Shown: piece after piece, positions 1 through 64,000 of the stretch | How the letters are laid out: each line of letters begins with the position of its first letter | Numbering within the stretch: the stretch's first letter is position 1 | Sequence record: OM319461.1 | Strand: one strand, 5' to 3' | Length of the DNA stretch: 64,000 nt | Program-made: the position numbers and the translations under genes | The notes under the pieces: model-generated | Seen by the model: the letters and a program-made list of their open reading frames with translations, nothing else | Database searches by the model: none | What the model was told of the DNA's origin: nothing

Positions 1-334
1 CAGTAGCTTCGGCCTTCTTGCCTACTCCATCGGCTTCATCGACGGCTTTCTTTGTTGCCGCTGTACCAAAGATACGAGAAAACATGGCCTTGATCTTTTT
101 GAGGATCTCTTGGATCTTGTTTGCTATGGCCACGCCAGCACGCTTGATAAAGCTTTGCTTGCCGCCGGCTGCCATCACAAGTTCCGCAGGTACATGGCAC
201 ATAAAGCGAGCTTCGGCAGCTTCGGTTTTAGACGATGCTTCAAACACGATAGCTTCTTGCTCTGCTTTTTGCATTGCTTCTAACTCAAGCTCTAGTCGAG
301 CGATTTCGATTTGTTCTGGATAAATAAATGACAT
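1..334 (-). CDS. phiKZ-like internal head protein paralog (partial, runs off window)
   Basis: Read manually: MSFIYPEQIEIARLELELEAMQ...ARFMCHVPAELVMAAGGKQSFIKRAGVAIANKIQEILKKIKAMF, with AAGGA SD; absent from ORF track; shares VP..A..K..F.K amphipathic motif with neighbours. Confidence 0.75.
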   Translation of the reverse strand, partial: MSFIYPEQIEIARLELELEAMQKAEQEAIVFEASSKTEAAEARFMCHVPAELVMAAGGKQSFIKRAGVAIANKIQEILKKIKAMFSRIFGTAATKKAVDEADGVGKKAEAT

Positions 335-347
335 TGCTATTCCTTAC

Positions 348-2351
348 TTATTCGGCGGCCTTTAGTACACCATTCAGCGTTACAACGGTAGACCCCATCA
401 TCGCGCCAGAAATCTCTACCAGGATACGCATCAGATTAACATGGTTGCGCATGTATTCAATCATGACACTCGTTGGCTCTTCTGTCATGGCAGTGGTAGG
501 TGCCATTTGACTGTCAACTCGTGCCGATTCTTTTTCAAGTTGACGAAGGTTATCGCGGTACTTGTCAGTGAAGACAGAGATCTCTTCCAGGGCCAGTGCT
601 TTGATCACTTGAGGTGAAGCAAGCTTTGTTGCCTGGGCGCGTGTAAAAGACATCCGTAGTTTGTTTTCGCCAACAAACACCCCGTCGAAGCCAAGCTCGC
701 TGTTTTTCCATAAGCGCGCAGAGATGCCTTTAGAGGTAATTTTGATTTCTTCGAATACACCACTCAGGAGTTCTTTGATTGGTTCGAATGAAATTTCGGT
801 TGCCGTTATACCGGCTGGTATTGCAGCATAAACCTTATTGAGGACTGCAATGATCTCCTCGTTCTTCTCTGCAATGAGCAATGGATGAATATGCTCGTTT
901 GATCCGGCGATTTGTGCGATGCCCGTAATTTTAACCTCGCGGTCTTTCTTTTCTTTTTTGTCTACTTCGATCTCGGCTACTTTTTTATCGAGCTGGTCGA
1001 GTTGACGCTTGGTCTTTTCGGTGCGTTGTTTGCCAGCAATGACCTTAAAGAAATCTTTGAGTTTCTTGATGAGTGCTTCGATCTTTTGTTTGATGTAGGC
1101 ACCAGCACGCTTAATAAAGCTTTCTTTGTTTTTGGCCATTGCAACTAGATCGCCAGGTACAAAAGACATGAATTCGTTTTCTGTCAGTTGTCCAGACTCA
1201 AAGCGTTCATAAGCATCTCTGGCCGCAAGCGCTTCGTCTAGTTCAGCTTCTGCCTGTAGGAACTCAAGATCCTGCACAAAAGAAAATTCCATATTTTCAT
1301 TGGATGATTGCTTGGCTCGTTTGACTGAACTACCAAGAACACGGTAACCGCCATTGAGAGTTTCTTTGTACATTGCTACAGTAATGCCAAGAATGCGAGC
1401 AATCGCTGATTGGGTTTTTGCATTCTCTTCGTTTAGCTGTGTGTTGTATTGTGCAATTGCGCGTTGGACCTTTGGCATTGCGGCAAAGCCTTTAATGATG
1501 GTCTCTGAACCTTTTTCGAAGTCACCCTTGTCAACAGTAACACGCCCAGCCTTAACGATTGCGGCTTTCGCATTTACCATCTTCGGAGAGATACCATCAG
1601 CCATAACAACACTAAGTGCCAAACTTTGATCTTTAGTAAAACCAAATGACATTGCACGATTGTCTGTTGTGGCACCAAATCCATAAAGATCCGTAAGAAT
1701 TTTTCCTAGGTCTTTGGCGTAGTTAGTGTTATCTAGCTTGCCGAGCGATGACAACGCACGCGGCAGGTTATTGATAGAATCCAGTGTAGCTTCCAGTGTA
1801 GCAGCTATTTGTTTTGAATTCATAAAATCAACAGTTGCAGAACGTCCACCAGAACGATCAGTAGCAAAAGCATGATGTGATTTGTTTAATGGGACAACGC
1901 CAGTAAAGTACGTACCATTAGCCACGCCTTTGCGTGCTGACTCTAGACGGAGTTGTTTGACTCGGCTATCGCCAACAAACTTGGTCAGTACATTTGTAAT
2001 CGCGGCCTTAACTTTGGCAATGGCTTGTTTGATCTTAACCGCGGCCTTTTCTTTGAAGCCAGCGGCACCGCCTGCTTTTAAAACGATCGACTCTGGAACA
2101 GAAGCATAGAAGCGAGTCTCGGCAATCTTATGGCTCTCTTCGTCCCCGGTATGCGATAGAAAGACCTCGACAGCATCAAAGGCGGCTTCCAGGGTATTGA
2201 GTTCTGTTAGTGCGGCGAATAGGGCTAGAGATTCGACATCTTCCGTAACTGGTTCATCAGGAAGAATAATCGATATCCCAGGGACTTCTTCGTCTTCTTC
2301 TTGTGGCAGTACGTCTGCTTCGAATAGCTCTTTTAAAGTAATCTTTTTCAT
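348..2351 (-). CDS. phiKZ-like internal head protein, two fused paralog units (667 aa)
   Basis: Acidic N-terminal propeptide plus motif twice: RFYASVPESIVLKAGGAAGFKEK and EFMSFVPGDLVAMAKNKESFIKR. Confidence 0.7.
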   Translation of the reverse strand: MKKITLKELFEADVLPQEEDEEVPGISIILPDEPVTEDVESLALFAALTELNTLEAAFDAVEVFLSHTGDEESHKIAETRFYASVPESIVLKAGGAAGFKEKAAVKIKQAIAKVKAAITNVLTKFVGDSRVKQLRLESARKGVANGTYFTGVVPLNKSHHAFATDRSGGRSATVDFMNSKQIAATLEATLDSINNLPRALSSLGKLDNTNYAKDLGKILTDLYGFGATTDNRAMSFGFTKDQSLALSVVMADGISPKMVNAKAAIVKAGRVTVDKGDFEKGSETIIKGFAAMPKVQRAIAQYNTQLNEENAKTQSAIARILGITVAMYKETLNGGYRVLGSSVKRAKQSSNENMEFSFVQDLEFLQAEAELDEALAARDAYERFESGQLTENEFMSFVPGDLVAMAKNKESFIKRAGAYIKQKIEALIKKLKDFFKVIAGKQRTEKTKRQLDQLDKKVAEIEVDKKEKKDREVKITGIAQIAGSNEHIHPLLIAEKNEEIIAVLNKVYAAIPAGITATEISFEPIKELLSGVFEEIKITSKGISARLWKNSELGFDGVFVGENKLRMSFTRAQATKLASPQVIKALALEEISVFTDKYRDNLRQLEKESARVDSQMAPTTAMTEEPTSVMIEYMRNHVNLMRILVEISGAMMGSTVVTLNGVLKAAE

Positions 2352-2374
2352 TTGATTTTTGTCCGATAGAAATA

Positions 2375-2397
2375 ACAGGGGGAGTTTAACCCCCTGT
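2375..2397 (-). terminator. hairpin/weak terminator within head cluster
   Basis: ACAGGGGG...CCCCCTGT stem, short U tract on minus. Confidence 0.5.
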
Positions 2398-2402
2398 GTT
2401 AT

Positions 2403-3518
2403 TTACTTCTTCTTCTCAGTACCAGTACTTACCATTAGGGCAGCCGCACCCAAGAAGCGTAACTGTAGCTGGATCATCTTGTCGACGCCGCTGATAAGCT
2501 GCATCACCCACTTCGTATCCAGACCGTCAGTCGAGGTGCTTTCGTCCTCGGCCCACTTGTCGATCTCGAGATTGGTTTTATCTAGTGCCAACCAAGAACG
2601 ACCAATGGCTTCTGCCATGCTCGCAACTTCCGATTCTTTTCCTGTTAGGACAATGCCTTTGGACTTCTCTTCTGGGCGAGATACCATCGTAGTAGGAAGT
2701 ATTATCGTCTTGCTCTCTGTAACAATAGCACAGCCATTGTCAACCAAATAAGCATAATAGACATCTGTGTGAGTTTCACTATCAATCGTTTGTGTTTTAC
2801 TAGAAATCTTGCTCATTTCTTCTAGCCAAACTTTACCAAGTTGTTTAGCTGCCAGTGAGTCGTTTAAGCCGTCGACTGAAACCTTGCTGTAGTTTGCCGC
2901 TAGCCCAGGGATCGCATTCACTGTCGCGGCTATGTCCGCGAGAGGGAGGGCTTCTCGCGCAACGCGCTTGACCTTGTAGTCTTTTACATCAAAGCCACCT
3001 AGATTATAAAGAGGTGCGAGTTTATCGGAAGGCTTCACTTCCTTACAAACAAGATCTCCGTTGCGCAAACCAACTGCAACTGTCATCATTTGTTTGTTGA
3101 TCTTTTTGCCTTTAGCACGGAAGCGCTTAACGATACCAGAAATAGCTGCTTTGATTTTAGCAATCAACTTCGCAATGCGGTCTTTAACTCGCTTAACGAA
3201 ACCTTCTTTGCCTTCCGCTTTATTCCATACTTCTTCTGGAACAACACTGTGGAAAGCACTGCATGCAATCTGATATGCATCAGCGTCCATAGATTCGCTA
3301 TCTAGACTGGTGAAACGCTCGACTACATCTAGCGTATTTTCTAGGTTAGCGATTTCGTTTTTCGCGCCTGCAATTTCTAGAAGCTCTGGCATTTCCATGT
3401 TGCTTAGGTAAACCATGTCGGAACGAAGTTCCTCTAGGGTTGCTGTGATTTCTTCTGAGGTGTATTCAGGAGCCGCGTCAAAGTAAGACTCCATATCGAA
3501 AATGTCTTCGATTTGCAT
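2403..3518 (-). CDS. phiKZ-like internal head protein paralog (start MQIEDIF)
   Basis: Acidic N-terminus, AFHSVVPEEVWNKAEGKEGFVKRVKDRIAKLIAKIK motif; start coupled to upstream stop. Confidence 0.7.
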   Translation of the reverse strand: MQIEDIFDMESYFDAAPEYTSEEITATLEELRSDMVYLSNMEMPELLEIAGAKNEIANLENTLDVVERFTSLDSESMDADAYQIACSAFHSVVPEEVWNKAEGKEGFVKRVKDRIAKLIAKIKAAISGIVKRFRAKGKKINKQMMTVAVGLRNGDLVCKEVKPSDKLAPLYNLGGFDVKDYKVKRVAREALPLADIAATVNAIPGLAANYSKVSVDGLNDSLAAKQLGKVWLEEMSKISSKTQTIDSETHTDVYYAYLVDNGCAIVTESKTIILPTTMVSRPEEKSKGIVLTGKESEVASMAEAIGRSWLALDKTNLEIDKWAEDESTSTDGLDTKWVMQLISGVDKMIQLQLRFLGAAALMVSTGTEKKK

Positions 3519-3519
3519 T

Positions 3520-4593
3520 TTATTTACCTTCTTTCTTTTCAATGTTTTTGCCGGCATGCAGGCAAGCGCTACATAGAACTTCGGCGTGTTGAGCCAGTGA
3601 CATGTAGTAGTTAGTCAGATGCATAATTACGGCGTATGTAAAACGAGCAGATTTTTCCATGTCATCACCACCAATGGTCTTGGCAGCAGCAATGGAGCCT
3701 TCTAGTGCGCCGACATCGATGTCGCGAATTGCGACTGATGTATCGTGTGCTGCACGAAGGATTTGTTGAATGTCACTTAGTGGGTAGACCGTATGCTTTT
3801 CGTTCGATAGCTTCTTGGAAAACTCTAAATTAACCTTGCCTTCTTTACGGACTGGATCCCAGTTAAAGTAGTACTTCTGATCAGCATCTTTGTGTAGTGC
3901 ACAAAAACGACCATTGCCATTGCGAACTACAGATGGGAACGAATTGTCAAGGATGTTACCAGTAAAGATCTGGTTTAGTGCTTCTAACGGACTTTCTTTG
4001 ACGATGATGTCATAGACATCTTTTACCACGTCTGAGTTACCAAATGCTTCGATCACGGTATTGGCCTTAACAAAGTCACGACCTTCGTCAACGGATAGCA
4101 TGCGCATGTTTGACGTGAGTTTAAATTCTGTCGATGGGTCAAAAGAATTGATTTCTTCAGCAAGCTGCACTTTCTTAATTAGAGTAGACTCACGACCAGT
4201 AAAGAACAAGACAAAGCCATTGATGATTTTCTGGATTAACTTCATGATCTTTTCATAAAGCTTCTGTGAACCAGATTTAATTTTTTCTAGCAGACCTTTC
4301 TTGTCTTTGCGCATTTCCAGTGGAAGATCAGCAAAGTAAGTCTGTAGTCTTAGGTTCCAAACTTCTTTTGCTTCAATTGTCAAGGAATCGCGCAGCTCAA
4401 GATATTCAGCCAAGTCAACCTCAGCTTTTCTTAGACCACCAAGGGTGGCAAGATCGGTTTCTAATTCCATGCGTTCTTGAACGGACAATAACTCTGGAAT
4501 ATCAACAGGAGCTTGGAGTAAAGCAATGTCGGATTCTGTTAAGATGTATTCACCCTTTAGTTCTCCGGACATATAAGAATCAAAAATACTCAT
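3520..4593 (-). CDS. phiKZ-like internal head protein paralog
   Basis: Acidic N-terminus followed by GLLEKIKSGSQKLYEKIMKLIQKIINGF amphipathic helix. Confidence 0.65.
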   Translation of the reverse strand: MSIFDSYMSGELKGEYILTESDIALLQAPVDIPELLSVQERMELETDLATLGGLRKAEVDLAEYLELRDSLTIEAKEVWNLRLQTYFADLPLEMRKDKKGLLEKIKSGSQKLYEKIMKLIQKIINGFVLFFTGRESTLIKKVQLAEEINSFDPSTEFKLTSNMRMLSVDEGRDFVKANTVIEAFGNSDVVKDVYDIIVKESPLEALNQIFTGNILDNSFPSVVRNGNGRFCALHKDADQKYYFNWDPVRKEGKVNLEFSKKLSNEKHTVYPLSDIQQILRAAHDTSVAIRDIDVGALEGSIAAAKTIGGDDMEKSARFTYAVIMHLTNYYMSLAQHAEVLCSACLHAGKNIEKKEGK

Positions 4594-4603
4594 GACGCTC
4601 TCC

Positions 4604-5020
4604 TTAAATCAGACCAGCTTTGTGCGCTACGTAAAGGTTATCATAACCACGTAGATCAAGACCAGGGTTTGCCGCAGACAATGAGTTAACATAGTCAAGA
4701 GAAACCAGTTTGTTCAAACCACTGTCAGAAACAAACGCAGTGATTGTACCCATCGCCATGTCTTTGAGTAGACGTCGACCTTCTGCCTCGTCACCTGTCC
4801 AGCCGGCAACTTTTGCCATAACGACAGTAGAGCGAGGATAAAGCACGAGTTCGATGTCGACCAAGTTAACAGAAATGGTTTCGGTAAGTTTTACTGTAGC
4901 AGTGCGGCCGCTTGCTACAAATGCAGCCCAGCGTGGGCTACCTTCTTCCCCTTCAATAACATCAAGGCGAACGAATGTTTCTCCGCCGATGTCGTGAATT
5001 GGACGATTAGAATAAGCCAT
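4604..5020 (-). CDS. hypothetical protein, possibly virion-associated (start MAYSNRP)
   Basis: AAGGAG SD before ATG at 5020; first gene of head-protein run. Confidence 0.7.
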   Translation of the reverse strand: MAYSNRPIHDIGGETFVRLDVIEGEEGSPRWAAFVASGRTATVKLTETISVNLVDIELVLYPRSTVVMAKVAGWTGDEAEGRRLLKDMAMGTITAFVSDSGLNKLVSLDYVNSLSAANPGLDLRGYDNLYVAHKAGLI

Positions 5021-5096
5021 GTTTTTCTCCTTTTGAGATGGCATTGTACGTACACAAGATTTGGCAAATCGATAAAAAAGAAAAAAGAAAGAACTG

Positions 5097-5120
5097 CCTG
5101 TCGTCCCGAAGGACGACAGG
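5097..5120 (-). terminator. intrinsic terminator, C(UUCG)G loop
   Basis: CCTGTCGTCC-TTCG-GGACGACAGG then U-rich tract on minus. Confidence 0.9.
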
Positions 5121-5126
5121 TAGAAG

Positions 5127-5426
5127 TTATTTGAACAGCTTCGGATACTCGCGAACAAACTGTGCTGCTTTTTCTTTGCCGAGTACACGAGGTAGTCGTG
5201 CTTTTAGCTTTTGACGTTCTGCCTGTAGTTCTAAAGCAGACTTGTGAACTTGCGTTAGATCTGTTTTAATCGCATCCAGTTCAATGCCAACGTTGCTTAG
5301 CTCTAGCACCAGACCATCGTTGGTGATTTGAGTTTCTTTTGCTTGCGCCCAGTAGTAACGAGCAACACAACATGCAATGAGGAATGCAAATACAAGACCT
5401 GCAATAATATAAACTTGAGCTTCCAT
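5127..5426 (-). CDS. single-TM coiled-coil membrane protein
   Basis: N-terminal hydrophobic helix, heptad pattern, GGAG SD. Confidence 0.7.
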   Translation of the reverse strand: MEAQVYIIAGLVFAFLIACCVARYYWAQAKETQITNDGLVLELSNVGIELDAIKTDLTQVHKSALELQAERQKLKARLPRVLGKEKAAQFVREYPKLFK

Positions 5427-5469
5427 AATGGACTCCTAGTAATAAATAGTTAAAAGAGATTCAAACGAT

Positions 5470-5664
5470 TTAACAGAATGTGTCTATACGTTTGTGTTTC
5501 GGTTGTTTAGGCAGCGCCTGTTTGCTTGTAACAGGCGTTTGCTTTCGTGCTGGTGTGATGCGTAGGTTGGCAAGTAAAACCCCACCTACGGCAACACAGA
5601 GGATCAATAAAGAACCTATTACTAACAAATTATCCGTCCTTATTATTTCGGAATATAACGCCAC
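5470..5664 (-). CDS. small single-TM hypothetical protein
   Basis: Hydrophobic segment then basic tail; start uncertain. Confidence 0.45.
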   Translation of the reverse strand: MALYSEIIRTDNLLVIGSLLILCVAVGGVLLANLRITPARKQTPVTSKQALPKQPKHKRIDTFC

Positions 5665-6272
5665 TCTGCGGTCTCGGCACGAATAGGCATATTCGCATTG
5701 ACCAAGTTCTTGATTAAGCGGGCTAGGTTTTCAAATACAATGCGGTTATGATTGCATTGTGCTTCAAGCATTTTGCGTTTATACCATTTGCGCAGTAGCA
5801 GTATACAGCGCTCGTAACCTTCGTCGTGGTCAGTTGTCACAATACGCTTAGGAAAGATTGCTGATGGTTGAACATTAAATACATCGGCGTTTTTGTCTTG
5901 TCGGTATAGACCTTCTTTACTGCGTGTTGTCGTGCGACGGAAAGCAAACGAATCTGCTTTGTTCAGAACGATCAAATGATCTAAACGAGAAGGTACAAGG
6001 TTAAAGCGCATGATCCAACAGTTAACACGGATGTCTTTCGTACAGGTAATGTGCGAGTAGTTCAAATCAACCCATGCTTTAATGTCACTGTACTTATGCT
6101 CATGCGTTCCTTCTAACCAGCCCAGCTTCTTAATTGCTTCGGCAATGCGCATCACCAAAGGCTCGGTTTTCATTAGGTGGGCTTGAGTCTTACCAGAGTC
6201 ATTGTTAAAATAACCCTTGCGAACTTTGTTGCCCAATAGTGTTTTTGTTTCGGAGTTTCTAATTACAGACAT
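5643..6272 (-). CDS. hypothetical protein, early paralog family
   Basis: YFNNDSGKT / IKAWVDLNYSHI shared with 6282-6932. Confidence 0.75.
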   Translation of the reverse strand: MSVIRNSETKTLLGNKVRKGYFNNDSGKTQAHLMKTEPLVMRIAEAIKKLGWLEGTHEHKYSDIKAWVDLNYSHITCTKDIRVNCWIMRFNLVPSRLDHLIVLNKADSFAFRRTTTRSKEGLYRQDKNADVFNVQPSAIFPKRIVTTDHDEGYERCILLLRKWYKRKMLEAQCNHNRIVFENLARLIKNLVNANMPIRAETAEWRYIPK

Positions 6273-6281
6273 GGTGGTCTC

Positions 6282-6932
6282 CTAAAGTGCTTTTAGTTGA
6301 TGTTTGATTGCTGCGTAGCGATGAATGCGAGAAGTCCAGAATTGTTTCTTTTCTCGCAAGGCACAGAGATAGTCGATAAACTCAGTTAAGCCTTGACGGG
6401 CATGGGGAGTCAACTCCATGACAAAAAGTAGGTCTTCCAGATGACGGATAAAGTAACCCATACCATGTGCATGACATTCCCAACGATCGTCGCCGTGATA
6501 CATACTGCCAACGATGTTTGTTTTGTTTAGTCGGTAGTATCCGCGCTCATCTTTGAAAGTATATGGCGAGATGTCACCACGAGGAAAGACTTTAAGTGCT
6601 GATTCCATTGGACCATTAGGAACAAGAATAAAATCATCGAGAGAAGTGATTTCACGATCCATGCGACATGCAAGGTTAACCAATGTAACGTCCTTGCGAT
6701 TAAGATGCGGATAGTTGCGCTTAACCCAAGCCTCGATCTCGGTGCTGGTGAATACATGATGACCTTTTACAGCAACGTGCTTTGCTACGAGTTCGGCTAC
6801 ATAACCGGTTAGTCCATCGTCTTTGTATTTACGGGTTGTTTTGTCGGAGTCGTTTTGAAAGTAGATCTTTGTAAGTACGACACCGTCACGCAAATAATCG
6901 TTGTTTGCTCTGCGTCTTTTAATAGCTGCCAT
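6282..6932 (-). CDS. hypothetical protein, early paralog family
   Basis: YFQNDSDKT / IEAWVKRNYPHL. Confidence 0.75.
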   Translation of the reverse strand: MAAIKRRRANNDYLRDGVVLTKIYFQNDSDKTTRKYKDDGLTGYVAELVAKHVAVKGHHVFTSTEIEAWVKRNYPHLNRKDVTLVNLACRMDREITSLDDFILVPNGPMESALKVFPRGDISPYTFKDERGYYRLNKTNIVGSMYHGDDRWECHAHGMGYFIRHLEDLLFVMELTPHARQGLTEFIDYLCALREKKQFWTSRIHRYAAIKHQLKAL

Positions 6933-6966
6933 TTTAGCGATTTCCAAAAATAAAGATTAAGATCAA

Positions 6967-6990
6967 GCAGCCTCGCCGAAGCGAGACTGC
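6967..6990 (-). terminator. intrinsic terminator, UUCG loop
   Basis: GCAGTCTCGC-TTCG-GCGAGGCTGC then U-rich tract. Confidence 0.85.
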
Positions 6991-6999
6991 GAACAAGGA

Positions 7000-7314
7000 T
7001 TAGCCGCGCCAGTTGTTCTGAGTCACGTCTGTGTGTTTATCGATGTCTGCAATTTCAACAATCTCCCAAGTACTTGGAGAGTTAGAGTTTTCGTTTGCAC
7101 GCATTGCTAGGAAGTTCAAAGCTTCTTGGCGTGTGTATGGACCATCGATAGAAATCAAAGGAACACCAGGAATAACAGTAATCTTATCTGTTTTAGGATC
7201 ACGTGTTTCGCGAGCCTTTGTTTTCATTACAGGGCGAACTTCTGTTTGGTTGCCATTCCATTTAACGTAACGGCCAGTGTATTTGATTGCTACTAGATCT
7301 GTTGCTTTAGTCAT
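7000..7314 (-). CDS. hypothetical protein
   Basis: GGAG SD, operon-packed ORF. Confidence 0.75.
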   Translation of the reverse strand: MTKATDLVAIKYTGRYVKWNGNQTEVRPVMKTKARETRDPKTDKITVIPGVPLISIDGPYTRQEALNFLAMRANENSNSPSTWEIVEIADIDKHTDVTQNNWRG

Positions 7315-7328
7315 GGTTATTTCTCCAA

Positions 7329-8069
7329 TTATGCGAATTTATTACGCCAGTGATAAGTTGTGTTAAACCAGCCAAGTAGGCCAGTCTCGGTTGTGCATTT
7401 AGGACAGGTCTTACCGTGAATAAGTTCGGTAAGCGTCAAGTCATATTTGCCATGTTTAGAGCAACGCTTGGTTGCTAGCATTGGACCAGAGACAAGAAAC
7501 TCGAAGTTCGGATTGTCACTATGAAATTGGCCCATGTTGTTCTTGCCGACATTCTTTTCGATTTTAGAATGCCAGCTTTTGTATTTGCGATCTACAAGGT
7601 CATTGTGCAATAGTGCACAGACAGGACAAGAACACGCTACAGTTTTATTGCGCTTGATGCGATCAACAATAAAGTTAGGTTCTTGACGAAACAGACCATG
7701 TTTAGGACAGCGAAACAGTCTAGGCTGAGCCATAATGAAAGGACGATCGTCGAGGTATTCGACTTCCCATCCATGTACTCGCTGGTAAACAAGAGCAGGC
7801 GGAATCTTTGTTGCTGTTAGATTCTGACCTTGCTTTGTTGACTTGTTGCAATCCTCACAGACATGAGAAGGTTTGTCGTCCATGCTGTAAATGAGGCGCT
7901 CCATGGAAACGGTTTTGTCTCCGTGCCAACGACAAGTAACCTCGACGTTTTCGTGGCGTTTAAAGAACGTGCGCATCGAGGCTAGCTTTAGTTCTTGTCC
8001 ATAGACAATGGCCATGGCATCTTCTAAAAGATCGCGTGTCATTGTTTCTGGGAAAACAGGATGGCTCAT
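7329..8069 (-). CDS. triple CxxHG...CxxC zinc-finger protein (DUF723-like)
   Basis: CRWHG..CEDC, CPKHG..CPVC, CSKHG..CPKC repeats. Confidence 0.7.
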   Translation of the reverse strand: MSHPVFPETMTRDLLEDAMAIVYGQELKLASMRTFFKRHENVEVTCRWHGDKTVSMERLIYSMDDKPSHVCEDCNKSTKQGQNLTATKIPPALVYQRVHGWEVEYLDDRPFIMAQPRLFRCPKHGLFRQEPNFIVDRIKRNKTVACSCPVCALLHNDLVDRKYKSWHSKIEKNVGKNNMGQFHSDNPNFEFLVSGPMLATKRCSKHGKYDLTLTELIHGKTCPKCTTETGLLGWFNTTYHWRNKFA

Positions 8070-8071
8070 TG

Positions 8072-8200
8072 TTAATCCTCTTGTACAGCGTATAGAATAT
8101 CATCGTACTGAAGATCGCCGGTGATGTCATCGTAGATGCCGTCGTCTTCAAAGATGCTTGTGATATCTTGTTCTAGTTCGTAAGTAGTTTCAAAAGACAT
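8072..8200 (-). CDS. 42-aa highly acidic protein (DNA-mimic candidate)
   Basis: MSFETTYELEQDITSIFEDDGIYDDITGDLQYDDILYAVQED; AAGGAAACCACT-ATG. Confidence 0.7.
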   Translation of the reverse strand: MSFETTYELEQDITSIFEDDGIYDDITGDLQYDDILYAVQED

Positions 8201-8239
8201 AGTGGTTTCCTTTATCTTTAAGGTGGATAGATTCACATT

Positions 8240-8253
8240 GGTTATATAGAAAT
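8240..8253 (-). promoter_or_regulatory. putative early promoter
   Basis: ATTTCTATATAACC on minus; recurrent intergenic motif resembling phiKZ early TATATTAC. Confidence 0.7.
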
Positions 8254-8310
8254 ATAAACCGAATGATAACATAGATTATCGGAGACCCTCGTTAGAAGAT
8301 CTCCTGTAGT

Positions 8311-8970
8311 CTACGCTGCATTTAGTCGTTTTTGAAAATCTCGTCGTTGTAAGTATTCAGGACGAACTTGAATTGGAGAATAAGTTTGACCGCTGTCAAG
8401 CTTATCTTGGATATAGTCAACTAGCTTTAAGATGAAGTCCAAAGAAGACTGTGCAAGTGGCGTCCCACCGTGCGTGCCTTTGTTATAGATCTTCATCAAA
8501 GAGTTAACGAGTTGCTCTAGTCCATTGTGGTGAACTGCCATTGGATCCCGGCTATTGAAGTTTTCCGGAATCAACTTGGACTTCGATGCAAAGAAGTACG
8601 CATCGTCATGAAAGCATACGTACATAGGATAACCATTGTCAATATGGCGAATGTGTGAAATTGTCATTGCCAATGATTTCTCAAGGATAACGACATCTTC
8701 AACAGAGGTTAGCTGTCTTTCAAATAGACGTGCTGCATTGAGGGTCATGAATGGACCTTTACAAACATCGCGGTATTCCTCACAGCGTCGAGCCAGATCA
8801 GAAAGTTCCACGATTGTAGCTACCTCTTCAGGAACAATCGTATTTCGTAAAAGGCTGATTGCACGACGTACAGGCAAAGCATGCTCACTATGTAGTTTCT
8901 CAGTATCGTTGTGGACACGGACACGGTAGTAAGCATTATCGCCGATGTAGATTTTCATTCGTTTAGCCAT
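8311..8970 (-). CDS. hypothetical protein, distant member of early paralog family
   Basis: VHNDTEK, LTSVEDVVIL, HHNGL match motifs of 5643/6282 genes. Confidence 0.7.
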   Translation of the reverse strand: MAKRMKIYIGDNAYYRVRVHNDTEKLHSEHALPVRRAISLLRNTIVPEEVATIVELSDLARRCEEYRDVCKGPFMTLNAARLFERQLTSVEDVVILEKSLAMTISHIRHIDNGYPMYVCFHDDAYFFASKSKLIPENFNSRDPMAVHHNGLEQLVNSLMKIYNKGTHGGTPLAQSSLDFILKLVDYIQDKLDSGQTYSPIQVRPEYLQRRDFQKRLNAA

Positions 8971-8997
8971 GGTTGGTTTCTCCTAAGTTGGCTGGGA

Positions 8998-9354
8998 TTA
9001 AAGTCCGTGACGAGCACGGACTGTTTGTATTGCAGACAATAGAACTGAATCAAAGTCAGAACTTGTTACATAAGCACTTTCTTTTTGACAAAGTGTATGT
9101 ACGAGTACTCGACGCAATTCAAATTCCATTTTAGATTTGTTTAGGCCCTTACAGCGGTTAAGTACTTTTTGTACGTTAACTGACTGACGGTTGCCAATCC
9201 AAATGCTGATGCCTACTGCTTTGTTGTAAGCAAGTTCAAGATCAGCTTTTGGGTTAGTTGAAGTTTTGTCATTTAGTGATGTTACTTTAAGCATGAAAGC
9301 AACGATCATGATAGCAAGAACTACAACAGTTAGAATTGCGCCAAAGATACTCAT
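8998..9354 (-). CDS. single-TM hypothetical protein
   Basis: N-terminal hydrophobic helix; AAGGA SD. Confidence 0.75.
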   Translation of the reverse strand: MSIFGAILTVVVLAIMIVAFMLKVTSLNDKTSTNPKADLELAYNKAVGISIWIGNRQSVNVQKVLNRCKGLNKSKMEFELRRVLVHTLCQKESAYVTSSDFDSVLLSAIQTVRARHGL

Positions 9355-9386
9355 AATAAAATTCCTTCTTTTATTTGGTTTCGTTT

Positions 9387-9731
9387 TTAGTCGGCAAAAG
9401 TTTGCACGACGATGTTTTGGATATAGCGACGAATCTCGTCACGTTTGCCTGTACCACCTTGGCCGCCGATGTAGACTTTAAAGCCACCACATGAGGTTAC
9501 AAGGTTGACATCGTTGATTGTGATGTCGTATGGGAAGCGAACTGCGACGTGGTCAGACACAAGCCACTCAGTGCCATCGTGCAAGACAACGTCATTGTCT
9601 TCGCCTAGTTCTTTTGTCACATAGTGACGGATAGAGTTAAACAATGCTGCGTTGATTTCCGGTGCTTCGTTGAAGTATTGAATGCGAGGGAAAGTGTTTT
9701 TGATTACGCGTAGTTTGTTTTGAGTAGACAT
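9387..9731 (-). CDS. hypothetical protein
   Basis: GGAGAATCCAACC-ATG leader. Confidence 0.75.
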   Translation of the reverse strand: MSTQNKLRVIKNTFPRIQYFNEAPEINAALFNSIRHYVTKELGEDNDVVLHDGTEWLVSDHVAVRFPYDITINDVNLVTSCGGFKVYIGGQGGTGKRDEIRRYIQNIVVQTFAD

Positions 9732-9764
9732 GGTTGGATTCTCCGTTAGTTAATCTACGAGTCA

Positions 9765-9810
9765 CAGCGACTCATCAAGGGCTCTCGAAAGAACCCTTTG
9801 TGAGTGACTG
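9765..9810 (-). promoter_or_regulatory. long intergenic RNA hairpin without U tract (processing/stability site?)
   Basis: CAGTCACTCA-CAAAGGGTTCT-TTCG-AGAGCCCTTG-ATGAGTCGCTG. Confidence 0.6.
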
Positions 9811-10053
9811 TTAGTAATGAGCTTTGTAGTACTCAATACCTTTCGCATTTAACTTGGCCATGTATTTGATCGCCTTAGCAATATCAGAGATCTGGATTGT
9901 CGCAATAAACTTAGATGGTTTGTGCGGATCTTCCGTTGTCTTTTGAACAAGACATTTGGCATTGCAGATGTAGATATACTGCGTGCCGTTTTTGTCGTCC
10001 ATGATACAAGCGATTTGAGTTGGTTTGATTGGTAGTGTAATAAGTGTGTTCAT
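9811..10053 (-). CDS. hypothetical protein
   Basis: AGAGAAACCAACT-ATG leader. Confidence 0.7.
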   Translation of the reverse strand: MNTLITLPIKPTQIACIMDDKNGTQYIYICNAKCLVQKTTEDPHKPSKFIATIQISDIAKAIKYMAKLNAKGIEYYKAHY

Positions 10054-10078
10054 AGTTGGTTTCTCTATGGTTGGTTGA

Positions 10079-10954
10079 TTATTTAGTTTCAGCTAGGTTT
10101 TGTGCAAGGAACTCGCGGTATTTGGTATCGGCGATTTCTTCTGCACGGTCAAGCATCACATCAAAGAACGGTAGTACATGTTCTTCAAATGCTTCTGGTT
10201 GCTTTTTGCTTAGGGTACGGTAGTAGTCACCATCTTTAACACGAAATAGCTTGTAAGCGTTCTTTGGTAGCTTGCTGCGATGAGAATCAGTAATGTTGTT
10301 CCACCAGCGACCAAGGTCATTGATTGCACCGCGCTCTTCGGTTGTGTTTGACGTGCTCCATGTACCAGTTAGGAGCTTGCGCACTTTACTCAGTCTTTCC
10401 TTTTGTTCTGCCGTACCATATTTACGGATTTCAGACATGTAGCTATCCAGGAGTGAGTACTCGTTGTTTACGTCAAGATCTTTGATCGCGTCGAACGGGT
10501 TGTCGATTGAGTAGTACATTAGGTCTTGAACAGAGTAGCCATTCGAAAGCGTGTAGTCTGCATCTTCCCAGAAGATCATTGCGTTTTCAAAGTCAGTCGC
10601 AAAACTACTCACGCGCTCACCAAACTCAAATTTCTTACCGTAGTAAAGTAGCTCACGCAATGCATCTGCTTCGCGTTTGGCTTTGTTTACAGAACTTCCA
10701 ATGTAGCCGATTTTATTTTTGGCCATGAACTGCTGGAAACGATATGCAGAGATATAATCAGAACTGCCGTTTTCACAGAGAGCTTCAGTACAAAGCGCCG
10801 CAGTATAGATATGCTTGTTTATTTCCTCAAGCGTATAACCGTTGTTTTCATAGGTGTATGAAGGAACGGCCTCAAACCAGGCTGGTGCCTCGGCAGCAGC
10901 AGTGAATGAAGTAGCAGCAAGAACAAGAGTAGCTAGTTTAGTTAGAGTTTTCAT
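10079..10954 (-). CDS. secreted/periplasmic protein with Sec signal peptide
   Basis: MKTLTKLATLVLAATSFTAAAEA signal; GGAAACCACT-ATG. Confidence 0.75.
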   Translation of the reverse strand: MKTLTKLATLVLAATSFTAAAEAPAWFEAVPSYTYENNGYTLEEINKHIYTAALCTEALCENGSSDYISAYRFQQFMAKNKIGYIGSSVNKAKREADALRELLYYGKKFEFGERVSSFATDFENAMIFWEDADYTLSNGYSVQDLMYYSIDNPFDAIKDLDVNNEYSLLDSYMSEIRKYGTAEQKERLSKVRKLLTGTWSTSNTTEERGAINDLGRWWNNITDSHRSKLPKNAYKLFRVKDGDYYRTLSKKQPEAFEEHVLPFFDVMLDRAEEIADTKYREFLAQNLAETK

Positions 10955-11295
10955 AGTGGTTTCCTTTTTGAATTATTCCAGCGTTGAGTGAGTTTAGCAA
11001 CTTCTGACTGGACATGATAATTTTGTATTTCTCGATTGTGCGGGTATAAGCAACAGTATCGAATATGGTGTTGATGAATAAGTGACATAGCAGACGTTAT
11101 ACTACCGCCTGCTTTTCGCGTCGTCCAATAAAGCTCAATGGCCTTTAGACGGAATTGTTTTGTGATGACTAAATCAAATGCTGTCATCTCCGGCTGTTTC
11201 TTCTTAGGTTTGAACATATCATAGATCAAGCCAAAGACAACCGGAGAAAAGATGATCGCCATCCACAATGGGGTGACAGAATCATCTACATGCAT
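10951..11295 (-). CDS. single-TM hypothetical protein
   Basis: TAATG coupling with upstream gene; hydrophobic N-terminus. Confidence 0.65.
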   Translation of the reverse strand: MHVDDSVTPLWMAIIFSPVVFGLIYDMFKPKKKQPEMTAFDLVITKQFRLKAIELYWTTRKAGGSITSAMSLIHQHHIRYCCLYPHNREIQNYHVQSEVAKLTQRWNNSKRKPL

Positions 11296-11624
11296 TACGC
11301 TGCCTTCTTATTTAGAATTGTTTCGAATTCCGCCGAAGTAAAACCAGCGGCAATACCAGTGGTGGCCATGGTGCTACCTCCAACTAAACCGCTGCTGCCA
11401 ACGCGTTCGTTTGCAAGTGCATGTGCTTTAGCTACTTGTTCAGGTGTAAGTTGTTGCATTAGTTCTTCTTTGATTTCAGCAGCTTTATCTTCTGCGTCCA
11501 TCGAGGTACATAGTTGTTCACAGACAATCGCATCGGTTAGTGCAATCGTTGGGAATGTTGCTGCATTAACGTCTTGTATGAACATAACGAAAGCGATAGA
11601 TAGAAGTGCAGTTAAAGTTTTCAT
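11295..11624 (-). CDS. secreted protein with signal peptide (start MKTLTAL)
   Basis: GGAGAAACCAACC-ATG; signal ending VNA. Confidence 0.7.
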   Translation of the reverse strand: MKTLTALLSIAFVMFIQDVNAATFPTIALTDAIVCEQLCTSMDAEDKAAEIKEELMQQLTPEQVAKAHALANERVGSSGLVGGSTMATTGIAAGFTSAEFETILNKKAA

Positions 11625-11638
11625 GGTTGGTTTCTCCA

Positions 11639-11694
11639 TTGGTTAAAATAATATTCATAGGAGCCTCTCGCAAGAGACTCTGAGTATATTACTT
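11639..11694. repeat. 56-bp intergenic direct repeat, copy 1
   Basis: Matches 11979-12034 with one mismatch; contains GAGTCTC-TTGC-GAGAGGCTC hairpin on minus. Confidence 0.95.
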
Positions 11695-11958
11695 GACGTA
11701 AGTATTGTATTCGTTGATGATTGCTTCGCGTTTGTCCATAAGGTACACGGCAGGGCCAGTGGCGGCATCTGCAATACGATCGTATGTGATGATCGAATCT
11801 TGATCCATATGGGCAACCTTTGTGCCATTGTAAACAATAAAGTCACGGTTAGGTGTAACGTGCATACCAAGCTTTTTGAGTTCTTCCAATGCATTCATTT
11901 GGATGTCACCGAAAGATGTTGGGTTTACTTCGTGGTCCCAGTTTAGTAAAGCAGACAT
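11689..11958 (-). CDS. hypothetical protein flanked by the 56-bp repeats
   Basis: AAGGA SD. Confidence 0.75.
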   Translation of the reverse strand: MSALLNWDHEVNPTSFGDIQMNALEELKKLGMHVTPNRDFIVYNGTKVAHMDQDSIITYDRIADAATGPAVYLMDKREAIINEYNTYVK

Positions 11959-11978
11959 AATGTTTTCCTTTCAACAAG

Positions 11979-12034
11979 TTGGTTAAAATAATATTCATAA
12001 GAGCCTCTCGCAAGAGACTCTGAGTATATTACTT
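11979..12034. repeat. 56-bp intergenic direct repeat, copy 2
   Basis: Matches 11639-11694. Confidence 0.95.
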
Positions 12035-12329
12035 AGTAGTTAGACGTTAGCATCTCGCAGTCGTAACCATCGTTTTCAAGTTTTGTGATGAACTCTGCGA
12101 TAGGCGTAAAGATGTCACGTAGTTCTTCTTCGGTAGAATCTGTTTTGAACTCAACCGAATGAATTGCCTTGTAGATAGTGCCATTAGGTGTACGTTCTTT
12201 ACGAACAACCAAACGTTCGCCACCTAGCTTACAATAAGTCAAACCGCCAGATTCTACGATAGAAAGAAGGTCAGTAACTTTAAGGATGATTGTGTGAACG
12301 ATGCGAGATTTAGGTGCTACTGTAGTCAT
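12033..12329 (-). CDS. hypothetical protein
   Basis: AAGGA SD. Confidence 0.75.
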   Translation of the reverse strand: MTTVAPKSRIVHTIILKVTDLLSIVESGGLTYCKLGGERLVVRKERTPNGTIYKAIHSVEFKTDSTEEELRDIFTPIAEFITKLENDGYDCEMLTSNY

Positions 12330-12393
12330 GATATGTTTCCTTTTAGTTTAGGATAGAATAATAATCGAGGGCCCTCGTAAAGGCCCTCTGTTA

Positions 12394-12792
12394 TTATGCT
12401 AAGTCAAGTTTGAATGCTTCAGTCTTTGCTTTAAGTTCTTCTGCACTAGCAAGAACGTTTTCGTTGATCACTAGGCTGGGTACTAAAATCATTGCAAGTG
12501 AAAGTACACCAGATACTGCTAATAGCCATAGTGTGTAATCTACACCAATGATAGCGGCAAAGCCAAGTACTGAGAACAGTGAGTAGTTGTTAAACCAAAG
12601 GTCGGTAGTGTATTCAACCATTGCTTTAACGCGTTCTTTGTAAGACTTACCTGCTGCGGTATTTGCTTTGATGTGTGCATTGTTAGACAACAATATCATG
12701 TCTGCAAAAACACCAGCGATGGCTTTTAGTACAGCCATGATAAGAACGTTGTTGATGATTGCTGCTTTGATGTTTGCGATTGAGTTTTTCAT
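12394..12792 (-). CDS. multi-pass membrane protein (start MKNSIAN)
   Basis: About 3 hydrophobic segments; GGAGAAACAAACC-ATG. Confidence 0.7.
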   Translation of the reverse strand: MKNSIANIKAAIINNVLIMAVLKAIAGVFADMILLSNNAHIKANTAAGKSYKERVKAMVEYTTDLWFNNYSLFSVLGFAAIIGVDYTLWLLAVSGVLSLAMILVPSLVINENVLASAEELKAKTEAFKLDLA

Positions 12793-12899
12793 GGTTTGTT
12801 TCTCCAAAAGAAAAATGGGATTGAGTTTAGGTTAAAGAGCCTACGTTAAACCCTAAGGTTTAACATAGACTTAGTGGATTATATATTTTAATCCATGTA

Positions 12900-12913
12900 G
12901 GTAATATAGAGAT
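12900..12913 (-). promoter_or_regulatory. putative early promoter
   Basis: ATCTCTATATTACC. Confidence 0.75.
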
Positions 12914-12931
12914 AAAGAATGCTTGAGATTG

Positions 12932-13339
12932 TTATTTAGTCTCAGGATACTTGACCTCGTGAATACGAGAGCCAAGGATAGCAACGATGAATGCACAGGA
13001 TAAACCGATGGTCATAACTGCGCCATTGTATTCTGCATTCCATGCAGAGTTGCAGATGTGCGTAGCAAAGATATGAAACAAAGCCACGGATACAAGAGGC
13101 AGTGAAATCATATTTAAACAAAGCGCTGCTTCTAGATGACGATGCTGACGATCAGCAATATAAAGACCTAGAAAGTAAAACGCAATCGTAACAACACCGG
13201 CATGAGTAAGACTTAGTAGAAGTGCTCGTTCATCAGATAGATCAAAGACGAAAAGCGAAGCGTACATTCCAAGTGTAGCGATCAACAGATAGCCAATTGC
13301 GTAAAGAGACATGATGGCGATTTTTCTTTTAGGTGACAT
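12932..13339 (-). CDS. four-TM membrane protein
   Basis: Four hydrophobic segments; GGAAACCACT-ATG. Confidence 0.75.
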   Translation of the reverse strand: MSPKRKIAIMSLYAIGYLLIATLGMYASLFVFDLSDERALLLSLTHAGVVTIAFYFLGLYIADRQHRHLEAALCLNMISLPLVSVALFHIFATHICNSAWNAEYNGAVMTIGLSCAFIVAILGSRIHEVKYPETK

Positions 13340-13374
13340 AGTGGTTTCCTAGTTAAGTAGATTAAATCCAAGTA

Positions 13375-13388
13375 GGTAATATAGAGAT
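13375..13388 (-). promoter_or_regulatory. putative early promoter
   Basis: ATCTCTATATTACC. Confidence 0.75.
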
Positions 13389-13428
13389 AAAAACTCGCTG
13401 AGACCAAAGAAAAAGAAAAAGATACTAA

Positions 13429-13454
13429 CCCCCTCTCCCATAAGGGAGAGAGGG
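13429..13454 (-). terminator. intrinsic terminator
   Basis: CCCTCTCCC/GGGAGAGAGGG stem with U tract on minus. Confidence 0.8.
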
Positions 13455-13460
13455 AAAGAG

Positions 13461-14849
13461 TTAGAACAAGTCTTGGTAAACAGGACGATTACTTAGATTT
13501 TGGTGCTGGTGAATTATGACAGGTGCGTAGCTTAACGTGACTCGCTGGAAGTCAAAGTTAGCACGCAGGTTACCCGTGCACTTAGAAGTATAGTACCCTT
13601 CAAGTACGATTCGATTCGCACCCAATGCTTGTGCTTTTAGTACGCCTTCTTCTAAACGCTGAGTACATAGATCATCGCCTTTGAAGACAACAGCAATGCC
13701 TTTTGCTTTAAACTCATCGTGGATAAGCTTAGCAATAGCATCAGATGTTAGCCAGTTATCCAGAATCAAAATACCTTCTTTCAAAAACGACTTTTCAGAA
13801 GCACGCATCATGTAACAGCCATGCAGGTTAATGACATAAGGGTCTTTCGAGCCAAGAGCAGGAATAAGTTCCATGAACTCTTTGTGGGTAATTGCTTTTG
13901 TAACTGTAGCATCCACGACCGGTGGACGTCCGATGTGACATGGACCGATGGTCTTAAGATACTCGTATTGTTTCTTAGAGAAACAGTTTTGGGTATTAAC
14001 GCCAAGTCGCGCAAGTACGGTATGCTCAGTAAGCTCCAGGTGACTAGAGATTTCTTTTGCAACTTCGAAAGCACGGCGTACATAGTCTTCTGTGCGTGAT
14101 GGAGCAAAGTCAAAGATTGAGTTTAGAAAACCGATCTTCTTCACCTTGGCAGGAAGACGTGGCATCTGCTTACCTGTCATCAGGTAGTCATAAAGATCTT
14201 CCATATAACTAATCTCTTCTGCCAATAGTTGGTTTTGAGACTTGTACGAAGCCGCAGAGTCAAAGTACTGTGCTACCTTGGCGACTGCTTTTTCAATAGC
14301 CACCCCTTCAACACGCAAGCCATATTCCGGATAAGAGACACAGTAGCGTTCTTCCTTGGCCCACTTCTTAAGCTGCTCTGGGCGGTTAGACCAAGCCAGT
14401 GCAATGCGACCCATTGTCTCGGTGGTTAGAAATTTACCTAACTTGTCAATAAGAGCTAATTCAAGTTTTTCTAATACTGGTAAGGTATTTTCTTTTTCAT
14501 TGAAGATTACACGATGATAATCCATCGTTGCCACGTTGGCAGGAATAATATCAACGGCATCGGGATATACTTCACCTTCTACTGGAATGATACCTAGTCG
14601 ACGACGGATACAATGAGTCAGTACCAAGATGTGATACAGGGTAATCTCTTTCATGTCGATCAGTTCTTGGATCGAGATGTCGAAGACCATTGTATCTTTG
14701 GCATAGTAAGGAGCCATTGTCATCATTGCTGAGAAGTAGCTTTTAATGCCACGCATATCCTTAGGTGGGTTATCGCGAAGATGAGACAGAAAGTTCCAGC
14801 CATGTGTGTCTTCGTAAACGTATTCATCGAGTGCTTTTAATTGCATCAT
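13461..14849 (-). CDS. hypothetical protein (start MMQLKAL)
   Basis: Long ORF; GGAG SD. Confidence 0.75.
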   Translation of the reverse strand: MMQLKALDEYVYEDTHGWNFLSHLRDNPPKDMRGIKSYFSAMMTMAPYYAKDTMVFDISIQELIDMKEITLYHILVLTHCIRRRLGIIPVEGEVYPDAVDIIPANVATMDYHRVIFNEKENTLPVLEKLELALIDKLGKFLTTETMGRIALAWSNRPEQLKKWAKEERYCVSYPEYGLRVEGVAIEKAVAKVAQYFDSAASYKSQNQLLAEEISYMEDLYDYLMTGKQMPRLPAKVKKIGFLNSIFDFAPSRTEDYVRRAFEVAKEISSHLELTEHTVLARLGVNTQNCFSKKQYEYLKTIGPCHIGRPPVVDATVTKAITHKEFMELIPALGSKDPYVINLHGCYMMRASEKSFLKEGILILDNWLTSDAIAKLIHDEFKAKGIAVVFKGDDLCTQRLEEGVLKAQALGANRIVLEGYYTSKCTGNLRANFDFQRVTLSYAPVIIHQHQNLSNRPVYQDLF

Positions 14850-14885
14850 GATTCTCCGAGAAAAATAAAAAGATAGAAAGATAAC

Positions 14886-14907
14886 GAGTACCGGAAACCC
14901 GGTACTC
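14886..14907 (-). terminator. intrinsic terminator
   Basis: GAGTACCGG-GTTT-CCGGTACTC then U-rich tract. Confidence 0.85.
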
Positions 14908-14918
14908 ATTAACATTGG

Positions 14919-15257
14919 TTAGCGACGATTAGCTCGACGGGCTTTCTTCGCTTTAGCACGCGCCTTAGCTTTGTTGTAGCCAGGACGTGTTGCACCAGGA
15001 CCACGTTTCTTCTCACGGCGTCCCTTCATTGCCTTGCCGATAGCAGCGCGTTGAATCAGTTCAACTAGTTCAGCATCATCAACTGGCATTTCGTCAGATA
15101 GAACTTCTACTGCATCTAGAGCTGCTTCTTTTGCTGCTTCGTGTTCTTCCGTAGACTCAACAACTTCTGCACCTTGTTCTGTTGCGAACTCACGTAGTGT
15201 ATCACGATCGATTGTGAAATCTGACGCTGGCATTACTTCTGGTTTTGGCATTTCCAT
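14919..15257 (-). CDS. acidic N-half / basic C-tail small protein
   Basis: E/D-rich first half, tail KAKARAKAKKARRANRR. Confidence 0.75.
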   Translation of the reverse strand: MEMPKPEVMPASDFTIDRDTLREFATEQGAEVVESTEEHEAAKEAALDAVEVLSDEMPVDDAELVELIQRAAIGKAMKGRREKKRGPGATRPGYNKAKARAKAKKARRANRR

Positions 15258-15316
15258 TTTTGGAACTCCTATGTGATTAAATGATTGTGGTTTGACTAAC
15301 TAATAAGAGTAGTCTG

Positions 15317-16048
15317 TTATTGAGGGCCGTTTTCTAATTCGATAAAGCGATCAAGTGTATGACTCAATCGAGTAGTAAACGGGTAATGTTTTACAACGAG
15401 ATCGTTGACGCGGGACAGTACAGGACCTTCTAGTTTTCTGCCTGGACCACGGACAAACTGCAAGAAGTCTTTCTCTGACTTATGTGCCACTAATGCGAAG
15501 TCAACAGAAAGATTCAGTAGTTTGCGCTCTAGGTCATTTCGACCATTAGAGTCTACAAAACCAACAATGAATGTAAACTCTTCTGTACGCACCGCACAGA
15601 ACGAATAGGCCAAACCAAGGTATCTGCCTGACTTATCGGCGAACGGTATGTGTCCTGGCTTCTCACGTCCAAATAACTGGTCTTTGTGAACTGCTGCTGG
15701 GACACGCAAAACAAAAGGCTGGTAATCACCAAGAACAAGTGGGTCTTTTGTAACTATCGAGATAGCATTCTGTGTAAACTTACTTTCGTGAATAAACTTA
15801 CACATGTCGTGCCAGTTGGCGTTGCAGAAGACGTGTTCTATTTTGCCTTCGTAAATACGATGCGCAGCAATTGCGTCGTCCCGTAGCTCGCGTGACTGTG
15901 TCAGCTGTGACTTGGCTGTACTTAGAAGGGCGTCCTTGTGATCTAACTGGCGCTTAGAAAGAAAGCCAATGATCAGAGTACCGACAACAAAGCCCAATAG
16001 GAATGCAGCCCATATCCATACGTTGTTCGTGATTTCTGCAAAAGACAT
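15317..16048 (-). CDS. single-TM hypothetical protein
   Basis: N-terminal TM helix; GGAG SD. Confidence 0.75.
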   Translation of the reverse strand: MSFAEITNNVWIWAAFLLGFVVGTLIIGFLSKRQLDHKDALLSTAKSQLTQSRELRDDAIAAHRIYEGKIEHVFCNANWHDMCKFIHESKFTQNAISIVTKDPLVLGDYQPFVLRVPAAVHKDQLFGREKPGHIPFADKSGRYLGLAYSFCAVRTEEFTFIVGFVDSNGRNDLERKLLNLSVDFALVAHKSEKDFLQFVRGPGRKLEGPVLSRVNDLVVKHYPFTTRLSHTLDRFIELENGPQ

Positions 16049-16051
16049 GGT

Positions 16052-16831
16052 TTATACTCCGAAGTAGAATTTGCCGTTTTTGTATACTTCGTCTTGTGAC
16101 CAAGTGTACACGTCAGTTTGCTTACCACGAGTTGAAGTAACAGAAGTCACACGACCTTCGGCGTCACGCTGAATGACAGTTTGTGTAACGCGAGCCTTTG
16201 TGCCAGTCTCAGTAATGACAATCGAACCATCTAGCTCAAGTACAGTACGGTTAGAAGGAGTATCACCAAGGCGAACTACTTCCGTCATGCGAGTGCCTTC
16301 GCCAGCAAAGCCTTCGCGAACACGCTTGCGCATTTGTTCTTTGTAGTACTTGCCATGTGCTACTTTGCGAGTAACCCAACCTTCTGCTTCAGTCCAGCGT
16401 AGACAAATCTTGCCTTCAGTACTGATAGTAACGCGACGACCACGGTTGTCTAGACAAGCTACTTCGATAGGACGCTTACCGCAAGTAGGGCGTTGGAACA
16501 ATACATTGCCATCTTGGTCGATTTCGTGATAACCGCTTTTAAGCATAAGGCCAATTACGTCTGACTCTGGATCCATCGTCAGTGGGGTAAAGCCATGCTC
16601 TGCAATAAACTCAGATGCAGCTGCACATGCAGAGTGCTTAAAGGCACGTGTACTGTGCTGGTTGTCTTTGCCGTAGTTACAGATCTTTTTGATCTTGTCA
16701 GCAAGAGGGCCGCGCAGGTCAGCCATAGATAGAACATCACCTTCTCCGATTAAACCACATGCGATGTAGAAATCAGCACCTAGTGAAATGTTTGCAAGAA
16801 GGCCACGATGAATGTTAAGTGGAGTAGACAT
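16052..16831 (-). CDS. hypothetical protein with YD/RHS-like beta repeats (start MSTPLNI)
   Basis: IQRDAEGRVTSVTSTRGKQTDVYTW; AAGGA SD. Confidence 0.65.
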   Translation of the reverse strand: MSTPLNIHRGLLANISLGADFYIACGLIGEGDVLSMADLRGPLADKIKKICNYGKDNQHSTRAFKHSACAAASEFIAEHGFTPLTMDPESDVIGLMLKSGYHEIDQDGNVLFQRPTCGKRPIEVACLDNRGRRVTISTEGKICLRWTEAEGWVTRKVAHGKYYKEQMRKRVREGFAGEGTRMTEVVRLGDTPSNRTVLELDGSIVITETGTKARVTQTVIQRDAEGRVTSVTSTRGKQTDVYTWSQDEVYKNGKFYFGV

Positions 16832-16881
16832 AATAAATTCCTTATGTATGATCTGATAAGTTATGGACGGAATGTCACTAT

Positions 16882-16895
16882 AGTAATATAGAGAT
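16882..16895 (-). promoter_or_regulatory. putative early promoter
   Basis: ATCTCTATATTACT. Confidence 0.7.
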
Positions 16896-16926
16896 ATGTT
16901 TCTTTTGAACAACGGTTAAAAAGATA

Positions 16927-16948
16927 CCTTCTCCCCGATGGGAGAAGG
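16927..16948 (-). terminator. intrinsic terminator
   Basis: CCTTCTCCC-ATCG-GGGAGAAGG plus U tract. Confidence 0.85.
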
Positions 16949-16957
16949 CTTCTTATA

Positions 16958-19900
16958 TTAATTACATAGACGACCCCATGCAGGCTGTTTAGCCGCATCT
17001 GCTGCCATTGGTACGTCATCCGTAACAAAGTCAGTAGGTTGTACATGGTGGTTTGTAACACAAAGAGATGACAGGTCTTGATCGAAAGCCGTACAGTCAG
17101 ACAAGAAACCATCGATAACTTTGATGTAGTTGAATGGTACATCCAACACACTGTTATTGAATGACGTAGCACCTTTTAGGAATGACGTACAATCTTCTAC
17201 CATAGCCATATCGATATCGATCGGTTGGTTGTAGCTTGTACAGCCTTCAAAGAAGCTAGACATGTCAGTAAACATAGTCGACGTGATTTGCAGTACGTTG
17301 TTGAACGCAGTAGCACCTTTCAAGAACGACTTGGCACTCGTAGCAATAGGAACATAAACCACGATGTCATTTGCCAACGATGCACAGCCCATGAATAACT
17401 GGTTAACGTCCAATGCTTGACGAGCACTGATGTTCACCGTACCATTAAGTGATGCACAGTCCTTGAATAACTCTTCAAGACTTGTAGCAATCGTTGCAGA
17501 GAAAGAAACAGGACCAGTAAGCGCAGCACAACCACGGAACATCGCTTTCAGCTTAAGTGCATTAGGAGCTGCAAAAGCAACACCGCCAGCCAAAGCCAAA
17601 GCACCGTCAAACATTTCTTCGCCTTCAATCAAACGAGGGAACACGTAAGAAGTGAAAGGATTGGTTGTTAAAGCAACAGCACCAGCAAACATGCGGTTAG
17701 CAACTTCTAGTGACTGAGGATTCAAACCAGTTGCTTGATCAAATGCTTCCGCACCAGTAAACATCTCTGTGGCTGTCTTCACCGTAGAGAAGTCAATCAC
17801 TAGTGTAGAGTTAAAGACAGGAGCCTGGTAGAACATGCCCTGTGTTGACTCCAGAGTTGTCGCAGCGATTGTTACGGGTGCATTAAACAGAGGTGTATAT
17901 GCAAACATCTCGCCGACGTCAGTAAGTACACCAGAAGTGATTGATACTGCCTGTGTCATAAGTGCCGCAGATTTGAATACGCCCTTAGCTTTAGAAAGCA
18001 ATGGCAAGTTAACCGAGAATACTTGGTTGTAAACAGCCGCGCTTTCAAACATACCAGAGATGTCATTCAGTACTGGAGCATTCAGAGATGGAATCGGCGT
18101 ATCGAATACAGTCGACTCTGCGAACATGCGTCGTGCATTAGCTAGCTTCGTCCATGCTAAACCACTGATGTCTTGGTTGAAGCTTGTGTTACCTTCAAAC
18201 ATACCTTCAGTAGTAACAACACTAGAAACATCCAATTCTGCAATAGATGCATTAAAGGCACCCATGCGTCGGAACATCGCGTCCATGAATTGAACACTTG
18301 ATGTATCCCACTTCGAGATATCGATTGTGCCAGTAGCGCCTTCAAACATCTCGCCCATGTCAACGATCTTGCTAACGTCAAAACCAGATATGTCTTGTGG
18401 AACTTCTGCATAACGATACATACCACGCATTGCAGTAATGAAGCGGAACGAGTAATCACCGTCGAAAACATACTTCGTATCTGGTTCAGAGAAGAAGTAG
18501 TTTAAGTCAGTCAATGTTTCGAAAGCATAACGATCTGCAATACGACGCATTTCTGCATCTAGTTCTGCAAGAACAACAGGATCAGTACCATCTGGAACGA
18601 GCGCTAGCTGACAGATCGGTTGATTGGACTTCTTAGACGCTTTGATAGCAAAGCCTGTTTCAAGATCCAATGTGTCAGAACGAAGCATGCCGACGTTAGG
18701 TACTGCCATGCGCATGTGGTAGTTGTCACCACTGCCTGACTTGTGTACCTTGATGGTTTCCATTTTGTTATCAATGTTTACATAACCACGACCGTTTTCG
18801 TCTTCGCCATAAATACCAAACACACCAGGAACATCAAACACAATGTGGTTGTTGCCCTTTTGGTCAGCAATAAAGCGAACTTCATCACCTGGCTTCTCAA
18901 CTGCTTTTGTACCGCGAGTGTCTTGGAACAGAGAGTACTTGTCCGTAGTATCCCAGAAAGATTCTACTGCATCGGGGATGCGTTTGTCAGTGCGCTCTAC
19001 GTCACAGAAAACACCAGTAATCTTTGTTGCCTGTTCGACATTGGAGTTAGGATCAACATAGGCATAACCTACCTCGATACCATCCTCTGGATTCATGCGT
19101 GTCCAACCTTGGTCACGGAAAGCACCCGCTGCCAAAGCTTTGTCTGTATACCATAGTGCACCGTGCTGGTCATAAATGACCGAGTCTGCTTCATAAGACT
19201 CAAACGGACTATGTGGATTCACAAAAGATTCATAGCCTTCAGCAGAAACCCATTCCTCTGCAACAAACTCAGGACCAGTCATTTCAGTCGGAATTGTAAT
19301 GGTCTCTTCGCCGATAACTGCGCCAGCCGCTGTGAATTCAATTGGGTAACCAGCAATACCTTTTTGTACAAGCTTCGGTGCAGCCGAGGTATCGAGTAGA
19401 ATCGCAGTATTGTTACGCATGAAGTACATGCCAAATGTACCGTCTGCGGCTGTGGTCACGTCTTCGATAAGGTCTGTGTCTTGGTCATAAACCTTTACAG
19501 TACTGTCGGCAGAAACAAAGTAAACCTTGTTTGTACCATCTAGACCAAACAGTGTATTTACACCAGCGAACACTTGCGGGTTGCCAGCAGTGATATTGCC
19601 GAACTGTACAAAACCACTATCAGGAACATATTGGTAAAGTTGGTTGTCAGATGCATCAAGTACCACAGGAAGACCGTTTAGCATTGTGCCTTTAACAGGG
19701 CCGACCAGACTACCTTTAACGTTTGTCCATGTGCCAGCTTCGAAGCGCCATAGCTCAGAGCCAAACCCATCGATCGTGTAGATAACATTATCTTCGATGA
19801 GTACTTGTTGTGCAGTACGAAGGTTACCATCAGGGATAACTGACCAGTCGCCCGTGGTAGCGTCACGCAAATAAAGACCGACACCAGCAGCATTAGCAAG

Positions 19901-20641
19901 TACATTGCCATTGGTGCTATCAATCGCTAAACTTGTAATTTGGTTCCAGTCTGGAGCATTAGCGCCACCAGAGATGTCTACCATATTGAAATCATTGGTA
20001 CCTGACAAGAAAGGCATGCGACTGTCATTCAACAAAGCAACATAATCGCCACGTACGTCGATTGCATCCATAGCACCAGTAAAGCCAACTAGATTGATGT
20101 CTTCAAATGATGCTGGTACAAGTGCCTGATTAACACGCAATACAATCTCTTCGTTGGCCATACCCACGTACTCGCCACTAAAGCTAGCTGTTTTAGCAAC
20201 CGCAGTCAGATCACGCAGTTCGATTAAACCGATAACTTCGTCACGTGTTTTGTTGTAAACCTCAACATCGATCTCTGTAACTGCATCACCAGTCGCACTA
20301 AGAGAAATGTCAAGGTCTACTTCAGCATAACGCGGAAAAGTAAACACACTGGCAATCTCGCCAGTTTGTGCATCGATAGTAGGAGTCGGAGTTTCGCTAA
20401 TGAGGTCGTCATTAGAACCATAGAAAGGATCGCGTTTAGCTTTAACGCTAACTACTGCTTTAAGAATAGCTCCGTCGCGGTTAACAAAGCTACCTGCTGC
20501 GTAGTCCTTCGCTGGATCAAATGCCTCAACAACAGATGGACGCATAGAGGTATTCGTAGATGGGAATAGTACCCAATCCAAGTTCTCACCGCCTTCGCGT
20601 TCTGTTTTCTTTAAACGAATAACAAAATCTTTGTTAGCCAT
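16958..20641 (-). CDS. tail-fibre/adhesin-like protein with C-terminal DUF285 (BspA-family) repeats
   Basis: WDTSSVQFMDAMF, LDVSSVVTTEGMFEGNTSFNQDI repeats; N-terminal CBM5/12-like and propeller-like segments; LFQDTRGTKAV..GDEVRFIADQKGNNH motif. Confidence 0.75.
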   Translation of the reverse strand: MANKDFVIRLKKTEREGGENLDWVLFPSTNTSMRPSVVEAFDPAKDYAAGSFVNRDGAILKAVVSVKAKRDPFYGSNDDLISETPTPTIDAQTGEIASVFTFPRYAEVDLDISLSATGDAVTEIDVEVYNKTRDEVIGLIELRDLTAVAKTASFSGEYVGMANEEIVLRVNQALVPASFEDINLVGFTGAMDAIDVRGDYVALLNDSRMPFLSGTNDFNMVDISGGANAPDWNQITSLAIDSTNGNVLANAAGVGLYLRDATTGDWSVIPDGNLRTAQQVLIEDNVIYTIDGFGSELWRFEAGTWTNVKGSLVGPVKGTMLNGLPVVLDASDNQLYQYVPDSGFVQFGNITAGNPQVFAGVNTLFGLDGTNKVYFVSADSTVKVYDQDTDLIEDVTTAADGTFGMYFMRNNTAILLDTSAAPKLVQKGIAGYPIEFTAAGAVIGEETITIPTEMTGPEFVAEEWVSAEGYESFVNPHSPFESYEADSVIYDQHGALWYTDKALAAGAFRDQGWTRMNPEDGIEVGYAYVDPNSNVEQATKITGVFCDVERTDKRIPDAVESFWDTTDKYSLFQDTRGTKAVEKPGDEVRFIADQKGNNHIVFDVPGVFGIYGEDENGRGYVNIDNKMETIKVHKSGSGDNYHMRMAVPNVGMLRSDTLDLETGFAIKASKKSNQPICQLALVPDGTDPVVLAELDAEMRRIADRYAFETLTDLNYFFSEPDTKYVFDGDYSFRFITAMRGMYRYAEVPQDISGFDVSKIVDMGEMFEGATGTIDISKWDTSSVQFMDAMFRRMGAFNASIAELDVSSVVTTEGMFEGNTSFNQDISGLAWTKLANARRMFAESTVFDTPIPSLNAPVLNDISGMFESAAVYNQVFSVNLPLLSKAKGVFKSAALMTQAVSITSGVLTDVGEMFAYTPLFNAPVTIAATTLESTQGMFYQAPVFNSTLVIDFSTVKTATEMFTGAEAFDQATGLNPQSLEVANRMFAGAVALTTNPFTSYVFPRLIEGEEMFDGALALAGGVAFAAPNALKLKAMFRGCAALTGPVSFSATIATSLEELFKDCASLNGTVNISARQALDVNQLFMGCASLANDIVVYVPIATSAKSFLKGATAFNNVLQITSTMFTDMSSFFEGCTSYNQPIDIDMAMVEDCTSFLKGATSFNNSVLDVPFNYIKVIDGFLSDCTAFDQDLSSLCVTNHHVQPTDFVTDDVPMAADAAKQPAWGRLCN

Positions 20642-20669
20642 TATTAATCTCCAAGAAAAAAATAAAAAT

Positions 20670-20691
20670 GGGAGTCAGTTATCTAACTCCC
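20670..20691 (-). terminator. intrinsic terminator after nrdB
   Basis: GGGAGT...ACTCCC stem plus long U tract. Confidence 0.7.
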
Positions 20692-20717
20692 TTAAAAGGC
20701 GCAAACCACCTATAAAA

Positions 20718-22835
20718 TTAAACGAAGTCTAGGCTATCTAAATCGTCTTCTGAGACGTCAGTGTCTAGATCCCCAGTTAGGTAGTCTGTAATTTCTTCTT
20801 CTTGTGGTGCTACCTGTGTTGAATCAGAACTTAGCCAACCGGACGTAAAGATCCATGGTAGCGGGTTTTCTGTCTGGTCAGGGAACGGAATACCCATTTG
20901 AACAGTAGACATACGAACGTTCGCAATGTAGCGCACAAAGCGCTTGATGTAGTCCGCATTAAGACCAATCAATGAACCGTGTTGGAAAAGATGGTCTGCC
21001 CAATCTTCTTCGTTCTGTACTGCTTGTAGGAAGATACCTTTGAACTCATCAAAGTTCTCATCCCATGCTTCTTTCCATAGCGGTGCTTTACGCAGGACAT
21101 TGATCATGTACTCAGTGCCCTTAAGATGGAGTGCCTCGTCCCTGGCGATCAAACGAATGATGTTACCGTTACCGCGCATCTTTTTCTTTTCTGCAAAAGC
21201 AAAGCTACAAGCAAAGCTCACGTAGAATGCAATCGCTTCCAATGCGTTAACCGTAACCAATGCTTTCAGGACATGGTAACGGTGTTTGTGCATAAACTCT
21301 TCGCTTGGAGTTTCACCGCGATTGAGAATATTGCGACGCTCAGTATTCATGTCGATACATTCGTTGTATGCAGCCGTAAAGAATTCAGCACGTTTGATGA
21401 TTGCAGGGTTAACTGTAATGTCAGAAAGAATTTCTTCTGGGTGGTTAACTAGGTTGCGGATGATGTGCGTGTAAGAACGAGAATGGATCGTGTTACCTGT
21501 AACAGAAACAACGCCATTATATCGAATCAAGAAAGCACCAGTCGAAGTTTCAAGGCAGCGAACCTTGCCTTTATAAGGAACAATTTCTTTCTCAATGGAT
21601 TGGCCATCTTTGGTGTGTCTGGCGACCACATTGATTTCATATACATCCGCATAGGTTTCTTTTCTCTCGTCTTTTCGGACTGCTAAACGAGGAGAGCGTC
21701 CACATAGAGAAGACACGGCCTGTACAATATCGGCATTTTCTTTAACTGTTGTAGTATAACAGAAAGTAGTGCCTGCGTCTTGATGGAAGCGATGACCATC
21801 CCAGTGTGAAACTTCTTCCAGGAACGATTCTGCCCATGGTAAGTTAATCTCTCCTAGTTTGACCCATGAGAAAGTTTTTGGGTCAGGAACATCCGAAAGA
21901 AGTTCGATTGGAATTGAAACCTTGAAGCGTTTTTGGTCGTCTCTCTTGTTATCTGTTAGCTCTGTCAGTTCAAAGCCGCCGTCCAAACAGATTTCTTTTA
22001 GTCGCTCAATCTTACGTTCTTTTTGGAAGCTGAACCAGAATGGAATAGTGCCGCATTTTTCACCGGTGTATCTATTCGATTTAGTTCCATCAGCTTGCAG
22101 TGCAATCAGGAAACGCTCAAGAGGAGTAAGAATTGACGAAGCCTTTTCATTGTACTTAATGAAACCACTGATCGGTGCCAAGTGATGCGCTGCGTATTCT
22201 TGTCGACCAGCTTCATTGAAATAGCGTTTCTGAGTACCATCGTTGCGACGATCGCGATGAATAACCGGCATTCGGTGGTTAGGTGTGACCAGCTGATCAA
22301 ACTGTTTTCCGTTCTTGGATTTGAAATGGACAATGTCACCTTCTACGTCATACTCAGGAACGCGCTTTGGATGTTCGAAGTGAACACTGTCGTCGTCTAG
22401 GTCATAAACTAGACACTGATCTTCGACTGTCACGTCGGCCATGTCCTTCCATCCAGATGTAGTTAGTACTTCTGTACCTTCTGCCAGGCATTCGGAGAAT
22501 GACCAAGTTTCAATCCACGTTTCTAATTCAGGAATAGAAGCAAGCTCAAGGAAAGCCAAGTTAGGACTGCGACCTTGAATAGAATCCAATAGCGTTTGGT
22601 ATTTCAAGTTTTCAGTGAAGATAAAGCGCTCGTGGTCTGTCATCCCTTCAAAGTCAATGCGGTCTTTGGTGATGTTGATTTCTTCAGGTCGCCAGAAGAA
22701 TGCAAGTTGACGGCTAATCAGGCGCTCGAACTCAGGATGTGTCTGTTCATCATAGCGTGCTGTGCTTACTGGTTCACCAAGAAACATTGGTTGGTTAAGG
22801 TAGTCGGTTGGGCCTGACTTAAATACATCTACCAT
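20718..22835 (-). CDS. nrdB: class Ia ribonucleotide reductase beta subunit, intein-containing
   Basis: FFWRPEE, WSFSE|TIHSRSY, EAIAFYVSF, IARDEALH; 372-aa extein after removing intein. Confidence 0.95.
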   Translation of the reverse strand: MVDVFKSGPTDYLNQPMFLGEPVSTARYDEQTHPEFERLISRQLAFFWRPEEINITKDRIDFEGMTDHERFIFTENLKYQTLLDSIQGRSPNLAFLELASIPELETWIETWSFSECLAEGTEVLTTSGWKDMADVTVEDQCLVYDLDDDSVHFEHPKRVPEYDVEGDIVHFKSKNGKQFDQLVTPNHRMPVIHRDRRNDGTQKRYFNEAGRQEYAAHHLAPISGFIKYNEKASSILTPLERFLIALQADGTKSNRYTGEKCGTIPFWFSFQKERKIERLKEICLDGGFELTELTDNKRDDQKRFKVSIPIELLSDVPDPKTFSWVKLGEINLPWAESFLEEVSHWDGHRFHQDAGTTFCYTTTVKENADIVQAVSSLCGRSPRLAVRKDERKETYADVYEINVVARHTKDGQSIEKEIVPYKGKVRCLETSTGAFLIRYNGVVSVTGNTIHSRSYTHIIRNLVNHPEEILSDITVNPAIIKRAEFFTAAYNECIDMNTERRNILNRGETPSEEFMHKHRYHVLKALVTVNALEAIAFYVSFACSFAFAEKKKMRGNGNIIRLIARDEALHLKGTEYMINVLRKAPLWKEAWDENFDEFKGIFLQAVQNEEDWADHLFQHGSLIGLNADYIKRFVRYIANVRMSTVQMGIPFPDQTENPLPWIFTSGWLSSDSTQVAPQEEEITDYLTGDLDTDVSEDDLDSLDFV
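21492..22490 (-). mobile_element. 333-aa intein with LAGLIDADG-type endonuclease
   Basis: Starts CLAEGTEV, ends VSVTGN, +1 Thr; FLIALQADG and FLEEVSHWDG motifs. Confidence 0.92.
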
Positions 22836-22849
22836 TTTTAATTTTCCTA

Positions 22850-23416
22850 TTATTGAATTTCTGTTTCTGCGAAAGTTTGACTTGGAGTTACGGTGATAGT
22901 TGAGCTTGATGTGCTACCGAACATTCCACTTTCGAACATTTGTTTTTGACTGTCACGAGTAAACTCGCCGTTTACCATGAAAGGAACAAGGTCTTTCCAA
23001 TAAAGATCTCTCAGTACAAGTACTTTAAGATTCCACTTCTCGTTGATGACCAGTACATCGCCTTTTGAAAAATCAGGCATCTCTTCCAATGCAATCGCAT
23101 GGGTATTGCCAGCGGAGTCAATTAGCTTTACTTGACGGAACGGGATATCGTCAATGGCTAGCTGTAGTCCATGTACCTGATGATTGTCTCGCTTAGGTAA
23201 GCTAAACATACAAGTGATCGTATCGTGGTATCCTTCATAATAAAGATTGATTAGATGCTCGATAGAATCAGCGTCCTGCCATTCTAAGTGGGCCATGATG
23301 AAGCCAGCCAAACTCAATTCCTGTTTACCACTCACCCACTCAACGATTAGCTTTCCGTCCACTATCTCGATAGGACAAGGGAAGGTGATTTCGGATACTT
23401 CTGCTACTTCAAACAT
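22850..23416 (-). CDS. hypothetical protein (start MFEVAEV)
   Basis: TAATG coupling, GGAG SD. Confidence 0.7.
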   Translation of the reverse strand: MFEVAEVSEITFPCPIEIVDGKLIVEWVSGKQELSLAGFIMAHLEWQDADSIEHLINLYYEGYHDTITCMFSLPKRDNHQVHGLQLAIDDIPFRQVKLIDSAGNTHAIALEEMPDFSKGDVLVINEKWNLKVLVLRDLYWKDLVPFMVNGEFTRDSQKQMFESGMFGSTSSSTITVTPSQTFAETEIQ

Positions 23417-23802
23417 TAGTGACCAACTCCTTTTATTTCCAAGACAAAACCACGAGCCGTGGTTACCATGATACTGCAATAGAACGGACAGGAGATTTCG
23501 TAGTAACGATGCTCGTCTCCATCTGATTCCGTTAGCGTTAGGCGATAGTCATTACGACGCTCACTATCAAGACTGACAAAGCCACAACGATTCTTGTCCT
23601 TAAGGATGGCATTGTTTGCAGCAAGAAACAAACCTTCAATGTCTCTTACGGTACCTAATGCGTCGTGACGTGATTCATAATGAGCCAGTTCGATTAAAGC
23701 GGGAATAGTAATGATTGTGCCATTTGACTTAATACATGGTTCGCCATCGATTTCGATGTGTTCAATGTGACGTGCCGTACACGCATCTACTGAAAAGTCC
23801 AT
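23416..23802 (-). CDS. hypothetical protein (start MDFSVDA)
   Basis: GAGG SD. Confidence 0.7.
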   Translation of the reverse strand: MDFSVDACTARHIEHIEIDGEPCIKSNGTIITIPALIELAHYESRHDALGTVRDIEGLFLAANNAILKDKNRCGFVSLDSERRNDYRLTLTESDGDEHRYYEISCPFYCSIMVTTARGFVLEIKGVGH

Positions 23803-23884
23803 TGTTACCTCTCGATATAAAGAGGCCCCCAAGTTGAAAGTTACCAACCATCTCAGCTCGGGGGCATTAAGCTAAGTTAGTTTA

Positions 23885-26170
23885 TTAGATTTTGCAGCCA
23901 CCACCAGAGCACGACTCATCTTCCTTCTCTACTGAGATTGTTAGACGATCTTCGCCTTGAGGCTGTGTGTTGTGGTAGTAGAGTGTCTTAAGCCCAAATT
24001 TGACTGCTAGTGCCAGGTCAGCCAATAGGCGTTTCACTGGAACCTTACCGTTCGGGAAGTGAGACGGTACATAGTACGTGTTAGCAGAGATTGCTTGGTC
24101 AACAAACTTCTGTAGTACTGCAACCGTATACAAGTAACCGGTGTTGTTTGGCATTTCCCATGCATAGGTGTATGCATCAATGTCAATACCATTCAGTGGC
24201 ACTACAAGTTTCAGAGGACCAGACTTCGATGTCTTGGTGGTTACTTCACGACGAGGTGGTTCAATGCCATTAGTTGCACCACAAACTTGAGAGCTTGTTT
24301 CAGAAGGCATCAATGCAGTTACTGTAGCGTTACGAATACCGTACTTAGCGATGTCTGCACGAAGACCTTCCCAGTCCATGTGTAGTGGTTCGCTAGTAAG
24401 CTGGTCAACGTTCTTGCAGTAAGTATCGATTACCATTTGGCCTTTAGCGTAACGCAAGTTATCAAAACCTTCACAGCGACCAAACTCTTTTGCTAGTTGA
24501 ACAGATGCACTCATCAAGTAGAACTGCATCATTTCCATCTTGCGGTGAGTGTAGTCAAGTGCAGCTTGTTCACCGTACTTCCAGCCGTTCTTTGCCATGT
24601 CCGCAGCATAGTTGATGATACCAACGCCAAGTGGGCGGTATAGATCAACAGATCGTTGTGCGGCTAGCAAAGGATAGTCTTGGTAAGATAGAAGATCATC
24701 AAGAGCACGGATAACAATATCAGCACACTCTTTAAAGTCTTCTTCTGTGTTAAGCTCTAGCCAGTTAAATGCCGATAGTGTACATAGAGCGATCTCTGCG
24801 TTCTCGTCGTGTACACTGTGCTTAAGTGGCTTGGTAGGTAGCGCAATTTCAAGGCACAGGTTTGATTGGCGTACAGGAGCTTTCTCAGGGTCGAATGGAC
24901 CATGGCTGTTTGCATGGTTAGCATCGAACCAGTAGTAACGACCTGTCTGACTACGTTCGTTCAAGAACTCAGTCATGAACTCTAGTGTGTTAACACGAAC
25001 AGACGTGTCTTTCAACAGAGGGTTGTTTTCTGCTGCTTCGTAAAGACGCTTAAATTCTTCGTAGTCATCTGAGAAGAATGCCTTAACAACTTCTGGGATT
25101 TGAGTTGTGTCAAACAAAGTAATCTCACCACGAATACGCTCTAGTAGGAAACGAGAGCCCTGTAGCGAGTAATCCAAATCACGAGCACGTGTTTCATCAG
25201 TACCACGGTTATTCTTCAGTACAAGGAAGTCACGCGCGTCACGGTGGAAGAACGGATAGAATGCTGTCGCACTACCGTTACGAATACCGCCTTGGCTACA
25301 TGAGTTGGTTGCTGCTTCGAACAGTTTGATGAACTGTGTGACACCTGTGTGTCGGCTAGAACCATCACGGATAGGAGAGCCTTTAGGACGGATAGCACCA
25401 AAGTTGATACCGATACCAGCACGCTTAGCTACGTAAACCATAATCGCTGTAGTAGCCGCACCAATGCCTAGGATAGAGTCATCCGATTCAATAACAACAC
25501 AAGAAGAGAACTGACGTAAAGAAGTACGAACACCAGCCATGATAGGTGTAGGTAGAGATACTTTACCAGAAGAAGTTACTTCGTAGAACTTGCGAATGTA
25601 TTCCATGCGCTCTGCATGAGGATATGCACTAAATAGAGTTGCACCAACCAAAAGGTAAATGAACTGCGGAGATTCAAAGATTTCACCTGTGTTACGGTCT
25701 TGTACAACGTACTTGTCGCGTAACTGTGCCATGCCTGCCCAGCCGATGTTTAAGTCGCGGCTATGGTCAATGATGGTTTCTAGCTCGTCTAGTTGTTCAG
25801 GTGTGTAGTGTTCTAACAGAGTGTGGTCGTAACGACCTTGCGTCACCATGCGTTCTACTTGAGAACGAATTGTTGGTGGCTCGAAACCGCCGAATGCTTC
25901 TTTGCGCATTTCGAATAGCTTTAAACGACCAGCCAGGATTTGGTAATCTGGTGCGTCTTTTGTAATAAGACTTACAGCAGCCATGATTAGAGCTTCATGA
26001 ATCTCTGTAGTAGGAATGCCGTCATAAAGGTCAATTGATGCCTTCATGATAACCGCACTTGCAGAAACACCGTGTAGGCCTTCTGCTGCCCAGTCAACAA
26101 CACGACTTACTTTATCTTCAGTGAACTTCTCTTGTACACCTAGTCGTTTTGTAACGTTAATGTTAAGCAT
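23885..26170 (-). CDS. nrdA: class Ia ribonucleotide reductase alpha subunit
   Basis: N-terminal ATP cone, QFSSC, RQSNLCLEI, ALCTLSA, TLYY, C-terminal CSGGGC. Confidence 0.97.
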   Translation of the reverse strand: MLNINVTKRLGVQEKFTEDKVSRVVDWAAEGLHGVSASAVIMKASIDLYDGIPTTEIHEALIMAAVSLITKDAPDYQILAGRLKLFEMRKEAFGGFEPPTIRSQVERMVTQGRYDHTLLEHYTPEQLDELETIIDHSRDLNIGWAGMAQLRDKYVVQDRNTGEIFESPQFIYLLVGATLFSAYPHAERMEYIRKFYEVTSSGKVSLPTPIMAGVRTSLRQFSSCVVIESDDSILGIGAATTAIMVYVAKRAGIGINFGAIRPKGSPIRDGSSRHTGVTQFIKLFEAATNSCSQGGIRNGSATAFYPFFHRDARDFLVLKNNRGTDETRARDLDYSLQGSRFLLERIRGEITLFDTTQIPEVVKAFFSDDYEEFKRLYEAAENNPLLKDTSVRVNTLEFMTEFLNERSQTGRYYWFDANHANSHGPFDPEKAPVRQSNLCLEIALPTKPLKHSVHDENAEIALCTLSAFNWLELNTEEDFKECADIVIRALDDLLSYQDYPLLAAQRSVDLYRPLGVGIINYAADMAKNGWKYGEQAALDYTHRKMEMMQFYLMSASVQLAKEFGRCEGFDNLRYAKGQMVIDTYCKNVDQLTSEPLHMDWEGLRADIAKYGIRNATVTALMPSETSSQVCGATNGIEPPRREVTTKTSKSGPLKLVVPLNGIDIDAYTYAWEMPNNTGYLYTVAVLQKFVDQAISANTYYVPSHFPNGKVPVKRLLADLALAVKFGLKTLYYHNTQPQGEDRLTISVEKEDESCSGGGCKI

Positions 26171-26262
26171 TTTATTTTTCCTTTTTTAAGGTTGATGGTT
26201 GGTTTTGTTCATGTTATTACATAGGGTTGTTTTTAATTACCAAACAAAAAATAATAGATTAA

Positions 26263-26282
26263 CCACCCCCGCAAGGAGGTGG
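26263..26282 (-). terminator. intrinsic terminator
   Basis: CCACCTCC-TTGC-GGGGGTGG plus U-rich tract. Confidence 0.75.
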
Positions 26283-26289
26283 CTATTTC

Positions 26290-26730
26290 TTATTTCTTTG
26301 ACAGCGGGGCAGAGTGCTTCGCTACAATCATTTCTAGCTTTTCTAGCTGCTTATCAGTTAGTTCGCCAGTATGGTTTGTAAATGCTAGACCAGAGATAAC
26401 TGGCTCTGCCATAGCTGCTCCCAACATACCGATGTCAATATCGCTGCGTAGGCGCTTGTAACCGTGTTTTCTTAATACTAGGTTAAGTGCATGGATAAAG
26501 TACTCATCGTTGTTCTCAACGTCTCTCATGAAACGATGGACGGCATCGATGCGTTTACGACTAAGACCGTGCTTGAGATAAACCGGAATACGGCTACCTG
26601 TCATCCAGCGGGCATAGAAATACGACAAGAGCTTGCGTCGAGTATATCCACTATCAAAATGTTGTTCGGCTAGCTGTCTTATTTGTATCTCTGCGCATTT
26701 CCATTCGTTAAGAATATCAGCTGCATTCAT
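26290..26730 (-). CDS. hypothetical protein
   Basis: TAATG-coupled to tmk. Confidence 0.7.
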   Translation of the reverse strand: MNAADILNEWKCAEIQIRQLAEQHFDSGYTRRKLLSYFYARWMTGSRIPVYLKHGLSRKRIDAVHRFMRDVENNDEYFIHALNLVLRKHGYKRLRSDIDIGMLGAAMAEPVISGLAFTNHTGELTDKQLEKLEMIVAKHSAPLSKK

Positions 26731-27422
26731 TATTTTTCCACCCGTGCTAATTCACCGGCAAGTACAGAACGAATTTCCATGTGGATATCGTCTGCATTGC
26801 GCATTTCGTTATTGTCCATAACATTAATTTTAGTTAGGTTGTATTCGTCAACCATGAAATCAAAGTTATCGATAACAATGTCCATGAACTCGGTATCGCC
26901 TTCGTGGATGTCGCGTCCTTCTCCGATAGCTTCACCGCGTGCATCGATAAGACCAAGTGCACGTTCTGTGGTAACGGCAAGATACAGAGCCACATGTGGA
27001 GGACTAACACCAACGTGATTAAACTCAATGTCTAACCAGCGTGAGATGTATTGATGTGGATCTTCATCACCATAGGTATACTCATGAGCTGCCTGATAAG
27101 CACCACCAGAGAAATAAGAGCGATCCAGGATAACGATGTCGCCACCTTCTAAGTCTTCTCGAATACCAGCAAAAGCAGCGGCACGGTCCAAGGCATAAAG
27201 ACCGGAGATATAGTCCGCTGGAATGTATTCAGGTTTGCCCAGTTGTCCGTCTAGATATGACTTAATTATTTTGCCCGTTGGTGAGGCATAGTCAGGAAAC
27301 TTTTGAATTCGAACCGTGTGACCGATTGACTCCAAGTAATCCTTTAGTTTTTCAATCTGCGTTGTTTTACCCGAGCCGCCCAAACCGTCGACCGAGATAA
27401 GTAGACCATCTTCTATAGACAT
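26730..27422 (-). CDS. tmk: thymidylate (dTMP) kinase
   Basis: ISVDGLGGSGKTTQ P-loop, RFP-like KFPDY, LDRSYFSGGAYQ. Confidence 0.88.
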   Translation of the reverse strand: MSIEDGLLISVDGLGGSGKTTQIEKLKDYLESIGHTVRIQKFPDYASPTGKIIKSYLDGQLGKPEYIPADYISGLYALDRAAAFAGIREDLEGGDIVILDRSYFSGGAYQAAHEYTYGDEDPHQYISRWLDIEFNHVGVSPPHVALYLAVTTERALGLIDARGEAIGEGRDIHEGDTEFMDIVIDNFDFMVDEYNLTKINVMDNNEMRNADDIHMEIRSVLAGELARVEK

Positions 27423-27484
27423 GGTGTTTACTCCATTTGTTTGTGTACACATATTAATCGGGCAAAAAATAAAAAAGGATAAGA

Positions 27485-27512
27485 CACACGACGACCCGAA
27501 GGTCGCCGTGTT
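27485..27512 (-). terminator. intrinsic terminator, UUCG loop
   Basis: CACGGCGACC-TTCG-GGTCGTCGTG plus U tract. Confidence 0.8.
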
Positions 27513-27516
27513 TATC

Positions 27517-27723
27517 TTAGTGAAGTAACATCATGTATGGTGCTGCCAGATAGCAGATACCAATGATGCACGCAACAGAAATAACTGTGGCAATTGTAAA
27601 GGCCACTAGGTCAATTGGGTTCCGTGTACACTCCCAGTCCTTGTATGCTGCCTTGGCAACACCTTCTACAAAGGACATGAACATATACAACAAAACGATA
27701 GAGCCAAGAGCTAGTAAGTACAT
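27517..27723 (-). CDS. small two-TM membrane protein
   Basis: Two hydrophobic segments; AAGGAG SD. Confidence 0.7.
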   Translation of the reverse strand: MYLLALGSIVLLYMFMSFVEGVAKAAYKDWECTRNPIDLVAFTIATVISVACIIGICYLAAPYMMLLH

Positions 27724-27732
27724 ACTGTCTCC

Positions 27733-28260
27733 TTAAAAGAAACGTGTAGTTAGACGACCCATTGCTTTAGGGAAGTTAACGATGTTTACTTGAATGCCAC
27801 CTTCGCGGTTGATGTAGATTGCTTCTTGTGTAACAATCTTTACTTCCATTGTGTCCTCGTCGATCACATGAACTGACGTTGGCATTGTTTGAACAAACCA
27901 CTCTTCGCCAGTCATTACATCGATTAACGGAGAATCACCGTGTGGCTGAACAACGTAGTCGTCCTTGCGTGCGATACGACGTTCCCTTGAAAAACCATCA
28001 GGTACAATGACGGCTAAATCGCCTGTCAGCTTGATGATCGCTGCATCGTACTGGTCCATTGCCAGGGTAAATGCTTTCTCGTATTCAAAGCAGCCACTTT
28101 CAGGGTTTACCAAATAGCGTCCTTTTTCACCGAGCTCTACGAGTACAAAGCCAACTTTGTTCGGTGTAAACATAATGCGTTGACTTTTACGTAGTGCACC
28201 AGACTTACGTACTTCTTCATGAAGTTCTTTGATAAGTTGCTCGTCACGAATCTTAGCCAT
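27733..28260 (-). CDS. hypothetical protein
   Basis: Packed ORF. Confidence 0.7.
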   Translation of the reverse strand: MAKIRDEQLIKELHEEVRKSGALRKSQRIMFTPNKVGFVLVELGEKGRYLVNPESGCFEYEKAFTLAMDQYDAAIIKLTGDLAVIVPDGFSRERRIARKDDYVVQPHGDSPLIDVMTGEEWFVQTMPTSVHVIDEDTMEVKIVTQEAIYINREGGIQVNIVNFPKAMGRLTTRFF

Positions 28261-28747
28261 TTTCTAACTCTCTTAATTGATTTCTTCGCTTCATCAGTAA
28301 GCGTCCTAAAACGTTTTCGCCCTCACCGGTTTCCCAGTCTACTCCAAAGTGTCGATCATTCCATCGATTAGCCTCTATGAGCAAACGGTCTCCGGTATCC
28401 AAGAGCTTTTGTTTTAGTGCAGGATTTAAATCCGAAAACTTTAAACATATGCCGTGCCACATAACTGGAATCTTTACGTCGTCCCAGTTATCGCGCACTG
28501 CTATGTTTGCTTCGACATAGGCTTTCGCCGCAGATGCAGTAATCTGGGCGGCAATAACTTTACGTTCTTCCCAATCGGTTGTTTTCATGGCCATGTAAAA
28601 ATGTTCCACGGTAGGAAACTTGATGATGTTTCCTTTTGGGTCACTTTTAACAATAGGATTTTCTAACACAGCGAAGTTACTTAGAAAACCATATTTTGCA
28701 CGAAAGCCATAAACACTTCCGTCGAAACGATGTACAGCAGTAGTCAT
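28253..28747 (-). CDS. NADAR (YbiA/DUF1768) family protein
   Basis: FLSNF, FPTVEHFYMAMK, LLDTGDRLLIEAN, GENVLGRLLMKRR. Confidence 0.9.
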   Translation of the reverse strand: MTTAVHRFDGSVYGFRAKYGFLSNFAVLENPIVKSDPKGNIIKFPTVEHFYMAMKTTDWEERKVIAAQITASAAKAYVEANIAVRDNWDDVKIPVMWHGICLKFSDLNPALKQKLLDTGDRLLIEANRWNDRHFGVDWETGEGENVLGRLLMKRRNQLRELENG

Positions 28748-28834
28748 AAACGCTCCTGTAATATCCTGACAGGGTATTAAAGAAAAACACCTGTCCAACT
28801 ATACAATGTAGGACAGATGTTAATCTAGAGGCGT

Positions 28835-29638
28835 TTAGTAGAACACATTGCTGATCTTGCGCAGTACATGTCGCACAAGCGTATGATCAACAGGAACGTG
28901 TTTATCGAAACGCATATTGCCGTCATGCTTGCATCGCGTTGTACCTTTCGGATACAAAATACGCGGACGCTCGTTTGCCTTGGCGCACACAGGGCATTCA
29001 AGTACATACTCTGGATCAGCGATGCCTGCTAGTCGACATGCTTCTACCCAATGGTCGTAAGTCAATAGACTCAAGTCTAACTCATTGATTGGTAGACTAT
29101 CTTTGCAGATAAGACGTTTGCCAATAGGACGAATAGCAATGAACTCAGCAGCACGTACAACAAGACATGGATAGCCCATAGAGCCTTCGAGCTTGAGTTC
29201 TTGGCCAAGATGTGCACCGAGTTGATCCAGTCCGATTGGATGCGTTACAAGATACGTACCTTGAGCTTCGAACCAATAGGTAGCCGATTTCAACAGATCG
29301 GTTTCTTTCCAGTCAACATAAGAAGACAGAAGCATCGGGATGTAGATCGTAACGATATCGCCATCCATGTCGATTGACATATTAGGGATCTTCCATACCG
29401 GCGTAGAACCAAGCTGTTCTTCGAAGGTAAATTCTTCTGTGCGTTCTAAGTCAATTGTGTCTTGTGGTACTAGATCGATGTCATCGTAGATTGTACCGTC
29501 GTGCATCTTGATGGTAGCAATCAGACGATTTTGAAACATGTTGACATAGTATGACAGAGACTTAACGTTCTTCAGGTAACGAGTACCGGTTACGTGAGCA
29601 ATAACATCTAGATGAGTTGTTTGGTGGCTGTATTGCAT
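28835..29638 (-). CDS. hypothetical protein, C-terminal CxxC
   Basis: CPVC...CKH. Confidence 0.7.
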   Translation of the reverse strand: MQYSHQTTHLDVIAHVTGTRYLKNVKSLSYYVNMFQNRLIATIKMHDGTIYDDIDLVPQDTIDLERTEEFTFEEQLGSTPVWKIPNMSIDMDGDIVTIYIPMLLSSYVDWKETDLLKSATYWFEAQGTYLVTHPIGLDQLGAHLGQELKLEGSMGYPCLVVRAAEFIAIRPIGKRLICKDSLPINELDLSLLTYDHWVEACRLAGIADPEYVLECPVCAKANERPRILYPKGTTRCKHDGNMRFDKHVPVDHTLVRHVLRKISNVFY

Positions 29639-29665
29639 GATAGTTACTCCAAATGAAAGTTTAGA

Positions 29666-30166
29666 TTAAGATACTTGTTTTACGTCGACGCGACGCATTA
29701 GTGTACTGTTGGCTTTTACTTCAGCCAAGATAGATTTATATGGACGCAGGACAGAGATGGTCTTTTCGCCACGACACGATGGACAGCGTAAAATAACTTC
29801 ACCATCAAAATCACTTTGGCGTTTAAGCGTACCGTCTTTTTCATAACACGCCTTGCAGACTTGCAGGTGAGTACGAATAGAGCGATTTTTCTTTGCATGC
29901 TCCATGACTTGTTCTTCAGTAAAGGTTGCCCATTCTGAATCATCCATTGGGCGTGCAGACAAACAACCAGCTGCAAGATACTCACCATTGATAACGCTTA
30001 GTGGTATGTTGGTTTCAGGATGAAACAGAATCACATAAGAAGGCCAGTCTTTGCCCAGGCTTGCAATTGTCGCTGCACTGTCAGATTTGATCAGGATATT
30101 GGCTACTTCTTGGTAGTCAAAGAAAACTTTCAATTGATCTGTGTAAGCGCGTGAACCAAGTTTCAT
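29666..30166 (-). CDS. zinc-ribbon hypothetical protein
   Basis: CKAC...CPSC. Confidence 0.7.
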   Translation of the reverse strand: MKLGSRAYTDQLKVFFDYQEVANILIKSDSAATIASLGKDWPSYVILFHPETNIPLSVINGEYLAAGCLSARPMDDSEWATFTEEQVMEHAKKNRSIRTHLQVCKACYEKDGTLKRQSDFDGEVILRCPSCRGEKTISVLRPYKSILAEVKANSTLMRRVDVKQVS

Positions 30167-30201
30167 AATAAATTCCTATTTAAACAAAAGATAAAAAGAA
30201 T

Positions 30202-30219
30202 AGGGAGCCGAAGCCCCCT
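30202..30219 (-). terminator. intrinsic terminator, UUCG loop
   Basis: AGGGGGC-TTCG-GCTCCCT plus U tract. Confidence 0.8.
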
Positions 30220-30224
30220 GTTGA

Positions 30225-32168
<1,944 letters not shown>

Positions 32169-32177
32169 TCACTTCGG

Positions 32178-32819
32178 TTATTCGGTTGTAAACGCCTTGC
32201 CCAACGAGATTTCTTGGGCCAGCACATCTGCTATAGAATGTCCTCGACCTATTCTTAATGAAATCTTTCTTGGCTCTACGTAACTGCTGCCTTTCTTAAA
32301 GGTTAATTGTCCTTTGTGAATGCACGGAGTTAAAAGCATTACTCGTCCCCAGTCTTCTTTGCCGAGTACTGAATGATGGAAGATCACAGAGTCGCCATGT
32401 GTGGCAGCGTATTCTTTTGTGATAGGATTCCATAAGCAGTACTCATGTTCTTTGGTAATATAGAAGACAAGTTTATTTGGATGTTCTTCTGTACGCGCAT
32501 AATCCATAAGTTCGAGAATGGTCTTCAATTCATTAAGGTTGTTCTCGGCCAAGAACTTTAGTGTATCGTTATGGTAGTCGATACTGTTGGCCAATAAGAA
32601 GCTAATGCGATTTTGGATGACTGGAATAACTGCTTCTTTTTCTAAGAGGCAGATTACGTGTTCGCTGTAACGACGATATAGATTCTTTTTATTGCGCATG
32701 TCATGATAGAGATCACGAAAGCGTACCTTTTGTTCGGTGACAACCCACAAGCGAGCACCGAGCACAAAACATATAAAGACCAGAATCATTGTTCCGACGA
32801 TCAAGATATTAGAACTCAT
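32178..32819 (-). CDS. single-TM hypothetical protein
   Basis: N-terminal TM helix. Confidence 0.7.
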   Translation of the reverse strand: MSSNILIVGTMILVFICFVLGARLWVVTEQKVRFRDLYHDMRNKKNLYRRYSEHVICLLEKEAVIPVIQNRISFLLANSIDYHNDTLKFLAENNLNELKTILELMDYARTEEHPNKLVFYITKEHEYCLWNPITKEYAATHGDSVIFHHSVLGKEDWGRVMLLTPCIHKGQLTFKKGSSYVEPRKISLRIGRGHSIADVLAQEISLGKAFTTE

Positions 32820-33574
32820 CGCTTTTCTCCTGTTAAACGGGCTTTGAGTGATTTGGCGGCGATAGAAGAAGTTTCATCTATCTCCAGAATAAATTGACTA
32901 AAATCGAGCAAGACAGTATTCCCACTGCTAAGACTATGTATTGCTCCATCGACATTTCTCGAAATGACGAAATCAGTTCGTCCTTTGCCGACAATAGCTT
33001 TTGGTAGACCCGATGACCCAGTGTCGTATTCATAGGTTTGGACTGTGTCGTTGAAGAGGAGTCTTGCTGGTCCTCTGCCAAAGATGTACTCGTAACGCTT
33101 TTCATTGCTTCTTCCTTGTCGGTGAGAAATAATGCGGTTAAGCTTATCGAACTTCAGGATTTGGTCATTGCCGTTTGGACCTTCAATAATCTGAGTCCAT
33201 TCTTCGTTGTCCCTGTGGATTGTTCGAACCAGTCCAGGTTTAACACAGCAGCGTGGGCCACGTCCAAGTTTACGTAGCTCATAAGAACCACCATCAAACT
33301 CAGCACGTACTGTAGTGCCTGCACGATGCTGTACAAGCTGTACGTGATCATGGTTATATGTCATGCCAATGCTACTGCCAAAACCTTTTAGGTGGCCATC
33401 CTCGTCCACGTTGAGCTTGTGATGTTCGAGAGTCAAACCAGCCGTATCCATCCATGAACCTTTGATCAAGGCAAGCTCGTCCCATGCCAGACCAATAAGT
33501 CCAGAAGCATCAATTAAGGGCCAAATGCTATCAGGCCATAGAACCCGCGCAAGGTGATGATTTAAATAGATCAT
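32816..33574 (-). CDS. hypothetical protein with YD/RHS-like repeats
   Basis: KFDKLNRIISH, RYEY, TYEYDTGSSGLPKAI; GGAGG SD. Confidence 0.65.
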   Translation of the reverse strand: MIYLNHHLARVLWPDSIWPLIDASGLIGLAWDELALIKGSWMDTAGLTLEHHKLNVDEDGHLKGFGSSIGMTYNHDHVQLVQHRAGTTVRAEFDGGSYELRKLGRGPRCCVKPGLVRTIHRDNEEWTQIIEGPNGNDQILKFDKLNRIISHRQGRSNEKRYEYIFGRGPARLLFNDTVQTYEYDTGSSGLPKAIVGKGRTDFVISRNVDGAIHSLSSGNTVLLDFSQFILEIDETSSIAAKSLKARLTGEKR

Positions 33575-33640
33575 TAACTATCCTCCGGTTAAAAACATAG
33601 AATTGCAAACAACTGTCAAAAAGAAAAAGAAGGAAAAGGA

Positions 33641-33668
33641 GAACCAGGGAGCCTAAGCTCCCCAGTTC
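33641..33668 (-). terminator. intrinsic terminator
   Basis: GAACTGGGGAGC-TTAG-GCTCCCTGGTTC plus U-rich tract. Confidence 0.8.
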
Positions 33669-34004
33669 TTATCGATGGTTTTTATCCTTGTAATCGGCAT
33701 AGCTTGGCTTTGTGCCAATTGCCGTACGCTTTCTATGAAAACCACGATCTAACTTGCGGTAAAACTCACAGATGGCGCATTTACCAGAACGACGATAGCG
33801 GATACTGAATGGTTGCTTTGTATTCGTAATCAAGTCACGAATGAAATGATTATTCTTACAAGGCGAACCAGCAAAGAATCGCAAACGTCTTGCATCGGCT
33901 TCACGCTTAGACCCAGCAATGGATTTAATTGTAACCGAAGAATTAAAGCGATCCTCTGGGGCGTTAGAAACAACACCTAACGGTATATGCACATCGATGG
34001 CCAT
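33669..34004 (-). CDS. small Zn-binding protein (FxGxPCxxxH...RxxxSGxCxxC)
   Basis: FFAGSPCKNNH...RYRRSGKCAICE. Confidence 0.6.
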   Translation of the reverse strand: MAIDVHIPLGVVSNAPEDRFNSSVTIKSIAGSKREADARRLRFFAGSPCKNNHFIRDLITNTKQPFSIRYRRSGKCAICEFYRKLDRGFHRKRTAIGTKPSYADYKDKNHR

Positions 34005-34031
34005 GGATTGTCCTTAGGTCATAAAGACCAA

Positions 34032-34835
34032 CTAAGCAGCTCGCAGCATCCCCATTGGCGTGCCCCAGATAACATTATCTTTGACATCACGAATTTCGAT
34101 ACGCGAATTGTAGCTCTTAAAGAAATCAAACCACTTCTGACAAGGAATGCCACTAGACCAGCGAATACCCGTAAAGTACGAATAGTATTCTTTACGTTCT
34201 TTTACTGATAAGCGCCACTCTTTCTCTTCAATGATCTTCAACATATGTGGACGAATACAACCATACTCGACATGTATACCATCTACATAAAGCTTTAAGT
34301 CAGCTCGCAGTAGATGTACAACAATATCTTCCATAGGAAAGACGCTCGTTGTATTGCATTCAATGTCCTCACATAAAGAGTTGAATTTGTTAAACTTATC
34401 TTCGGCAGGAAGATGATAGAAAAACATACCTGTGCCGAATTCATAACGATCGGTATGTGTTTCTGTTTTATCTCTAACAAAGAACTCAAAGTCAGAAGAC
34501 CAGTGGTTTAGCCAGTTGTTTAGATTGGCCAAAGATGACTTCGAACGTGGACGCATAAAATGCATTGCACGATCTACGGAGCTAGCGTTCGGAGTACGAG
34601 CATCCATTTTAAAGTCAGAGATAATCTGTCCGCAAACCCACAGACGATTACGATTTAACGTAGGGAAAAAGTTACGTCCCTTTGTGCGCTCGTTTGTTGC
34701 TTTAAACTTACGAGGATGCACCAAGATCTCGTAGTGCAGTGCTTCGACAAACTTGATGCCGTGCTCTACTGTTTCTGTGAACGGTTGAGTACCTGTTGTT
34801 TTAAATAGGTGTTTCATTGTATTGATGTTTTGCAT
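34032..34835 (-). CDS. hypothetical protein
   Basis: Long packed ORF. Confidence 0.7.
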   Translation of the reverse strand: MQNINTMKHLFKTTGTQPFTETVEHGIKFVEALHYEILVHPRKFKATNERTKGRNFFPTLNRNRLWVCGQIISDFKMDARTPNASSVDRAMHFMRPRSKSSLANLNNWLNHWSSDFEFFVRDKTETHTDRYEFGTGMFFYHLPAEDKFNKFNSLCEDIECNTTSVFPMEDIVVHLLRADLKLYVDGIHVEYGCIRPHMLKIIEEKEWRLSVKERKEYYSYFTGIRWSSGIPCQKWFDFFKSYNSRIEIRDVKDNVIWGTPMGMLRAA

Positions 34836-34870
34836 GAGATTATCTCTTATTAAAAATGGGATGGAATTAG

Positions 34871-35386
34871 TTATACTGACTCAAAGTCGCCAGCAAAGCC
34901 TTTTAGTGTTTCTACTCCTTCCGGCACTGGCATGCGTTTTAGTCGACCCATGATCTGGTTGTTTACCGCAGCTTCTCGCATGAACAGAGTATTGTTACTA
35001 GACTCACCTATGGCGTTGCGATCGAATTGACGGCCATAGCCATTACGAATAATGATGGCATGCAAAGAATGCACGGTTAGGTAGTATGTATTGCGCGGAC
35101 TGAAGTGCTTGTACCACGAGTGCTGTGCACGATGGAAAGAAGTCTTGTAGCAGAAAACCATGTACTTAGTACGGCGGAAGCGACGATAGATAAGTGTCTC
35201 ACCGTTAACGTAGCGCGCATAAAGCTTTACACCACGGATGTCTTGTACACCCAGATCATGCACAAACGATACGCGAGCAACACGTGTGATGCGGTAAAGA
35301 TTCTTTTCTGACTCCGTGATGCCTTTGCGAAGTAGTGGTTTAACAATACGACTACCGATTGCTTTAGAACGTTTACTTTGATTCAT
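34871..35386 (-). CDS. basic hypothetical protein
   Basis: AGGAG SD. Confidence 0.65.
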   Translation of the reverse strand: MNQSKRSKAIGSRIVKPLLRKGITESEKNLYRITRVARVSFVHDLGVQDIRGVKLYARYVNGETLIYRRFRRTKYMVFCYKTSFHRAQHSWYKHFSPRNTYYLTVHSLHAIIIRNGYGRQFDRNAIGESSNNTLFMREAAVNNQIMGRLKRMPVPEGVETLKGFAGDFESV

Positions 35387-35693
35387 CTTGCTCTCCTACT
35401 GTGTTGTGTGTGGTTGCCTTTGGATAAACAGGTTCTTCGTCAGTTGTGGCGAACGTGATAACCTGAGAGTCCTGCAACATGAAGTTTTGACTATGGACAA
35501 CAAAGCGTTTTAAGACCTTGCTTTGAAGCTTTGCAGCCAACTCTGATTTGATGCGCTGACGTAGTTCTTCGGTAAGCTGATGACTCACAACACTATCGCC
35601 ATGGATGATGGAATCACAAACCGAGTCTACGACGCTTTCCATTTCCGAGTAGTCCAAACGAAGGGGATCTAGAGTATCCGTGTTTTGCGTCAT
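35373..35693 (-). CDS. hypothetical protein (start MTQNTDT)
   Basis: GGAGAAACAAAT-ATG. Confidence 0.65.
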   Translation of the reverse strand: MTQNTDTLDPLRLDYSEMESVVDSVCDSIIHGDSVVSHQLTEELRQRIKSELAAKLQSKVLKRFVVHSQNFMLQDSQVITFATTDEEPVYPKATTHNTVGEQDESK

Positions 35694-36132
35694 ATTTGTT
35701 TCTCCAACGATCAAGTCGAGCAGCGGTCTTTTCAGACTCGCCGCGAATTACACGTTTACGTAAGTCACGATTCCATTCTAATGGAGTAACGCTGATTACG
35801 TTCTTTGGATGGTAGACTGATTGCAGGTCACCGGATTGAACTCCAGTAGCCACAACTTCAACGATCTCGAAATCGAATTCGTTGATTAGTCGTTCCATCT
35901 CCCATCGGCCATGCCAAGTCATAAGCATAGCCAGTTCGGGTACAGCACAACGCATCCCGCGCCAAAAGTCCAAACCTTCTTCTGTTGGTTCTGGCATAAT
36001 TGTCTCAGGACGGATGATATTGTTATATGGGTGCCTCCAAGCACCCATACCATCTTCTTTGTGTTGTAAACGATACAGCGTCTTAGGCTGCTTGGAATGA
36101 TACTTCTTTAAGGCATCCAGGGAAACGATCAT
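35614..36132 (-). CDS. hypothetical protein (start MIVSLDA)
   Basis: GGAG SD; YRLQHKEDGMGAW phage-like motif; overlaps both neighbours. Confidence 0.65.
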   Translation of the reverse strand: MIVSLDALKKYHSKQPKTLYRLQHKEDGMGAWRHPYNNIIRPETIMPEPTEEGLDFWRGMRCAVPELAMLMTWHGRWEMERLINEFDFEIVEVVATGVQSGDLQSVYHPKNVISVTPLEWNRDLRKRVIRGESEKTAARLDRWRNKYDAKHGYSRSPSFGLLGNGKRRRLGL

Positions 36133-36811
36133 TGTACTTCTCCAGTGATAGGAATAGGCGGAACGGGCCATGTGCGTTAGAATAGATGTTGATGATGTGT
36201 TTACCGATGAACTCGTAGCGATAGATCCAATCGCCATTTTGTTCGTAAACAGGCAAGCCACGACGATTAAGACACAGATGATTTGTACATGGGTACTGTG
36301 TAGTCCANTATGCAATTTCTTCTTCAGTTGCGTCGGCGTCGTGTACACGGTGTGGGTAGTAAACAGTTGCAGGAATGAAACTGTCACTGTAATAAGGACG
36401 ACCNATNTCAACGCCGTTGTTTACTTCGATGANGTTCATTGTNTCTTCGTCNACNAGNCATTCGATAACACCAAACGNAGTNGANGANGTCCACTTCAAG
36501 ATCTTNGCTTCTTCGTCNACNACTTGGATNTCAAAGAAAACNGTTTCTGATGTATGNACNGTATTGATTTCTTTNGATANCAAGAAACCATCNTTNCCGA
36601 AACGAAGTGTTTCCATNTANGGAAGCTTNNNNATCTTNAGNTGACGCTGCCAAACNGTTTGATCNTCNGCAATGATTTGTTTNAACTCAACNTCCAAGAA
36701 NGCNTTGATTACTTCCATAGGGAAATCATCNATACCAAGTTGACGNAGAATTTGAACTTGACGGAANCCNAGTAGGTGACANGCAGTNAGTACAGNTAGA
36801 TTGTTTTTCAT
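36083..36811 (-). CDS. hypothetical protein with polymorphic (N-rich) N-terminal part
   Basis: Ns fall mainly at third codon positions of this frame; GAGG SD; follows early promoter. Confidence 0.75.
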   Translation of the reverse strand: MKNNLXVXTXCHLXXFRQVQIXRQLGXDDFPMEVIXXFLXVEXKQIIXXDQXVWQRXXKXXKLXXMETLRFXXDGFLXXKEINXXHTSEXVFFXIQXXDEEXKILKWXXXTXFGVIEXXXDEXTMNXIEVNNGVXXGRPYYSDSFIPATVYYPHRVHDADATEEEIAXWTTQYPCTNHLCLNRRGLPVYEQNGDWIYRYEFIGKHIINIYSNAHGPFRLFLSLEKYNDRFPGCLKEVSFQAA

Positions 36812-36849
36812 AATAGCCTCTTTTAAGGTTTAGGGTTGATAATCACATT

Positions 36850-36863
36850 GGTAATATAGAGAT
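36850..36863 (-). promoter_or_regulatory. putative early promoter
   Basis: ATCTCTATATTACC. Confidence 0.75.
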
Positions 36864-36897
36864 CAACAACCGATGAAAAGAAAAAAAAAATAAGAAG

Positions 36898-36923
36898 AAG
36901 AGAGGAGCAAACGCTCCCCTCTT
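36898..36923 (-). terminator. intrinsic terminator
   Basis: AAGAGGGGAGC-GTTT-GCTCCTCTCTT plus long U tract. Confidence 0.85.
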
Positions 36924-36928
36924 TTCTT

Positions 36929-37990
36929 TTAGTCTTCTGAATCAGAATTACTTGAAGACTCAGCTGCTTCATCTTCGGCTTCGATCAACATTGTCTGCGG
37001 ATCTTTGTAACCACGACCAGGACCATCTAGATGAGTTAGAGTTTCATCTGCTTCTAGCATAAGAGCCTCTTCCTCTTCCAGGTCGTTTACTTCAATATCT
37101 TCTTCCTTTGTTGGAAAGAGAGATACCTCAAGATCCGAACGTGCATCATAGTCAAGCAGACGGTCCTCTAAGACGTACGTCTCTAAGTCAGTCAATTCAA
37201 ACTCAACGTTGATGTACGCTTCGTGAATCCATGTAGCCAAGAACAACAAACGCCAGTTGCATGAGCGAGTCTGTGTAACACAGCTATGTGCAGGAACCTT
37301 ACGGAAGTTGTTATGCATAACACGTGCCATCTGAATGCGTTGGCGTGCAGATAGATCATCACAGAAGCGATTGTGGTTATCAAAGTAATCTTCCAAGTGA
37401 CGATGTACTGTATGTCCAACAAAGAACTCTGAGTTTAGTTCTTCCAAAGAATAACAGAAACGATTCGTCTCAACAAGACTTAGCCAAGTTTCCACAAAGT
37501 CAAATGGGGCATCATTTTTGTCACGATGTGCAACTGTTTCGGCAAACGAGATCATCATTAAGCTGCGTACTGAATCCGGTACATTACCAAAGCGCGCTGC
37601 TGTAATATGATAGCCCATGCCTTCGCCATAGATTTCCAACATCATGCCAACCGCCCAATGTACCGAATCCATGCGGTTGGTGTTGTCCGTGAAGTCTTCT
37701 AAGGCAGTGGTCAAAGCTTTCTTGTACTTGTCCATGAAACTGATAAAAGCATCGATTTCGAACGTCTGTGTTGAAACGCCCACGTGCTGAGTGGTAACAG
37801 CATTGCGCACATAGGCCGTATCCAACAGAAAGTCTATAACTGGTTCTGTGCTGCCTTCTGCAAACGCAGTCGTGTCAGTAGACACTTTACGCAAACGGCG
37901 TTTTTCTCGCTCGCTGTGGATATAGAGCAAACCTAAAATAGTAACGGCAAGAATACCGATAGCAGTAACAACTAAAGTTTTGTAGTCCAT
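36929..37990 (-). CDS. single-TM protein with acidic C-terminal tail
   Basis: N-terminal TM; E/D/S-rich end. Confidence 0.75.
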   Translation of the reverse strand: MDYKTLVVTAIGILAVTILGLLYIHSEREKRRLRKVSTDTTAFAEGSTEPVIDFLLDTAYVRNAVTTQHVGVSTQTFEIDAFISFMDKYKKALTTALEDFTDNTNRMDSVHWAVGMMLEIYGEGMGYHITAARFGNVPDSVRSLMMISFAETVAHRDKNDAPFDFVETWLSLVETNRFCYSLEELNSEFFVGHTVHRHLEDYFDNHNRFCDDLSARQRIQMARVMHNNFRKVPAHSCVTQTRSCNWRLLFLATWIHEAYINVEFELTDLETYVLEDRLLDYDARSDLEVSLFPTKEEDIEVNDLEEEEALMLEADETLTHLDGPGRGYKDPQTMLIEAEDEAAESSSNSDSED

Positions 37991-38000
37991 GATGGATTCC

Positions 38001-38651
38001 TTACTTATTCAATTTTTTCCAAAAGTCTTCGTCTGACGTGATTCGTGTCGCAACATGACTCTGGGCCTTGCCCACGATTGCAGAGACGGCACCGACGATA
38101 GAATCATCACCTTTGTCTACGCAGTATTTCTTCGCGTCGTGTCCAAAGACATGTAGAAGCTTTTGCATGATGATGTTATCGTGACGTTTTCCGCATGTAT
38201 CAAACTCACTAAAGAATATAGCTTGTTTGTCCTTTTCGGCTTTCTCTGCTGCCGCCAGTGCATGTGGAATGATGTTGAGTACTTCAGCCAGGGCATTGAC
38301 TGCACACGTTAGATCAACACCATTGCTACTGATCATACAGCGCTCTAAGACGCGGTAAAGATGAGGAACAATCGAATGGCTGATGTCCATCTCTTCCTTA
38401 GGACGGAACAGAAGCACGATTGCATTCTTGTCTACTTTCTTGATCAGTACTTCTGCCTTCAGCTTGCGCAATGCTTCAAAGTCAGACAGTTCGTAAGGAT
38501 AACGAATCACTACTTCGAACTCACTGAGGTTAGCCCCAAAGGGGGCTAAGTTTTCTTCTTCGACATCAGGCAATGCAAGCGATTCAACTTGCAATGAATT
38601 TTCAGTTAACCAACCTTTGATAAGTTTGCCTTGATCAGATAGTTCGTTCAT
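38001..38651 (-). CDS. hypothetical protein
   Basis: TAATG-coupled to AAA ATPase. Confidence 0.7.
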   Translation of the reverse strand: MNELSDQGKLIKGWLTENSLQVESLALPDVEEENLAPFGANLSEFEVVIRYPYELSDFEALRKLKAEVLIKKVDKNAIVLLFRPKEEMDISHSIVPHLYRVLERCMISSNGVDLTCAVNALAEVLNIIPHALAAAEKAEKDKQAIFFSEFDTCGKRHDNIIMQKLLHVFGHDAKKYCVDKGDDSIVGAVSAIVGKAQSHVATRITSDEDFWKKLNK

Positions 38652-39994
38652 TATTCTTCTCCAAATGTAATTTTGTTTGATTCATGGTAGTTGTAAACAG
38701 GTTTCTCAGGTAACTGAGGAACAAGGTTGTGGTAGATCTCTTTGGCAATTTCTAGCTTGTAGTCAGAGCCGTCAAGTAGTTGACCAAGATCACAACCACG
38801 CAAAGGTACTTCGACAGAGTCATCCCAACCTTCGATGCGGTCTTTCATGTACGCATTCACGGTTTCAGGAGACAAGCGTGGTAGCTCCATTGCATGGGTT
38901 GTACGACCAGGACGAGTGATCGCATCATCCAGGCGTTCGATGTAGTTCGTGGTAATAAACACAATTGTGTTGTGTAGTGGAACAACACCATTCAGTGTGT
39001 TAAGTAGACCATCTAGTGATGGACCCATTGCAATTAACTCGCCGCTATCTTTTTGATGTTCTGGCTTCAAGAAAGCTTCATGACTATGAATATCTTCGAT
39101 GATCAAGAAGTTAGGTACATCACCACCACTTAGCTTTGAACTGAATAGAGTACGCAGTGAACCATTGCCCTCTAGTTCAGATACGTCAACGGTCATTACG
39201 TTGCGAATGCCCATTGCCTTAGCAACAGAACACAGAAGCGACGTCTTACCAGAACCAGGTTCGCCATATAGACAACCAATGTACTTGTAAGTCATGTCAT
39301 GCTCTTCTGCAAACTTCACTCGCTGTGGGAACTTCTCTACAAGATCATTGAAGTACGCTTTTACTTCTGGGTTAAGACACAGGTCATTCAGATGCGGAAG
39401 AATCGCACGCTGTGAGCCAGCAATACAGCCTTTGCTATCGTGATCGTAGATGTAGTTCCACTTGCGGTCAACGTCAACTTTAAGGTAGTCAACAAAGTCG
39501 TAAAGAGGTTTTGCAGTAAGACCATAAGTCATTAGACGAAGACGCTTCTTTTGTTTCTCTGAACCGCTTGATGGTAGATCCATGATTATGTACCAAAACA
39601 AACGCTTGTTCCAGAAGAACCAGTGGAAGCCTAGACCTGGATTTAGATGATAACCATCATATGTCTTTAGACCTTCTTCCCACAACTTAGGTTCTACCAC
39701 AAACGAACGAGAACCGAGAGACGTAGAGAAAGCCTCTAGTTTTTCTACGAAGCCTTCGTACTTGTAGACGTTTTGATCACGGTCAATTGTAAAACTAACA
39801 ATCAGGCGGCGCTTAATAGAACCAGGGACAGTTTTAGTAAAGAAGTATGCTGCCCAACCAGACGCAGTGGCTAGAGCAGTAAAGATCATACCGGACAGGA
39901 AGTCCATGCCACCAGACACGGTATTGATCCACGTGGTAAGCATGACGAATTTTTCATTAGCATATGCAAACAGATCTAAGATGAGTTGATACAT
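38651..39994 (-). CDS. BCS1-like membrane-anchored AAA+ ATPase
   Basis: N-terminal TM; GEPGSGKTS, IIEDI, SLDGLLNTLNG, ITTNYIERLDDAITRPGR. Confidence 0.85.
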   Translation of the reverse strand: MYQLILDLFAYANEKFVMLTTWINTVSGGMDFLSGMIFTALATASGWAAYFFTKTVPGSIKRRLIVSFTIDRDQNVYKYEGFVEKLEAFSTSLGSRSFVVEPKLWEEGLKTYDGYHLNPGLGFHWFFWNKRLFWYIIMDLPSSGSEKQKKRLRLMTYGLTAKPLYDFVDYLKVDVDRKWNYIYDHDSKGCIAGSQRAILPHLNDLCLNPEVKAYFNDLVEKFPQRVKFAEEHDMTYKYIGCLYGEPGSGKTSLLCSVAKAMGIRNVMTVDVSELEGNGSLRTLFSSKLSGGDVPNFLIIEDIHSHEAFLKPEHQKDSGELIAMGPSLDGLLNTLNGVVPLHNTIVFITTNYIERLDDAITRPGRTTHAMELPRLSPETVNAYMKDRIEGWDDSVEVPLRGCDLGQLLDGSDYKLEIAKEIYHNLVPQLPEKPVYNYHESNKITFGEE

Positions 39995-40034
39995 AACGTT
40001 GTCTCCAAGACAAAATAAAATGATGATTGAAAAT

Positions 40035-40060
40035 GCCCGAGGTCCAAATGGACCCCAGGC
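40035..40060 (-). terminator. intrinsic terminator
   Basis: GCCTGGGGTCC/GGACCTCGGGC stem plus U-rich tract. Confidence 0.7.
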
Positions 40061-40067
40061 TTAGTGA

Positions 40068-40787
40068 TTACTTGTGTTTCCAGTAGCTTACCTTACCGGC
40101 GATGATTTCATCCTTTTCTGTAGCTGGTAGATAAGGAACACGATCTAGAATATCTAGGTCACTTGAATCGGCAGGCAGTAAACGGATTTGGATGTTCACA
40201 TACTTAGAGCGATTGCCCATTAGGCAGTGATCTTCGAAAACACGTTTTTGTTTAAACATTTGAAGGTTGCCCTTCATGCGCTTGAATGTTTCGCTTACTA
40301 GTTCAGCCATGTCTTCATAGCCACCAGTATTGAGCTTAGGTGCAAACTCAACACGATTGAGTACGCGGTTAATTGCAACCTGTGCATCATTTAGAAATAC
40401 ACCTTCAGGGATAAGCAGAGAGAAGTCAATCTTATCTGACCAACCATCAGCAGTAACAAATGACGCATACTCAGAATCGATTTTGATTTCCGCACGCATG
40501 CAACCAGTAATGAACGTAACGTGTTGTTGATTTAGAAACACAAGGTCCTGGAGATTAATCAAACGAGAACGTAGATTATAAACACAACCTTCCAAGAATA
40601 CAGCTTCGTCAGCATTGCAGAAGATCTTTGCAGTTTCTTCGAATGTTTGTTGACGACCGTCACTAACAACACGAAAACCTAGTGCGTCAAGCAGCTTAGG
40701 GTCAAGTTTAGTTACCGCAGTAGTAACTTCTTTACCAGTAAGAGCTGAACCTTTTTCGTTTAGTGTTGCTTGAAACATAGTAAACAT
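40068..40787 (-). CDS. hypothetical protein
   Basis: First gene after early promoter. Confidence 0.75.
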   Translation of the reverse strand: MFTMFQATLNEKGSALTGKEVTTAVTKLDPKLLDALGFRVVSDGRQQTFEETAKIFCNADEAVFLEGCVYNLRSRLINLQDLVFLNQQHVTFITGCMRAEIKIDSEYASFVTADGWSDKIDFSLLIPEGVFLNDAQVAINRVLNRVEFAPKLNTGGYEDMAELVSETFKRMKGNLQMFKQKRVFEDHCLMGNRSKYVNIQIRLLPADSSDLDILDRVPYLPATEKDEIIAGKVSYWKHK

Positions 40788-40847
40788 AATACATTTTCCT
40801 TATAAGGATTATTTGAAAGAAGTGGATAACAAGTTGCTATCCACCTT

Positions 40848-40861
40848 GGTTATATAGAGAT
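40848..40861 (-). promoter_or_regulatory. putative early promoter
   Basis: ATCTCTATATAACC. Confidence 0.75.
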
Positions 40862-40865
40862 CAGA

Positions 40866-41720
40866 TTATTCTGAAAGTAATGTCAGTGTGAGTTTTCCAT
40901 CTTTGCCGCGGAAAGTCTCTGTATGACGCAGAGTTACATCGCGGCCATCCAGGACGTACTCAGGTTCACTCTGACGACCACTGCCTTTAACTTCTGCTAT
41001 AAGAGCTTGTACGCGTAGTTTGCCGGAAAACTTGTAATTGATTGTTACAAGTGTATCACGGTCGAGCTTGTAAGCAGGGCGATCAATCGCAGGTACTGGA
41101 GGCATATAGTACGTAACAAACTCAGGTAGACCTTCATCCGAGCGTGCCTTATCAATGAATTCTTCTGGCTTGCCTGTGTAAGTAACATACAGTTCGGTTT
41201 CAGCTGTGTCCTGATTTGCACGATATACAAAGTCAGGCTGCATCATAGTGAACTGTACTGAGTTACCAGCGACTTCGACGATGTTTGGCAGAATCGTGTT
41301 CTTCGGTGTATCTACGCTAGTAAAACTCCATTGGCTCTTACCGTTGTAAAGGATGTCACCATAAGCACCACCATCGATATACGTGATTTGGAACGTACCG
41401 TGCTCAGAACCACCGCCTTCTTTAAATACCCAGATCGTCAGCATTACTTCAAGATCTTTTGGCTCGCAAGACCAATGTAGCTCGATTGATTTGATTGGTG
41501 CTTTGTTACCAGCATAGTAACGATCAAGTACCATGTCGATTAAAGCAATCTCAATCGTTTCGTAGTTCATGTGAACGTTAGTAGCCGCATTATCCAATAC
41601 AGCACTCGTGCCATGGTCAACGCCAAATACTTCCCAGAACTCACGGCTAAAGTTAAGCTGGTTTAAGCCGGAGATAAGCACTGCTGCTTGTGGAGTTGTT
41701 TCTTTGTAAGTGAATTGCAT
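40866..41720 (-). CDS. hypothetical protein
   Basis: AGGA SD. Confidence 0.75.
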   Translation of the reverse strand: MQFTYKETTPQAAVLISGLNQLNFSREFWEVFGVDHGTSAVLDNAATNVHMNYETIEIALIDMVLDRYYAGNKAPIKSIELHWSCEPKDLEVMLTIWVFKEGGGSEHGTFQITYIDGGAYGDILYNGKSQWSFTSVDTPKNTILPNIVEVAGNSVQFTMMQPDFVYRANQDTAETELYVTYTGKPEEFIDKARSDEGLPEFVTYYMPPVPAIDRPAYKLDRDTLVTINYKFSGKLRVQALIAEVKGSGRQSEPEYVLDGRDVTLRHTETFRGKDGKLTLTLLSE

Positions 41721-41732
41721 AATGATTGTTTC

Positions 41733-41894
41733 CTATAGGAATGAACGATCAACAAGATAAAGGACATTGCCCTTCTTCTCACCACGGTGTGCCTGAATGT
41801 AAGACCAAACAGCCTTTAAGAACGATGCACCACTGTAAACCGGTACATGAATATCACCTGGCTTCCACCAGTAAACAGAATATTTAGAGCCCAT
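41733..41894 (-). CDS. 53-aa small protein (below ORF-track cutoff)
   Basis: MGSKYSVYWWKPGDIHVPVYSGASFLKAVWSYIQAHRGEKKGNVLYLVDRSFL fills the gap exactly; AAGG SD. Confidence 0.6.
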   Translation of the reverse strand: MGSKYSVYWWKPGDIHVPVYSGASFLKAVWSYIQAHRGEKKGNVLYLVDRSFL

Positions 41895-41896
41895 GT

Positions 41897-42499
41897 TTAT
41901 GCCTTACGAATCAGAGTTGCTTGAGATGCACCTTGCAGCTTCATGCTGTTTAGTACAGGTAGGATTTTCTTCTCTTCGATAAGGGCTTCGATAAAGTCCT
42001 GAGTAGACTTGTTAGCCATCTCAGTAATCTTAGCAGTCCAAGAGAAGTCTTCGGTAACCATAAACGTCACGTCGTCCATAATGAAAGACTCACCGCGAGT
42101 CATCTTGGTCGGTGTGCGTAACAGATAGATGGTGACGATGCGGTTGTCGTCTGCAATGACTTTGATTTCTTTCTTGTTGGTCAGTACGTCATCAGGAATG
42201 ATAGCACAAACCATGCGACTATCGTAGTCGGTACGCTCGATAGAAATCGGAGTCTGTACAGTATAAATAGAAACATCACTAAAGTCAAAGTCGTTTGAAT
42301 CATTAGAGATTGCCATTGCCACAAGATGGCGAAGAGAACAGTGGCCATCTGGTGTATAAAGAGTAGGAGCACCATCAGCATTTTTATGGAATTCGGTTCC
42401 AGTCGCTACTGTTACTTCGATAGCTGGGTTTGTACCGGCCTTTGAGAATACTTTAGTTGGACCGTTTGAACGAATGGTTGAGTTCCAGTGACTAGGCAT
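41897..42499 (-). CDS. hypothetical protein
   Basis: AAGGA SD. Confidence 0.75.
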   Translation of the reverse strand: MPSHWNSTIRSNGPTKVFSKAGTNPAIEVTVATGTEFHKNADGAPTLYTPDGHCSLRHLVAMAISNDSNDFDFSDVSIYTVQTPISIERTDYDSRMVCAIIPDDVLTNKKEIKVIADDNRIVTIYLLRTPTKMTRGESFIMDDVTFMVTEDFSWTAKITEMANKSTQDFIEALIEEKKILPVLNSMKLQGASQATLIRKA

Positions 42500-42568
42500 G
42501 TTGTTATTCCTTATGTTTGATTAAGATTTGGTTAATGAGGGAACCTCACAAGAAATTCCCTCGGGTTG

Positions 42569-43132
42569 TTAGATTAGATCGAATTCAGATACTTGGCAAT
42601 TGCCAAAGAATTCACAGATTTCGTTATCTCCTACAAGGTAAGCAACTGGGTTGGTATTGTACTCCCATTGGTCTTCGCCATTGCGGTGAACCTCTTGGAG
42701 CATTACCCAAACCTGATAGAAGTTAACACGAGTACATGTTTCAGGACAGAACTTCTCAGGGTCGTCTACAGTAAAGGTAGCACGGAAGATCTTACCTGTC
42801 ACACGATGGACGAGCTTAAGTGCACCATGCTGGTTTAGCTCAATGACATTGGACAGGGTATCTGGGAATTGCAAATCAATATTGCATTCAACACCTGACT
42901 TTGTTTTCACCATGGTTTTCACATTACCCTTTGTCATAAAGAAATCAGGGTCCATGATGGTCCAAATACCATCGCTGAATACAGTCATTGGTGTGCCAGC
43001 AAGATAAAGGATGTCACCCTCTAGTGGTCCGTTGACCGGTAGCTTGATGTAATCACGCTCTACCTGTAGCTGATCACTTGGTTCCCAGTTTTGCATGATG
43101 CGTGGCATGGTTGCCAGTGTTAGATATTGCAT
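42569..43132 (-). CDS. hypothetical protein
   Basis: Packed ORF. Confidence 0.75.
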   Translation of the reverse strand: MQYLTLATMPRIMQNWEPSDQLQVERDYIKLPVNGPLEGDILYLAGTPMTVFSDGIWTIMDPDFFMTKGNVKTMVKTKSGVECNIDLQFPDTLSNVIELNQHGALKLVHRVTGKIFRATFTVDDPEKFCPETCTRVNFYQVWVMLQEVHRNGEDQWEYNTNPVAYLVGDNEICEFFGNCQVSEFDLI

Positions 43133-43134
43133 GA

Positions 43135-44058
43135 TTAATCCTCGTCAATGATTTCGAATGAAACGATATGGCCATAAGTGTCATCAATAGACGACGTGAC
43201 CGCTTTAAGGAAGTCGTAGTCCGTAACCTTCAGTGCAGGATTGCTAGACCAAGACATTTGCTCAATTACACCATCTGCCCACTTAATAGAGACGTTCTTT
43301 TGTAGGCCCCAGATAGGTGCATAGCTTGCTTCAATCGTAATAGGTAGTTCGATAACGTTTGTACCTGTCTTGCTCATCTTGACTTCATACAGACGTGTTA
43401 CCGAGTCATATACCGTTTTACTTAGACGTAAGCTTTTTGGCAAGATAAAGGTTAGGCCTTCAACCACACCCAGACCACGGAATCGCTCACGAATATCTAC
43501 AAGTTCTTCGATGCTTGGTTTTTCTTCACGGGCTTTAAAGAACTTGATTTCCTTTAGAATTGCAGCTGGATCAAACTTGATGTTGCAGCGAGTATGAGAA
43601 CCAAAGAACTCACTCATGTCCTCCATGACTTCCAATGGAGTTTCGCCACTAGGTAGACGCATGTTCCATAGGGCCCATGCCGAATCGTGTTTCACTGCGA
43701 AAGATGAGCCATCAGGACGCGTAAAGCGAACATGCAGCCGTGGCATGCTGCGAGTCTCTTTGTGGTTACCGCAGATATCAACAAACGTGGATGTCTCTGC
43801 CATGCTGATCACTTCTGCCAATGTGTCTGTAAACGGACAACGTAACTGCTGTCCCTCTAACAAAGTAATGAACTTAGGCAGAAACTCTACCTCGTTAACC
43901 GCGTGCATAAAGTGACTTAGGCTTTCATTACGAGGATCAGTGATGTGAACAAAGTCTTCGTTATGAGTAAAGTCATAACCAAAGATCTTGATTTCGTCGT
44001 TTAGTGTAGCAGGGTAAACAAGACCAGTTTGTTTGTGTTCGAACATTTTGTTTTTCAT
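43135..44058 (-). CDS. hypothetical protein (start MKNKMF)
   Basis: GGAG SD, adjacent to upstream stop. Confidence 0.75.
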   Translation of the reverse strand: MKNKMFEHKQTGLVYPATLNDEIKIFGYDFTHNEDFVHITDPRNESLSHFMHAVNEVEFLPKFITLLEGQQLRCPFTDTLAEVISMAETSTFVDICGNHKETRSMPRLHVRFTRPDGSSFAVKHDSAWALWNMRLPSGETPLEVMEDMSEFFGSHTRCNIKFDPAAILKEIKFFKAREEKPSIEELVDIRERFRGLGVVEGLTFILPKSLRLSKTVYDSVTRLYEVKMSKTGTNVIELPITIEASYAPIWGLQKNVSIKWADGVIEQMSWSSNPALKVTDYDFLKAVTSSIDDTYGHIVSFEIIDED

Positions 44059-44059
44059 C

Positions 44060-44755
44060 TTAGTAGTCTCCGATTGTTCCAAGGTGCGTTAAGTTAAGAT
44101 CAGGTTCTTTTGTGAGTTGGATTACATCGCCATCTTTCCAGATAAGCGAGTCAGGTGAGAATTCACATTCCCGACAAGGGATGTCGGCTTTGACGGTTTT
44201 TAGATTTTCAAAACTCCCAGTCTCTTTGTTGAACTCCATTGACATTGCATCACCGTCGAAGTCATCGTTAGGTGGTGCAATCTCATGAGTTGTAAGAAAA
44301 GGCGCGGTTGGTTTTGATACGAAAGAATCCAGGTTGCGGATTGTTCTGCCGATGGAGTCAGTCAACCGAATCCAGCGTTCTGTGGTAAAACCAGGGTTAT
44401 CACAGCCCTCTAATAAGACAGCCAGATATTCGTACTCTGCCACAGGGAAGAGATAGGTAGATACGCGGCCCTCATAGCTACAGAAACAACGCATGCAGTT
44501 GCCTTCTGGCCAGAACAACACATCGTCACCGTAACGTACTTGTTTACCATGGAAGCGTTCACGATGCTTCTCTTTGCTGCTGAGCAATTCACGGTAGCCG
44601 TCGTTAACGACAATGTATTCACCGCCACGCAAAACGATTAGGTCACGCGTGCCGTTGAACATGTCAATAAAGTAGATGGTGGCATATCTGGCGACACCGA
44701 CCAGAATGATACAGACCCAAGCAATAATAGATAGCGTCCAAATTACTACGTCCAT
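44060..44755 (-). CDS. single-TM hypothetical protein
   Basis: N-terminal TM helix; AGGAG SD. Confidence 0.75.
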   Translation of the reverse strand: MDVVIWTLSIIAWVCIILVGVARYATIYFIDMFNGTRDLIVLRGGEYIVVNDGYRELLSSKEKHRERFHGKQVRYGDDVLFWPEGNCMRCFCSYEGRVSTYLFPVAEYEYLAVLLEGCDNPGFTTERWIRLTDSIGRTIRNLDSFVSKPTAPFLTTHEIAPPNDDFDGDAMSMEFNKETGSFENLKTVKADIPCRECEFSPDSLIWKDGDVIQLTKEPDLNLTHLGTIGDY

Positions 44756-44765
44756 TGTAAGTCTC

Positions 44766-45596
44766 CTAGTTACGAGTGAACAGTACGTTTTCTGATGTGG
44801 CTGTAATTACATCAGCAGGCCAGCGGAGTAAATCAATACTCATGCGTGCATTTACCACAAAGCCACGGCTGATAACCTTCCATTGCTTGTGTGATTCATA
44901 CAAGGCAATTAGGTTAGTTAGGTTACGGCCGTTTTGTTTCTTCGCATATTCTTGTGCTGTCTTCCAAACAGGTACACAGCCACGAAGTGTGCGGTCCAAG
45001 TTCTTAACCTTATCTGCGCGGTTGATGACTATTGATTGCATCGATACGCCCTTACTGATGGTATCGGCACGAGCTGGGTCTTGTTGACCTATCGCATCAT
45101 ATGTCTGATTAAACGGATGAACACCATCCAGCCAACGTGGACGAGCATCCGTCATCATACGGCGACGAGCGGCGACCTTTTCTTTTTCCTTTTGAGATGA
45201 ATGCAAAACAAAGTCGGTTTGGTTTGTTGCACGTAGATCCATCCATTGACTGCGTGCAGCCAATAAAAACTCTCGCTCGTCTTCATCTAAGTTACGGCTA
45301 CAGAAGTTAAGGTTGAATTGAACCGCCATTGCAAAGTAAAGTACCTCAAAGTTTACTTGAATGTAACTAGAACTACTAAGACGATTAACACGGACAATCT
45401 CGGTTAGGTAGTACCAGAAAGAATTACGAGCAGTTAGGTAGACCTGCATCTGTAAATCTTTGTCTTTTACTGCCAATGGTTTCTTTGGAAGAACTTCTTT
45501 TGAACCAAAGTTCTTAGCTGGGTCAAAGGCTTCAGGAATCGGAGTTCCTACGGTGTGCTTAACGTTTTCAATTAAGCGGTGTGCTAGGTTGTTCAT
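44766..45596 (-). CDS. hypothetical protein, possibly resembling N-terminus of phiKZ-type terminase
   Basis: NSFWYYLTEIVRV segment; no Walker A. Confidence 0.6.
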   Translation of the reverse strand: MNNLAHRLIENVKHTVGTPIPEAFDPAKNFGSKEVLPKKPLAVKDKDLQMQVYLTARNSFWYYLTEIVRVNRLSSSSYIQVNFEVLYFAMAVQFNLNFCSRNLDEDEREFLLAARSQWMDLRATNQTDFVLHSSQKEKEKVAARRRMMTDARPRWLDGVHPFNQTYDAIGQQDPARADTISKGVSMQSIVINRADKVKNLDRTLRGCVPVWKTAQEYAKKQNGRNLTNLIALYESHKQWKVISRGFVVNARMSIDLLRWPADVITATSENVLFTRN

Positions 45597-45628
45597 ATTG
45601 TGGCTCCTGATAAAAGGATAGTTGGTTG

Positions 45629-46162
45629 TTAAGACAGCTTGCGGATAACGCCAACTGTACGTGGTAGTGGTTCGCAGTCTTTTAGTTTTTCAGCACTGCG
45701 TTTGATATCGATCACATGCCAATCACCAGCGGCTGGAAACATGTTGCGCATGATCTTGATGATACGATGACATGGCTCTTCTGCTACTGCATTAAAAGCA
45801 GCTATGCGATCACCGTGGCCTAGGAGGTGTGTTACGTCTTGATCTGGATAAAACATGTATTGAGTTTCACGTACCTCGTCTTTTGTAGGACGATCCAGTG
45901 CACGGAAGATGACACTGCCATCTGGGCGGATAAGGCAGAAGCCCCAGTGCGAATGTTCACCTGACATACACATGTTTTCTAACTCACCTGCCATCATGTG
46001 GTTAAAGTAAGAAAGATCACCTGTGGTTTGTAGAAACACCAAACCATACTTTGTTTTTAACATACTTGAAGTTGGTGAACAGTCTGGTGTAACAGCCAGC
46101 ATCTTTGCAGGAACGATTAGTTTGTCGCGAACCATCGCGATCCAGTTAGCACCCTTACTCAT
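45629..46162 (-). CDS. hypothetical protein
   Basis: Overlap-coupled ORF. Confidence 0.7.
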   Translation of the reverse strand: MSKGANWIAMVRDKLIVPAKMLAVTPDCSPTSSMLKTKYGLVFLQTTGDLSYFNHMMAGELENMCMSGEHSHWGFCLIRPDGSVIFRALDRPTKDEVRETQYMFYPDQDVTHLLGHGDRIAAFNAVAEEPCHRIIKIMRNMFPAAGDWHVIDIKRSAEKLKDCEPLPRTVGVIRKLS

Positions 46163-46740
46163 AATTTCTCTCCTAGGTATTCTTCAACGATTTCTTTAAA
46201 CTTTTTAACTTCGATGCTTTCTAAATCAGTCAGACCATCACCATGGTAAGTATGAAAGCTTTCGGAAGTTTGTGGATCGAGTCTTGCTGTCTTTTCCATG
46301 ATGGTGTCCATACAGAACTCATCCAAGATCGCTTGACGGTGATACTCTGCTTTGGCACAAAGTAATCCAGTTCCATATCCAACGCCATCAGAACGAAACT
46401 CAATATCGAATCGTTCATCTTCAAAACAGAACGTAATAACACGACCATCTCGTTTATAAAGACCGATGACCGTGTCGTTTACCGCATCGTCGATGATTTT
46501 GGTTTTAGCCTTTGCGAGGATATCGTCAAACCCAAAGCATTGTGCAAGCAACATGATCTCAAAGTAAGTTGCTATTGTATGAACACGGGCTGCGGTACGA
46601 GACCACCCGCCAATAGCCAGAATAACGCAATCCAATTTAGAGAATGCTAACTTTTGTTCTTCGAAGCGAGGTTTGTTTAGGTACTGTGCGTGGTTCATAT
46701 CTGCACCGATCCAATCGTTCACTGCATATATCGTAGTCAT
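46159..46740 (-). CDS. HslV/proteasome-beta-like Ntn hydrolase (start MTTIYAV)
   Basis: MTTI N-terminus, GAD at about residue 13, K, AIGG, GYGTG, ARLDPQT. Confidence 0.55.
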   Translation of the reverse strand: MTTIYAVNDWIGADMNHAQYLNKPRFEEQKLAFSKLDCVILAIGGWSRTAARVHTIATYFEIMLLAQCFGFDDILAKAKTKIIDDAVNDTVIGLYKRDGRVITFCFEDERFDIEFRSDGVGYGTGLLCAKAEYHRQAILDEFCMDTIMEKTARLDPQTSESFHTYHGDGLTDLESIEVKKFKEIVEEYLGEKL

Positions 46741-46778
46741 GTGTGGCTCCTGATAAAAGGATAAAAAATAAAATGATA

Positions 46779-46804
46779 GCTCCCGCCCCAGATGGGGCAG
46801 GAGC
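46779..46804 (-). terminator. intrinsic terminator
   Basis: GCTCCTGCCCC/GGGGCGGGAGC stem plus U-rich tract. Confidence 0.75.
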
Positions 46805-46812
46805 GAATGCAA

Positions 46813-47115
46813 TTAGATTGCTAGGGTTTCACGTACTGCTGGAGTAGTGGTTTTGCGTTGGTGACCAGCTTTTGGTTCTGGCGCTTCAACAGAGAAGCTT
46901 AGGTCGTCGCCGTCTTTTGTTACAGTAACAACAGAACCAACTTTCGCACCTTTCACTTCTTTGAACGCGTCAACTGTGATGTCAGTTAGACCTAGTTCGT
47001 TATCTGCTGCTACAGACAAAGTAACTTTGCCATTTTTCTTACCTAGGATTTTGAAGAAGTGGTTGCCTTTAGTGTCTTTAGCTAGTACAGATAGAGTTTT
47101 AACGTTGATAGACAT
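46813..47115 (-). CDS. small Lys-rich beta protein (start MSINVKT)
   Basis: AAGGAG SD; first gene after early promoter. Confidence 0.75.
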   Translation of the reverse strand: MSINVKTLSVLAKDTKGNHFFKILGKKNGKVTLSVAADNELGLTDITVDAFKEVKGAKVGSVVTVTKDGDDLSFSVEAPEPKAGHQRKTTTPAVRETLAI

Positions 47116-47154
47116 AATTGTCTCCTTTGTTGGTTTAGTGTGAATATTCACATT

Positions 47155-47168
47155 GGTTATATAGAAAT
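47155..47168 (-). promoter_or_regulatory. putative early promoter
   Basis: ATTTCTATATAACC. Confidence 0.75.
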
Positions 47169-47183
47169 GAAGAAACGATGAAA

Positions 47184-48452
47184 CTATTCTTCGCCGGCGA
47201 TTCTTACTTCGGCTACTGGGTGTTGTTCACCTAGTGTGCCAATAAAGGCATAGGAGTTAGTTTCTTCGCCCATGATCTTAACGTAGGCAGGGACAACTTC
47301 TTTGATGTAGAATTGTTTGCCGTCTGGTAAGACACCTGTTACGAGTTGATTTAGGTCTAGGAGTTCCTCAGCACGAACACAGCGCTCTAGTACCTTGTCT
47401 TCGGTAATAGAGAACAACACATCTTTGTCTGCCGGTGTGTACACCACAGAGTTCCATGGACGACGAATAGGACGACTTAGCATTGTGTTATGATGCGGCA
47501 CTGCAAAATATTCGCTGGCTGTGTCTTCCATGTATGTACTCAGACGTTCGCCAAATTCACTTGTGGATGGAATTAAAACACGAACATCATCATTATCGTC
47601 GATGAGGTATTCGTCTTTTGTTCCGTCTGCCAGTGGGATTACATGTACCTCACCGTCTTGCTGGAAGTCAACTTCAATAGTCAGTGGGGTTCGCTTGTGT
47701 ATCTTTTTGGCAGAGTAGTCGGCAATAAAGTACGTAGCCATTTCTTCAGGAGATGGCGTGCCTTGATATTCCATTGTGATTGCATGTGCCACATAACGCG
47801 GTGGTAATGTAGTTTGAACAAACAACTCATGATGGATTTCCATAGGTACTGGAGACTTGATGTTGTCTGGTACAAAATGGTAGAACGAACAAGCCCGTTT
47901 ATCCTGTATTTTCTTTTCAAAGTCAACAAGACAGATATCACCTAGTTCCCATAACATCTCTTGCATCGTCTTTTCCCACGTAGCCAGATTCCAGCCATCG
48001 TTGTTAGAGGCTTTGGACTTATGGAAGAAAAGCTTGATGGTTGTAAACTGATGCAGGTAAAAGAGAATAGCAAACAGCTCACCGATGTGTTCTTTTTCTG
48101 CGCAGCGCAGTCTCGCAACAAACACGCCATCATCTTCAAAGATATACATTTCGTTCTTTTGGAAAGCCGAAGACAGGCACATGTCTCGAACACCGGAGAT
48201 GTTGATGAGTTCCATGAACAGTTCTTTACCGTGTTCCAGGTTAACAATATGTTCGTCTAATACGCGGCGGATATAGGCATAGTTTGCATCCTTTGTAGCC
48301 TCAATCTTATCTAAAGACTTCTGTGCATCCTTGTTCATCTCTGCATGGTTCTTGTCTACATTAGCGCCGCTTTTTCGAAGTATGTAGCCCAAAGCAAAAA
48401 CAGCAAAGATGATGAACAGCATACCAATGCCAATATAATCTTTCATTTCCAT
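47184..48452 (-). CDS. single-TM hypothetical protein
   Basis: N-terminal TM; TAATG coupling. Confidence 0.75.
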   Translation of the reverse strand: MEMKDYIGIGMLFIIFAVFALGYILRKSGANVDKNHAEMNKDAQKSLDKIEATKDANYAYIRRVLDEHIVNLEHGKELFMELINISGVRDMCLSSAFQKNEMYIFEDDGVFVARLRCAEKEHIGELFAILFYLHQFTTIKLFFHKSKASNNDGWNLATWEKTMQEMLWELGDICLVDFEKKIQDKRACSFYHFVPDNIKSPVPMEIHHELFVQTTLPPRYVAHAITMEYQGTPSPEEMATYFIADYSAKKIHKRTPLTIEVDFQQDGEVHVIPLADGTKDEYLIDDNDDVRVLIPSTSEFGERLSTYMEDTASEYFAVPHHNTMLSRPIRRPWNSVVYTPADKDVLFSITEDKVLERCVRAEELLDLNQLVTGVLPDGKQFYIKEVVPAYVKIMGEETNSYAFIGTLGEQHPVAEVRIAGEE

Positions 48453-49240
48453 TACTTATCTCCGTTACCATGTTTTTGGATAAAGTTTGTAATAAATAGT
48501 TGATTGAGTTCAACTGACTTCAGTACCCGTGCGTTGACTCCGCGTCCAACCAAAACGATTGGTACGTAGTTACCACAAGTTATATCTGGTTCTACATCAT
48601 AGTTGAATTGAACAAAACAATCGCTGTCAGGCAGATAAACAATCTCGCCTTCGCGATAAGACTCACCTGCTTTAAGATGTTTTGTTTCTTCACTCATCTT
48701 TGTGTAGATCCAGTTTGGTTTGTTTGTATAAATACCAGAGTGAGAAGTATTGTACACATACTGACCATAAGCGGGTTCAAATAGTGAGCGAACAGCAAGA
48801 TAATCACGTGCAGTAAAACCACCCACAGAATCGATGTGTACGAGTCGTGGTTGGTGCTCTTCATAATAATCACAGCTATCGTCAATAATGACATAGTCCG
48901 TGATCTCTGGATGATCGGTGAGCAATTTCCGCATGCGATCTCCACGGAAAGAAGTAGGCTTCGGTACACGAGGGCATTTGTGCCATACTAAACCACGATG
49001 AAAACCCATCGCATCAGCTAGCTTATGCAGCATCGCTTTTTCTGAGTTGCTGTTTGTTCCATCCCCGTGATCAGCCCATGTACTGATGAAAGAGATTTTA
49101 AGGTTGTAAAGATGACAAAGATCATTGATCATCTCGATTACGACGGAGTTTATATTGGCAGTTTCGCCTTCCATAAACGTCCAGTGATTTGTGGCTACTT
49201 CATCTATATCTAAGATGAGTAGTCTAACTTCTTCAGACAT
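48452..49240 (-). CDS. HAD-fold protein (Swiss-Army-Knife RNA-repair HAD-like; start MSEEVRL)
   Basis: LILDIDEV, FISTW, YVIIDDS, HIDSVGGF. Confidence 0.75.
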   Translation of the reverse strand: MSEEVRLLILDIDEVATNHWTFMEGETANINSVVIEMINDLCHLYNLKISFISTWADHGDGTNSNSEKAMLHKLADAMGFHRGLVWHKCPRVPKPTSFRGDRMRKLLTDHPEITDYVIIDDSCDYYEEHQPRLVHIDSVGGFTARDYLAVRSLFEPAYGQYVYNTSHSGIYTNKPNWIYTKMSEETKHLKAGESYREGEIVYLPDSDCFVQFNYDVEPDITCGNYVPIVLVGRGVNARVLKSVELNQLFITNFIQKHGNGDK

Positions 49241-49277
49241 CTTGTATCCTTTTATTTTCGTGGCTTCAGTCACTATA

Positions 49278-49290
49278 GTAATATAGGATT
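49278..49290 (-). promoter_or_regulatory. putative early promoter (variant)
   Basis: ATCCTATATTACT, followed by ATAGTGAC as at 16882. Confidence 0.65.
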
Positions 49291-49363
49291 ATGTTTTAAA
49301 TGATCACAACAAATTTTATGCTGCGAGTGCAGCTTAATTACGTAATTGACAGGAGTAACTCCC

Positions 49364-50359
49364 ATGCGGAATACATCATTTCCAATTCGTTACTTGGTGG
49401 CTAAAAAAGAACCAGACGATCCAGATAACTCAACCGGCCGCATGATCGCAGACTCGGTGAATGGTCTGATTGACTTGGTTGGTGCACTGGAAGATAATTC
49501 CAGTTGGCCAGATCCAGACCCTTCTGTGGTGGTAAGCAAAGTACATAACTCTGATTACCCATACTTGGCAGGATCTGAGATCCGCACTGCTTTTGGTTAT
49601 TTCCGTTGTATTTCCAACGTACCTGCCAACAGTAACATTAGTTTGACCAACCGTAACTTTTGGGCTTTAACCCACATGCCTGCTGACGGCGGTGCTGCTT
49701 ATGGCGGCATCTATGATGAAGTAAACGGATACCTTGCCAACACAGCAACAGTACGTCTAACGCCGGACAATGTGATTGTCATGCGTGCGCTGGAAGACAT
49801 CGATCCAGGTACACCGTTTGATCCTGCCCAGTGGCAAGTAGACGCTACATACGACCGTGGCGGCATGCAAGACTGGTCTGGTACCTTTGATGATACTGCA
49901 ACATACGACGCTGGTGTTTTTGTAACATACAACGATGGTGTTTATGTATCTAAGGACAAGATCGAAACAGCAGGTCCATTTGACCCTACAGAGTGGGATT
50001 CGGTTTTCCAAGTGAATACCACGACTCTTTTTAACATCAAGTGCTTTATTCAAGACACCACCGATGATGATGAAGAGATCTTTATTGAAGTTGTTACACA
50101 AGACTTTGTCTTTAAGCAAAACTTCCCTAACTCAGTTGCCGTTGCAGCTACAGCTGCCGAAGCAGATACCTCTCTGGTTATCTTGCATGGTGTAACCCAG
50201 ATTGGTACTATCAACTTTGCTGCTGGTAGTACTTCAGGTACGTTTGTTTCTACCGGCGACGTTTCAGTAACAACTGGCGATCTAATCGCTCTAAAACAAA
50301 ACGGTACCGCTGACAAAACACTGGCTAACATTTCCATTACTTTGGAGGGCTTGATGTAA
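49364..50359 (+). CDS. tail-fibre-associated protein with CBM5/12-like repeats
   Basis: AGGAG SD; YDAGVFVTYNDGVY..FDPTEW modules; N-terminus homologous to 60384 gene. Confidence 0.75.
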   Translation: MRNTSFPIRYLVAKKEPDDPDNSTGRMIADSVNGLIDLVGALEDNSSWPDPDPSVVVSKVHNSDYPYLAGSEIRTAFGYFRCISNVPANSNISLTNRNFWALTHMPADGGAAYGGIYDEVNGYLANTATVRLTPDNVIVMRALEDIDPGTPFDPAQWQVDATYDRGGMQDWSGTFDDTATYDAGVFVTYNDGVYVSKDKIETAGPFDPTEWDSVFQVNTTTLFNIKCFIQDTTDDDEEIFIEVVTQDFVFKQNFPNSVAVAATAAEADTSLVILHGVTQIGTINFAAGSTSGTFVSTGDVSVTTGDLIALKQNGTADKTLANISITLEGLM

Positions 50360-51708
50360 TGAGTTTTCTTTTCATCTTTAACGAGTCTCATGGCTTTACG
50401 ACAGAAGCTGGAGTAGGTAATACCGATCACGACCAACGTGTGATACTGAATCCGATCTATCCTCAGTTTCGTGATCCAATGTTCAGTCGTGGTCACGCAC
50501 AGACAGGCAGTCACGCTCTTGGCAAAGGATGGTTTGTAACCGAACCACCTGCGAATACCTCATCGGATATCTGGTTCCATTTTCGTTCTCTTGTTTTGTC
50601 TTCTGGTTCATCAGCTTGGGCATTTACGACTCCTGCTGGTACAGGTCGTCATTTTGAATTGCGGATAGAAAACAGCAGAGCGAGAATTGTCGACTTTGCT
50701 GGTCGTGATGCCTCGGTGGATATAACTGGCTCAGGCGACCAATCGGATTTCGACGTCAAAATCAACTTCGGTACGGGTGCCTTTGAAATTTTCCAAGATG
50801 GTTTATCTAAAGGTAGCGGTACACACTCATGGATCGTTGACATGGGTCTAGACTGTTATCTTAAGTCTGGTCTTCGTGGGGCTGCAAGTACAGCGTTTAC
50901 CGAGATGATCATCACCGAAGCCAAACCTACGATTGGTATGCGCGTCGCTACGCTTGCTCCAGAAGCAGCTGCGTCAGACAATAACCTCGAAGGTGATATT
51001 GCGACAGTTAATGAAGTATCGCTAAGTAACGACGGTATGACTACAGATGGTGCTGGTAACTTTATGTTTGACTATACCGACATTGATGCAGGCATTGACA
51101 TGAGTCAGTACAACATCGCAGCTGTAACGGTATCTACTGTCTCTACGGCCGACGAAACATTTGTTGACAAGTTCGTACAGAACGCAGTTCGCATTAATGG
51201 CAATATCCATGCGCCATATGACTTCCTTGTGTCTGATACGACAAGTGATTCGAAGTCACTAAATACGATCATGACAACAAACCCAGAAACGGGAGCAGCT
51301 TGGACAGAAGCCGACATCAATGCACTAGAAGCTGGCGTTGCTATTGGTCAGCCTGATCTGAAGATTCGTATTGCAAGTGATGGTAGCTTACGCGGATGGC
51401 GTACAGAAGGTAGTACTTTCGGTACCCTGCTTGGTGGTAAAGACGAGTCAATCGTTGATGCATTCTATTATTCTGTGGACAGTGACTACCTGCTACTAAG
51501 TCCAAAGACCGCTAGTGGCGGTTGGCATGGCAGTACGAGCGCACGTATTCATCTGTTGTTTGAAGACGGCACCTACTTTGTTACGAACACCATGTCCTAC
51601 AATACTGGTTTTGGTGGCAGCTTTAAGTCTAGTCGTAACGATACACTAGAAGCCAAGTTCAATGCGAGTGTTGGTCAAGTACTGAATGCTTGGGTAGAAA
51701 CATTTTAA
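50359..51708 (+). CDS. adhesin/fibre paralog 1
   Basis: WFHFR, EMIITEAKPTIGMRV, NPETGAAWTEADINALEAGV. Confidence 0.75.
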   Translation: MSFLFIFNESHGFTTEAGVGNTDHDQRVILNPIYPQFRDPMFSRGHAQTGSHALGKGWFVTEPPANTSSDIWFHFRSLVLSSGSSAWAFTTPAGTGRHFELRIENSRARIVDFAGRDASVDITGSGDQSDFDVKINFGTGAFEIFQDGLSKGSGTHSWIVDMGLDCYLKSGLRGAASTAFTEMIITEAKPTIGMRVATLAPEAAASDNNLEGDIATVNEVSLSNDGMTTDGAGNFMFDYTDIDAGIDMSQYNIAAVTVSTVSTADETFVDKFVQNAVRINGNIHAPYDFLVSDTTSDSKSLNTIMTTNPETGAAWTEADINALEAGVAIGQPDLKIRIASDGSLRGWRTEGSTFGTLLGGKDESIVDAFYYSVDSDYLLLSPKTASGGWHGSTSARIHLLFEDGTYFVTNTMSYNTGFGGSFKSSRNDTLEAKFNASVGQVLNAWVETF

Positions 51709-51718
51709 GGAGTAAGAA

Positions 51719-53077
51719 ATGACTTTCTTATTTATTCAAAACGAAGCCAATGGTGAAGTTTCTGTAAACGACGAAACCACAGCACGTGACCCGCGTCGTG
51801 GCTTGGTAGCTACGGGCGGTGGCTTTGACCCGGTGTTTTCTCGTGGTCGCGTAGAAGTAGAGAGCCGAAACTTTGCATATGCCAGCATGAAGATGACGGG
51901 TGCATCGAGTGACGCTACGGTTCTGTGGATCCATGCCATGATCTATGTTCAGAATGGGTACTCCAATGGCCTCATCAACTTTGGCTATGACGGTGTTCCG
52001 AATGCAGAGGGCTTTCGTATTGAAGGTGGTTCAGGCGAGGTTCGCATTAAGAACCTGAGTGGCACAGAGATCGGCGCTAAAGCAGTCGCAGATGGAAACC
52101 ACCACGTAGACGTAATGCTGAATACAGATACTGGCGCTTTTGCTTTTTATGTCAATGGCGTTAATGAAGCCTCTGGTACTTCGGCAATTGTTTCTAGTTT
52201 CAAACCAAGTCTTTGGGATTCTGTTCAGATTCGTAAAGTATCTGCTGGACGCAGTGCTTCAGAAGTAATCGTTACCGAAGGTGAAATCACCATTGGCATG
52301 CGCGTTATCTCTCTTGTTCCAGAAGCAAACGGCACACATACTGACTTTACTGGCGATGTGAGTACGGTTAGTGAATTGTCACTTAACCCAGACGGCGTGA
52401 CATCTACGGGGGCAGGTAAACACACGTTTGCTTATACTGATCCGGATGCTGCAATCGACTTTAGTACATACGACATTAAAGCAGTCGCTGTGTCTAGTGT
52501 CGCATCAGCTGAAGCTGGCATGGAACAAAACTATATGCGTAATGTCTTGAAAACGGATGCGGATGAACACAGCCCAGTTGTCGGTCGTTTACTAGACACT
52601 GTAAGTGGCCGAGGTTCTTTAAATGAACTCTACGAAGTAAACCCTAACACGGGCGCAGCATGGACAGAAGCAGAAATCAAAGCTGCTGAGTTTGGCGTGA
52701 ATTTAGAAACACCGCCACTATTCGTCCTTCGTTTTGATGTTCGTTATGATGATACAAATATTGCTGGTTACTATGCTTACGGCGTACCTACCGGCGATTT
52801 AGTTGCTTCGATTACGAGTACAGACAGAACTGGTCATGATCGTCCTTATTTTCTTTATGGCGATAAGAGCGACGGCCGTGTTGTCGCGGCATTTGGTACT
52901 GGCGGCGGCAACAAAGTAGACGGTAAGGATTCTATTACTTTCCGCTTTGTTGACGAAGACGGCGCAGAGACTACGAAAGTATTTCCGTACTCGGGTGACT
53001 ATCGAGTTACTGACGCTACCTTGGTTAACTGGTTCCATGCCCGTGCCGGTAAAGCAGTAAGCGTTTACGTAGAATAA
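51719..53077 (+). CDS. adhesin/fibre paralog 2
   Basis: WIHAMIY, EVIVTEGEITIGMRV, NPNTGAAWTEAEIKAAEFGV. Confidence 0.75.
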   Translation: MTFLFIQNEANGEVSVNDETTARDPRRGLVATGGGFDPVFSRGRVEVESRNFAYASMKMTGASSDATVLWIHAMIYVQNGYSNGLINFGYDGVPNAEGFRIEGGSGEVRIKNLSGTEIGAKAVADGNHHVDVMLNTDTGAFAFYVNGVNEASGTSAIVSSFKPSLWDSVQIRKVSAGRSASEVIVTEGEITIGMRVISLVPEANGTHTDFTGDVSTVSELSLNPDGVTSTGAGKHTFAYTDPDAAIDFSTYDIKAVAVSSVASAEAGMEQNYMRNVLKTDADEHSPVVGRLLDTVSGRGSLNELYEVNPNTGAAWTEAEIKAAEFGVNLETPPLFVLRFDVRYDDTNIAGYYAYGVPTGDLVASITSTDRTGHDRPYFLYGDKSDGRVVAAFGTGGGNKVDGKDSITFRFVDEDGAETTKVFPYSGDYRVTDATLVNWFHARAGKAVSVYVE

Positions 53078-53091
53078 CACAGGAGCCCATA

Positions 53092-54489
53092 ATGGCAATT
53101 TTATTTATGCAGAATGAACTGTCTGGTACGGTAACGGATCCTAACTATTACTTTACTAGCAGTGACGTTCGTGCACAGGTTGACACGAATGTGGATGCTT
53201 TTGACCCAGAAGCTCAACGACGTGCAACCCCAAGACCGAACTATAACTTCAGTCCATTTCAAGTCAGTCCTCCTCCAGGTGACACCAAGAAATACTGGGT
53301 GCATTTTCGTTTCAATCAACGCAATGATACCTCGCGTTATGTGAAGTTACAGATCGGAGAACACCCATCGTCACCAAGCTCCAATACGAATACAGTAATC
53401 ACGGTTGGTTATAGCGATGGCCGTATTCAGTGTCAGGCAGCTGGCGAATACTGTTACGAAACAGGCAAATACGACAAAGCTGCACAAACCGAAATCGACC
53501 TACATGTTGATTCGAATACGGGCTACTTCGAAGTATATTGTAACGGTGCTCTAATTAAGGCAGGTACGAGTAACAGTGCCAAGTCTAGTTATAAAATGCT
53601 CTATGTCTGGATTGATGGCGGCAGTACGATTCCAATTAGTGAACTGATCATCACGGAAGACGAGCCTACACTAGGTATGCGTCTATTGACTCTGACGCCG
53701 GACGCTTTGGCATCGGGCAAAATGAGCGGCGATATCTCAGACATTACTGAGATCGGCCTGGATGAAGCAGCTATGGAAACAGAAGTAGCTGGTGCGAATC
53801 TTTTCAGTCTTACCGATGTACACAACACCTTTGCCTCTAATTCTGACCTCATTATTCGTGCGATCGATGTGAAAGCATTGGTAAGCAAGTCGGCTGCATC
53901 TGAACTAGAATATGCCCAGATGACAATCAAGACGGATGGCGAGGTTCACAAAGAACTCGCGCCTAAGCAGATCACTGCTACGTCCCCTGGTCGTGCTCTG
54001 AGTGCTTTCCATGAAGTCAATCCTAAGACAGGTAAGGCATGGACAGTAGCCGAAGTAAATACACTGGAAGCGGGCGTAGAGTTTGCTGGAACAGTTGCGG
54101 ATGTAGACTTCATTCCACACATTACCTTCACTACTGCCAATAGCAATAACAACTACCAAGGTTACCGCAAAGATAGTACTACCTTGAACAATCTTATTTC
54201 TGGCGGTACATGGTACGACGAGAATGGTATTCCGGGTGGATTCATTGAATCAGTGGAATGGCAAAACAACCACGGTCGTGGTATTTTTAAAACCAACGAT
54301 GGCCGCAAGTGGGCTCATGGTCCAAATGGCGTTCGATTGCATTTCCGCGAGACAGATGGAAATATCCAGACCGAACAGATTCCTTGGAATAATACAGCCA
54401 AGGACTATCGTCGTGACGGCGGCTATTTCTACTCATGGCTGAAAGATCGCGCAGGCCAAGTTCTTGAAGTAATGATTGAAGGTTATTAG
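53092..54489 (+). CDS. adhesin/fibre paralog 3
   Basis: WVHFRF, ELIITEDEPTLGMRL, NPKTGKAWTVAEVNTLEAGV. Confidence 0.75.
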   Translation: MAILFMQNELSGTVTDPNYYFTSSDVRAQVDTNVDAFDPEAQRRATPRPNYNFSPFQVSPPPGDTKKYWVHFRFNQRNDTSRYVKLQIGEHPSSPSSNTNTVITVGYSDGRIQCQAAGEYCYETGKYDKAAQTEIDLHVDSNTGYFEVYCNGALIKAGTSNSAKSSYKMLYVWIDGGSTIPISELIITEDEPTLGMRLLTLTPDALASGKMSGDISDITEIGLDEAAMETEVAGANLFSLTDVHNTFASNSDLIIRAIDVKALVSKSAASELEYAQMTIKTDGEVHKELAPKQITATSPGRALSAFHEVNPKTGKAWTVAEVNTLEAGVEFAGTVADVDFIPHITFTTANSNNNYQGYRKDSTTLNNLISGGTWYDENGIPGGFIESVEWQNNHGRGIFKTNDGRKWAHGPNGVRLHFRETDGNIQTEQIPWNNTAKDYRRDGGYFYSWLKDRAGQVLEVMIEGY

Positions 54490-54501
54490 GAGATTTAATT
54501 T

Positions 54502-55824
54502 ATGGCTGTTTTAGCTATCCTAGGTGATGTTACACCTATCGTTGCTTCTGCTGACTACCTGGGTTCTGGTGACCCACGTACACGCCTAGAGGCATCTAAC
54601 CTACCTGGTTCTTTTGACAAAGTAGAATTTGAATCAGGTCAAACAGTTAAGTTTGCTGAAAATGTTCCTAAAGATATTTGGATCCACTTCCGCTATGCCA
54701 ATAACGGTGCTTCACTCAATGCAACGGCACAGTTTAGTTTGGTTGCCAATGACGGTACGTACAAACTGCGTATCGGTTCTGGTGGTGGAGATCAATTCTT
54801 CCTTAATGCCCAGCAGCCTGGCGGCGGTACGGCAAGTGCACCAGCACAGACTGCGGCAGTTGCGGACATAGACGTCCATTTCTACAATAACCGCGTGACA
54901 TTCTACGTGGATGGAAACCAAATCCATGATACTACTTTCTCGATCGTCAATGCAACGTTTAATAGCATTGCACTGGTGACACACCAACCAGACGTGAGTG
55001 AAGTAATCATTGCTGACGAAGATACTCGTGGTTGGCGACTAGCCAAGCTAGATCCAGAAGCAGCTGGTAGCTTCGATGAGTTTGGTGGTATTGTAGATAG
55101 CATTAACACTGAAGACCTTACTGCGGACTCTGTAAGCGCTGATGGTCCAATGAAACAGTCTTTCCAATACTCTGACTTTAGTACAGATGCAAACGCCGCT
55201 GGACTACAAGTTCATTCATTGGTACTTGGCTCTGTTGTTAACACTGCTGGTAATCCTGCTGCCCCTATATTCCGCCACATGGTTACGAATGGCACGGATG
55301 TTGGCTACGGTCCAAATGCATCTGCCCCTGATGCCGACGGTGCTCTAGCTCCGCAATTAGACATTATGGAAGTTAACCCACTGACAGGCAATGCTTGGAC
55401 AATGGCGGAAATCGATGCTCTTGAGTTTGGTGCAGAGTCTTTCTTGTGGGACATGCGTATTCGTGACTTTGGTGCAAGTGGTTCATTGTATGGCATCAAG
55501 AAAGCTTCTGGCTTCTCAGAAGCCTACGACAAGAACCCGGCTGCCGGCTATACTCAGTTCGAATACTTTTACGAACAAAGCGACAAAGTAGTGATTCAGG
55601 CCACCACAGAAACCGTCAGTGCATGGGGTGACAACATCGTGGTGCTCATCAAGGGTGCCGATACAGACGAGATCTTCTCTTTCAAAGCGAAGCGCAATGG
55701 TGGTACTATCGGTGACCGCGAATACTGGGAAACGACCAATGGCGATCCAGAAGCAGCAAAGGTTCGTTCCATGATGTCAGCTAACGCTACAACTGGTCTT
55801 TGGATTTTTGTCCGAGCAGCTTAA
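54502..55824 (+). CDS. adhesin/fibre paralog 4
   Basis: WIHFRY, EVIIADEDTRGWRL, NPLTGNAWTMAEIDALEFGA. Confidence 0.75.
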   Translation: MAVLAILGDVTPIVASADYLGSGDPRTRLEASNLPGSFDKVEFESGQTVKFAENVPKDIWIHFRYANNGASLNATAQFSLVANDGTYKLRIGSGGGDQFFLNAQQPGGGTASAPAQTAAVADIDVHFYNNRVTFYVDGNQIHDTTFSIVNATFNSIALVTHQPDVSEVIIADEDTRGWRLAKLDPEAAGSFDEFGGIVDSINTEDLTADSVSADGPMKQSFQYSDFSTDANAAGLQVHSLVLGSVVNTAGNPAAPIFRHMVTNGTDVGYGPNASAPDADGALAPQLDIMEVNPLTGNAWTMAEIDALEFGAESFLWDMRIRDFGASGSLYGIKKASGFSEAYDKNPAAGYTQFEYFYEQSDKVVIQATTETVSAWGDNIVVLIKGADTDEIFSFKAKRNGGTIGDREYWETTNGDPEAAKVRSMMSANATTGLWIFVRAA

Positions 55825-55873
55825 GTTTAACTGAGGGAGTAAACCTCCCTCTCCTTTTGGAGAAAACAAAATG
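55822..55873 (+). repeat. about 50-bp intergenic repeat with hairpin, copy 1
   Basis: TAAGTTTAACTGAGGGAGTAAACCTCCCTCTCCTTTTGGAGAAAACAAAATG. Confidence 0.9.
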
Positions 55874-57172
55874 TCAATTCTTTTAACAGTTAACCCTGCT
55901 TCACTGCCGGTTACTGCTGGTCAAGCTTATTCAGCCAATGACATTCGTACACTTGCTGTAGATGCTACGGCCGACGACACAATGACAAACTGGAAGTTTC
56001 CAGATTGTAACTCTAAGGCACATAGTCGCTTATCAATGAAATCCACTCCAACGAGTACGTTGTGGTTCCATGCGCGCGTCAAGCGCACAGTTAGTTCTTT
56101 TGAGATAGGCGTTGAGTTTTATGGCCAGCCAAGCGGCTATTCCTCTACCTATAAAGACTACTGGGGGCTACAGGTTACCCCATGGTTTATGATGCATACG
56201 CGAAACCAGACACAGCAGAATAACCAGAGCTTTAGTGGTACATTCCCTGCCGAGGGTTCTGACTGGTTTGATTTTGATTTAGAAATGGGTTCTGGCAAGG
56301 TTTACATCAACGGTAGCTTGGAGCATGATTACTCTGGAAGTTACATACTGGGTACTGACTCCAGTGCTTTCCAATTCCGAATCCAAGGTGGCGAGATAAC
56401 AGAAATGGTTGTCGCCAACGAAGATACTCGAAACTGGCGTGTCGCTTCAGAAGTACCAGCCTCGCTTGTTTCTAGTACGTTTAGTGGCGATGTAGTCAAC
56501 ATTCAAACGCCTGGTCTGACCAAAGATGGTTTGAGTTCTGGCGGTGCCGGTGCAGAGTTTGTGGCCAAGATGCCTGTTGTCCCTGGTGGTTACAAAGTAG
56601 CTGGTCATACAATCAATACCATCGCCGAAACAAATGGTACTCCAGAATCACCAATGCTTGCTTATATCTTAGACGGCAACCTGCTAGGTTTGCATAGTAC
56701 AGACAGTGATGGTGAAAATGTCCCTAACTCGTTTGTGCATGAGACCAAACCATCGGATGGTTCCAACTGGTCGACTGCTGATTTATCAGAACGAGAGATC
56801 ACAGTAATCAACCCAGTTGAACACTACTTCAACACTGCGCAGATTACAAGTGGTGTCTATGGTACTGGTGGTGCGGCACAATTTGTCAAAGGCGGCGAAT
56901 GGGATGGCGGTGGTGCTATTGAACTACAGCATGCTTATAGTGCACGTAACCTTTGGATCTTCTGTGATGCCGACACCAATCGTAAGTGGGGCACATCGGA
57001 CAAGATTCATGTTTATTACACTCGCCGAGATGTAGCAGGACAACCTACCGTTAACCGCGTCCTAACATGGGATGATACTACGGGTGGCTACAAGTCCGGA
57101 CTGAGCAATGATGACTTTGATGTAATCTCTGCTTCCGGTATGCAGATGAAAATGTACATCCTGCCACTTTAA
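55871..57172 (+). CDS. adhesin/fibre paralog 5
   Basis: WFHARVK, EMVVANEDTRNWRV, KPSDGSNWS. Confidence 0.75.
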   Translation: MSILLTVNPASLPVTAGQAYSANDIRTLAVDATADDTMTNWKFPDCNSKAHSRLSMKSTPTSTLWFHARVKRTVSSFEIGVEFYGQPSGYSSTYKDYWGLQVTPWFMMHTRNQTQQNNQSFSGTFPAEGSDWFDFDLEMGSGKVYINGSLEHDYSGSYILGTDSSAFQFRIQGGEITEMVVANEDTRNWRVASEVPASLVSSTFSGDVVNIQTPGLTKDGLSSGGAGAEFVAKMPVVPGGYKVAGHTINTIAETNGTPESPMLAYILDGNLLGLHSTDSDGENVPNSFVHETKPSDGSNWSTADLSEREITVINPVEHYFNTAQITSGVYGTGGAAQFVKGGEWDGGGAIELQHAYSARNLWIFCDADTNRKWGTSDKIHVYYTRRDVAGQPTVNRVLTWDDTTGGYKSGLSNDDFDVISASGMQMKMYILPL

Positions 57173-57221
57173 GTTTAACTGAGGGAGTAATCCTCCCTCT
57201 CCTTTTTGGGGAAAACAAATG
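57170..57221 (+). repeat. about 50-bp intergenic repeat with hairpin, copy 2
   Basis: TAAGTTTAACTGAGGGAGTAATCCTCCCTCTCCTTTTTGGGGAAAACAAATG. Confidence 0.9.
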
Positions 57222-58496
57222 ACTATTCTAGCAACAATTAGTCCGGGTTCAATCACGATTCCTGCTGGCGATTCGTTCGGACCAGATTCGGTTCGTCAAA
57301 AAGTGGTAGATGTATCCGCAGAGGATACGATGACTAACTGGGCATTAAACGACTGGTCAAGTGCTAGTGATGCCCGTGTGTACTTCCAACAAGCTCACTG
57401 TTCTACTGACGAAGGTATGTGGCAACACACTCGCCTCAAGTGGACTGGCGACGCTGGTCTGCGTATCTTCTACTGGGATGAAACAAAGACTAAGCGCATG
57501 TCCATTAACTTACAGCGTGGCTCTTGTTACGGCGCAAGTATTGGTGGTGGCTCTGGCTCAACAGTTACCTTTACTCCATTCGATCTTAATAAATGGATCG
57601 ACATCGATATCGAGTTTAAGAAGACTGATGGTTGGCGTCTTTTCGCAGATGGTACACAGATCGCATCTGGCGATTTCGCATGGCCTGCTGACTGCAACCT
57701 ATTGAGTTGCACATTTGCAATTCCGACTAACCTGAACCTCACCGAGGGTGTTATTTCAACAACAGACACTCGTGGTTGGCGTATCCAATCAGAAGTACCT
57801 GCTTCTATGGTTCTGAATGGTTTTGCTGGTGATATTGCTGAGCTGCAAACTTTGGCTCCAGACCAAGGTGGTGTAAGTTCCACGGGTGTCGGCTCAACTG
57901 CGAAGTTTGACTTTACCGCTGTACCTACCGACATGAATATTGCGGCTGTTAACTTTTCTACAATCAGTGATACGTCTGGTGCTACTGAGTCGCCTTATCT
58001 TGCACAGATCTTGGAAGAGAATGGCAATCGCCACTTCGTTGGCTTTATTGCGGTTACTGCTGACTCAGAAGACAATCCAACAACGTTTGTTTCTGATGTA
58101 AACCCGACCGATGGTTCCGTCTGGACACCTGCGGTGATCAATGCCTCTACTCTTTCAGTCGAGAATGTACACTATCAAGCTTTCTCTTCTGCGGCAGTAA
58201 GCGGAGGTTATGGTCTTGACTCAGGCGGCGCAGACTGGACGGATGGCACCACGATGAGTATCAAGGTTGACTCAGGTGCACGTACCGTCCGAGTTTTCAA
58301 TAAAGGCGACGATACTGTCAAATACGGAACGGCCGATGATCTTTACCTATGGCTTTGGTTGGACGACTTATCTAAAGAGTTCAAAGGCAAAGTAACATGG
58401 GATGGAAACGGCTATGTGGCCGCTACGGATGATACCAACTACAATATGGTTATTTCCGCCGGCATCAACATGGCAATGACATTTGTTGCACTATAA
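57219..58496 (+). CDS. adhesin/fibre paralog 6
   Basis: WQHTRLK, EGVISTTDTRGWRI, NPTDGSVWT. Confidence 0.75.
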   Translation: MTILATISPGSITIPAGDSFGPDSVRQKVVDVSAEDTMTNWALNDWSSASDARVYFQQAHCSTDEGMWQHTRLKWTGDAGLRIFYWDETKTKRMSINLQRGSCYGASIGGGSGSTVTFTPFDLNKWIDIDIEFKKTDGWRLFADGTQIASGDFAWPADCNLLSCTFAIPTNLNLTEGVISTTDTRGWRIQSEVPASMVLNGFAGDIAELQTLAPDQGGVSSTGVGSTAKFDFTAVPTDMNIAAVNFSTISDTSGATESPYLAQILEENGNRHFVGFIAVTADSEDNPTTFVSDVNPTDGSVWTPAVINASTLSVENVHYQAFSSAAVSGGYGLDSGGADWTDGTTMSIKVDSGARTVRVFNKGDDTVKYGTADDLYLWLWLDDLSKEFKGKVTWDGNGYVAATDDTNYNMVISAGINMAMTFVAL

Positions 58497-58506
58497 GGAG
58501 TAACGC

Positions 58507-60387
58507 ATGAGTACAACAACACCAGAAATTCTTGGTGATTCAGGTACAATTGCCATACTGCATGTCTTTCAAAAAGACGGACCAGTAGACTTAGAGATTA
58601 CTTTAGGTGCCACTACCACGGGTGCCACGTCAATTAACGTGGAAGTTAAGAACCTTGATTTTGGTCTTACTTACGACACACTTGAGTTTACTGGCCTGAC
58701 TAGTACCACGTCAACAGTTACGAAAACAATAACTGTGGCAGGTACAACAGGGGAAGTAGTTGGTTTGGTGGCCAATCAAACAGGCGGTACAAACGTCTGG
58801 GTTGATTCTAGTATTGCAGTGCCAACCACTGGCATTGAGCATGCAACTGCTGGCTCACGTAACATCTGGATGTCGGCTAATACCAGTCTTTATGTTTATG
58901 AACAAAACGCCTGGGTACAGATGGCCAATGATCCTGGCATCAGTGCCATTAGTGCACTTGGTATTGATGCAACGTCAGACAGTGCCCTTGTGGTTGATTC
59001 TGCTGGCAATAAGATCTATCGTGTTACACGTGATGATGTTTGGACCGACGTAACCAATGGCGAAGATGTCTCTACTGTAGACTGTATTGCTGGTACAGGC
59101 GATACTGAAATTGCCATTACTAAAGCAGATGGTTCGATTCGTGTTTATGATGGCTCTGCTTGGACAGACAGAAACGACAACAGTCAACGTGCTTTGTACA
59201 TCCAGTATGACGCTTTCAGTAACTTACGTTATCGTCGAGCTGTGGCCCCGTATGCCGAGAAGACCTGGAGTGGTTCATCCTGGGATGGTGTGTCCGGTTT
59301 TGGTACTGTGACAGCGCTACACTATGCTTTCCGTGGTACTGTACCGTCGGACGACCTTACTGTAGCTGGTATTACTAATGCTGGTAGCAATTGGACGCAA
59401 ACAGAAAACCGCATTCGCTATGGCAATGGCACTGCTCATGTATGGACCAACGACCCAGATCCTTCTGTGATCAATTACCAAGGTGGCTTCCACTTAGGTA
59501 CTGACGAACACATTGTCCATGATGACAAGATCGTTACGGTTGATACGCAATACGAAATCAATTTCGAAGGTCTAAGTGTTACAGAGGTAGTACAGACGAA
59601 TGGTCCACACGTACATCACTTGATGCGTGAAACAATACTGACACCTGATGCTGGTCCTCATGTTCATCACTTGATGCGCGAGGCGATACTTACACCTGTC
59701 TTGGCAAAAGCAACATTGCAGAAGCAAGCAGTATCGGTTGTTATCAAGCCACCACCACCCGAAGTCACACTTCAGAAGCAAGCTGTCTCGGTTGTTGTTC
59801 AACCTAAACCAGCCAATCTGAAACTCCAGAAGCAAACCGTTTCCGTAGTATTGGAACCTTTGCCACCCGAACTAAAACTTCAGAAGCAAACGATCTCGGT
59901 TGTACTGGAAGCTAAACCTGCTGGTCCATACGTTAACCATCTTGTATCGGAAGCCGTACTAAAACCAGATCCAGGCCCAGCTGTAAAACATATTGTTTCG
60001 GAAGCAGTCTTGAAACCTGACCCAGGTCCGGCAATCAAGCATATGGTTTCAGAAGCAGTATTGGTGAAGGCTGAAGAACTGAAGGTATTGAAACAGACAG
60101 CTTATGCGGTATTGAAACCTAAGTCAGGTCCAAATATTCTTAAGCAATCTGGTTATGCGGTACTGAAGCCTAAGACTGGCCCTAACGTACTTAAGCAGTC
60201 TGCTTATGCTGTACTGCGTCCGTCTCTGGTTAACCGAGTACACAAACAGTCCGTTACTGTATTGATGAAGCCTAAGACGGTTGTATCGCTACACAAAGCT
60301 TCTGTGACGGTCCTTGTGCGTACGATTCCGCTTAGGAAGAAACGTCGCTTTGTTTCACAGCATGTCGTGGAGATTAAATCATCATGA
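58507..60387 (+). CDS. fibre-associated protein with C-terminal 17-18-aa repeat array (putative scaffold)
   Basis: Beta-rich N-terminus homologous to 1227-aa protein; 14 tandem repeats. Confidence 0.75.
   Translation: MSTTTPEILGDSGTIAILHVFQKDGPVDLEITLGATTTGATSINVEVKNLDFGLTYDTLEFTGLTSTTSTVTKTITVAGTTGEVVGLVANQTGGTNVWVDSSIAVPTTGIEHATAGSRNIWMSANTSLYVYEQNAWVQMANDPGISAISALGIDATSDSALVVDSAGNKIYRVTRDDVWTDVTNGEDVSTVDCIAGTGDTEIAITKADGSIRVYDGSAWTDRNDNSQRALYIQYDAFSNLRYRRAVAPYAEKTWSGSSWDGVSGFGTVTALHYAFRGTVPSDDLTVAGITNAGSNWTQTENRIRYGNGTAHVWTNDPDPSVINYQGGFHLGTDEHIVHDDKIVTVDTQYEINFEGLSVTEVVQTNGPHVHHLMRETILTPDAGPHVHHLMREAILTPVLAKATLQKQAVSVVIKPPPPEVTLQKQAVSVVVQPKPANLKLQKQTVSVVLEPLPPELKLQKQTISVVLEAKPAGPYVNHLVSEAVLKPDPGPAVKHIVSEAVLKPDPGPAIKHMVSEAVLVKAEELKVLKQTAYAVLKPKSGPNILKQSGYAVLKPKTGPNVLKQSAYAVLRPSLVNRVHKQSVTVLMKPKTVVSLHKASVTVLVRTIPLRKKRRFVSQHVVEIKSS
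59602..60330 (+). repeat. 14 tandem coding repeats of about 51-54 bp
   Basis: GPHVHHLMRE.. x2, LQKQ.VSVV x4, H.VSEAVL x3, LKQ..YAVL x3, HK.SVTVL x2. Confidence 0.9.
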
Positions 60388-60869
60388 GTGATATCCAATA
60401 CATCGTATCGACCGATGCTCCAGAAAACCCATTAAACAGTACAGGTAAAGACTTGGCACTGGTGGTCAACACCATCATCGATTTAACAGGTGCATTGATT
60501 GATCGTAACTCTGAACCACCAATCAATCCGGACGTCAATACTTATACGGCGTTTAACAATAATATCAGTTATTCGTTTGGTGACGAAATCCGAACACCCA
60601 AAGGGTACTTTCGTGCAATTCAGGACATTCCTGTAAATCCAGGATATGGTTTTGCTAATATGAATGCCTGGCTTGTGTTCTATGTTCCGAATATTGATGG
60701 TAAGCCTTTTGCTGGTTTACATACACCCGGTTTCCAATATCCAAAGGGTGTTTACCTAGCCAAGATCGAAGGTAGCAACATGCGTGTTCTGCGCACAGTA
60801 AACGACATCGAGCAAGGTTCTTTGTTTGTTGAAGCTGACTTTGTTCAAGAATACAGCTATACACTTTAA
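60384..60869 (+). CDS. fibre-associated protein, paralog of 49364 N-terminus
   Basis: NSTGKDLALVVNTIIDLTGAL / GDEIRTPKGYFRAI vs NSTGRMIADSVNGLIDLVGAL / GSEIRTAFGYFRCI. Confidence 0.75.
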   Translation: MSDIQYIVSTDAPENPLNSTGKDLALVVNTIIDLTGALIDRNSEPPINPDVNTYTAFNNNISYSFGDEIRTPKGYFRAIQDIPVNPGYGFANMNAWLVFYVPNIDGKPFAGLHTPGFQYPKGVYLAKIEGSNMRVLRTVNDIEQGSLFVEADFVQEYSYTL

Positions 60870-60878
60870 GGAGTAGAA

Positions 60879-61523
60879 ATGCATCACGAGTTATTCATTG
60901 TTCGTGTTGTGGGTTACAACGGGGTGGTTTTCACCCCGACTAACCTATACATTACGAACTCCTTTATGTATCATCGCTATGTGGAAAACGCCGTTTACAA
61001 CTACCGCGAAGGTATTGAGTTTCTTGTCGACTCTATCGAGGATAACGAAGATCGCGGGGTGCTTGTGCTTAATGGCGATACGGCCACATATCGTGACGGT
61101 GAAGGTTTGGGTACATCTCCAGTTAAAGTTTATACTGCGCTGATTCCGCAATTCGACAATACAACTGAATATGCGAATGAGGACGTCGTTTACTTTTCTG
61201 GACGTGCCTATTTCCGTAACCGTGCTGGTTCGGGTAACTGGAATCGAAACGACTGGACAGAAATCATCGGTGGGCATACTTTAAGTACACTAACGTACTA
61301 TCTGCACTTTGATCTTTCCGGTGGTGACCGACAGTTAGGTGAAGGTACATTCTTCTATGGTGACACACTGGAGTTTGCTGAGAAACCATTCAAGCCTGAG
61401 GAATCATACAAGATAGACACTGGCGAAATTGAAATTGTCAAGGATATCAATGACCGGTTCTTTGAGCAGTTTTATGCCGACTATGCCATTCATGATGGTA
61501 CGGTGTTACACGAAGAATTTTAG
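60879..61523 (+). CDS. fibre-associated protein with CBM5/12-like module
   Basis: FDNTTEYANEDVVYFSGRAY...W; AAGGAG SD. Confidence 0.7.
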   Translation: MHHELFIVRVVGYNGVVFTPTNLYITNSFMYHRYVENAVYNYREGIEFLVDSIEDNEDRGVLVLNGDTATYRDGEGLGTSPVKVYTALIPQFDNTTEYANEDVVYFSGRAYFRNRAGSGNWNRNDWTEIIGGHTLSTLTYYLHFDLSGGDRQLGEGTFFYGDTLEFAEKPFKPEESYKIDTGEIEIVKDINDRFFEQFYADYAIHDGTVLHEEF

Positions 61524-61545
61524 AAAAAAAAAATAAGAAAGAATA

Positions 61546-61569
61546 CCTACCTGCCTTCGGGCAGGTAGG
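61546..61569. terminator. bidirectional terminator between convergent genes
   Basis: CCTACCTGCC-TTCG-GGCAGGTAGG; A-run on left, T-rich on right. Confidence 0.85.
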
Positions 61570-61581
61570 GTTCTATTATCT

Positions 61582-62514
61582 TTACACTGGGAAAGTGTAT
61601 TGAGTTACTTTGGTTTCACCGTCTTCGGTAGCACGTAAAACAACACTAGCGATTGTATCACCAGAACGCTCATAAGTGTAAGACGTGTGACGTTTGTCAG
61701 CGTACTTACCGGTTGTGCGAGATACTTCAGAGATTGTGAAGTTATCGATTAGGTTGTCGTCTGTGTACTCGAAGTTCACAAGTGTAACAACAGGTAGGTC
61801 ATGATGACTAGGAGCAGCCGCCCACTTTTGTAGACCAACATCAGTTAGAATCTGACCATCTTTACGATAAGTACCTGTAGAATCACCATCGACTACCACA
61901 AAGCCGTACTCTTCTTCTTTGATGCTGATGTTCTTGTTTCCATCGCGGTAAACTTCATAGCCGTCACGAGTCTCGACTAGAGAAGCAATAATGTTACGTT
62001 CTGTTTCGTCACCATCGACGCGTGTCTGTTCTACAGCACTAGTCAATGGGAAGCCAGGTAAGCTAGTCTGGATGTACTCCCATTTAGTTACCGCAATGCC
62101 AGAAGACATCGGAGTTTCTTGTTTAACTACTTCACCAGTTTCTTTGTTGATGTACTGTTTGTAAAGTAGACTTTTGTGCATGCCGTGCATAGTATAGACA
62201 ATGATCCATTCTGGGTTAACCGTAACGGTCATGTTGCCACTGATGAACGAATAGTTCTCTGAATCCGTGATTGTAACGTCAGTGATAGTGTCGCCCATGC
62301 GAACAACTTCGTCGCCACACTCGCGCTTAATGTTGAAGAAGTCAAGCAGAGACATTTCTTTAAACACACCGTAAACGTCAAGTGTAGTTAGTAGGCTAGA
62401 AGACATAAAGCTGTCGAATCTACGTGTACCTAATAGAAGATCCAGTAGGCCTGTTTCTACTTTAGTTGCAGCTAGGAATTCGTTTACTTCTTTTGAAAAT
62501 GTTTTAACAGTCAT
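61582..62514 (-). CDS. hypothetical beta-rich protein with YD-like C-terminus (start MTVKTF)
   Basis: FEYTDDNLI, SYTYERSGDTIASV; GGAG SD. Confidence 0.7.
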   Translation of the reverse strand: MTVKTFSKEVNEFLAATKVETGLLDLLLGTRRFDSFMSSSLLTTLDVYGVFKEMSLLDFFNIKRECGDEVVRMGDTITDVTITDSENYSFISGNMTVTVNPEWIIVYTMHGMHKSLLYKQYINKETGEVVKQETPMSSGIAVTKWEYIQTSLPGFPLTSAVEQTRVDGDETERNIIASLVETRDGYEVYRDGNKNISIKEEEYGFVVVDGDSTGTYRKDGQILTDVGLQKWAAAPSHHDLPVVTLVNFEYTDDNLIDNFTISEVSRTTGKYADKRHTSYTYERSGDTIASVVLRATEDGETKVTQYTFPV

Positions 62515-62581
62515 GAGAATACTCCGATTAAGATTTAGATAAAAATAATAAGGAGGACGATTTAACGTCCTCAATCAGTAT

Positions 62582-62595
62582 GGTTATATAGAGAT
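62582..62595 (-). promoter_or_regulatory. putative early promoter
   Basis: ATCTCTATATAACC. Confidence 0.75.
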
Positions 62596-62604
62596 AAAGA
62601 TTTC

Positions 62605-63063
62605 TTAAAACGTACCTAAGCACATCCAAAGCTTGTTTTCACCAAGGAACGGATGTTCGTTATCCATCAGGTCGATAACAACGAGTCTCCATTCAACAGA
62701 GTAACTACCACCATGGTTGGTTAGTAGGAAATCTAATCGTACTTCCATGCCGGCGTCAAAGTATTCTTTGGCAATGGCCTCTACAATAAAGCTAGGTAGG
62801 TCAACATGTCTTTCAATGTACCCGCCTTTCTCTAGTGGAATGGTTTGGTCGTGGCTAATGATAACCTCGTGCATCTCATCGGCATGTTCGATGTAAATGC
62901 GGTCAGACGCATACAACTTTGGTTCTTTCGCTTGAGTACCAAAGATTTGTTTTGTTGACCAGATGCAACCGGATGTACACGGAGCTAACTGAATCGTACA
63001 TGTGTGCAGATTGTGTACTAGGCGATGTTCTTTTGTTAGGTCAGAACGTTTAGGAAAAAACAT
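62605..63063 (-). CDS. hypothetical protein (start MFFPKRS)
   Basis: GAGG SD. Confidence 0.65.
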   Translation of the reverse strand: MFFPKRSDLTKEHRLVHNLHTCTIQLAPCTSGCIWSTKQIFGTQAKEPKLYASDRIYIEHADEMHEVIISHDQTIPLEKGGYIERHVDLPSFIVEAIAKEYFDAGMEVRLDFLLTNHGGSYSVEWRLVVIDLMDNEHPFLGENKLWMCLGTF

Positions 63064-64000
63064 ATTTAGCCTCTTTGCTTTGTGGGTTTGAGTTGTCACG
63101 TTTCTTTGAGATTTGGAAGACGGCTTCCACATCCACATCTTTTACCATAGAACGACAGTTCGTGAAGAAGCCGCCAGGTAGTGGTTTTAAGTCAACGTAG
63201 AATAAATTGCCGTCTGTAAAATACGGCAAGGCGGTTGGGTCAGTCCAGATAGATTGGCCGAGTACCATCGCTTGTTGGTCGGCTGCACGATAGTATTCTT
63301 CTTCAGTTACCCCATTAAACGGCCCAGGCTTGTCCATATTACGCAATAGACGTAACTCTAGGTCTTTGTTCACATAATGCACAAAACCGTGACATGGGTC
63401 TCCTGGAGCGTCTANGACAACGATCTCNGATTCGTACTTTTGNTTAAAGGTNGAGGTAACTGCACGNAACATTTCTTTNTGNGTACGNACNCGNTTCCAA
63501 TGCTTCTCGCCATCGTNTTCNCNGAGTATCCATTGNTGTTCCATGCCNGCNCGCTTNAAGATNATNNCNGTNCCNNNNGTTGATTCNGATGCNTNNGGNA
63601 NAGTCATNCGAATCTCTAGCNTNGGNTTTGACAATGCNTNGANNANTTCNTCTGTGCGNTACTGAACCCAATGGNACNNTCCAGCNACNCANNTCNCCAT
63701 CAAANTCNGCACACTCTGNAAACATTTTACGNACNTCNATNCCTGNNNNTNCNACCCAGTNCCANTTNTAACTCNCGNTCNANGNCNCACNNNTCNTCAT
63801 ANTGCATATGACATNAGTAAAGTCTTGATCGTACTTGGCATTACGAGGAGCACTGCCAAACAGATACCATTTACGATACCAGAGTGCATCATTGATACCT
63901 TCTAACGTTTGGTCTACATAAGAATGTTTACTCTTTTCCGCAGCCCAAGCTAGATGCTCCAATTCAGAAGTAAATGATTCCATGGTGTACCAAAGCTTTA
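63050..64000 (-). CDS. hypothetical protein, partial, polymorphic with apparent frame switches in the N-rich block
   Basis: Frame open to window edge (KLWYTMESF...); wobble-position Ns change frame near 63770 and 63700. Confidence 0.5.

What the first reader, a model, noticed from the sequence alone, without database searches (positions are those of the whole stretch)
8072..8200. 42-aa ultra-acidic first-expressed protein: DNA-mimic/anti-defence candidate
14 of 42 residues are D/E, none are K/R/H, aromatics are regularly spaced, and YDDI occurs twice. It is the first ORF after an early promoter and has a strong SD. This composition resembles phage DNA mimics and acidic inhibitors such as Ocr, Arn, Ugi and AcrIIA4.
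Basis: partly seen in the sequence, partly recalled or inferred. Interest (0 to 1): 0.65.

Follow-up and report, generated by a model that had tools for sequence, protein, structure and literature searches.

The report
Acidic micro-protein paired with zinc-finger protein
A real, conserved 42-residue, extremely acidic protein gene opens a three-gene early operon of a nucleus-forming Vibrio jumbo phage, and its fixed pairing with a basic zinc-finger DNA-binding protein suggests it is that protein's partner rather than a free-standing anti-defence DNA mimic, though neither role has been tested.

Summary
The window is bases 1-64000 of Vibrio phage C-ZP2022. This jumbo phage has a chimallin gene and virion-RNA-polymerase-type early promoters.

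**The ORF is real.** It lies on the minus strand (8200..8072) and is annotated CZP2022_11.
- It has 14 D/E and no K/R/H, and YDDI occurs twice. At net -0.33 per residue it is the most acidic of 62 annotated proteins.
- Against phage vB_pir03 there are 7 synonymous and 3 non-synonymous changes (dN/dS 0.08).
- It follows a good AGGA ribosome site and one of 29 strand-specific TCTATATWAC motifs.
- "Regularly spaced aromatics" did not hold.

**It has no relatives beyond pir03.** It matched no family, and its fold prediction was not confident.

**The new point is its context.**
- In all six genomes where the downstream gene gp9 has a homologue, the order is the same: a small acidic ORF (42-63 aa, net -5 to -14), a basic triple CxxHG...CxxC protein of CapR/DUF723 type with no nuclease domain (net +9 to +18), then a gp9-like gene.
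- The genes are tightly coupled, and in two lineages the cassette is bracketed by hairpins.
- Acidity is kept at this position even though sequence similarity is lost.

**Reading.**
- Most likely (0.45), it is an acidic partner or antagonist of the zinc-finger protein.
- A stand-alone DNA mimic, or an acr-aca-like arrangement, remains possible (0.25).
- The co-folding test could not be run.

The parts
8072..8200 (-). gp11 (CZP2022_11): 42-aa hyper-acidic micro-protein, P0001
   Evidence: Translation; annotation; dN/dS 0.08 against pir03; charge outlier; the only relative is the pir03 orthologue at 93% identity.
8206..8213 (-). Ribosome-binding site (AAAGGAAA; AGGA 7 nt before the ATG)
   Evidence: Read from the sequence. 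It is identical in pir03. The same AGGAAACCACTATG start context is used by the gene behind the promoter motif at 13385.
8231..8253 (-). Early (virion-RNA-polymerase-type) promoter motif: core TCTATATAAC at 8250..8241, extended by CAATGTGAAT
   Evidence: 9 copies in the window against 0.2 expected, all on the minus strand. The extended consensus is shown. Genome-wide counts, each all on one strand, are 29 in C-ZP2022, 29 in pir03 and 26 in sm033, and two copies lie just upstream of chimallin. It fits the described type of an about 10-nt AT-rich motif centred near -10 (PMC7598289). No transcription start has been mapped.
8281..8304 (-). 10-bp hairpin after gp12, terminator-like; upstream boundary of the cassette
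   Evidence: RNA fold (z -2.7 for the whole intergenic region). It is conserved in pir03. An equivalent hairpin precedes the small ORF in sm033.
7329..8069 (-). gp10 (CZP2022_10): basic (net +9) 246-aa protein with three CxxHG...CxxC zinc-finger modules of CapR/DUF723/DUF4379 type and no nuclease domain. Its ATG lies 2 nt after the gp11 stop.
   Evidence: BLASTP E 5e-11 to the zinc-finger repeat region of the phiR1-37 g151 endonuclease, which carries DUF4379, CapR and DUF723. DUF723 matches 4 of 5 family members below threshold. The cysteines and HG are invariant.
7000..7314 (-). gp9 (CZP2022_9): 104-aa conserved protein of unknown function, third gene of the cassette
   Evidence: Homologues at 41-53% identity in sm033 and three metagenomic contigs. 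No family, PDB or Atlas match.
6967..6990 (-). Terminator-like hairpin ending the gp11-gp10-gp9 unit
   Evidence: Scan (10-bp stem, 7 GC pairs, T-rich tail). An equivalent hairpin follows the gp9 homologue in sm033.

Best explanation
gp11 is a translated early micro-protein that works together with the next gene's product, gp10. gp10 is a basic array of three CapR/DUF723-type zinc fingers, the DNA-binding part of T5orf172-type homing endonucleases, here without any nuclease domain. The two are made from one early mRNA in coupled fashion. Inferred: the disordered, carboxylate-rich peptide binds the positively charged DNA-binding surface of gp10. It would then act as a DNA-charge mimic in trans, either as a chaperone or antagonist that keeps gp10 off non-target DNA or holds it inactive until the right time or place, or as a regulatory subunit. 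Shown: the gene is real and under purifying selection. It is extremely acidic. It sits behind an early-type promoter motif. The acidic-small / basic-zinc-finger / gp9-like order and coupling are conserved in six genomes. Inferred: translation, physical binding, and the effect on DNA binding.
For: Gene reality: dN/dS 0.08, with 7 of 10 changes synonymous, and a synonymous variant in related strains. Coupling: TAA, then 2 nt, then ATG in C-ZP2022. In the other genomes the junction is a 1-4 nt overlap or a 9-nt gap with a GGAGG site. Conserved cassette: sm033 and contigs L007, L008 and L009 all carry a small acidic ORF (net -5 to -14), a basic 233-246-aa triple CxxHG..CxxC protein (net +9 to +18), then a gp9 homologue. 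Acidity at this position is kept although sequence similarity between gp11 and the sm033-type small proteins is undetectable. No other of 62 window proteins reaches -0.10 per residue. The small and zinc-finger genes both evolve much faster than gp9: 2-19% and 20-24% identity against 41-53% between clades. Hairpins bracket the three genes in both C-ZP2022 and sm033. Zinc-finger modules of this type are DNA-binding, and CapR is a precedent for a nuclease-less derivative used as a repressor (bioRxiv 10.1101/2023.03.23.533998). gp11 alone gives no confident fold (pLDDT 55), as expected for a peptide that folds on a partner.
Against: There is no direct evidence of binding; the co-folding job never ran. 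Conserved adjacency and opposite charge are circumstantial. The four sm033-type small proteins are related to each other, so independent support amounts to about two lineages. gp10 itself falls below Pfam thresholds and its model is poor, so its DNA binding is inferred from relatives. AlphaFold on a single 42-aa sequence is a weak test of disorder.
Confidence: 0.45

Rival explanations
1. gp11 is a stand-alone acidic inhibitor of a host nucleic-acid-binding protein: a DNA or RNA mimic used for anti-defence or host takeover. gp10 would be the DNA-binding regulator of the locus, an arrangement like anti-CRISPR (acr) genes followed by an aca repressor gene.
For: It has extreme acidity with no basic residues. 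It occupies an early-promoter, first-gene position. It is small, fast-evolving and an ORFan. Non-homologous small proteins sit upstream of a homologous DNA-binding protein, which is the 'guilt by association' signature of acr-aca loci (own knowledge). The 110-nt intergenic region is 96% identical between phages whose neighbouring genes show dS 0.4-1.2. It contains AATCTAT-containing repeats on both sides of the promoter core that could be operators.
Against: There is no similarity to any known mimic, Acr or anti-defence family and no confident fold; known mimics are folded proteins of about 55-170 aa (own knowledge). The phage has chimallin, and such phages are already insensitive to DNA-targeting defences. 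Unlike Aca proteins, gp10 is not better conserved than its small neighbour. In four of the six genomes the small ORF is not promoter-proximal.
Confidence: 0.25
2. gp11 binds some other phage or host protein unrelated to nucleic-acid mimicry, for example as an assembly, import or localisation adaptor of the early infection stage. Its adjacency to gp10 would then reflect only shared timing.
For: Other notes of this scan report acidic small early proteins as common in nucleus-forming jumbo phages (unchecked). The cassette also contains gp9, the best-conserved member, of unknown function. Wider synteny with flanking proteins of about 210 aa is kept.
Against: It does not explain why acidity is kept specifically at the position coupled to a strongly basic protein in every genome.
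Confidence: 0.25
3. The peptide has no function of its own. The ORF is a leader or upstream ORF whose translation only serves to load ribosomes onto gp10, or it is an annotation artefact.
For: It is very short, with a stop 2 nt before the gp10 start, and has no homologues outside one sister phage.
Against: Purifying selection acts on the amino-acid sequence (dN/dS 0.08; 93% amino-acid against 92% nucleotide identity). The extreme composition is kept in positional counterparts. sm033-type counterparts share conserved residues.
Confidence: 0.05

Closest known systems
Phage DNA-mimic proteins (Ocr, ArdA, Arn, Ugi, p56, AcrIIA4, SPO1 Gp44)
   Same: Very acidic, early-expressed and small. Plausibly occupies the DNA-binding surface of a basic DNA-binding protein.
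   Different: No sequence or profile similarity and no confident fold. At 42 aa it would be smaller than the known examples. The context points to a phage-encoded partner rather than a host defence enzyme. Binding is untested.
CapR and T5orf172 homing-endonuclease DNA-binding domains (CapR/DUF723/DUF4379 zinc fingers); this concerns the partner gp10
   Same: gp10 has three tandem CxxHG...CxxC modules that align with the repeat region of the phiR1-37 g151 endonuclease. Like CapR it lacks a nuclease domain, so it looks like a domesticated DNA-binding array.
   Different: gp10 is below Pfam thresholds. No acidic micro-protein partner has been described for CapR or these endonucleases, as far as the papers read here show. 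The target DNA is unknown.
acr-aca operons (anti-CRISPR gene followed by a DNA-binding autorepressor gene)
   Same: A strong early promoter, then a small, variable, acidic ORF, then a DNA-binding protein gene. Unrelated small ORFs sit upstream of homologous DNA-binding genes.
   Different: The DNA-binding protein is a zinc-finger array, not a helix-turn-helix Aca, and it is not better conserved than the small gene. There is no evidence of anti-CRISPR or other anti-defence activity. A third conserved gene (gp9) belongs to the unit.
Acidic disordered chaperones or tails of DNA-binding proteins (histone chaperone acidic regions; acidic C-terminal tails of SSB, T4 gp32 and T7 gp2.5)
   Same: An acidic, probably disordered segment that could shield a basic DNA-binding surface by charge mimicry.
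   Different: Here it would be a separate 42-aa polypeptide encoded upstream, not a tail or domain. This is an analogy only.

Membership tests
DNA-mimic proteins (Ocr/ArdA/Ugi/Arn/AcrIIA4 kind) | High density of surface carboxylates and a very low pI | tested here: met
   14 D/E in 42 residues, no K/R/H, net -14.
DNA-mimic proteins (Ocr/ArdA/Ugi/Arn/AcrIIA4 kind) | Stable fold that places carboxylates like DNA phosphates | tested here: inconclusive
   AlphaFold2 on the single sequence gave pLDDT 55 and no secondary structure. Only two sequences exist for an alignment.
DNA-mimic proteins (Ocr/ArdA/Ugi/Arn/AcrIIA4 kind) | Sequence or profile similarity to a described mimic family | tested here: not met
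   No Pfam, PHROG or NCBIfam hit. A full HMMER search found only the pir03 orthologue plus two repeat-protein artefacts. Atlas scores were 0.84 or lower.
DNA-mimic proteins (Ocr/ArdA/Ugi/Arn/AcrIIA4 kind) | Binds and blocks the DNA site of a DNA-binding protein | not testable with these tools
   Complex prediction did not complete and then reached its daily limit. This needs a pull-down or gel-shift assay.
acr-aca type anti-defence operon | A small variable gene directly upstream of a conserved DNA-binding regulator, behind a strong promoter | tested here: inconclusive
   The order and promoter are present. However, the DNA-binding gene is as divergent as the small one (20-24% identity) and matches no HTH (Aca-type) family in Pfam, only zinc-finger families.
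CapR/DUF723/DUF4379 zinc-finger DNA-binding modules (gp10) | Repeated Cys/His zinc-finger modules homologous to those of T5orf172-type endonucleases | tested here: met
   Three CxxHG...CxxC modules with invariant C/H/G. BLASTP E 5e-11 to the DUF4379/CapR/DUF723 region of phiR1-37 g151. PHROG 559 at E 4e-4.
CapR/DUF723/DUF4379 zinc-finger DNA-binding modules (gp10) | Reaches the Pfam gathering score | tested here: not met
   gp10 scores 12.6 bits for DUF723 against a cut-off of 20.9. Four of five family members match below threshold, best E 2e-4.
CapR-like domesticated (nuclease-less) derivative (gp10) | Absence of a T5orf172, GIY-YIG, HNH or Vsr catalytic domain | tested here: met
   No such hit in Pfam or NCBIfam. 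The three modules fill the protein's 246 aa. The neighbouring gp9 is not a split-off T5orf172 domain (hhalign probability 0.3%).
[quoted passage not shown] | An about 10-nt AT-rich, highly conserved motif upstream of early operons, strand-specific | tested here: met
   TCTATATWAC occurs 9 times against 0.2 expected in the window. Genome-wide counts, each all on one strand, are 29 in C-ZP2022, 29 in pir03 and 26 in sm033. The sites are intergenic. Two copies lie upstream of chimallin. The description of the class is in PMC7598289.
[quoted passage not shown] | A mapped transcription start about 10 nt downstream, with early timing | not testable with these tools
   No RNA run holds this phage.

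The most novel reading that the evidence does not exclude
The cassette may be a new kind of two-part regulator in nucleus-forming phages. In this reading a trans-acting, disordered acidic micro-protein gates a domesticated homing-endonuclease zinc-finger array, for example by keeping it off host or cytoplasmic DNA until it reaches the phage DNA compartment. Alternatively it is an acr-aca-like anti-defence locus whose regulator is a zinc-finger array instead of an HTH. That would make the gp10 family a new marker gene for finding anti-defence micro-proteins in jumbo phages.
Probability: 0.15. Interest if true: 0.7.

Novelty: new variant of a known kind. Interest (0 to 1): 0.4.

Why it matters
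Early genes of nucleus-forming jumbo phages are almost all of unknown function. Micro-proteins of this size are usually ignored or missed. This one comes with a concrete, testable partner hypothesis. If the acidic peptide controls a nuclease-less homing-endonuclease-type DNA-binding protein, it would show how such domesticated arrays are regulated. It would also add a very small, charge-based DNA-mimic mechanism directed at a phage protein rather than a host one. If instead it is an anti-defence factor, the conserved zinc-finger neighbour could serve as a search handle for more. As it stands it is a well-supported gene with a plausible but unproven role.

Tried and rejected
**Co-folding of gp11 with gp10.** Complex prediction was requested 17 times. 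The machine was busy each time, apart when it gave no usable answer, and the daily limit was reached. There is no verdict, and this says nothing about binding.

**Relatives of gp11.**
- The word-index search and tblastn against phages found only pir03.
- The full HMMER search also listed two repetitive, unrelated proteins, which I rejected.
- The search for related loci needs a longer query and could not be used.

**Homology of gp11 to the sm033-type small proteins.**
- BLASTP found none, and hhalign gave probability 0.06%.
- By eye, FEDDGIYDDITGDLQYDDILY aligns with their acidic C-termini. This is also the best ungapped placement, but it is not better than composition-preserving shuffles (p 0.2). 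I therefore call it a positional analogue, not a homologue.

**More cassette examples.** The viral and metagenome contig scans found none.

**Structure.**
- The gp11 model is not confident.
- The gp10 model is poor (pLDDT 54), and Foldseek against the PDB found nothing at E <= 0.001.
- PDB sequence searches of gp10 and gp9 found nothing.
- The Atlas gave no lead for gp11 or gp9.

**Other checks.**
- gp9 as a split-off nuclease domain was rejected.
- Rfam found nothing in 6800-8500.
- Amphipathic periodicity of gp11 is not significant.
- The sigma-70 promoter scan is no better than shuffles.
- The phiKZ chimallin as a single-sequence query missed the phage's chimallin; the PHROG profile found it.
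- The longer 66-aa reading from ATG 8272 was rejected. It starts upstream of the promoter core, and its frame is broken in pir03 by a 1-nt indel.

Full report
**Identity of the window.**
- Bases 7000-9500 are 100% identical to Vibrio phage C-ZP2022 (OM319461.1, 287,943 bp, host V. parahaemolyticus) at the same coordinates. They are 85.7% identical to Vibrio phage vB_pir03.
- The pir03 paper reports several multisubunit RNA polymerase genes and many best hits to phage BONAISHI (PMC7765460). BONAISHI is placed in the Chimalliviridae (PMC10587174).
- I confirmed that C-ZP2022 itself has a nuclear-shell (chimallin) gene. The match is to phrog_4795 at E 7e-27 over nearly the whole profile, at record 192709-194493. 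Phage sm033 has one too, while 14 control genomes gave no match.
- All annotated genes from 348 to 49240 are on the minus strand.

**The observation.**
- The ORF lies on the minus strand at 8200..8072 and encodes 42 aa (P0001).
- It has 14 D/E and no K/R/H, and YDDI occurs twice.
- It is annotated as CZP2022_11 and in pir03 as QNI21254, both 'hypothetical protein'.
- It is the most acidic of the 62 annotated proteins in 1-49 kb by a wide margin: -0.33 net charge per residue against -0.096 for the next.
- The aromatic residues are not regularly spaced, and there is no significant helical or strand periodicity.

**Is it a gene?**
- Against pir03 the ORF shows 7 synonymous and 3 non-synonymous substitutions (dN/dS 0.08), like its neighbours at 0.04-0.21.
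- The one variant seen in related strains in public runs (8102 A>G) is synonymous at D33.
- The alternative 66-aa reading from ATG 8272 starts upstream of the promoter core, and a 1-nt indel puts it out of frame in pir03.
- AGGA lies 7 nt before the ATG.
- No RNA data exist for this phage, so transcription and translation are inferred.

**Promoter.**
- Intergenic regions of the window share the motif TCTATATWAC, often extended by CAATGTGA.
- It occurs 9 times in the window against 0.2 expected, all on the minus strand.
- Genome-wide counts, each all on one strand, are 29 in C-ZP2022, 29 in pir03 and 26 in sm033; the reversed control pattern gives 0-1.
- Two copies sit just upstream of the chimallin gene in both C-ZP2022 and sm033.
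- This fits the published description of virion-RNA-polymerase early promoters of such phages: an about 10-nt AT-rich conserved motif centred near -10, findable by sequence analysis upstream of early operons (PMC7598289).
- The copy at 8250..8241 is 40 nt upstream of the gp11 ATG.
- A 10-bp hairpin (8304..8281) precedes it and closes the gp12 unit. A terminator-like hairpin at 6990..6967 follows gp9.
- So gp11-gp10-gp9 is a discrete early unit, one of about 29.
- The 110-nt intergenic region is 96% identical to pir03, although the flanking genes have dS 0.4-1.2.

**No relatives, no fold.**
- gp11 gave no hit in Pfam, PHROGs or NCBIfam.
- The word-index search and the exhaustive HMMER search of 1.8 billion representatives found only the pir03 orthologue. 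Two further hits were low-complexity repeat proteins that I reject.
- The Atlas gave no lead.
- AlphaFold2 on the single sequence gave pLDDT 55 with no secondary structure.

**The neighbour gp10 (7329-8069).**
- It starts 2 nt after the gp11 stop and is basic (net +9, pI 9.0).
- It contains three CxxHG...CxxC modules.
- These align with the repeat region of the phiR1-37 g151 endonuclease (E 5e-11). In that protein, and in a Vibrio T5orf172 protein, the region is recognised as DUF4379, CapR and DUF723.
- gp10 and its relatives match DUF723 only below threshold (4 of 5 members).
- No nuclease domain is present.
[quoted passage not shown] The same paper describes CapR as a nuclease-less derivative that acts as a transcriptional repressor.
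- The gp10 model is poor and its fold search is uninformative.

**The conserved cassette.**
- gp9 has a 53% identical homologue in Vibrio jumbo phage vB_VpaM_sm033.
- Upstream of it lie a 240-aa protein and a 56-aa ORF. The 240-aa protein is collinear with gp10 over its full length (19% identity, pairwise E 8e-7, same three modules). The 56-aa ORF has 15 D/E and 4 K/R.
- Three further gp9 homologues on metagenome-derived contigs show the same order.
- In all six genomes the small protein is acidic (net -5 to -14; pI 4.5 or lower) and the zinc-finger protein is basic (net +9 to +18).
- The small-to-zinc-finger junctions are 1-4 nt overlaps, a 2-nt gap, or 9-nt gaps containing a ribosome site.
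- In sm033 the three genes are also bracketed by hairpins.
- Flanking genes are distantly conserved too: gp12 against the 217-aa protein upstream in L007 (E 5e-5), and gp8 against SM033_00112 (E 2e-11).
- Between the C-ZP2022 clade and the others, gp9 keeps 41-53% identity, the zinc-finger protein 20-24%, and the small protein nothing detectable.
- The four sm033-type small proteins are related to one another. Independent support for 'acidic at this position' therefore comes from about two lineages.
- Elsewhere in the window no annotated protein reaches -0.10 per residue.
- In the other genomes the small ORF is not promoter-proximal. The nearest early motif lies one to four genes upstream.

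**Interpretation.**
- The conserved coupling, the opposite charges, the parallel fast evolution and the lack of an autonomous fold make a physical partnership with gp10 the best-supported reading (0.45). The acidic peptide would shield or regulate the DNA-binding surface of a domesticated endonuclease-type zinc-finger array.
The layout of promoter, small variable acidic gene, then DNA-binding gene resembles acr-aca loci (own knowledge).
- Against that reading, nothing links gp11 to host defence. Nucleus-forming phages are already shielded from DNA-targeting systems (PMC11797060 abstract). gp10 is also not the better-conserved member of the pair.
- Another partner (0.25) or a mere leader ORF (0.05) make up the rest.
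- The planned co-folding test never ran, because the machine was busy and then the daily limit was reached.

After reaching this reading I found that s1-162016 describes a 42-aa hyper-acidic early peptide in a Vibrio jumbo phage, ahead of a basic zinc-finger protein, with the same conclusion. This report extends it with six genomes carrying the cassette, selection statistics, the genome-wide promoter census, chimallin, and the CapR/DUF723 assignment of the partner.

**Verdict.** This is a real, conserved and unusual micro-protein gene. Interest is moderate.

Noticed in passing
window 47130-47165, 40815-40858, 12865-12910, 8216-8250 (minus strand): Right after the early promoter motif, several early units begin with a short inverted repeat. 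Examples are GTGAATATTCAC at 47165 and GGATAGCAACTTGTTATCC at 40858. The transcripts would therefore start with a 5' stem-loop, possibly a stabilising or regulatory feature of early mRNAs.
   Followed up: no
window 12367-12388; L006 2039-2070; L006 560-595; L008 2040-2085: A GC-rich hairpin followed by GATTATTATT recurs as a terminator-like element in C-ZP2022, sm033 and a metagenomic relative. In sm033 it sits directly in front of an early promoter motif.
   Followed up: partly
window 5643-6272, 6282-6932, 8311-8970: gp8 and gp12, the proteins of about 210-220 aa flanking the cassette, have distant counterparts in sm033 and L007. They share a 'LN.AR...SLDDF(I/V)..P'-like stretch with them, and gp7 may belong too. 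This looks like a paralogous early family of unknown function.
   Followed up: partly
record OM319461.1 194562-194571 and 194770-194779 (outside the window); sm033 190036 and 190238: Two tandem copies of the early promoter motif lie upstream of the chimallin gene in both phages.
   Followed up: no
window about 36760-36790: The deposited sequence has ambiguous bases (N) at the start of the gene behind the promoter motif at 36860.
   Followed up: no
L002 4174-4263 (pir03 QNI21253); L006 580-864 (SM033_00105); L008 2070-2261: These are probable annotation slips. pir03 has a 30-aa ORF called across the gp11 promoter and start. The SM033_00105 start is called upstream of a promoter motif that lies inside the 'CDS'. 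The L008 small ORF probably starts at its internal Met, within the GATTATTATT element.
   Followed up: partly
window 8255-8270 and 8222-8235 (minus strand): AATCTAT occurs on both sides of the gp11 promoter core, within GATAATCTATGTTATC and GTGAATCTATCCAC. Both are fully conserved in pir03 and are candidate operator sites.
   Followed up: no

What the first reader, a model, noticed from the sequence alone, without database searches (positions are those of the whole stretch)
21492..22490. Endonuclease-bearing intein inside the di-iron site of NrdB
The 333-aa intein (C1...GN, +1 Thr) sits exactly between E115 and T116 of the E-x-x-H iron-binding helix, so unspliced protein cannot form the radical cofactor. 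RNR inteins are mostly known from large subunits, so an R2 insertion is less usual. The penultimate Gly replaces the usual His, and the LAGLIDADG motifs are divergent (LQADG, HWDG). Splicing could gate dNTP synthesis conditionally, or the endonuclease could cut intein-less competitor phages.
Basis: partly seen in the sequence, partly recalled or inferred. Interest (0 to 1): 0.7.

Follow-up and report, generated by a model that had tools for sequence, protein, structure and literature searches.

The report
Homing intein splitting phage NrdB
A Vibrio phage's ribonucleotide-reductase small-subunit gene carries a self-splicing, endonuclease-bearing protein insert in an iron-binding motif; this insert type is common in phage R2 genes but has two candidate catalytic cysteines, placing it between two known splicing mechanisms.

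Summary
Window 21492-22490 (minus strand) encodes a 333-aa intein (Cys1 ... Thr-Gly-Asn, +1 Thr). It sits between E115 and T116 of the E-x-x-H iron-ligand motif of NrdB. The window is Vibrio phage C-ZP2022. Its sister phage vB_pir03 lacks exactly these 333 residues.

A high-confidence structure model shows a HINT splicing domain plus a LAGLIDADG endonuclease domain, and both catalytic Asp are conserved across the family.

It is not rare. Hundreds of metagenomic R2 proteins carry a homologous intein, mostly at this site. So do Pectobacterium phages phiTE and CB7 (62% identical, noted in print in 2020, splicing untested). The only characterised relative is the split AceL NrdHF intein at the same site (PDB 6ZGQ), a proven class 3 intein.

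It also keeps Cys1. Across 279 relatives both cysteines are near-invariant and none lacks both.

Most likely it is a constitutively splicing, mobile homing intein. Which cysteine starts splicing is unresolved. Conditional gating of dNTP synthesis has no supporting evidence. Verdict: new member of a known kind, modest interest.

The parts
20718..22835 (-). nrdB precursor ORF (705 aa; CZP2022_28), a class Ia RNR beta subunit interrupted by the intein
22491..22835 (-). N-extein, residues 1-115, ending WSFSE (E115 is the first ligand of the E-x-x-H motif)
21492..22490 (-). Intein, 333 aa: a HINT splicing domain split by a LAGLIDADG endonuclease domain
22488..22490 (-). Cys1 (block A), the N-terminal nucleophile of class 1 inteins; present in 275 of 276 relatives that have a residue here
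22269..22286 (-). Block B, T69-P-N-H72-R73-M74: TxxH, plus Arg at B:11 and Met at B:12 as in AceL NrdHF (S65, H68, R69, M70)
21606..22142 (-). LAGLIDADG homing-endonuclease domain (about intein residues 117-295; boundaries approximate, taken from the model's secondary structure)
22086..22100 (-). LAGLIDADG motif 1 (LQADG; the Asp is invariant in alignment A2)
21795..21806 (-). LAGLIDADG motif 2 (HWDG; the Trp-Asp is invariant in alignment A2)
21522..21563 (-). Block F (VRCLETSTGAFLIR), with Cys312 at F:4 (codon 21555-21557); it aligns with the essential branch-point Cys124 of AceL NrdHF; no His at F:13
21492..21500 (-). Block G end, T331-G332-N333 (Thr at G:5, Gly in place of the penultimate His, terminal Asn)
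20718..21491 (-). C-extein (257 aa plus stop), starting T-I-H: Thr+1 nucleophile, then H118 and Y122 of the spliced protein

Best explanation
The 999-bp insert is a full-length homing intein in the nrdB gene of Vibrio phage C-ZP2022.

After translation, the HINT domain excises the 333 residues and joins E115 to T116. This restores the E-x-x-H iron-ligand helix and yields a 372-aa class Ia R2 protein. Splicing is most likely autocatalytic and constitutive.

The nested LAGLIDADG endonuclease most likely cuts intein-less nrdB alleles, such as that of vB_pir03, at the same DNA site. Recombinational repair then copies the intein in during co-infection.

The intein belongs to a very large, mainly phage and metagenomic clade with these shared features: Cys1, TxxH-R-M in block B, Cys at block F:4, and a (T/S)-G-N end without either C-terminal His. 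The split AceL NrdHF class 3 intein is an Ala1, endonuclease-less offshoot of the R2 branch.

Inferred chemistry:
- Cys1 makes the first thioester, as in class 1.
- Cys312, which sits between the two splice junctions, can take over or relay the acyl group to Thr+1.
- Arg73 at B:11 substitutes for the missing penultimate His during Asn333 cyclisation, as shown for AceL NrdHF.

Shown here: anatomy, homology, fold, residue conservation and patchy distribution. Inferred: actual splicing, endonuclease activity and the order in which the nucleophiles act.
For: Delimitation:
- vB_pir03 provides an intein-less ortholog that defines the insert exactly.

Homology and fold:
- PDB 6ZGQ (AceL NrdHF) matches at E 2e-7 with the single sequence and 1e-18 with the family profile, over both halves.
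- In that alignment Cys312 lies on the position of C124 and SVTGN lies on SVTG(A).
- The model has pLDDT 94.7 and pTM 0.92.
- Foldseek hits are TliVMA, PI-SceI, PhoVMA and PI-PfuI at E 1e-15 to 1e-10, 6ZGQ at TM 0.79-0.82 by target length, and I-DmoI for the middle domain.

Residue conservation over 279 full-length relatives:
- His B:10 279, Cys1 275 of 276, Cys F:4 264 (Gly in 15).
- Gly G:6 274, Asn G:7 275, Arg B:11 216.
- LAGLIDADG Asp 270 and 267.

Evidence that the host gene stays functional:
- NrdB exteins of C-ZP2022 and vB_pir03 give dN/dS = 0.03 at dS = 1.1.

Evidence for mobility:
- The intein is present in C-ZP2022 but absent from syntenic vB_pir03.
- Intein identity exceeds extein identity across hosts: 62-69% against 44-54%, and 42-46% against 21-27%.
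- The same clade occurs in NrdE, NAPRT, primase, terminase, RtcB, PhoH and polymerase genes of unrelated phages.
- The vB_pir03 target site matches the C-ZP2022 junction at 80 of 90 nt, and both 90-nt stretches encode the same 30 residues.

Published biochemistry of the relative AceL NrdHF:
- It splices fast and cleanly.
- C124 is essential.
- G145H abolishes activity.
- R69 aids the C-terminal step.

Penultimate Gly is functional in a mycobacteriophage intein.
Against: - No experiment exists for this intein or for its 62%-identical Pectobacterium phage homologs; the CB7 paper states that splicing was not tested.
- Pfam HINT and LAGLIDADG models do not hit this sequence itself; only 8-12 of the 70 relatives are hit. 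The CB7 paper scored the homolog as 'intein with no homing endonuclease'.
- The time since acquisition is unknown, so the low extein dN/dS does not strictly prove that splicing works.
- The order of nucleophile use is pure inference. The nearest characterised relative uses the F:4 Cys, not position 1.
- Three synonymous differences lie within 9 nt of the insertion point in vB_pir03. They could make that allele resistant to cleavage.
Confidence: 0.8

Rival explanations
1. Pure class 3 mechanism. Cys312 at block F:4 attacks the N-terminal scissile bond directly and forms the branched thioester, as in AceL NrdHF. Cys1 is not the initiating nucleophile and is conserved for some other reason, such as packing, backup or redox.
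For: - The closest characterised homolog, at the same insertion site, is a proven class 3 intein. It has the same M-C-T triplet, the same TGN end and the same Arg at B:11.
- Cys F:4 is 95% conserved and Thr or Ser at G:5 is 90% conserved. The AceL paper notes that a highly conserved G:5 Thr is otherwise seen only in class 3 inteins.
- Natural Ala1 members retain Cys F:4: P0077, and Corynebacterium phage Darwin at the same site.
Against: - Cys1 is present in 275 of 276 relatives. In canonical class 3 inteins the triplet co-varies with the absence of an N-terminal nucleophile.
- 15 relatives have Gly at F:4. All of them keep Cys1 and every other catalytic residue, so Cys F:4 is dispensable when Cys1 is present.
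- Block B has the class 1 TxxH pattern.
Confidence: 0.3
2. Conditional intein. Splicing is gated by redox state or metal, for example through a reversible Cys1-Cys312 disulfide. R2 maturation, and therefore dNTP supply, would then be switched after translation.
For: - Two thiols are predicted to converge on the same scissile carbonyl. In 6ZGQ the modelled F:4 thiol is 3.0 Å from it.
- There is precedent. In the class 3 Msm DnaBi1 intein, the catalytic Cys forms an intramolecular disulfide under oxidation and splicing is reversibly inhibited.
- The insertion lies in the oxygen-activating di-iron site.
Against: - No direct evidence was found.
- AceL NrdHF splices to completion within minutes over wide pH and temperature ranges.
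- The same dual-Cys signature occurs at many unrelated insertion sites and host genes. It is therefore a property of the intein clade, not an adaptation to RNR.
- Insertion in conserved catalytic motifs is what a homing endonuclease that needs a conserved DNA target would produce anyway (general knowledge of the field, not tested here).
Confidence: 0.12
3. The intein still splices but its endonuclease is no longer active. It would be a vertically inherited passenger, not a weapon against intein-less phages.
For: - Pfam LAGLIDADG models do not detect the domain in this sequence.
- The intein's GC content (44.2%) equals that of its flanks (44.1-44.4%), so it is not a very recent foreign arrival.
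- No flanking co-conversion tract is evident in the identity profile against vB_pir03.
Against: - Both catalytic Asp, two Lys and the domain length (309-339 aa in all 115 R2 inteins measured) are conserved.
- The intein is more similar between hosts than the exteins are.
- It is present in one and absent from the other of two sister phages.
Confidence: 0.15
4. The insert inactivates nrdB, either as a dead intein or a pseudogene, and the phage relies on host RNR.
For: No experimental proof of splicing exists, and the C-terminal motif (no His at G:6 or F:13) is atypical.
Against: - The 705-codon frame is intact.
- Every catalytic position matches the functional AceL NrdHF pattern.
- Extein dN/dS is 0.03.
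- The co-located nrdA is intact.
Confidence: 0.03

Closest known systems
AceL NrdHF split intein (PDB 6ZGQ; Hoffmann et al. 2020, PMC7891396)
   Same: - It has the same insertion point, between the Glu and the +1 residue of the first E-x-x-H motif of an RNR beta subunit (SIRDE | SMHVE there, WSFSE | TIHSR here).
- It is homologous over both HINT halves (E 1e-18 with the profile).
- It shares (S/T)-P-N-H-R-M in block B, Cys at F:4, the T-G-N end and the absence of both C-terminal His.
   Different: - AceL has Ala1, is naturally split, and has a free-standing GIY-YIG gene in place of a nested endonuclease. It sits in a class Ib NrdHF fusion and has Ser+1.
- The C-ZP2022 intein has Cys1, is contiguous, carries a LAGLIDADG domain, sits in class Ia NrdB and has Thr+1.
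- The mechanism is proven for AceL only.
NrdB inteins of Pectobacterium phages phiTE, CB7 and PcCB7V (Certrevirus)
   Same: - phiTE has the same site (E|TIH), the same C1 ... TGN|T ends, Cys at F:4 and 62% intein identity. The CB7 and PcCB7V inteins are 62% identical by tblastn; their junctions were not aligned here.
- The CB7 intein is listed in print as an NrdB intein shared with phiTE.
   Different: - The host exteins are only about 50% identical.
- Motif 1 reads IQAEG (Glu for Asp).
- The paper scored it as lacking a homing endonuclease and did not test splicing. The model made here for the C-ZP2022 homolog indicates that a LAGLIDADG domain is present.
Canonical class 3 (WCT) inteins: MP-Be DnaB, Msm/Mch DnaBi1, Dra Snf2
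   Same: Cys at F:4, Thr at G:5, frequent LAGLIDADG domains and a proposed phage origin.
   Different: - They lack a position-1 nucleophile, have Trp at B:12 and usually keep the penultimate His.
- No significant sequence match appeared between the family profile and any other solved intein; Msm and Mch DnaB intein chains were not among the matches listed at E<=1.
Class 1 HEN-bearing inteins with solved structures (PI-SceI, TliVMA, PhoVMA, PI-PfuI)
   Same: Overall two-domain architecture, Cys1, TxxH in block B and a terminal Asn; these are the best global fold matches.
   Different: - Sequence identity is 8-13%.
- By general knowledge of intein motifs, they have Asp at F:4 and His-Asn at the C-terminus.
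- PI-SceI has an extra DNA-recognition region; the present intein is compact at 333 aa.
Mycobacteriophage Bethlehem gp51 (RDF) intein, and other phage class 1 inteins without the penultimate His (Kelley et al. 2016, PMC5050341)
   Same: A phage intein with a penultimate Gly that splices; mutating Gly to His impairs splicing.
   Different: Different host gene. Whether it has Cys at F:4 was not checked here.

Membership tests
Intein (HINT protein-splicing domain) | An in-frame insertion absent from orthologs, with precise boundaries | tested here: met
   vB_pir03 NrdB lacks exactly residues 116-448.
Intein (HINT protein-splicing domain) | Blocks A, B, F and G with a nucleophile at position 1 or F:4, His at B:10, a terminal Asn and Cys/Ser/Thr at +1 | tested here: met
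   C1, H72, C312, N333 and T+1 are present and conserved in 279 relatives.
Intein (HINT protein-splicing domain) | HINT fold | tested here: met
   The model has pLDDT 94.7. TM is 0.79-0.82 to 6ZGQ, and the top hits are solved inteins.
Intein (HINT protein-splicing domain) | Actual excision and extein ligation | not testable with these tools
   This needs protein expression, western blot or MS. There is only indirect support: extein dN/dS of 0.03.
LAGLIDADG homing endonuclease (intein-nested, monomeric two-motif type) | Two alpha-beta-beta-alpha-beta-beta-alpha half-domains packed through two LAGLIDADG helices | tested here: met
   The model's secondary structure shows this layout (H128-139 and H222-235 in model numbering). 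Foldseek matches I-DmoI, I-Tsp061I and the HEN domains of PI-SceI and PI-PfuI.
LAGLIDADG homing endonuclease (intein-nested, monomeric two-motif type) | An acidic residue at the C-terminal end of each LAGLIDADG helix | tested here: met
   D134 (LQADG) and D231 (HWDG) are present. Asp is found in 270 and 267 of 279 relatives.
LAGLIDADG homing endonuclease (intein-nested, monomeric two-motif type) | Match to curated sequence models (Pfam LAGLIDADG_3 and relatives) | tested here: not met
   This sequence has no hit. 8 of 70 family members hit PF14528.
LAGLIDADG homing endonuclease (intein-nested, monomeric two-motif type) | Site-specific cleavage of the intein-less allele | not testable with these tools
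   The candidate target is the vB_pir03 nrdB junction, 80 of 90 nt identical to the C-ZP2022 junction.
Class 1 inteins | Cys/Ser/Thr at position 1 that forms the linear (thio)ester | tested here: met
   Cys1 is present. This shows the residue only; its use in catalysis was not tested.
Class 1 inteins | Usual assisting residues: Asp at F:4 and the penultimate His at G:6 | tested here: not met
   F:4 is Cys312 and G:6 is Gly332. The literature treats these as typical rather than obligatory residues.
Class 3 inteins | Cys at block F:4 as the branch-point nucleophile | tested here: met
   Cys312 aligns with the essential C124 of AceL NrdHF. This shows the residue only.
Class 3 inteins | Absence of a Cys/Ser/Thr nucleophile at position 1 | tested here: not met
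   Cys1 is present, and in 275 of 276 relatives.
Class 3 inteins | W-C-T triplet (B:12, F:4, G:5) | tested here: inconclusive
   The triplet here is M-C-T. This is the same variant as in the proven class 3 AceL NrdHF, where changing Met to Trp abolishes activity.
Class 3 inteins | Block F branched thioester intermediate | not testable with these tools
   This needs C1A, C312A and T+1A mutants and trapping of the intermediate.

The most novel reading that the evidence does not exclude
The C-ZP2022 NrdB intein represents a very large, overlooked 'dual-nucleophile' intein clade. In it, either Cys1 or the block-F Cys can start splicing, or the two act in series as a three-station acyl relay: Cys1, then Cys F:4, then +1.

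Class 3 splicing would then have arisen from such inteins more than once, simply by loss of Cys1. Examples are AceL NrdHF, Corynebacterium phage Darwin and the Rothia-type Ala1 members. This would contradict the published view that class 3 arose once.

The paired thiols could additionally make maturation of the oxygen-dependent R2 subunit sensitive to redox state.
Probability: 0.3. Interest if true: 0.6.

Novelty: new member of a known kind. Interest (0 to 1): 0.35.

Why it matters
For phage biology the finding is ordinary. It is one more homing intein in a nucleotide-metabolism gene, useful as a marker of gene flow between jumbo Vibrio phages and other phages, and its endonuclease may exclude intein-less relatives in mixed infections.

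For intein biochemistry it is a convenient natural test case. It is a contiguous, endonuclease-bearing, Cys1-containing sibling of the only characterised variant (MCT) class 3 intein, at the same extein site.

Simple point mutants would show whether class 1 and class 3 chemistry coexist in one active site. They would also show how class 3 inteins originate.

The family could also supply new splicing tools that tolerate Thr+1 and lack both C-terminal histidines.

Tried and rejected
- **Group I intron or other RNA element:** Rfam found nothing at E<=0.1 in 20000-24000, and the reading frame is continuous. Rejected.
- **Pfam on the intein itself:** only a sub-threshold RraB hit, which is spurious. 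Family-wide scanning recovers Hint_2, Intein_splicing, LAGLIDADG_3 and Hom_end_hint in a minority of members.
- **PDB sequence search with the C-terminal 58 aa alone:** nothing meaningful. The family profile was needed to align block F and G with 6ZGQ.
- **Co-conversion tract or foreign composition:** identity to vB_pir03 is flat at 80-93% per 100 nt around the junction, and GC content equals that of the flanks. No signal.
- **Second intein of this clade in the window:** none in the six-frame HMM scan. tblastn found one place in the whole C-ZP2022 record.
- **Literature on inteins with both Cys1 and Cys F:4:** none found in the held library. No paper on phage C-ZP2022 is held. Tori & Perler 2011 (J Bacteriol 193:2035) is not held. 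From memory it may discuss class 3 inteins with atypical position-1 residues; this is unverified.
- **Distance between Cys1 and Cys312 in the model:** not measurable, because model coordinates are not exposed to scripts.
Full report
**Source and anatomy**

The window is the first 64 kb of Vibrio phage C-ZP2022 (OM319461.1). This is a 288-kb jumbo phage of V. parahaemolyticus, and window coordinates equal record coordinates.

The minus-strand ORF 20718..22835 encodes 705 aa and is annotated as RNR class Ia beta subunit. Pfam Ribonuc_red_sm matches it in two separated stretches.

The NrdB of the syntenic sister phage vB_pir03 (MT811961) is 372 aa and 94% identical. It aligns without any gap except for residues 116-448 of the C-ZP2022 protein.

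The insert therefore spans 21492-22490, or 333 aa. It begins with Cys, ends Thr-Gly-Asn and is followed by Thr. The junction reads WSFSE | ... | TIHSRSY.

The host protein matches E. coli R2 structures at E about 1e-126, with the same motif and register. By that alignment and the standard E. coli R2 numbering (recalled, not tested), the intein separates iron ligand E115 from H118 and from the radical Tyr122.

**What the insert is**

A profile of 70 homologous inserts (alignment A2) matches one solved protein strongly. That protein is the AceL NrdHF intein, PDB 6ZGQ, at E 1e-18 over both the N- and C-terminal HINT halves.

An AlphaFold model built on A2 is very confident (pLDDT 94.7, pTM 0.92). 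Foldseek results:
- The best global matches are the endonuclease-bearing inteins TliVMA, PI-SceI, PhoVMA and PI-PfuI (E 1e-15 to 1e-10).
- 6ZGQ is the best match for the splicing domain (TM 0.79-0.82 by target length).
- The monomeric LAGLIDADG enzyme I-DmoI matches the middle domain.

Their Asp residues are invariant in A2 and are present in 270 and 267 of 279 relatives.

The 'divergent LAGLIDADG' reading is therefore supported by fold and conservation, even though Pfam models miss this sequence. For the same reason, the published label 'intein with no homing endonuclease' for the 62%-identical CB7/phiTE homolog is probably an artefact of profile sensitivity.

**How common it is**

A word-indexed search with the intein region returned 310 protein clusters at E<=1e-3. 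All of the best 120 are Ribonuc_red_sm proteins, with 29-68% intein identity.

In nearly all of these the flanks are E | (T/C/S)-x-H, which is the same site.

An exhaustive profile search found 19,023 representatives at 50% clustering with E<=1e-3, and 3,317 with E<=1e-30. This reflects a very large intein clade.

Among cultured phages:
- phiTE, CB7 and PcCB7V carry a 62%-identical intein, at the same site in phiTE.
- Corynebacterium phage Darwin carries an Ala1 version at the same site.
- Pseudanabaena phage PA-SR01 and Tenacibaculum phage PTm5 carry relatives in the second E-x-x-H motif of R2.
- More distant members sit in NrdE, NAPRT, primase, terminase, RtcB, PhoH, polymerase and ThyX genes.

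'R2 inteins are unusual' therefore does not hold at the sequence-database level.

The AceL NrdHF intein is inserted in the same motif (exteins SIRDE | SMHVE). It was shown biochemically to be a class 3 intein:
- Its block-F Cys124 is the essential first nucleophile.
- It has Met, not Trp, at B:12, Thr at G:5, and neither the F:13 His nor the penultimate His.
- G145H kills it.
- Arg69 at B:11 helps the C-terminal step.

The C-ZP2022 intein has the same set: T-P-N-H-R-M in block B, Cys312 aligned on C124, and T-G-N at the end. Unlike AceL, which has Ala1, it also has Cys1.

Published definitions of class 3 require the absence of a position-1 nucleophile. The intein therefore fails one defining feature of class 3. 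It also lacks the typical class 1 assisting residues, Asp at F:4 and His at G:6.

**Family-level pattern**

Over 279 full-length relatives:
- Cys1 is present in 275 of 276.
- Cys at F:4 is present in 264, and Gly in 15.
- Gly at G:6 is present in 274.
- Asn at G:7 is present in 275.
- No member lacks both cysteines.

In a FastTree phylogeny, one 13-tip subclade (support 0.91) is nested among dual-Cys R2 inteins. It holds 12 Cys1/Gly-F:4 members and the single Ala1/Cys-F:4 member.

Natural 'single knock-outs' of either thiol therefore exist, and each presumably still splices. This suggests that either thiol can suffice. That is an inference from sequence, not a demonstration.

**Function and mobility**

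The exteins of C-ZP2022 and vB_pir03 differ mostly at synonymous sites (dS 1.1, dN/dS 0.03). nrdB has therefore stayed under strong purifying selection, which argues that the intein splices.

Across hosts the intein is more similar than the normally slow-evolving R2 exteins: 62-69% against 44-54%, and 42-46% against 21-27%. Together with its presence in one and absence from the other of two sister phages, this indicates horizontal spread by homing.

The intein-less vB_pir03 junction is identical to the C-ZP2022 junction at 80 of 90 nt, and both stretches encode the same 30 residues. It is thus a plausible target. However, three differences lie within 9 nt of the insertion point, and their effect is unknown.

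No compositional or co-conversion signal of a recent event is visible.

**Mechanism: what I commit to**

1. The precursor cannot assemble the di-iron-tyrosyl cofactor, because the ligand helix is interrupted. This is an inference from R2 structure.
2. The HINT domain excises itself constitutively soon after folding.
3. Cys1 most likely performs the initial N-to-S shift. The class 1 TxxH apparatus is present and Cys1 is near-invariant.
4. Cys312 lies between the two junctions and serves as an alternative or relay acyl carrier to Thr+1.
5. Asn333 then cyclises, helped by Arg73, without a penultimate His.
6. The excised intein acts as a LAGLIDADG endonuclease on intein-less nrdB alleles.

Steps 2 to 6 are inferred from homology. 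I put about 0.8 on the overall picture and about 0.3 on the rival that Cys312 alone initiates (pure class 3).

Redox or metal gating is possible in principle. Precedent exists in the class 3 Msm DnaBi1 intein, whose catalytic Cys forms a disulfide under oxidation. Nothing here supports it specifically, and the dual-Cys signature is not specific to RNR hosts.

**Novelty and verdict**

The intein is a new member of a known kind. It belongs to a widespread R2 E-x-x-H-site family. That family was already noted in Pectobacterium phages in 2020, though untested and mis-scored as endonuclease-less, and its split relative is well characterised.

The modest added value has two parts. One is the link made here between the AceL NrdHF class 3 intein and its contiguous, endonuclease-bearing, Cys1-containing relatives. 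The other is the observation that this large clade carries both candidate nucleophiles.

I found no paper in the held library addressing that combination. One key paper, Tori & Perler 2011, could not be read.

Noticed in passing
window 50359-58496 (+): Six tandem ORFs (449, 452, 465, 440, 433 and 425 aa; CZP2022_65-70, all annotated 'hypothetical') are divergent paralogs of one another (21-31% identity, E 1e-5 to 1e-51). None has a Pfam hit. The record's notes name vB_pir03 hypothetical proteins as their matches.
   Followed up: partly
L009 (Corynebacterium phage Darwin, NC_042086.1 52045-54216): Its R2 gene carries a relative of the intein at the same first E-x-x-H site (FME | A...SGN | CVH). 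It has Ala1, retains Cys at F:4 and has Cys+1. It is a cultured-phage candidate for a contiguous class 3 (or class 2) version of this family. The record notes only 'ribonucleotide reductase + intein'.
   Followed up: partly
L007 (Pseudanabaena phage PA-SR01) and L008 (Tenacibaculum phage PTm5): Their R2 genes carry inteins of the same clade (28-30% identity; Cys1, Cys F:4, x-G-N end). These are inserted in the second iron-ligand motif (ARDEA | CH and IDEN | CH). Both E-x-x-H helices of R2 are therefore intein targets.
   Followed up: partly
L003 (Pectobacterium phage phiTE nrdB, 2653-4716): The phiTE intein has IQAEG (Glu instead of Asp) in LAGLIDADG motif 1. The CB7 homolog was published as an 'intein with no homing endonuclease'. 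The fold model of the C-ZP2022 homolog suggests that this annotation is wrong.
   Followed up: partly
L004 (Staphylococcus phage Romulus nrdE fragment) and L005 (Citrobacter phage Tr1 NAPRT): Inteins 33-35% identical to the C-ZP2022 one sit in unrelated genes. They share Cys1, Cys at F:4 and a C-G-N | S end, with Cys rather than Thr at G:5. The Romulus RNR alpha gene is additionally broken up by HNH and homing-endonuclease genes.
   Followed up: partly
proteins P0019-P0033 (818-985 aa) and P0062, P0077, P0088, P0092: In these metagenomic R2 proteins the homologous intein starts far downstream (for example residue 382), or the profile matches in 2-3 stretches. This implies two or more inteins or extra domains in one R2 gene.
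   Followed up: no
proteins P0074, P0078, P0080: In these R2 hosts the residues before the intein read NLKYQ | C, not ...E | C, while the C-extein still starts C-L-H. Either about 35 N-extein residues are missing or the local alignment is off.
   Followed up: no
window 16958-20641 (-), 22850-23802 (-), 30225-32162 (-): A 1227-aa BspA-type leucine-rich-repeat protein lies immediately downstream of nrdB. Two small hypothetical ORFs separate nrdA (23885-26170, no intein) from nrdB. An NAD-dependent DNA ligase with a full domain set is encoded at 30225-32162. No tRNA genes are found in the window.
   Followed up: no

Follow-up and report, generated by a model that had tools for sequence, protein, structure and literature searches.

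Tandem receptor-binding paralogs carried on one particle, with a conserved attachment part, variable distal parts and mosaic exchange between phages, are familiar from multi-RBP or branched-fibre phages such as CBA120 (TSP1-4), RaK2/phiK64-1 (depolymerase sets) and the T5-like DT57C (LtfA/LtfB), and these systems consist mostly of trimeric beta-helix spikes or long fibres of known enzymatic or binding activity. T2 and S16 offer another arrangement (gp37-gp38), in which the adhesin gene directly follows the fibre gene, its product is bound at the fibre tip, and the locus is a host-range recombination hot spot. The Chi-like Casjensviridae, siphoviruses of ~60 kb, carry a cassette (chi_071-075; AchV4_0024-0027) in which a J-like or fibre protein is followed by a stub bearing a jelly-roll that we call the S domain and then by an array of three to four proteins of ~320-400 aa, for which PDB sequence searches turned up neither an assigned function nor a place in the published models of Chi and YSD1. 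In the Agrobacterium phages Milano and 7-7-1, the genes immediately 3' of the fibre encode proteins located on the distal fibre ends, and these partners have 141-164 aa and, according to the paper, a T4 gp8-like fold (PMC10811340, PMC12796354).

Here we describe a locus in the jumbo Vibrio phage C-ZP2022, a phage of which we found no mention in the literature, using a window of 64,000 nt from its 288-kb genome (OM319461.1). A first-pass annotation had claimed a tandem array of six adhesin-like paralogs of 425-465 aa, and the open reading frames, blastp and profile matches confirm the array: six tandem plus-strand genes, each preceded by a Shine-Dalgarno site and intact, with no stop or frameshift in any of the six, which GenBank lists as CZP2022_65 to _70 and annotates without exception as 'hypothetical protein'. 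Paralogs 1 to 3 are gp65 (50359-51708, 449 aa), gp66 (51719-53077, 452 aa) and gp67 (53092-54489, 465 aa), all of subclass I, followed by paralog 4, gp68 (54502-55824, 440 aa), of subclass II, and by paralogs 5 and 6, gp69 (55871-57172, 433 aa) and gp70 (57219-58496, 425 aa), of subclass III. Each divides into an N-terminal jelly-roll, a middle domain and a C-terminal domain, with approximate boundaries at 50359-50892, 50893-51348 and 51349-51705 for paralog 1; 51719-52252, 52253-52708 and 52709-53074 for paralog 2; 53092-53631, 53632-54087 and 54088-54486 for paralog 3; 54502-54990, 54991-55443 and 55444-55821 for paralog 4; 55871-56392, 56393-56809 and 56810-57169 for paralog 5; and 57219-57734, 57735-58163 and 58164-58493 for paralog 6.

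The paralogy of these genes is far above chance, with pairwise blastp scores of 31-169 bits and independent matches of paralogs 1-5 to phrog_6368 (E 3e-8 to 8e-31; in order 1.7e-15, 1.1e-16, 1e-21, 8e-31, the strongest of the six, and 2.9e-8), while paralog 2 also matches phrog_2448 (E 3e-5). Paralog 6 has no PHROG match of its own and joins the family through paralog 5 and the A1 and A2 profiles. The paralogs' profile found no further open reading frame in the window, and tblastn with paralogs 2 and 5 found no copy outside the array in the 288-kb record. Pairwise identities of only 12-45% indicate that the copies are ancient. The motifs read earlier from the sequence (the N-terminal strand, the W.H.R strand, the E.II...T.G.R junction and NP.TG..W) can all be found in alignment A1 with its 16 invariant columns, as can the class-specific junctions of the TIGMR and DTR.WR types. 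The proposed division into two subclasses, however, gives way to three old ones, {1,2,3}, {4} and {5,6}, each with a counterpart in phage sm033: paralog 2 finds its best partner there in a1 (183 bits) and paralog 4 in sm033_a3 (107 bits), and the partners of paralog 5 are paralog 6 (158-168 bits) and sm033_a2 (109 bits), while its identity to L012_4 is 67%. The C-terminal domain is divergent as claimed, but the N-terminal domain varies too and it is the middle domain that is best conserved, holding six of the nine near-invariant columns of the family. The C-terminal domains of paralogs 1, 2, 3, 5 and 6 form one homologous family, to which that of paralog 3 is linked through paralog 2 (E 5.6e-6), and the one in paralog 4 has no detectable kinship to those of the other paralogs (hhalign probability 2.7%).

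An AlphaFold2 model of paralog 1 (pLDDT 90.7, pTM 0.88) supports the three-domain architecture with high confidence and predicts three beta domains: first a jelly-roll of the ConA/LamG type, next a conserved sandwich, and last a C-terminal domain that is optional in the family. The suggestion of a lectin- or LamG-like N-terminal domain holds at the level of fold, since Foldseek assigns a probability of 1.0 to matches with ConA-like jelly-rolls (TM ~0.25, rmsd ~20 A, 8-13% identity, and so fold level only) and the domain shares with that superfamily both the jelly-roll and the LamG core strand motif; the match to Pfam Laminin_G_3 (PF13385) scores 14-16 bits and so stays under the threshold of 27.6 (E 0.012 for paralog 2). 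The top PDB fold matches are the lectin-like jelly-roll subdomain of clostridial neurotoxin binding domains and NTNH, reelin and the L-type lectin YwfG, with no toxin relationship implied, and weak profile matches are to lectins and glucanases; structure searches found no solved relative of the middle and C-terminal domains. The family comprises ~1,600 cluster representatives, mostly two-domain forms of ~330 aa (PHROG 6368/2448, function unknown), and the long forms have a third beta domain, of 110-130 aa, at the C-terminus. A BFVD match, A0A7T3PGU3 (352 aa, Foldseek E 1e-12), appears by length and annotation to be AchV4_0026.

The array sits in a ten-gene plus-strand island, gp64-gp73, which is probably a single operon, has neighbours whose functions are unknown or lie in nucleotide metabolism, and is far from the baseplate cluster annotated for the relative vB_pir03 (PMC7765460). 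Directly upstream is gp64 (CZP2022_64, 49364-50359, plus strand, 331 aa), a fibre 'stub' whose C-terminal part matches the tail-fibre families phrog_7049 (E 3.6e-7) and phrog_972 and whose S domain, found in 207 phage records, many of them annotated as tail fibre, is homologous to proteins encoded just before family members in sm033, VCPH, 1.188.A, AchV4 (AchV4_0024), Chi (chi_071) and L010/L011. The S-domain profile, A4, also reaches the distal, C-terminal jelly-roll of two fibres whose structures were solved in situ, the long fibre gp015 of 7-7-1 (9rkv_M, E 0.0015) and the tailspike gp124 of Milano (8fqc, E 0.013), a weak sequence similarity at marginal E-values. A GPFDP..W-type repeat motif is shared with these fibres as well; unlike them, gp64 has no beta-helix. 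Downstream, gp71 (58507-60387, plus strand, 626 aa) had no Pfam, PHROG or PDB match, and its N-terminal part resembles a 1227-aa DUF285 protein encoded on the minus strand at 16958-20641 (E 3e-5). Its C-terminal half (about residues 360-610) consists of 'R' repeats that match small proteins 3' of family members elsewhere (207 aa in sm033; 336, 72 and 66 aa in VCPH; 70 aa in L010; 170 and 224 aa in L009). The next gene, gp72 (60384-60869, plus strand, 161 aa), is a stand-alone copy of the anchor-like N-terminal domain of gp64 (phmmer E 4.5e-26), with orthologs in the corresponding slot of the sm033 (164 aa) and L009 (161 and 162 aa) cassettes, and the final gene, gp73 or 'T' (60879-61523, plus strand, 214 aa), matches no Pfam or PHROG family and likewise keeps its place in both sm033 (214 aa, E 2e-35) and L009.

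Two copies of one hairpin element, at 55832-55854 and 57180-57202 on the plus strand, occupy the 46-nt spacers before paralogs 5 and 6 and are conserved in vB_pir03. Each has a 7-bp GC stem, a 5-nt loop and a U-rich tail, and they were the only two such matches in a terminator-like scan of the window, against 0 expected by chance (predicted RNA fold -14.8 kcal/mol, z = -1.9); the two spacers are near-identical while the flanking genes share only ~30% amino acid identity. The scan also gave a bidirectional terminator-like hairpin (61546-61569; 10 bp, 7 of them GC), which closes the island opposite a convergent minus-strand gene.

Comparison with other phages shows the array to be part of a conserved module in which a stub is followed by one or more family members and then by an R-repeat protein; in Chi-like, GTA-like and T5-like siphoviruses and in a podovirus this module is the final element of the tail gene cluster. 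In VCPH, a T5-like Vibrio phage, the trio of stub, family member and R protein occurs three times consecutively, directly after pb4 and other tail genes, in the side-fibre slot, and the GTA-like siphophage contigs L010/L011 run from tape measure, DUF2460, BR0599 hub, NlpC/P60 and a 1200-aa Phage-tail_3 protein to the stub, a family member, a 70-aa R protein and the lysis genes. The stub-family pairing recurs in podovirus 1.188.A, in Chi (chi_070, then chi_071, a phrog_7049 'tail fiber' at E 8e-131, then chi_072 to chi_075) and in AchV4 (0023, then 0024, a 'putative tail fiber', then 0025 to 0027). The N4-like phages have the family with no detectable stub, and in RPP1 the family gene orf34 comes after orf32, a collagen-repeat structural protein verified by mass spectrometry. 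Array membership across relatives is 1, 2, 3, 5 or 6 (five genes in L012, 3+3 in sm033 and L009), three family genes per stub is a common arrangement, and neither class composition nor class order is fixed. The Chi-like cassette has the same gene order as ours, and chi_072 belongs to phrog_2448 while chi_073-075 and AchV4_0025-27 are reached by the family profile (for AchV4 at E 1e-5 to 2e-12), mostly over the middle domain. These are nevertheless remote members and two-domain short forms, unlike the three-domain paralogs of C-ZP2022, and Chi and AchV4 lack genes of the gp72 and gp73 types. LC-MS/MS of purified AchV4 virions gave 13 peptides for the stub AchV4_0024, 22 for AchV4_0025 and 14 for AchV4_0026, whereas AchV4_0027 and _0028 were not detected (PMC7996906), and the presence of two array proteins in these virions fits the idea, by analogy, that such proteins are carried simultaneously. 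Stub adjacency, recurring synteny and this virion detection give indirect support to a tail-associated role on the virion surface.

The phage vB_pir03 is 97.5% identical to C-ZP2022 over the window, and the two were isolated on different hosts, V. parahaemolyticus and V. harveyi. Counting differences in 250-nt windows reveals a single, sharply bounded recombination tract at 49800-51550 (~1.75 kb, bounds good to the nearest 250 nt), where nucleotide divergence is 13-16% against a background of ~0.4%. It spans the distal two-thirds of gp64 and paralog 1 from residue 1 to about 397; dS is 0.26 for gp64 and 0.66 for paralog 1 against 0.01-0.03 for the other eight genes, and paralog 1 is the sole paralog strongly diverged from vB_pir03 (34 amino acid differences). 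This mosaicism falls where host-recognition genes usually show it, which argues for such a role, although adjacency alone could explain why the two genes share the tract. dN/dS in these genes is ~0.06, a sign of purifying selection.

What the paralogs do can be read in more than one way. They might be structural connectors or scaffolds that bind no receptor, each subclass at a fixed position, joining fibre tips together or to the baseplate in the manner of the Milano/7-7-1 'garland', T4 gp8 or A511 gp105, a reading that we consider unlikely. It draws on the garland proteins encoded directly 3' of fibres with an S-type jelly-roll, on the frequent triplets of family genes per stub and on the strong purifying selection and best-conserved middle domain. 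The three subclasses are moreover kept in C-ZP2022, sm033 and L009 despite differing hosts, and this, together with a dN/dS of ~0.06, fits fixed structural roles and receptor diversity equally, so that distinct structural positions are a live alternative to distinct receptors. Yet the garland proteins resemble neither the family nor gp71-73 in sequence, the combination of a lectin-type jelly-roll with an optional and highly variable C-terminal domain is what one would sooner expect of a binding module, the plasticity of the array argues against fixed structural slots, and a binding role and a structural role can coexist.

The position immediately 3' of a fibre gene is also where fibre chaperones classically sit, and the paralogs could accordingly be assembly factors of the lambda Tfa or T4 gp38/gp57 type that are missing from mature particles, with which the non-detection of AchV4_0027 and _0028 in virions agrees; we hold this very unlikely, because AchV4_0025 and _0026 are seen in virions with good coverage, proteins of 425-465 aa with three beta-rich domains far exceed known fibre chaperones, six copies per single fibre gene are hard to explain, and Pfam and PHROGs gave no chaperone match. 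Less probable again is that they decorate the capsid or neck as Hoc-like lectin or Ig proteins and neighbour a fibre-like gene by chance. Beta-sandwich decoration proteins are common, the N4-like family gene lies without a stub outside the main late structural module, and an 820-aa neighbour in VCPH is annotated 'capsid decoration protein'; but that protein ends in a tail-fibre S domain (phrog_7049), in siphoviruses the family genes come at the end of the tail cluster, behind the J-like protein, and the N4-like 'second structural module' has been interpreted as tail-associated (PMC4193335). Least credible of all is an enzymatic role, as ConA-like glucanases or lyases that depolymerise Vibrio capsule or LPS. 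The profile matches that would suggest it (beta-glucanase 3o5s at E 0.019, 3wvj, an arabinanase, a polyguluronate lyase) are all below significance, and GH16 and PL7 enzymes do share the ConA-like fold. The best fold matches, however, are binding domains, and across 100 family members the N-terminal domain keeps just two near-invariant residues, a Trp and a His in the usual LamG core strand, with neither a conserved acidic pair nor a lyase triad.

We therefore return to fibre-associated host recognition, the most likely reading because the same pairing of fibre and lectin-like genes recurs in very different phages, and one in which the paralogs are probably virion tail-fibre-associated lectin-like proteins. 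The locus would resemble T2 and S16 in that a fibre gene is followed by the gene of a separate protein, although gp38 is a single small protein without sequence or fold kinship to the paralogs; it would resemble the multi-RBP phages in its tandem paralogs, although these are compact, lectin-like three-domain proteins for which no search, Pfam, PHROG and Foldseek among them, found any similarity to multi-RBP proteins; and it would resemble Milano and 7-7-1 in its fibre head, although their downstream partners are not homologous to our family. In the full proposal, which we favour at somewhat better than even confidence, the six proteins are virion-associated members of a peripheral tail-fibre apparatus and belong to a large, uncharacterised lectin-like family. 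Against it count the distance of the island from the annotated baseplate cluster, the remoteness of the AchV4 and Chi members, the weak PDB match of the S domain and the stub-less N4-like phages. Here gp64 would form a short fibre, assumed to be trimeric because the Milano and 7-7-1 fibres are taken as its model, anchored to the baseplate through its N-terminal domain and displaying its S jelly-roll distally, as the weakly similar domain is displayed in those fibres. The family proteins would attach to this distal head, or close to it, by means of the conserved middle domain and the N-terminal strand; we found no family member in any solved structure, and so we infer docking on the stub from gene order alone. 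The variable jelly-roll and variable C-terminal domain would then face the cell surface, probably its glycans, and the paralogs may act as adhesins, the multi-receptor repertoire that the first-pass annotation had envisaged. Six diverged members in three ancient subclasses would give each particle several binding surfaces, which fits the broad strain range of vB_pir03, a phage that lysed 31 of 51 strains over several Vibrio species (PMC7765460).

The six tandem lectin-like proteins of Vibrio phage C-ZP2022, gp65-gp70 (paralogs 1-6), are, with chances that I would put somewhat better than even, constituents of the virion that belong to its peripheral fibre apparatus and have a functional, and probably also a physical, link to the S-type head of the fibre "stub" gp64 (a docking suggested by synteny alone). 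On this reading, the conserved middle domain would serve assembly, and the two variable domains, the lectin-like jelly-roll and the C-terminal one, would face the host surface. The first-pass annotation had proposed six tandem genes, and six plus-strand open reading frames lie exactly where it placed them: paralog 1 at 50359-51708 (449 aa), paralog 2 at 51719-53077 (452 aa), paralog 3 at 53092-54489 (465 aa), paralog 4 at 54502-55824 (440 aa), paralog 5 at 55871-57172 (433 aa) and paralog 6 at 57219-58496 (425 aa). The surrounding region 49,300-61,600 shows 100% identity to C-ZP2022 (OM319461.1, 287,943 bp, host V. parahaemolyticus) and 97.5% identity to vB_pir03, a jumbo myovirus of V. harveyi (MT811961.1); positions in the window are those of the C-ZP2022 record, and every gene within the region is labelled "hypothetical protein" in both records. 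The literature search found no paper mentioning C-ZP2022, and the papers on pir03, a phage that lyses 31 of 51 Vibrio strains belonging to several species, leave the island genes without annotation (PMC7765460). All six genes are intact in both phages, and no gene of the region is broken.

The array sits inside a ten-gene plus-strand island (49,364-61,523) with minus-strand genes on both flanks, and it is tightly packed, with a Shine-Dalgarno site before each gene and spacers of -1 to 14 nt, the exceptions being two of 46 nt before paralogs 5 and 6. Between gp73, at the island's end, and a convergent minus-strand gene stands a hairpin (61,546-61,569, both strands) with a perfect 10-bp stem and T-runs on each strand, which from its sequence looks like a bidirectional terminator; a sigma-70 promoter scan gave no usable signal, returning 23 sites against 22 expected. 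Outside the six genes, the paralog profile matched no ORF of the window, and tblastn with paralogs 2 and 5 over the whole C-ZP2022 record gave matches confined to the array. The two long spacers (55825-55870 and 57173-57218) are nearly identical while their flanking genes share ~30% amino-acid identity, and each carries a hairpin formed by a 7-bp GC stem followed by a U-rich run (55832-55854 and 57180-57202). This element, of which the window holds these two copies and no others, is kept in pir03 and absent from the related contigs L012 and L009 and from phage vB_VpaM_sm033 (hereafter sm033); such a hairpin might tune the dosage of the last paralogs, as an internal attenuator or as a site of RNA stability or processing.

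Aligned end to end, the six paralogs share 16 invariant columns, and all of the motifs quoted in the first-pass annotation are present. Identity between paralogs is 16-28% in the N domain, 21-45% in the middle domain and 12-26% in the C-terminal domain, the last being as divergent as had been claimed; on this alignment, the conserved part is the middle domain and not the N terminus, and with identities this low the duplications must therefore be old. The C domains of paralogs 1, 2, 3, 5 and 6 form one homologous family (by single linkage and profile), and relatedness of the paralog 4 C domain to the others is undetectable (hhalign probability 2.7%). Whole-protein modelling covered paralog 1 only, for which AlphaFold2 with a 100-sequence alignment predicted three beta-rich domains (pLDDT 90.7, pTM 0.88). 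The short hydrophobic N-terminal strand noticed earlier is, in this model, one of the fold's beta-strands, 5 residues long (pLDDT 93), and lacks a charged n-region, on which grounds a signal peptide was rejected.

Searched against the PDB with Foldseek, the full model matched ConA/LamG-type jelly-rolls only, through its N domain (probability 1.0, E down to 1.7e-7; rmsd ~20 Å, identity 6-13%), the global TM of ~0.25 being low because one of the three domains aligns. These fold matches include the lectin-like subdomain of the clostridial neurotoxin binding domain, NTNH, reelin, the L-type lectin YwfG and NELL, with clostridial neurotoxin binding-domain and NTNH entries dominating, and the modelled likeness is generic, at fold level only. 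Kinship with the clostridial neurotoxins was rejected, since global superposition fails (TM 0.22-0.27), nothing in the PDB matches the middle and C domains, and sequence matches are absent; the neurotoxin Hc also joins two subdomains, a jelly-roll and a beta-trefoil, an architecture that the paralog model does not share. Of the proposed lectin/LamG-like N domain, then, the jelly-roll fold stands, and the Pfam assignment falls short, with Laminin_G_3 (PF13385) reaching 16.3 bits in paralog 2 and 14.2 in paralog 4 against a gathering threshold of 27.6 and finding no match in the other paralogs. The middle and C domains, modelled separately (pLDDT 92.4), gave no Foldseek match in the PDB at E < 0.001 and are predicted to be beta-sandwiches without a close solved relative, and PDB sequence searches with the six-paralog profile, a 100-member profile, gp64 and gp71 returned nothing significant.

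Beyond this phage, the six-paralog profile recovered 1,615 cluster representatives at E <= 1e-3 and 525 at <= 1e-10 from a library of 1.84 billion proteins; a word-based homolog search had returned the pir03 ortholog, one weak match and nothing else, and tblastn found no match in BONAISHI. The typical family member has 320-340 aa and covers profile positions 1-330 only, so the widespread form is a two-domain protein, and the C domain of 110-130 aa is an add-on present in ~30 long representatives. The family corresponds to phrog_6368 and phrog_2448 (~330 aa, "unknown function"), the former matched by paralogs 1 to 5 with E values of 1.7e-15, 1.1e-16, 1e-21, 8e-31 and 2.9e-8, respectively, and the latter also by paralogs 2 and 3, while paralog 6, which has no direct PHROG match, joins through paralog 5 and the profile. 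Members are seen in Chi-like, T5-like, N4-like, GTA-like and jumbo phages, and by fold the family matches, in BFVD, proteins from N4-like roseophages, VpV262 and Casjensviridae that are uncharacterised, one of them bearing the label "virion structural protein" in phage AchV4.

The division of the paralogs into two subclasses gives way, by reciprocal blastp against sm033 (320 kb), to three old classes: class I holds paralogs 1, 2 and 3 (partners sm033_a1, sm033_b1 and VCPH_2, the last from the T5-like Vibrio phage VCPH), class II paralog 4 (partners sm033_a3 and sm033_b2) and class III paralogs 5 and 6 (partner sm033_a2). Two cassettes of three family genes apiece are found in sm033 and likewise in L009, and the five genes of L012, a closer relative, run I, III, I, III, III, with class II absent and with orthologs of paralogs 5 and 6 that are 67% identical to the C-ZP2022 copies. 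A plain fusion of two three-gene cassettes does not account for the six genes, and a fixed class I+II+III heterotrimer per stub was rejected on the composition I, I, I, II, III, III here versus that of L012.

The array comes directly after the fibre-like gp64 (331 aa), whose C terminus matches the tail-fibre PHROGs phrog_7049 and phrog_972, and elsewhere the family follows J-like, pb4 or stub genes (in Chi, AchV4, VCPH, L010 and L011). The C-terminal domain of gp64 (~110 aa; the S domain) is homologous to the protein encoded directly upstream of family members in many phages, namely, in sm033, two proteins of 499 and 500 aa; in VCPH, two of 187 and 123 aa as well as the C terminus of one of 820 aa; in podovirus 1.188.A, one of 128 aa; AchV4_0024 ("putative tail fiber"); chi_071 of Chi (phrog_7049 E 8e-131); and, in two contigs of GTA-like siphophages (L010, L011), proteins of 240 aa. 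A tblastn search with one such stub found the domain in 207 phage records, many of them labelled tail fibre. The VCPH 820-aa protein carries the label "capsid decoration protein", which is probably a misannotation because it ends in the tail-fibre S domain.

Against the PDB, a 12-stub profile gave two marginal matches, the 7-7-1 long tail fibre (9rkv_M, E 0.0015) and the Milano tailspike gp124 (8fqc, E 0.013), both on the C-terminal jelly-roll (chain residues 461-549), and a local hmmsearch of Milano gp124 against the stub profile reached E 7e-7 in a small database. The central beta-helical shaft of ~250 aa is missing in gp64, which has one CBM5/12-like repeat between its N and C domains. In Milano and 7-7-1 the jelly-roll domain is the distal head of a trimeric fibre, and the next genes downstream (in Milano, gp125-127, 141-164 aa) encode a "garland" of proteins on the distal fibre ends (PMC10811340, PMC12796354). 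The garland and the present array are alike in gene order and position, not by homology: Milano gp125, gp126 and gp127 gave no match at E up to 10 with the family profile, the C-domain profile, gp64, gp71, gp72 or gp73, and the garland proteins were accordingly rejected as kin of the family, its C domain or gp71-73.

Downstream of the array, the C-terminal half of gp71 (626 aa) consists of R repeats, which match small proteins encoded after family members in VCPH (72, 336 and 66 aa), L010 (70 aa), sm033 (207 aa) and L009 (170 and 224 aa). gp72 (60384-60869, 161 aa) repeats the gp64 N-terminal domain (49364-49843) as a free-standing paralog, sm033 and L009 have a copy of its type in the same place of the cassette, and its role could be that of an adaptor or of a competitor for the attachment site of the fibre; gp73 (214 aa) is likewise kept in place in both. 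Jumbo relatives read as a stub running from the N-terminal to the S domain, three to six family members, and then an R protein, a gp72-type protein and a gp73-type protein. VCPH has S, family member and R three times over, directly after pb4 and a collar-like gene in the T5 side-fibre slot, and L010 and L011 have tape measure, DUF2460, BR0599 hub, NlpC/P60, a 1200-aa Phage-tail_3 protein, S, family member, R and lysis genes. Chi and AchV4 follow a J-like protein with S and three or four family members, and the N4-like phages carry a family member without a detectable S domain. In VCPH (AP014889) the three tandem units occupy 3199-12317, where T5 has its L-shaped fibre gene; in Roseovarius Plymouth podovirus 1 (RPP1; FR719956, 4787-8354) the family member orf34 comes after orf32, and the stub S domain is undetectable in that interval.

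Elsewhere in the window, a minus-strand gene (16958-20641) encodes a 1227-aa protein with five DUF285 (BspA-type leucine-rich) repeats, residues 95-283 of which are similar to the N-terminal region of gp71 (E 3e-5); possibly this, too, is a surface or virion protein, sharing an attachment domain with the cassette. The ribonucleotide reductase small-subunit gene (20718-22835, minus strand, 704 aa) matches Ribonuc_red_sm of Pfam in two stretches around an insert of ~335 aa, which looks intein-like since it matches PHROGs typically holding inteins; no intein or endonuclease Pfam domain was found in the insert at E <= 0.001.

Virion proteomics exists for remote homologues. In purified AchV4 virions, LC-MS/MS detected the stub 0024 with 13 peptides, 0025 with 22 and 0026 with 14, and 0027 and 0028 were not detected in the same analysis (PMC7996906). 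The resemblance of the AchV4 proteins to the family profile is remote (E 1e-5 to 2e-12), and the 352-aa match found in BFVD (Foldseek E 1e-12) appears, by its length and annotation, to be AchV4_0026. In RPP1, orf31 and orf32 are MS-verified structural proteins with orf34 just downstream, in a region that its authors termed a tail-associated "second structural module" (PMC4193335), and orf32 contains collagen triple-helix repeats.

Comparison with pir03 adds a record of exchange at the locus. Over 43.3-61.5 kb, ~0.4% of sites differ between the two phages, against which a sharply bounded tract at ~49,800-51,550 stands out with 13-16% divergence (25-41 differences per 250 nt), starting near the boundary of the gp64 N-terminal domain and ending inside the paralog 1 C domain, and so spanning distal gp64 and most of paralog 1. 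The dS values are 0.26 for gp64, 0.66 for paralog 1 and 0.01-0.03 for the other eight genes, with dN/dS of ~0.06, and on these rates the tract is best taken as an import from a diverged relative, not as local positive selection. Keeping the proximal anchor and exchanging the distal part is the usual pattern among host-recognition proteins, and the joint exchange of gp64 and paralog 1 could be explained by simple adjacency too. A second, smaller cluster, of 12 differences, falls at 53050-53299, where paralog 3 begins.

What one would expect of receptor-binding proteins is present here, that is, a conserved middle with variable N and C domains, a mosaic tract and an array composition that varies, and the lectin-like fold predicted for the family is suggestive of host-receptor binding. 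The architecture first proposed, and with it an adhesin-like array carried simultaneously, is plausible. Arrays of several receptor-binding proteins are a known kind of system in large phages. The same proteins might act instead as connectors or scaffolds, a role that I consider unlikely and that stays open because the subclasses are conserved across different hosts. An enzymatic role is less likely: the near-invariant columns among 100 aligned members are M1, W72 and H74 in the N domain plus six middle-domain positions, with no conserved catalytic constellation, and this reading was rejected because catalytic residues are not conserved, as was a GH16/PL7-type ConA-fold enzyme in particular, the PDB enzyme matches being at E >= 0.019. 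Chaperones or capsid decoration are also less likely readings.

Returning to fibre-apparatus proteins, a broader proposal, which I advance tentatively and with more doubt than confidence, is that the S domain, the lectin-like family and the R protein make up an unrecognised portable host-recognition module of podo-, sipho- and myoviruses of Proteobacteria, in which a universal jelly-roll fibre head would take lectin-like tips that can be interchanged. In jumbo Vibrio phages, one short fibre would bear five or six different tips drawn from the three ancient classes, a heteromeric multi-lectin bouquet that would underlie their broad strain range. The family, the module across the three virus types and its expansion to five or six members in the jumbo Vibrio clade appear to be undescribed in the sources searched.

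The family offers structural work a lectin-like scaffold that is compact and well predicted, and if the paralogs prove to be connectors instead, they would represent a new kind of fibre-tip scaffold. If they are located on fibre tips, a large "hypothetical" family (~1,600 cluster representatives, PHROG 6368/2448) would gain a likely role, and the three-gene signature of stub S domain, family member and R protein would aid annotators in finding host-recognition loci. For Vibrio phages under consideration for aquaculture, this would provide the candidate locus most likely to lie behind differences in strain range, such as the tract that separates C-ZP2022 from pir03.
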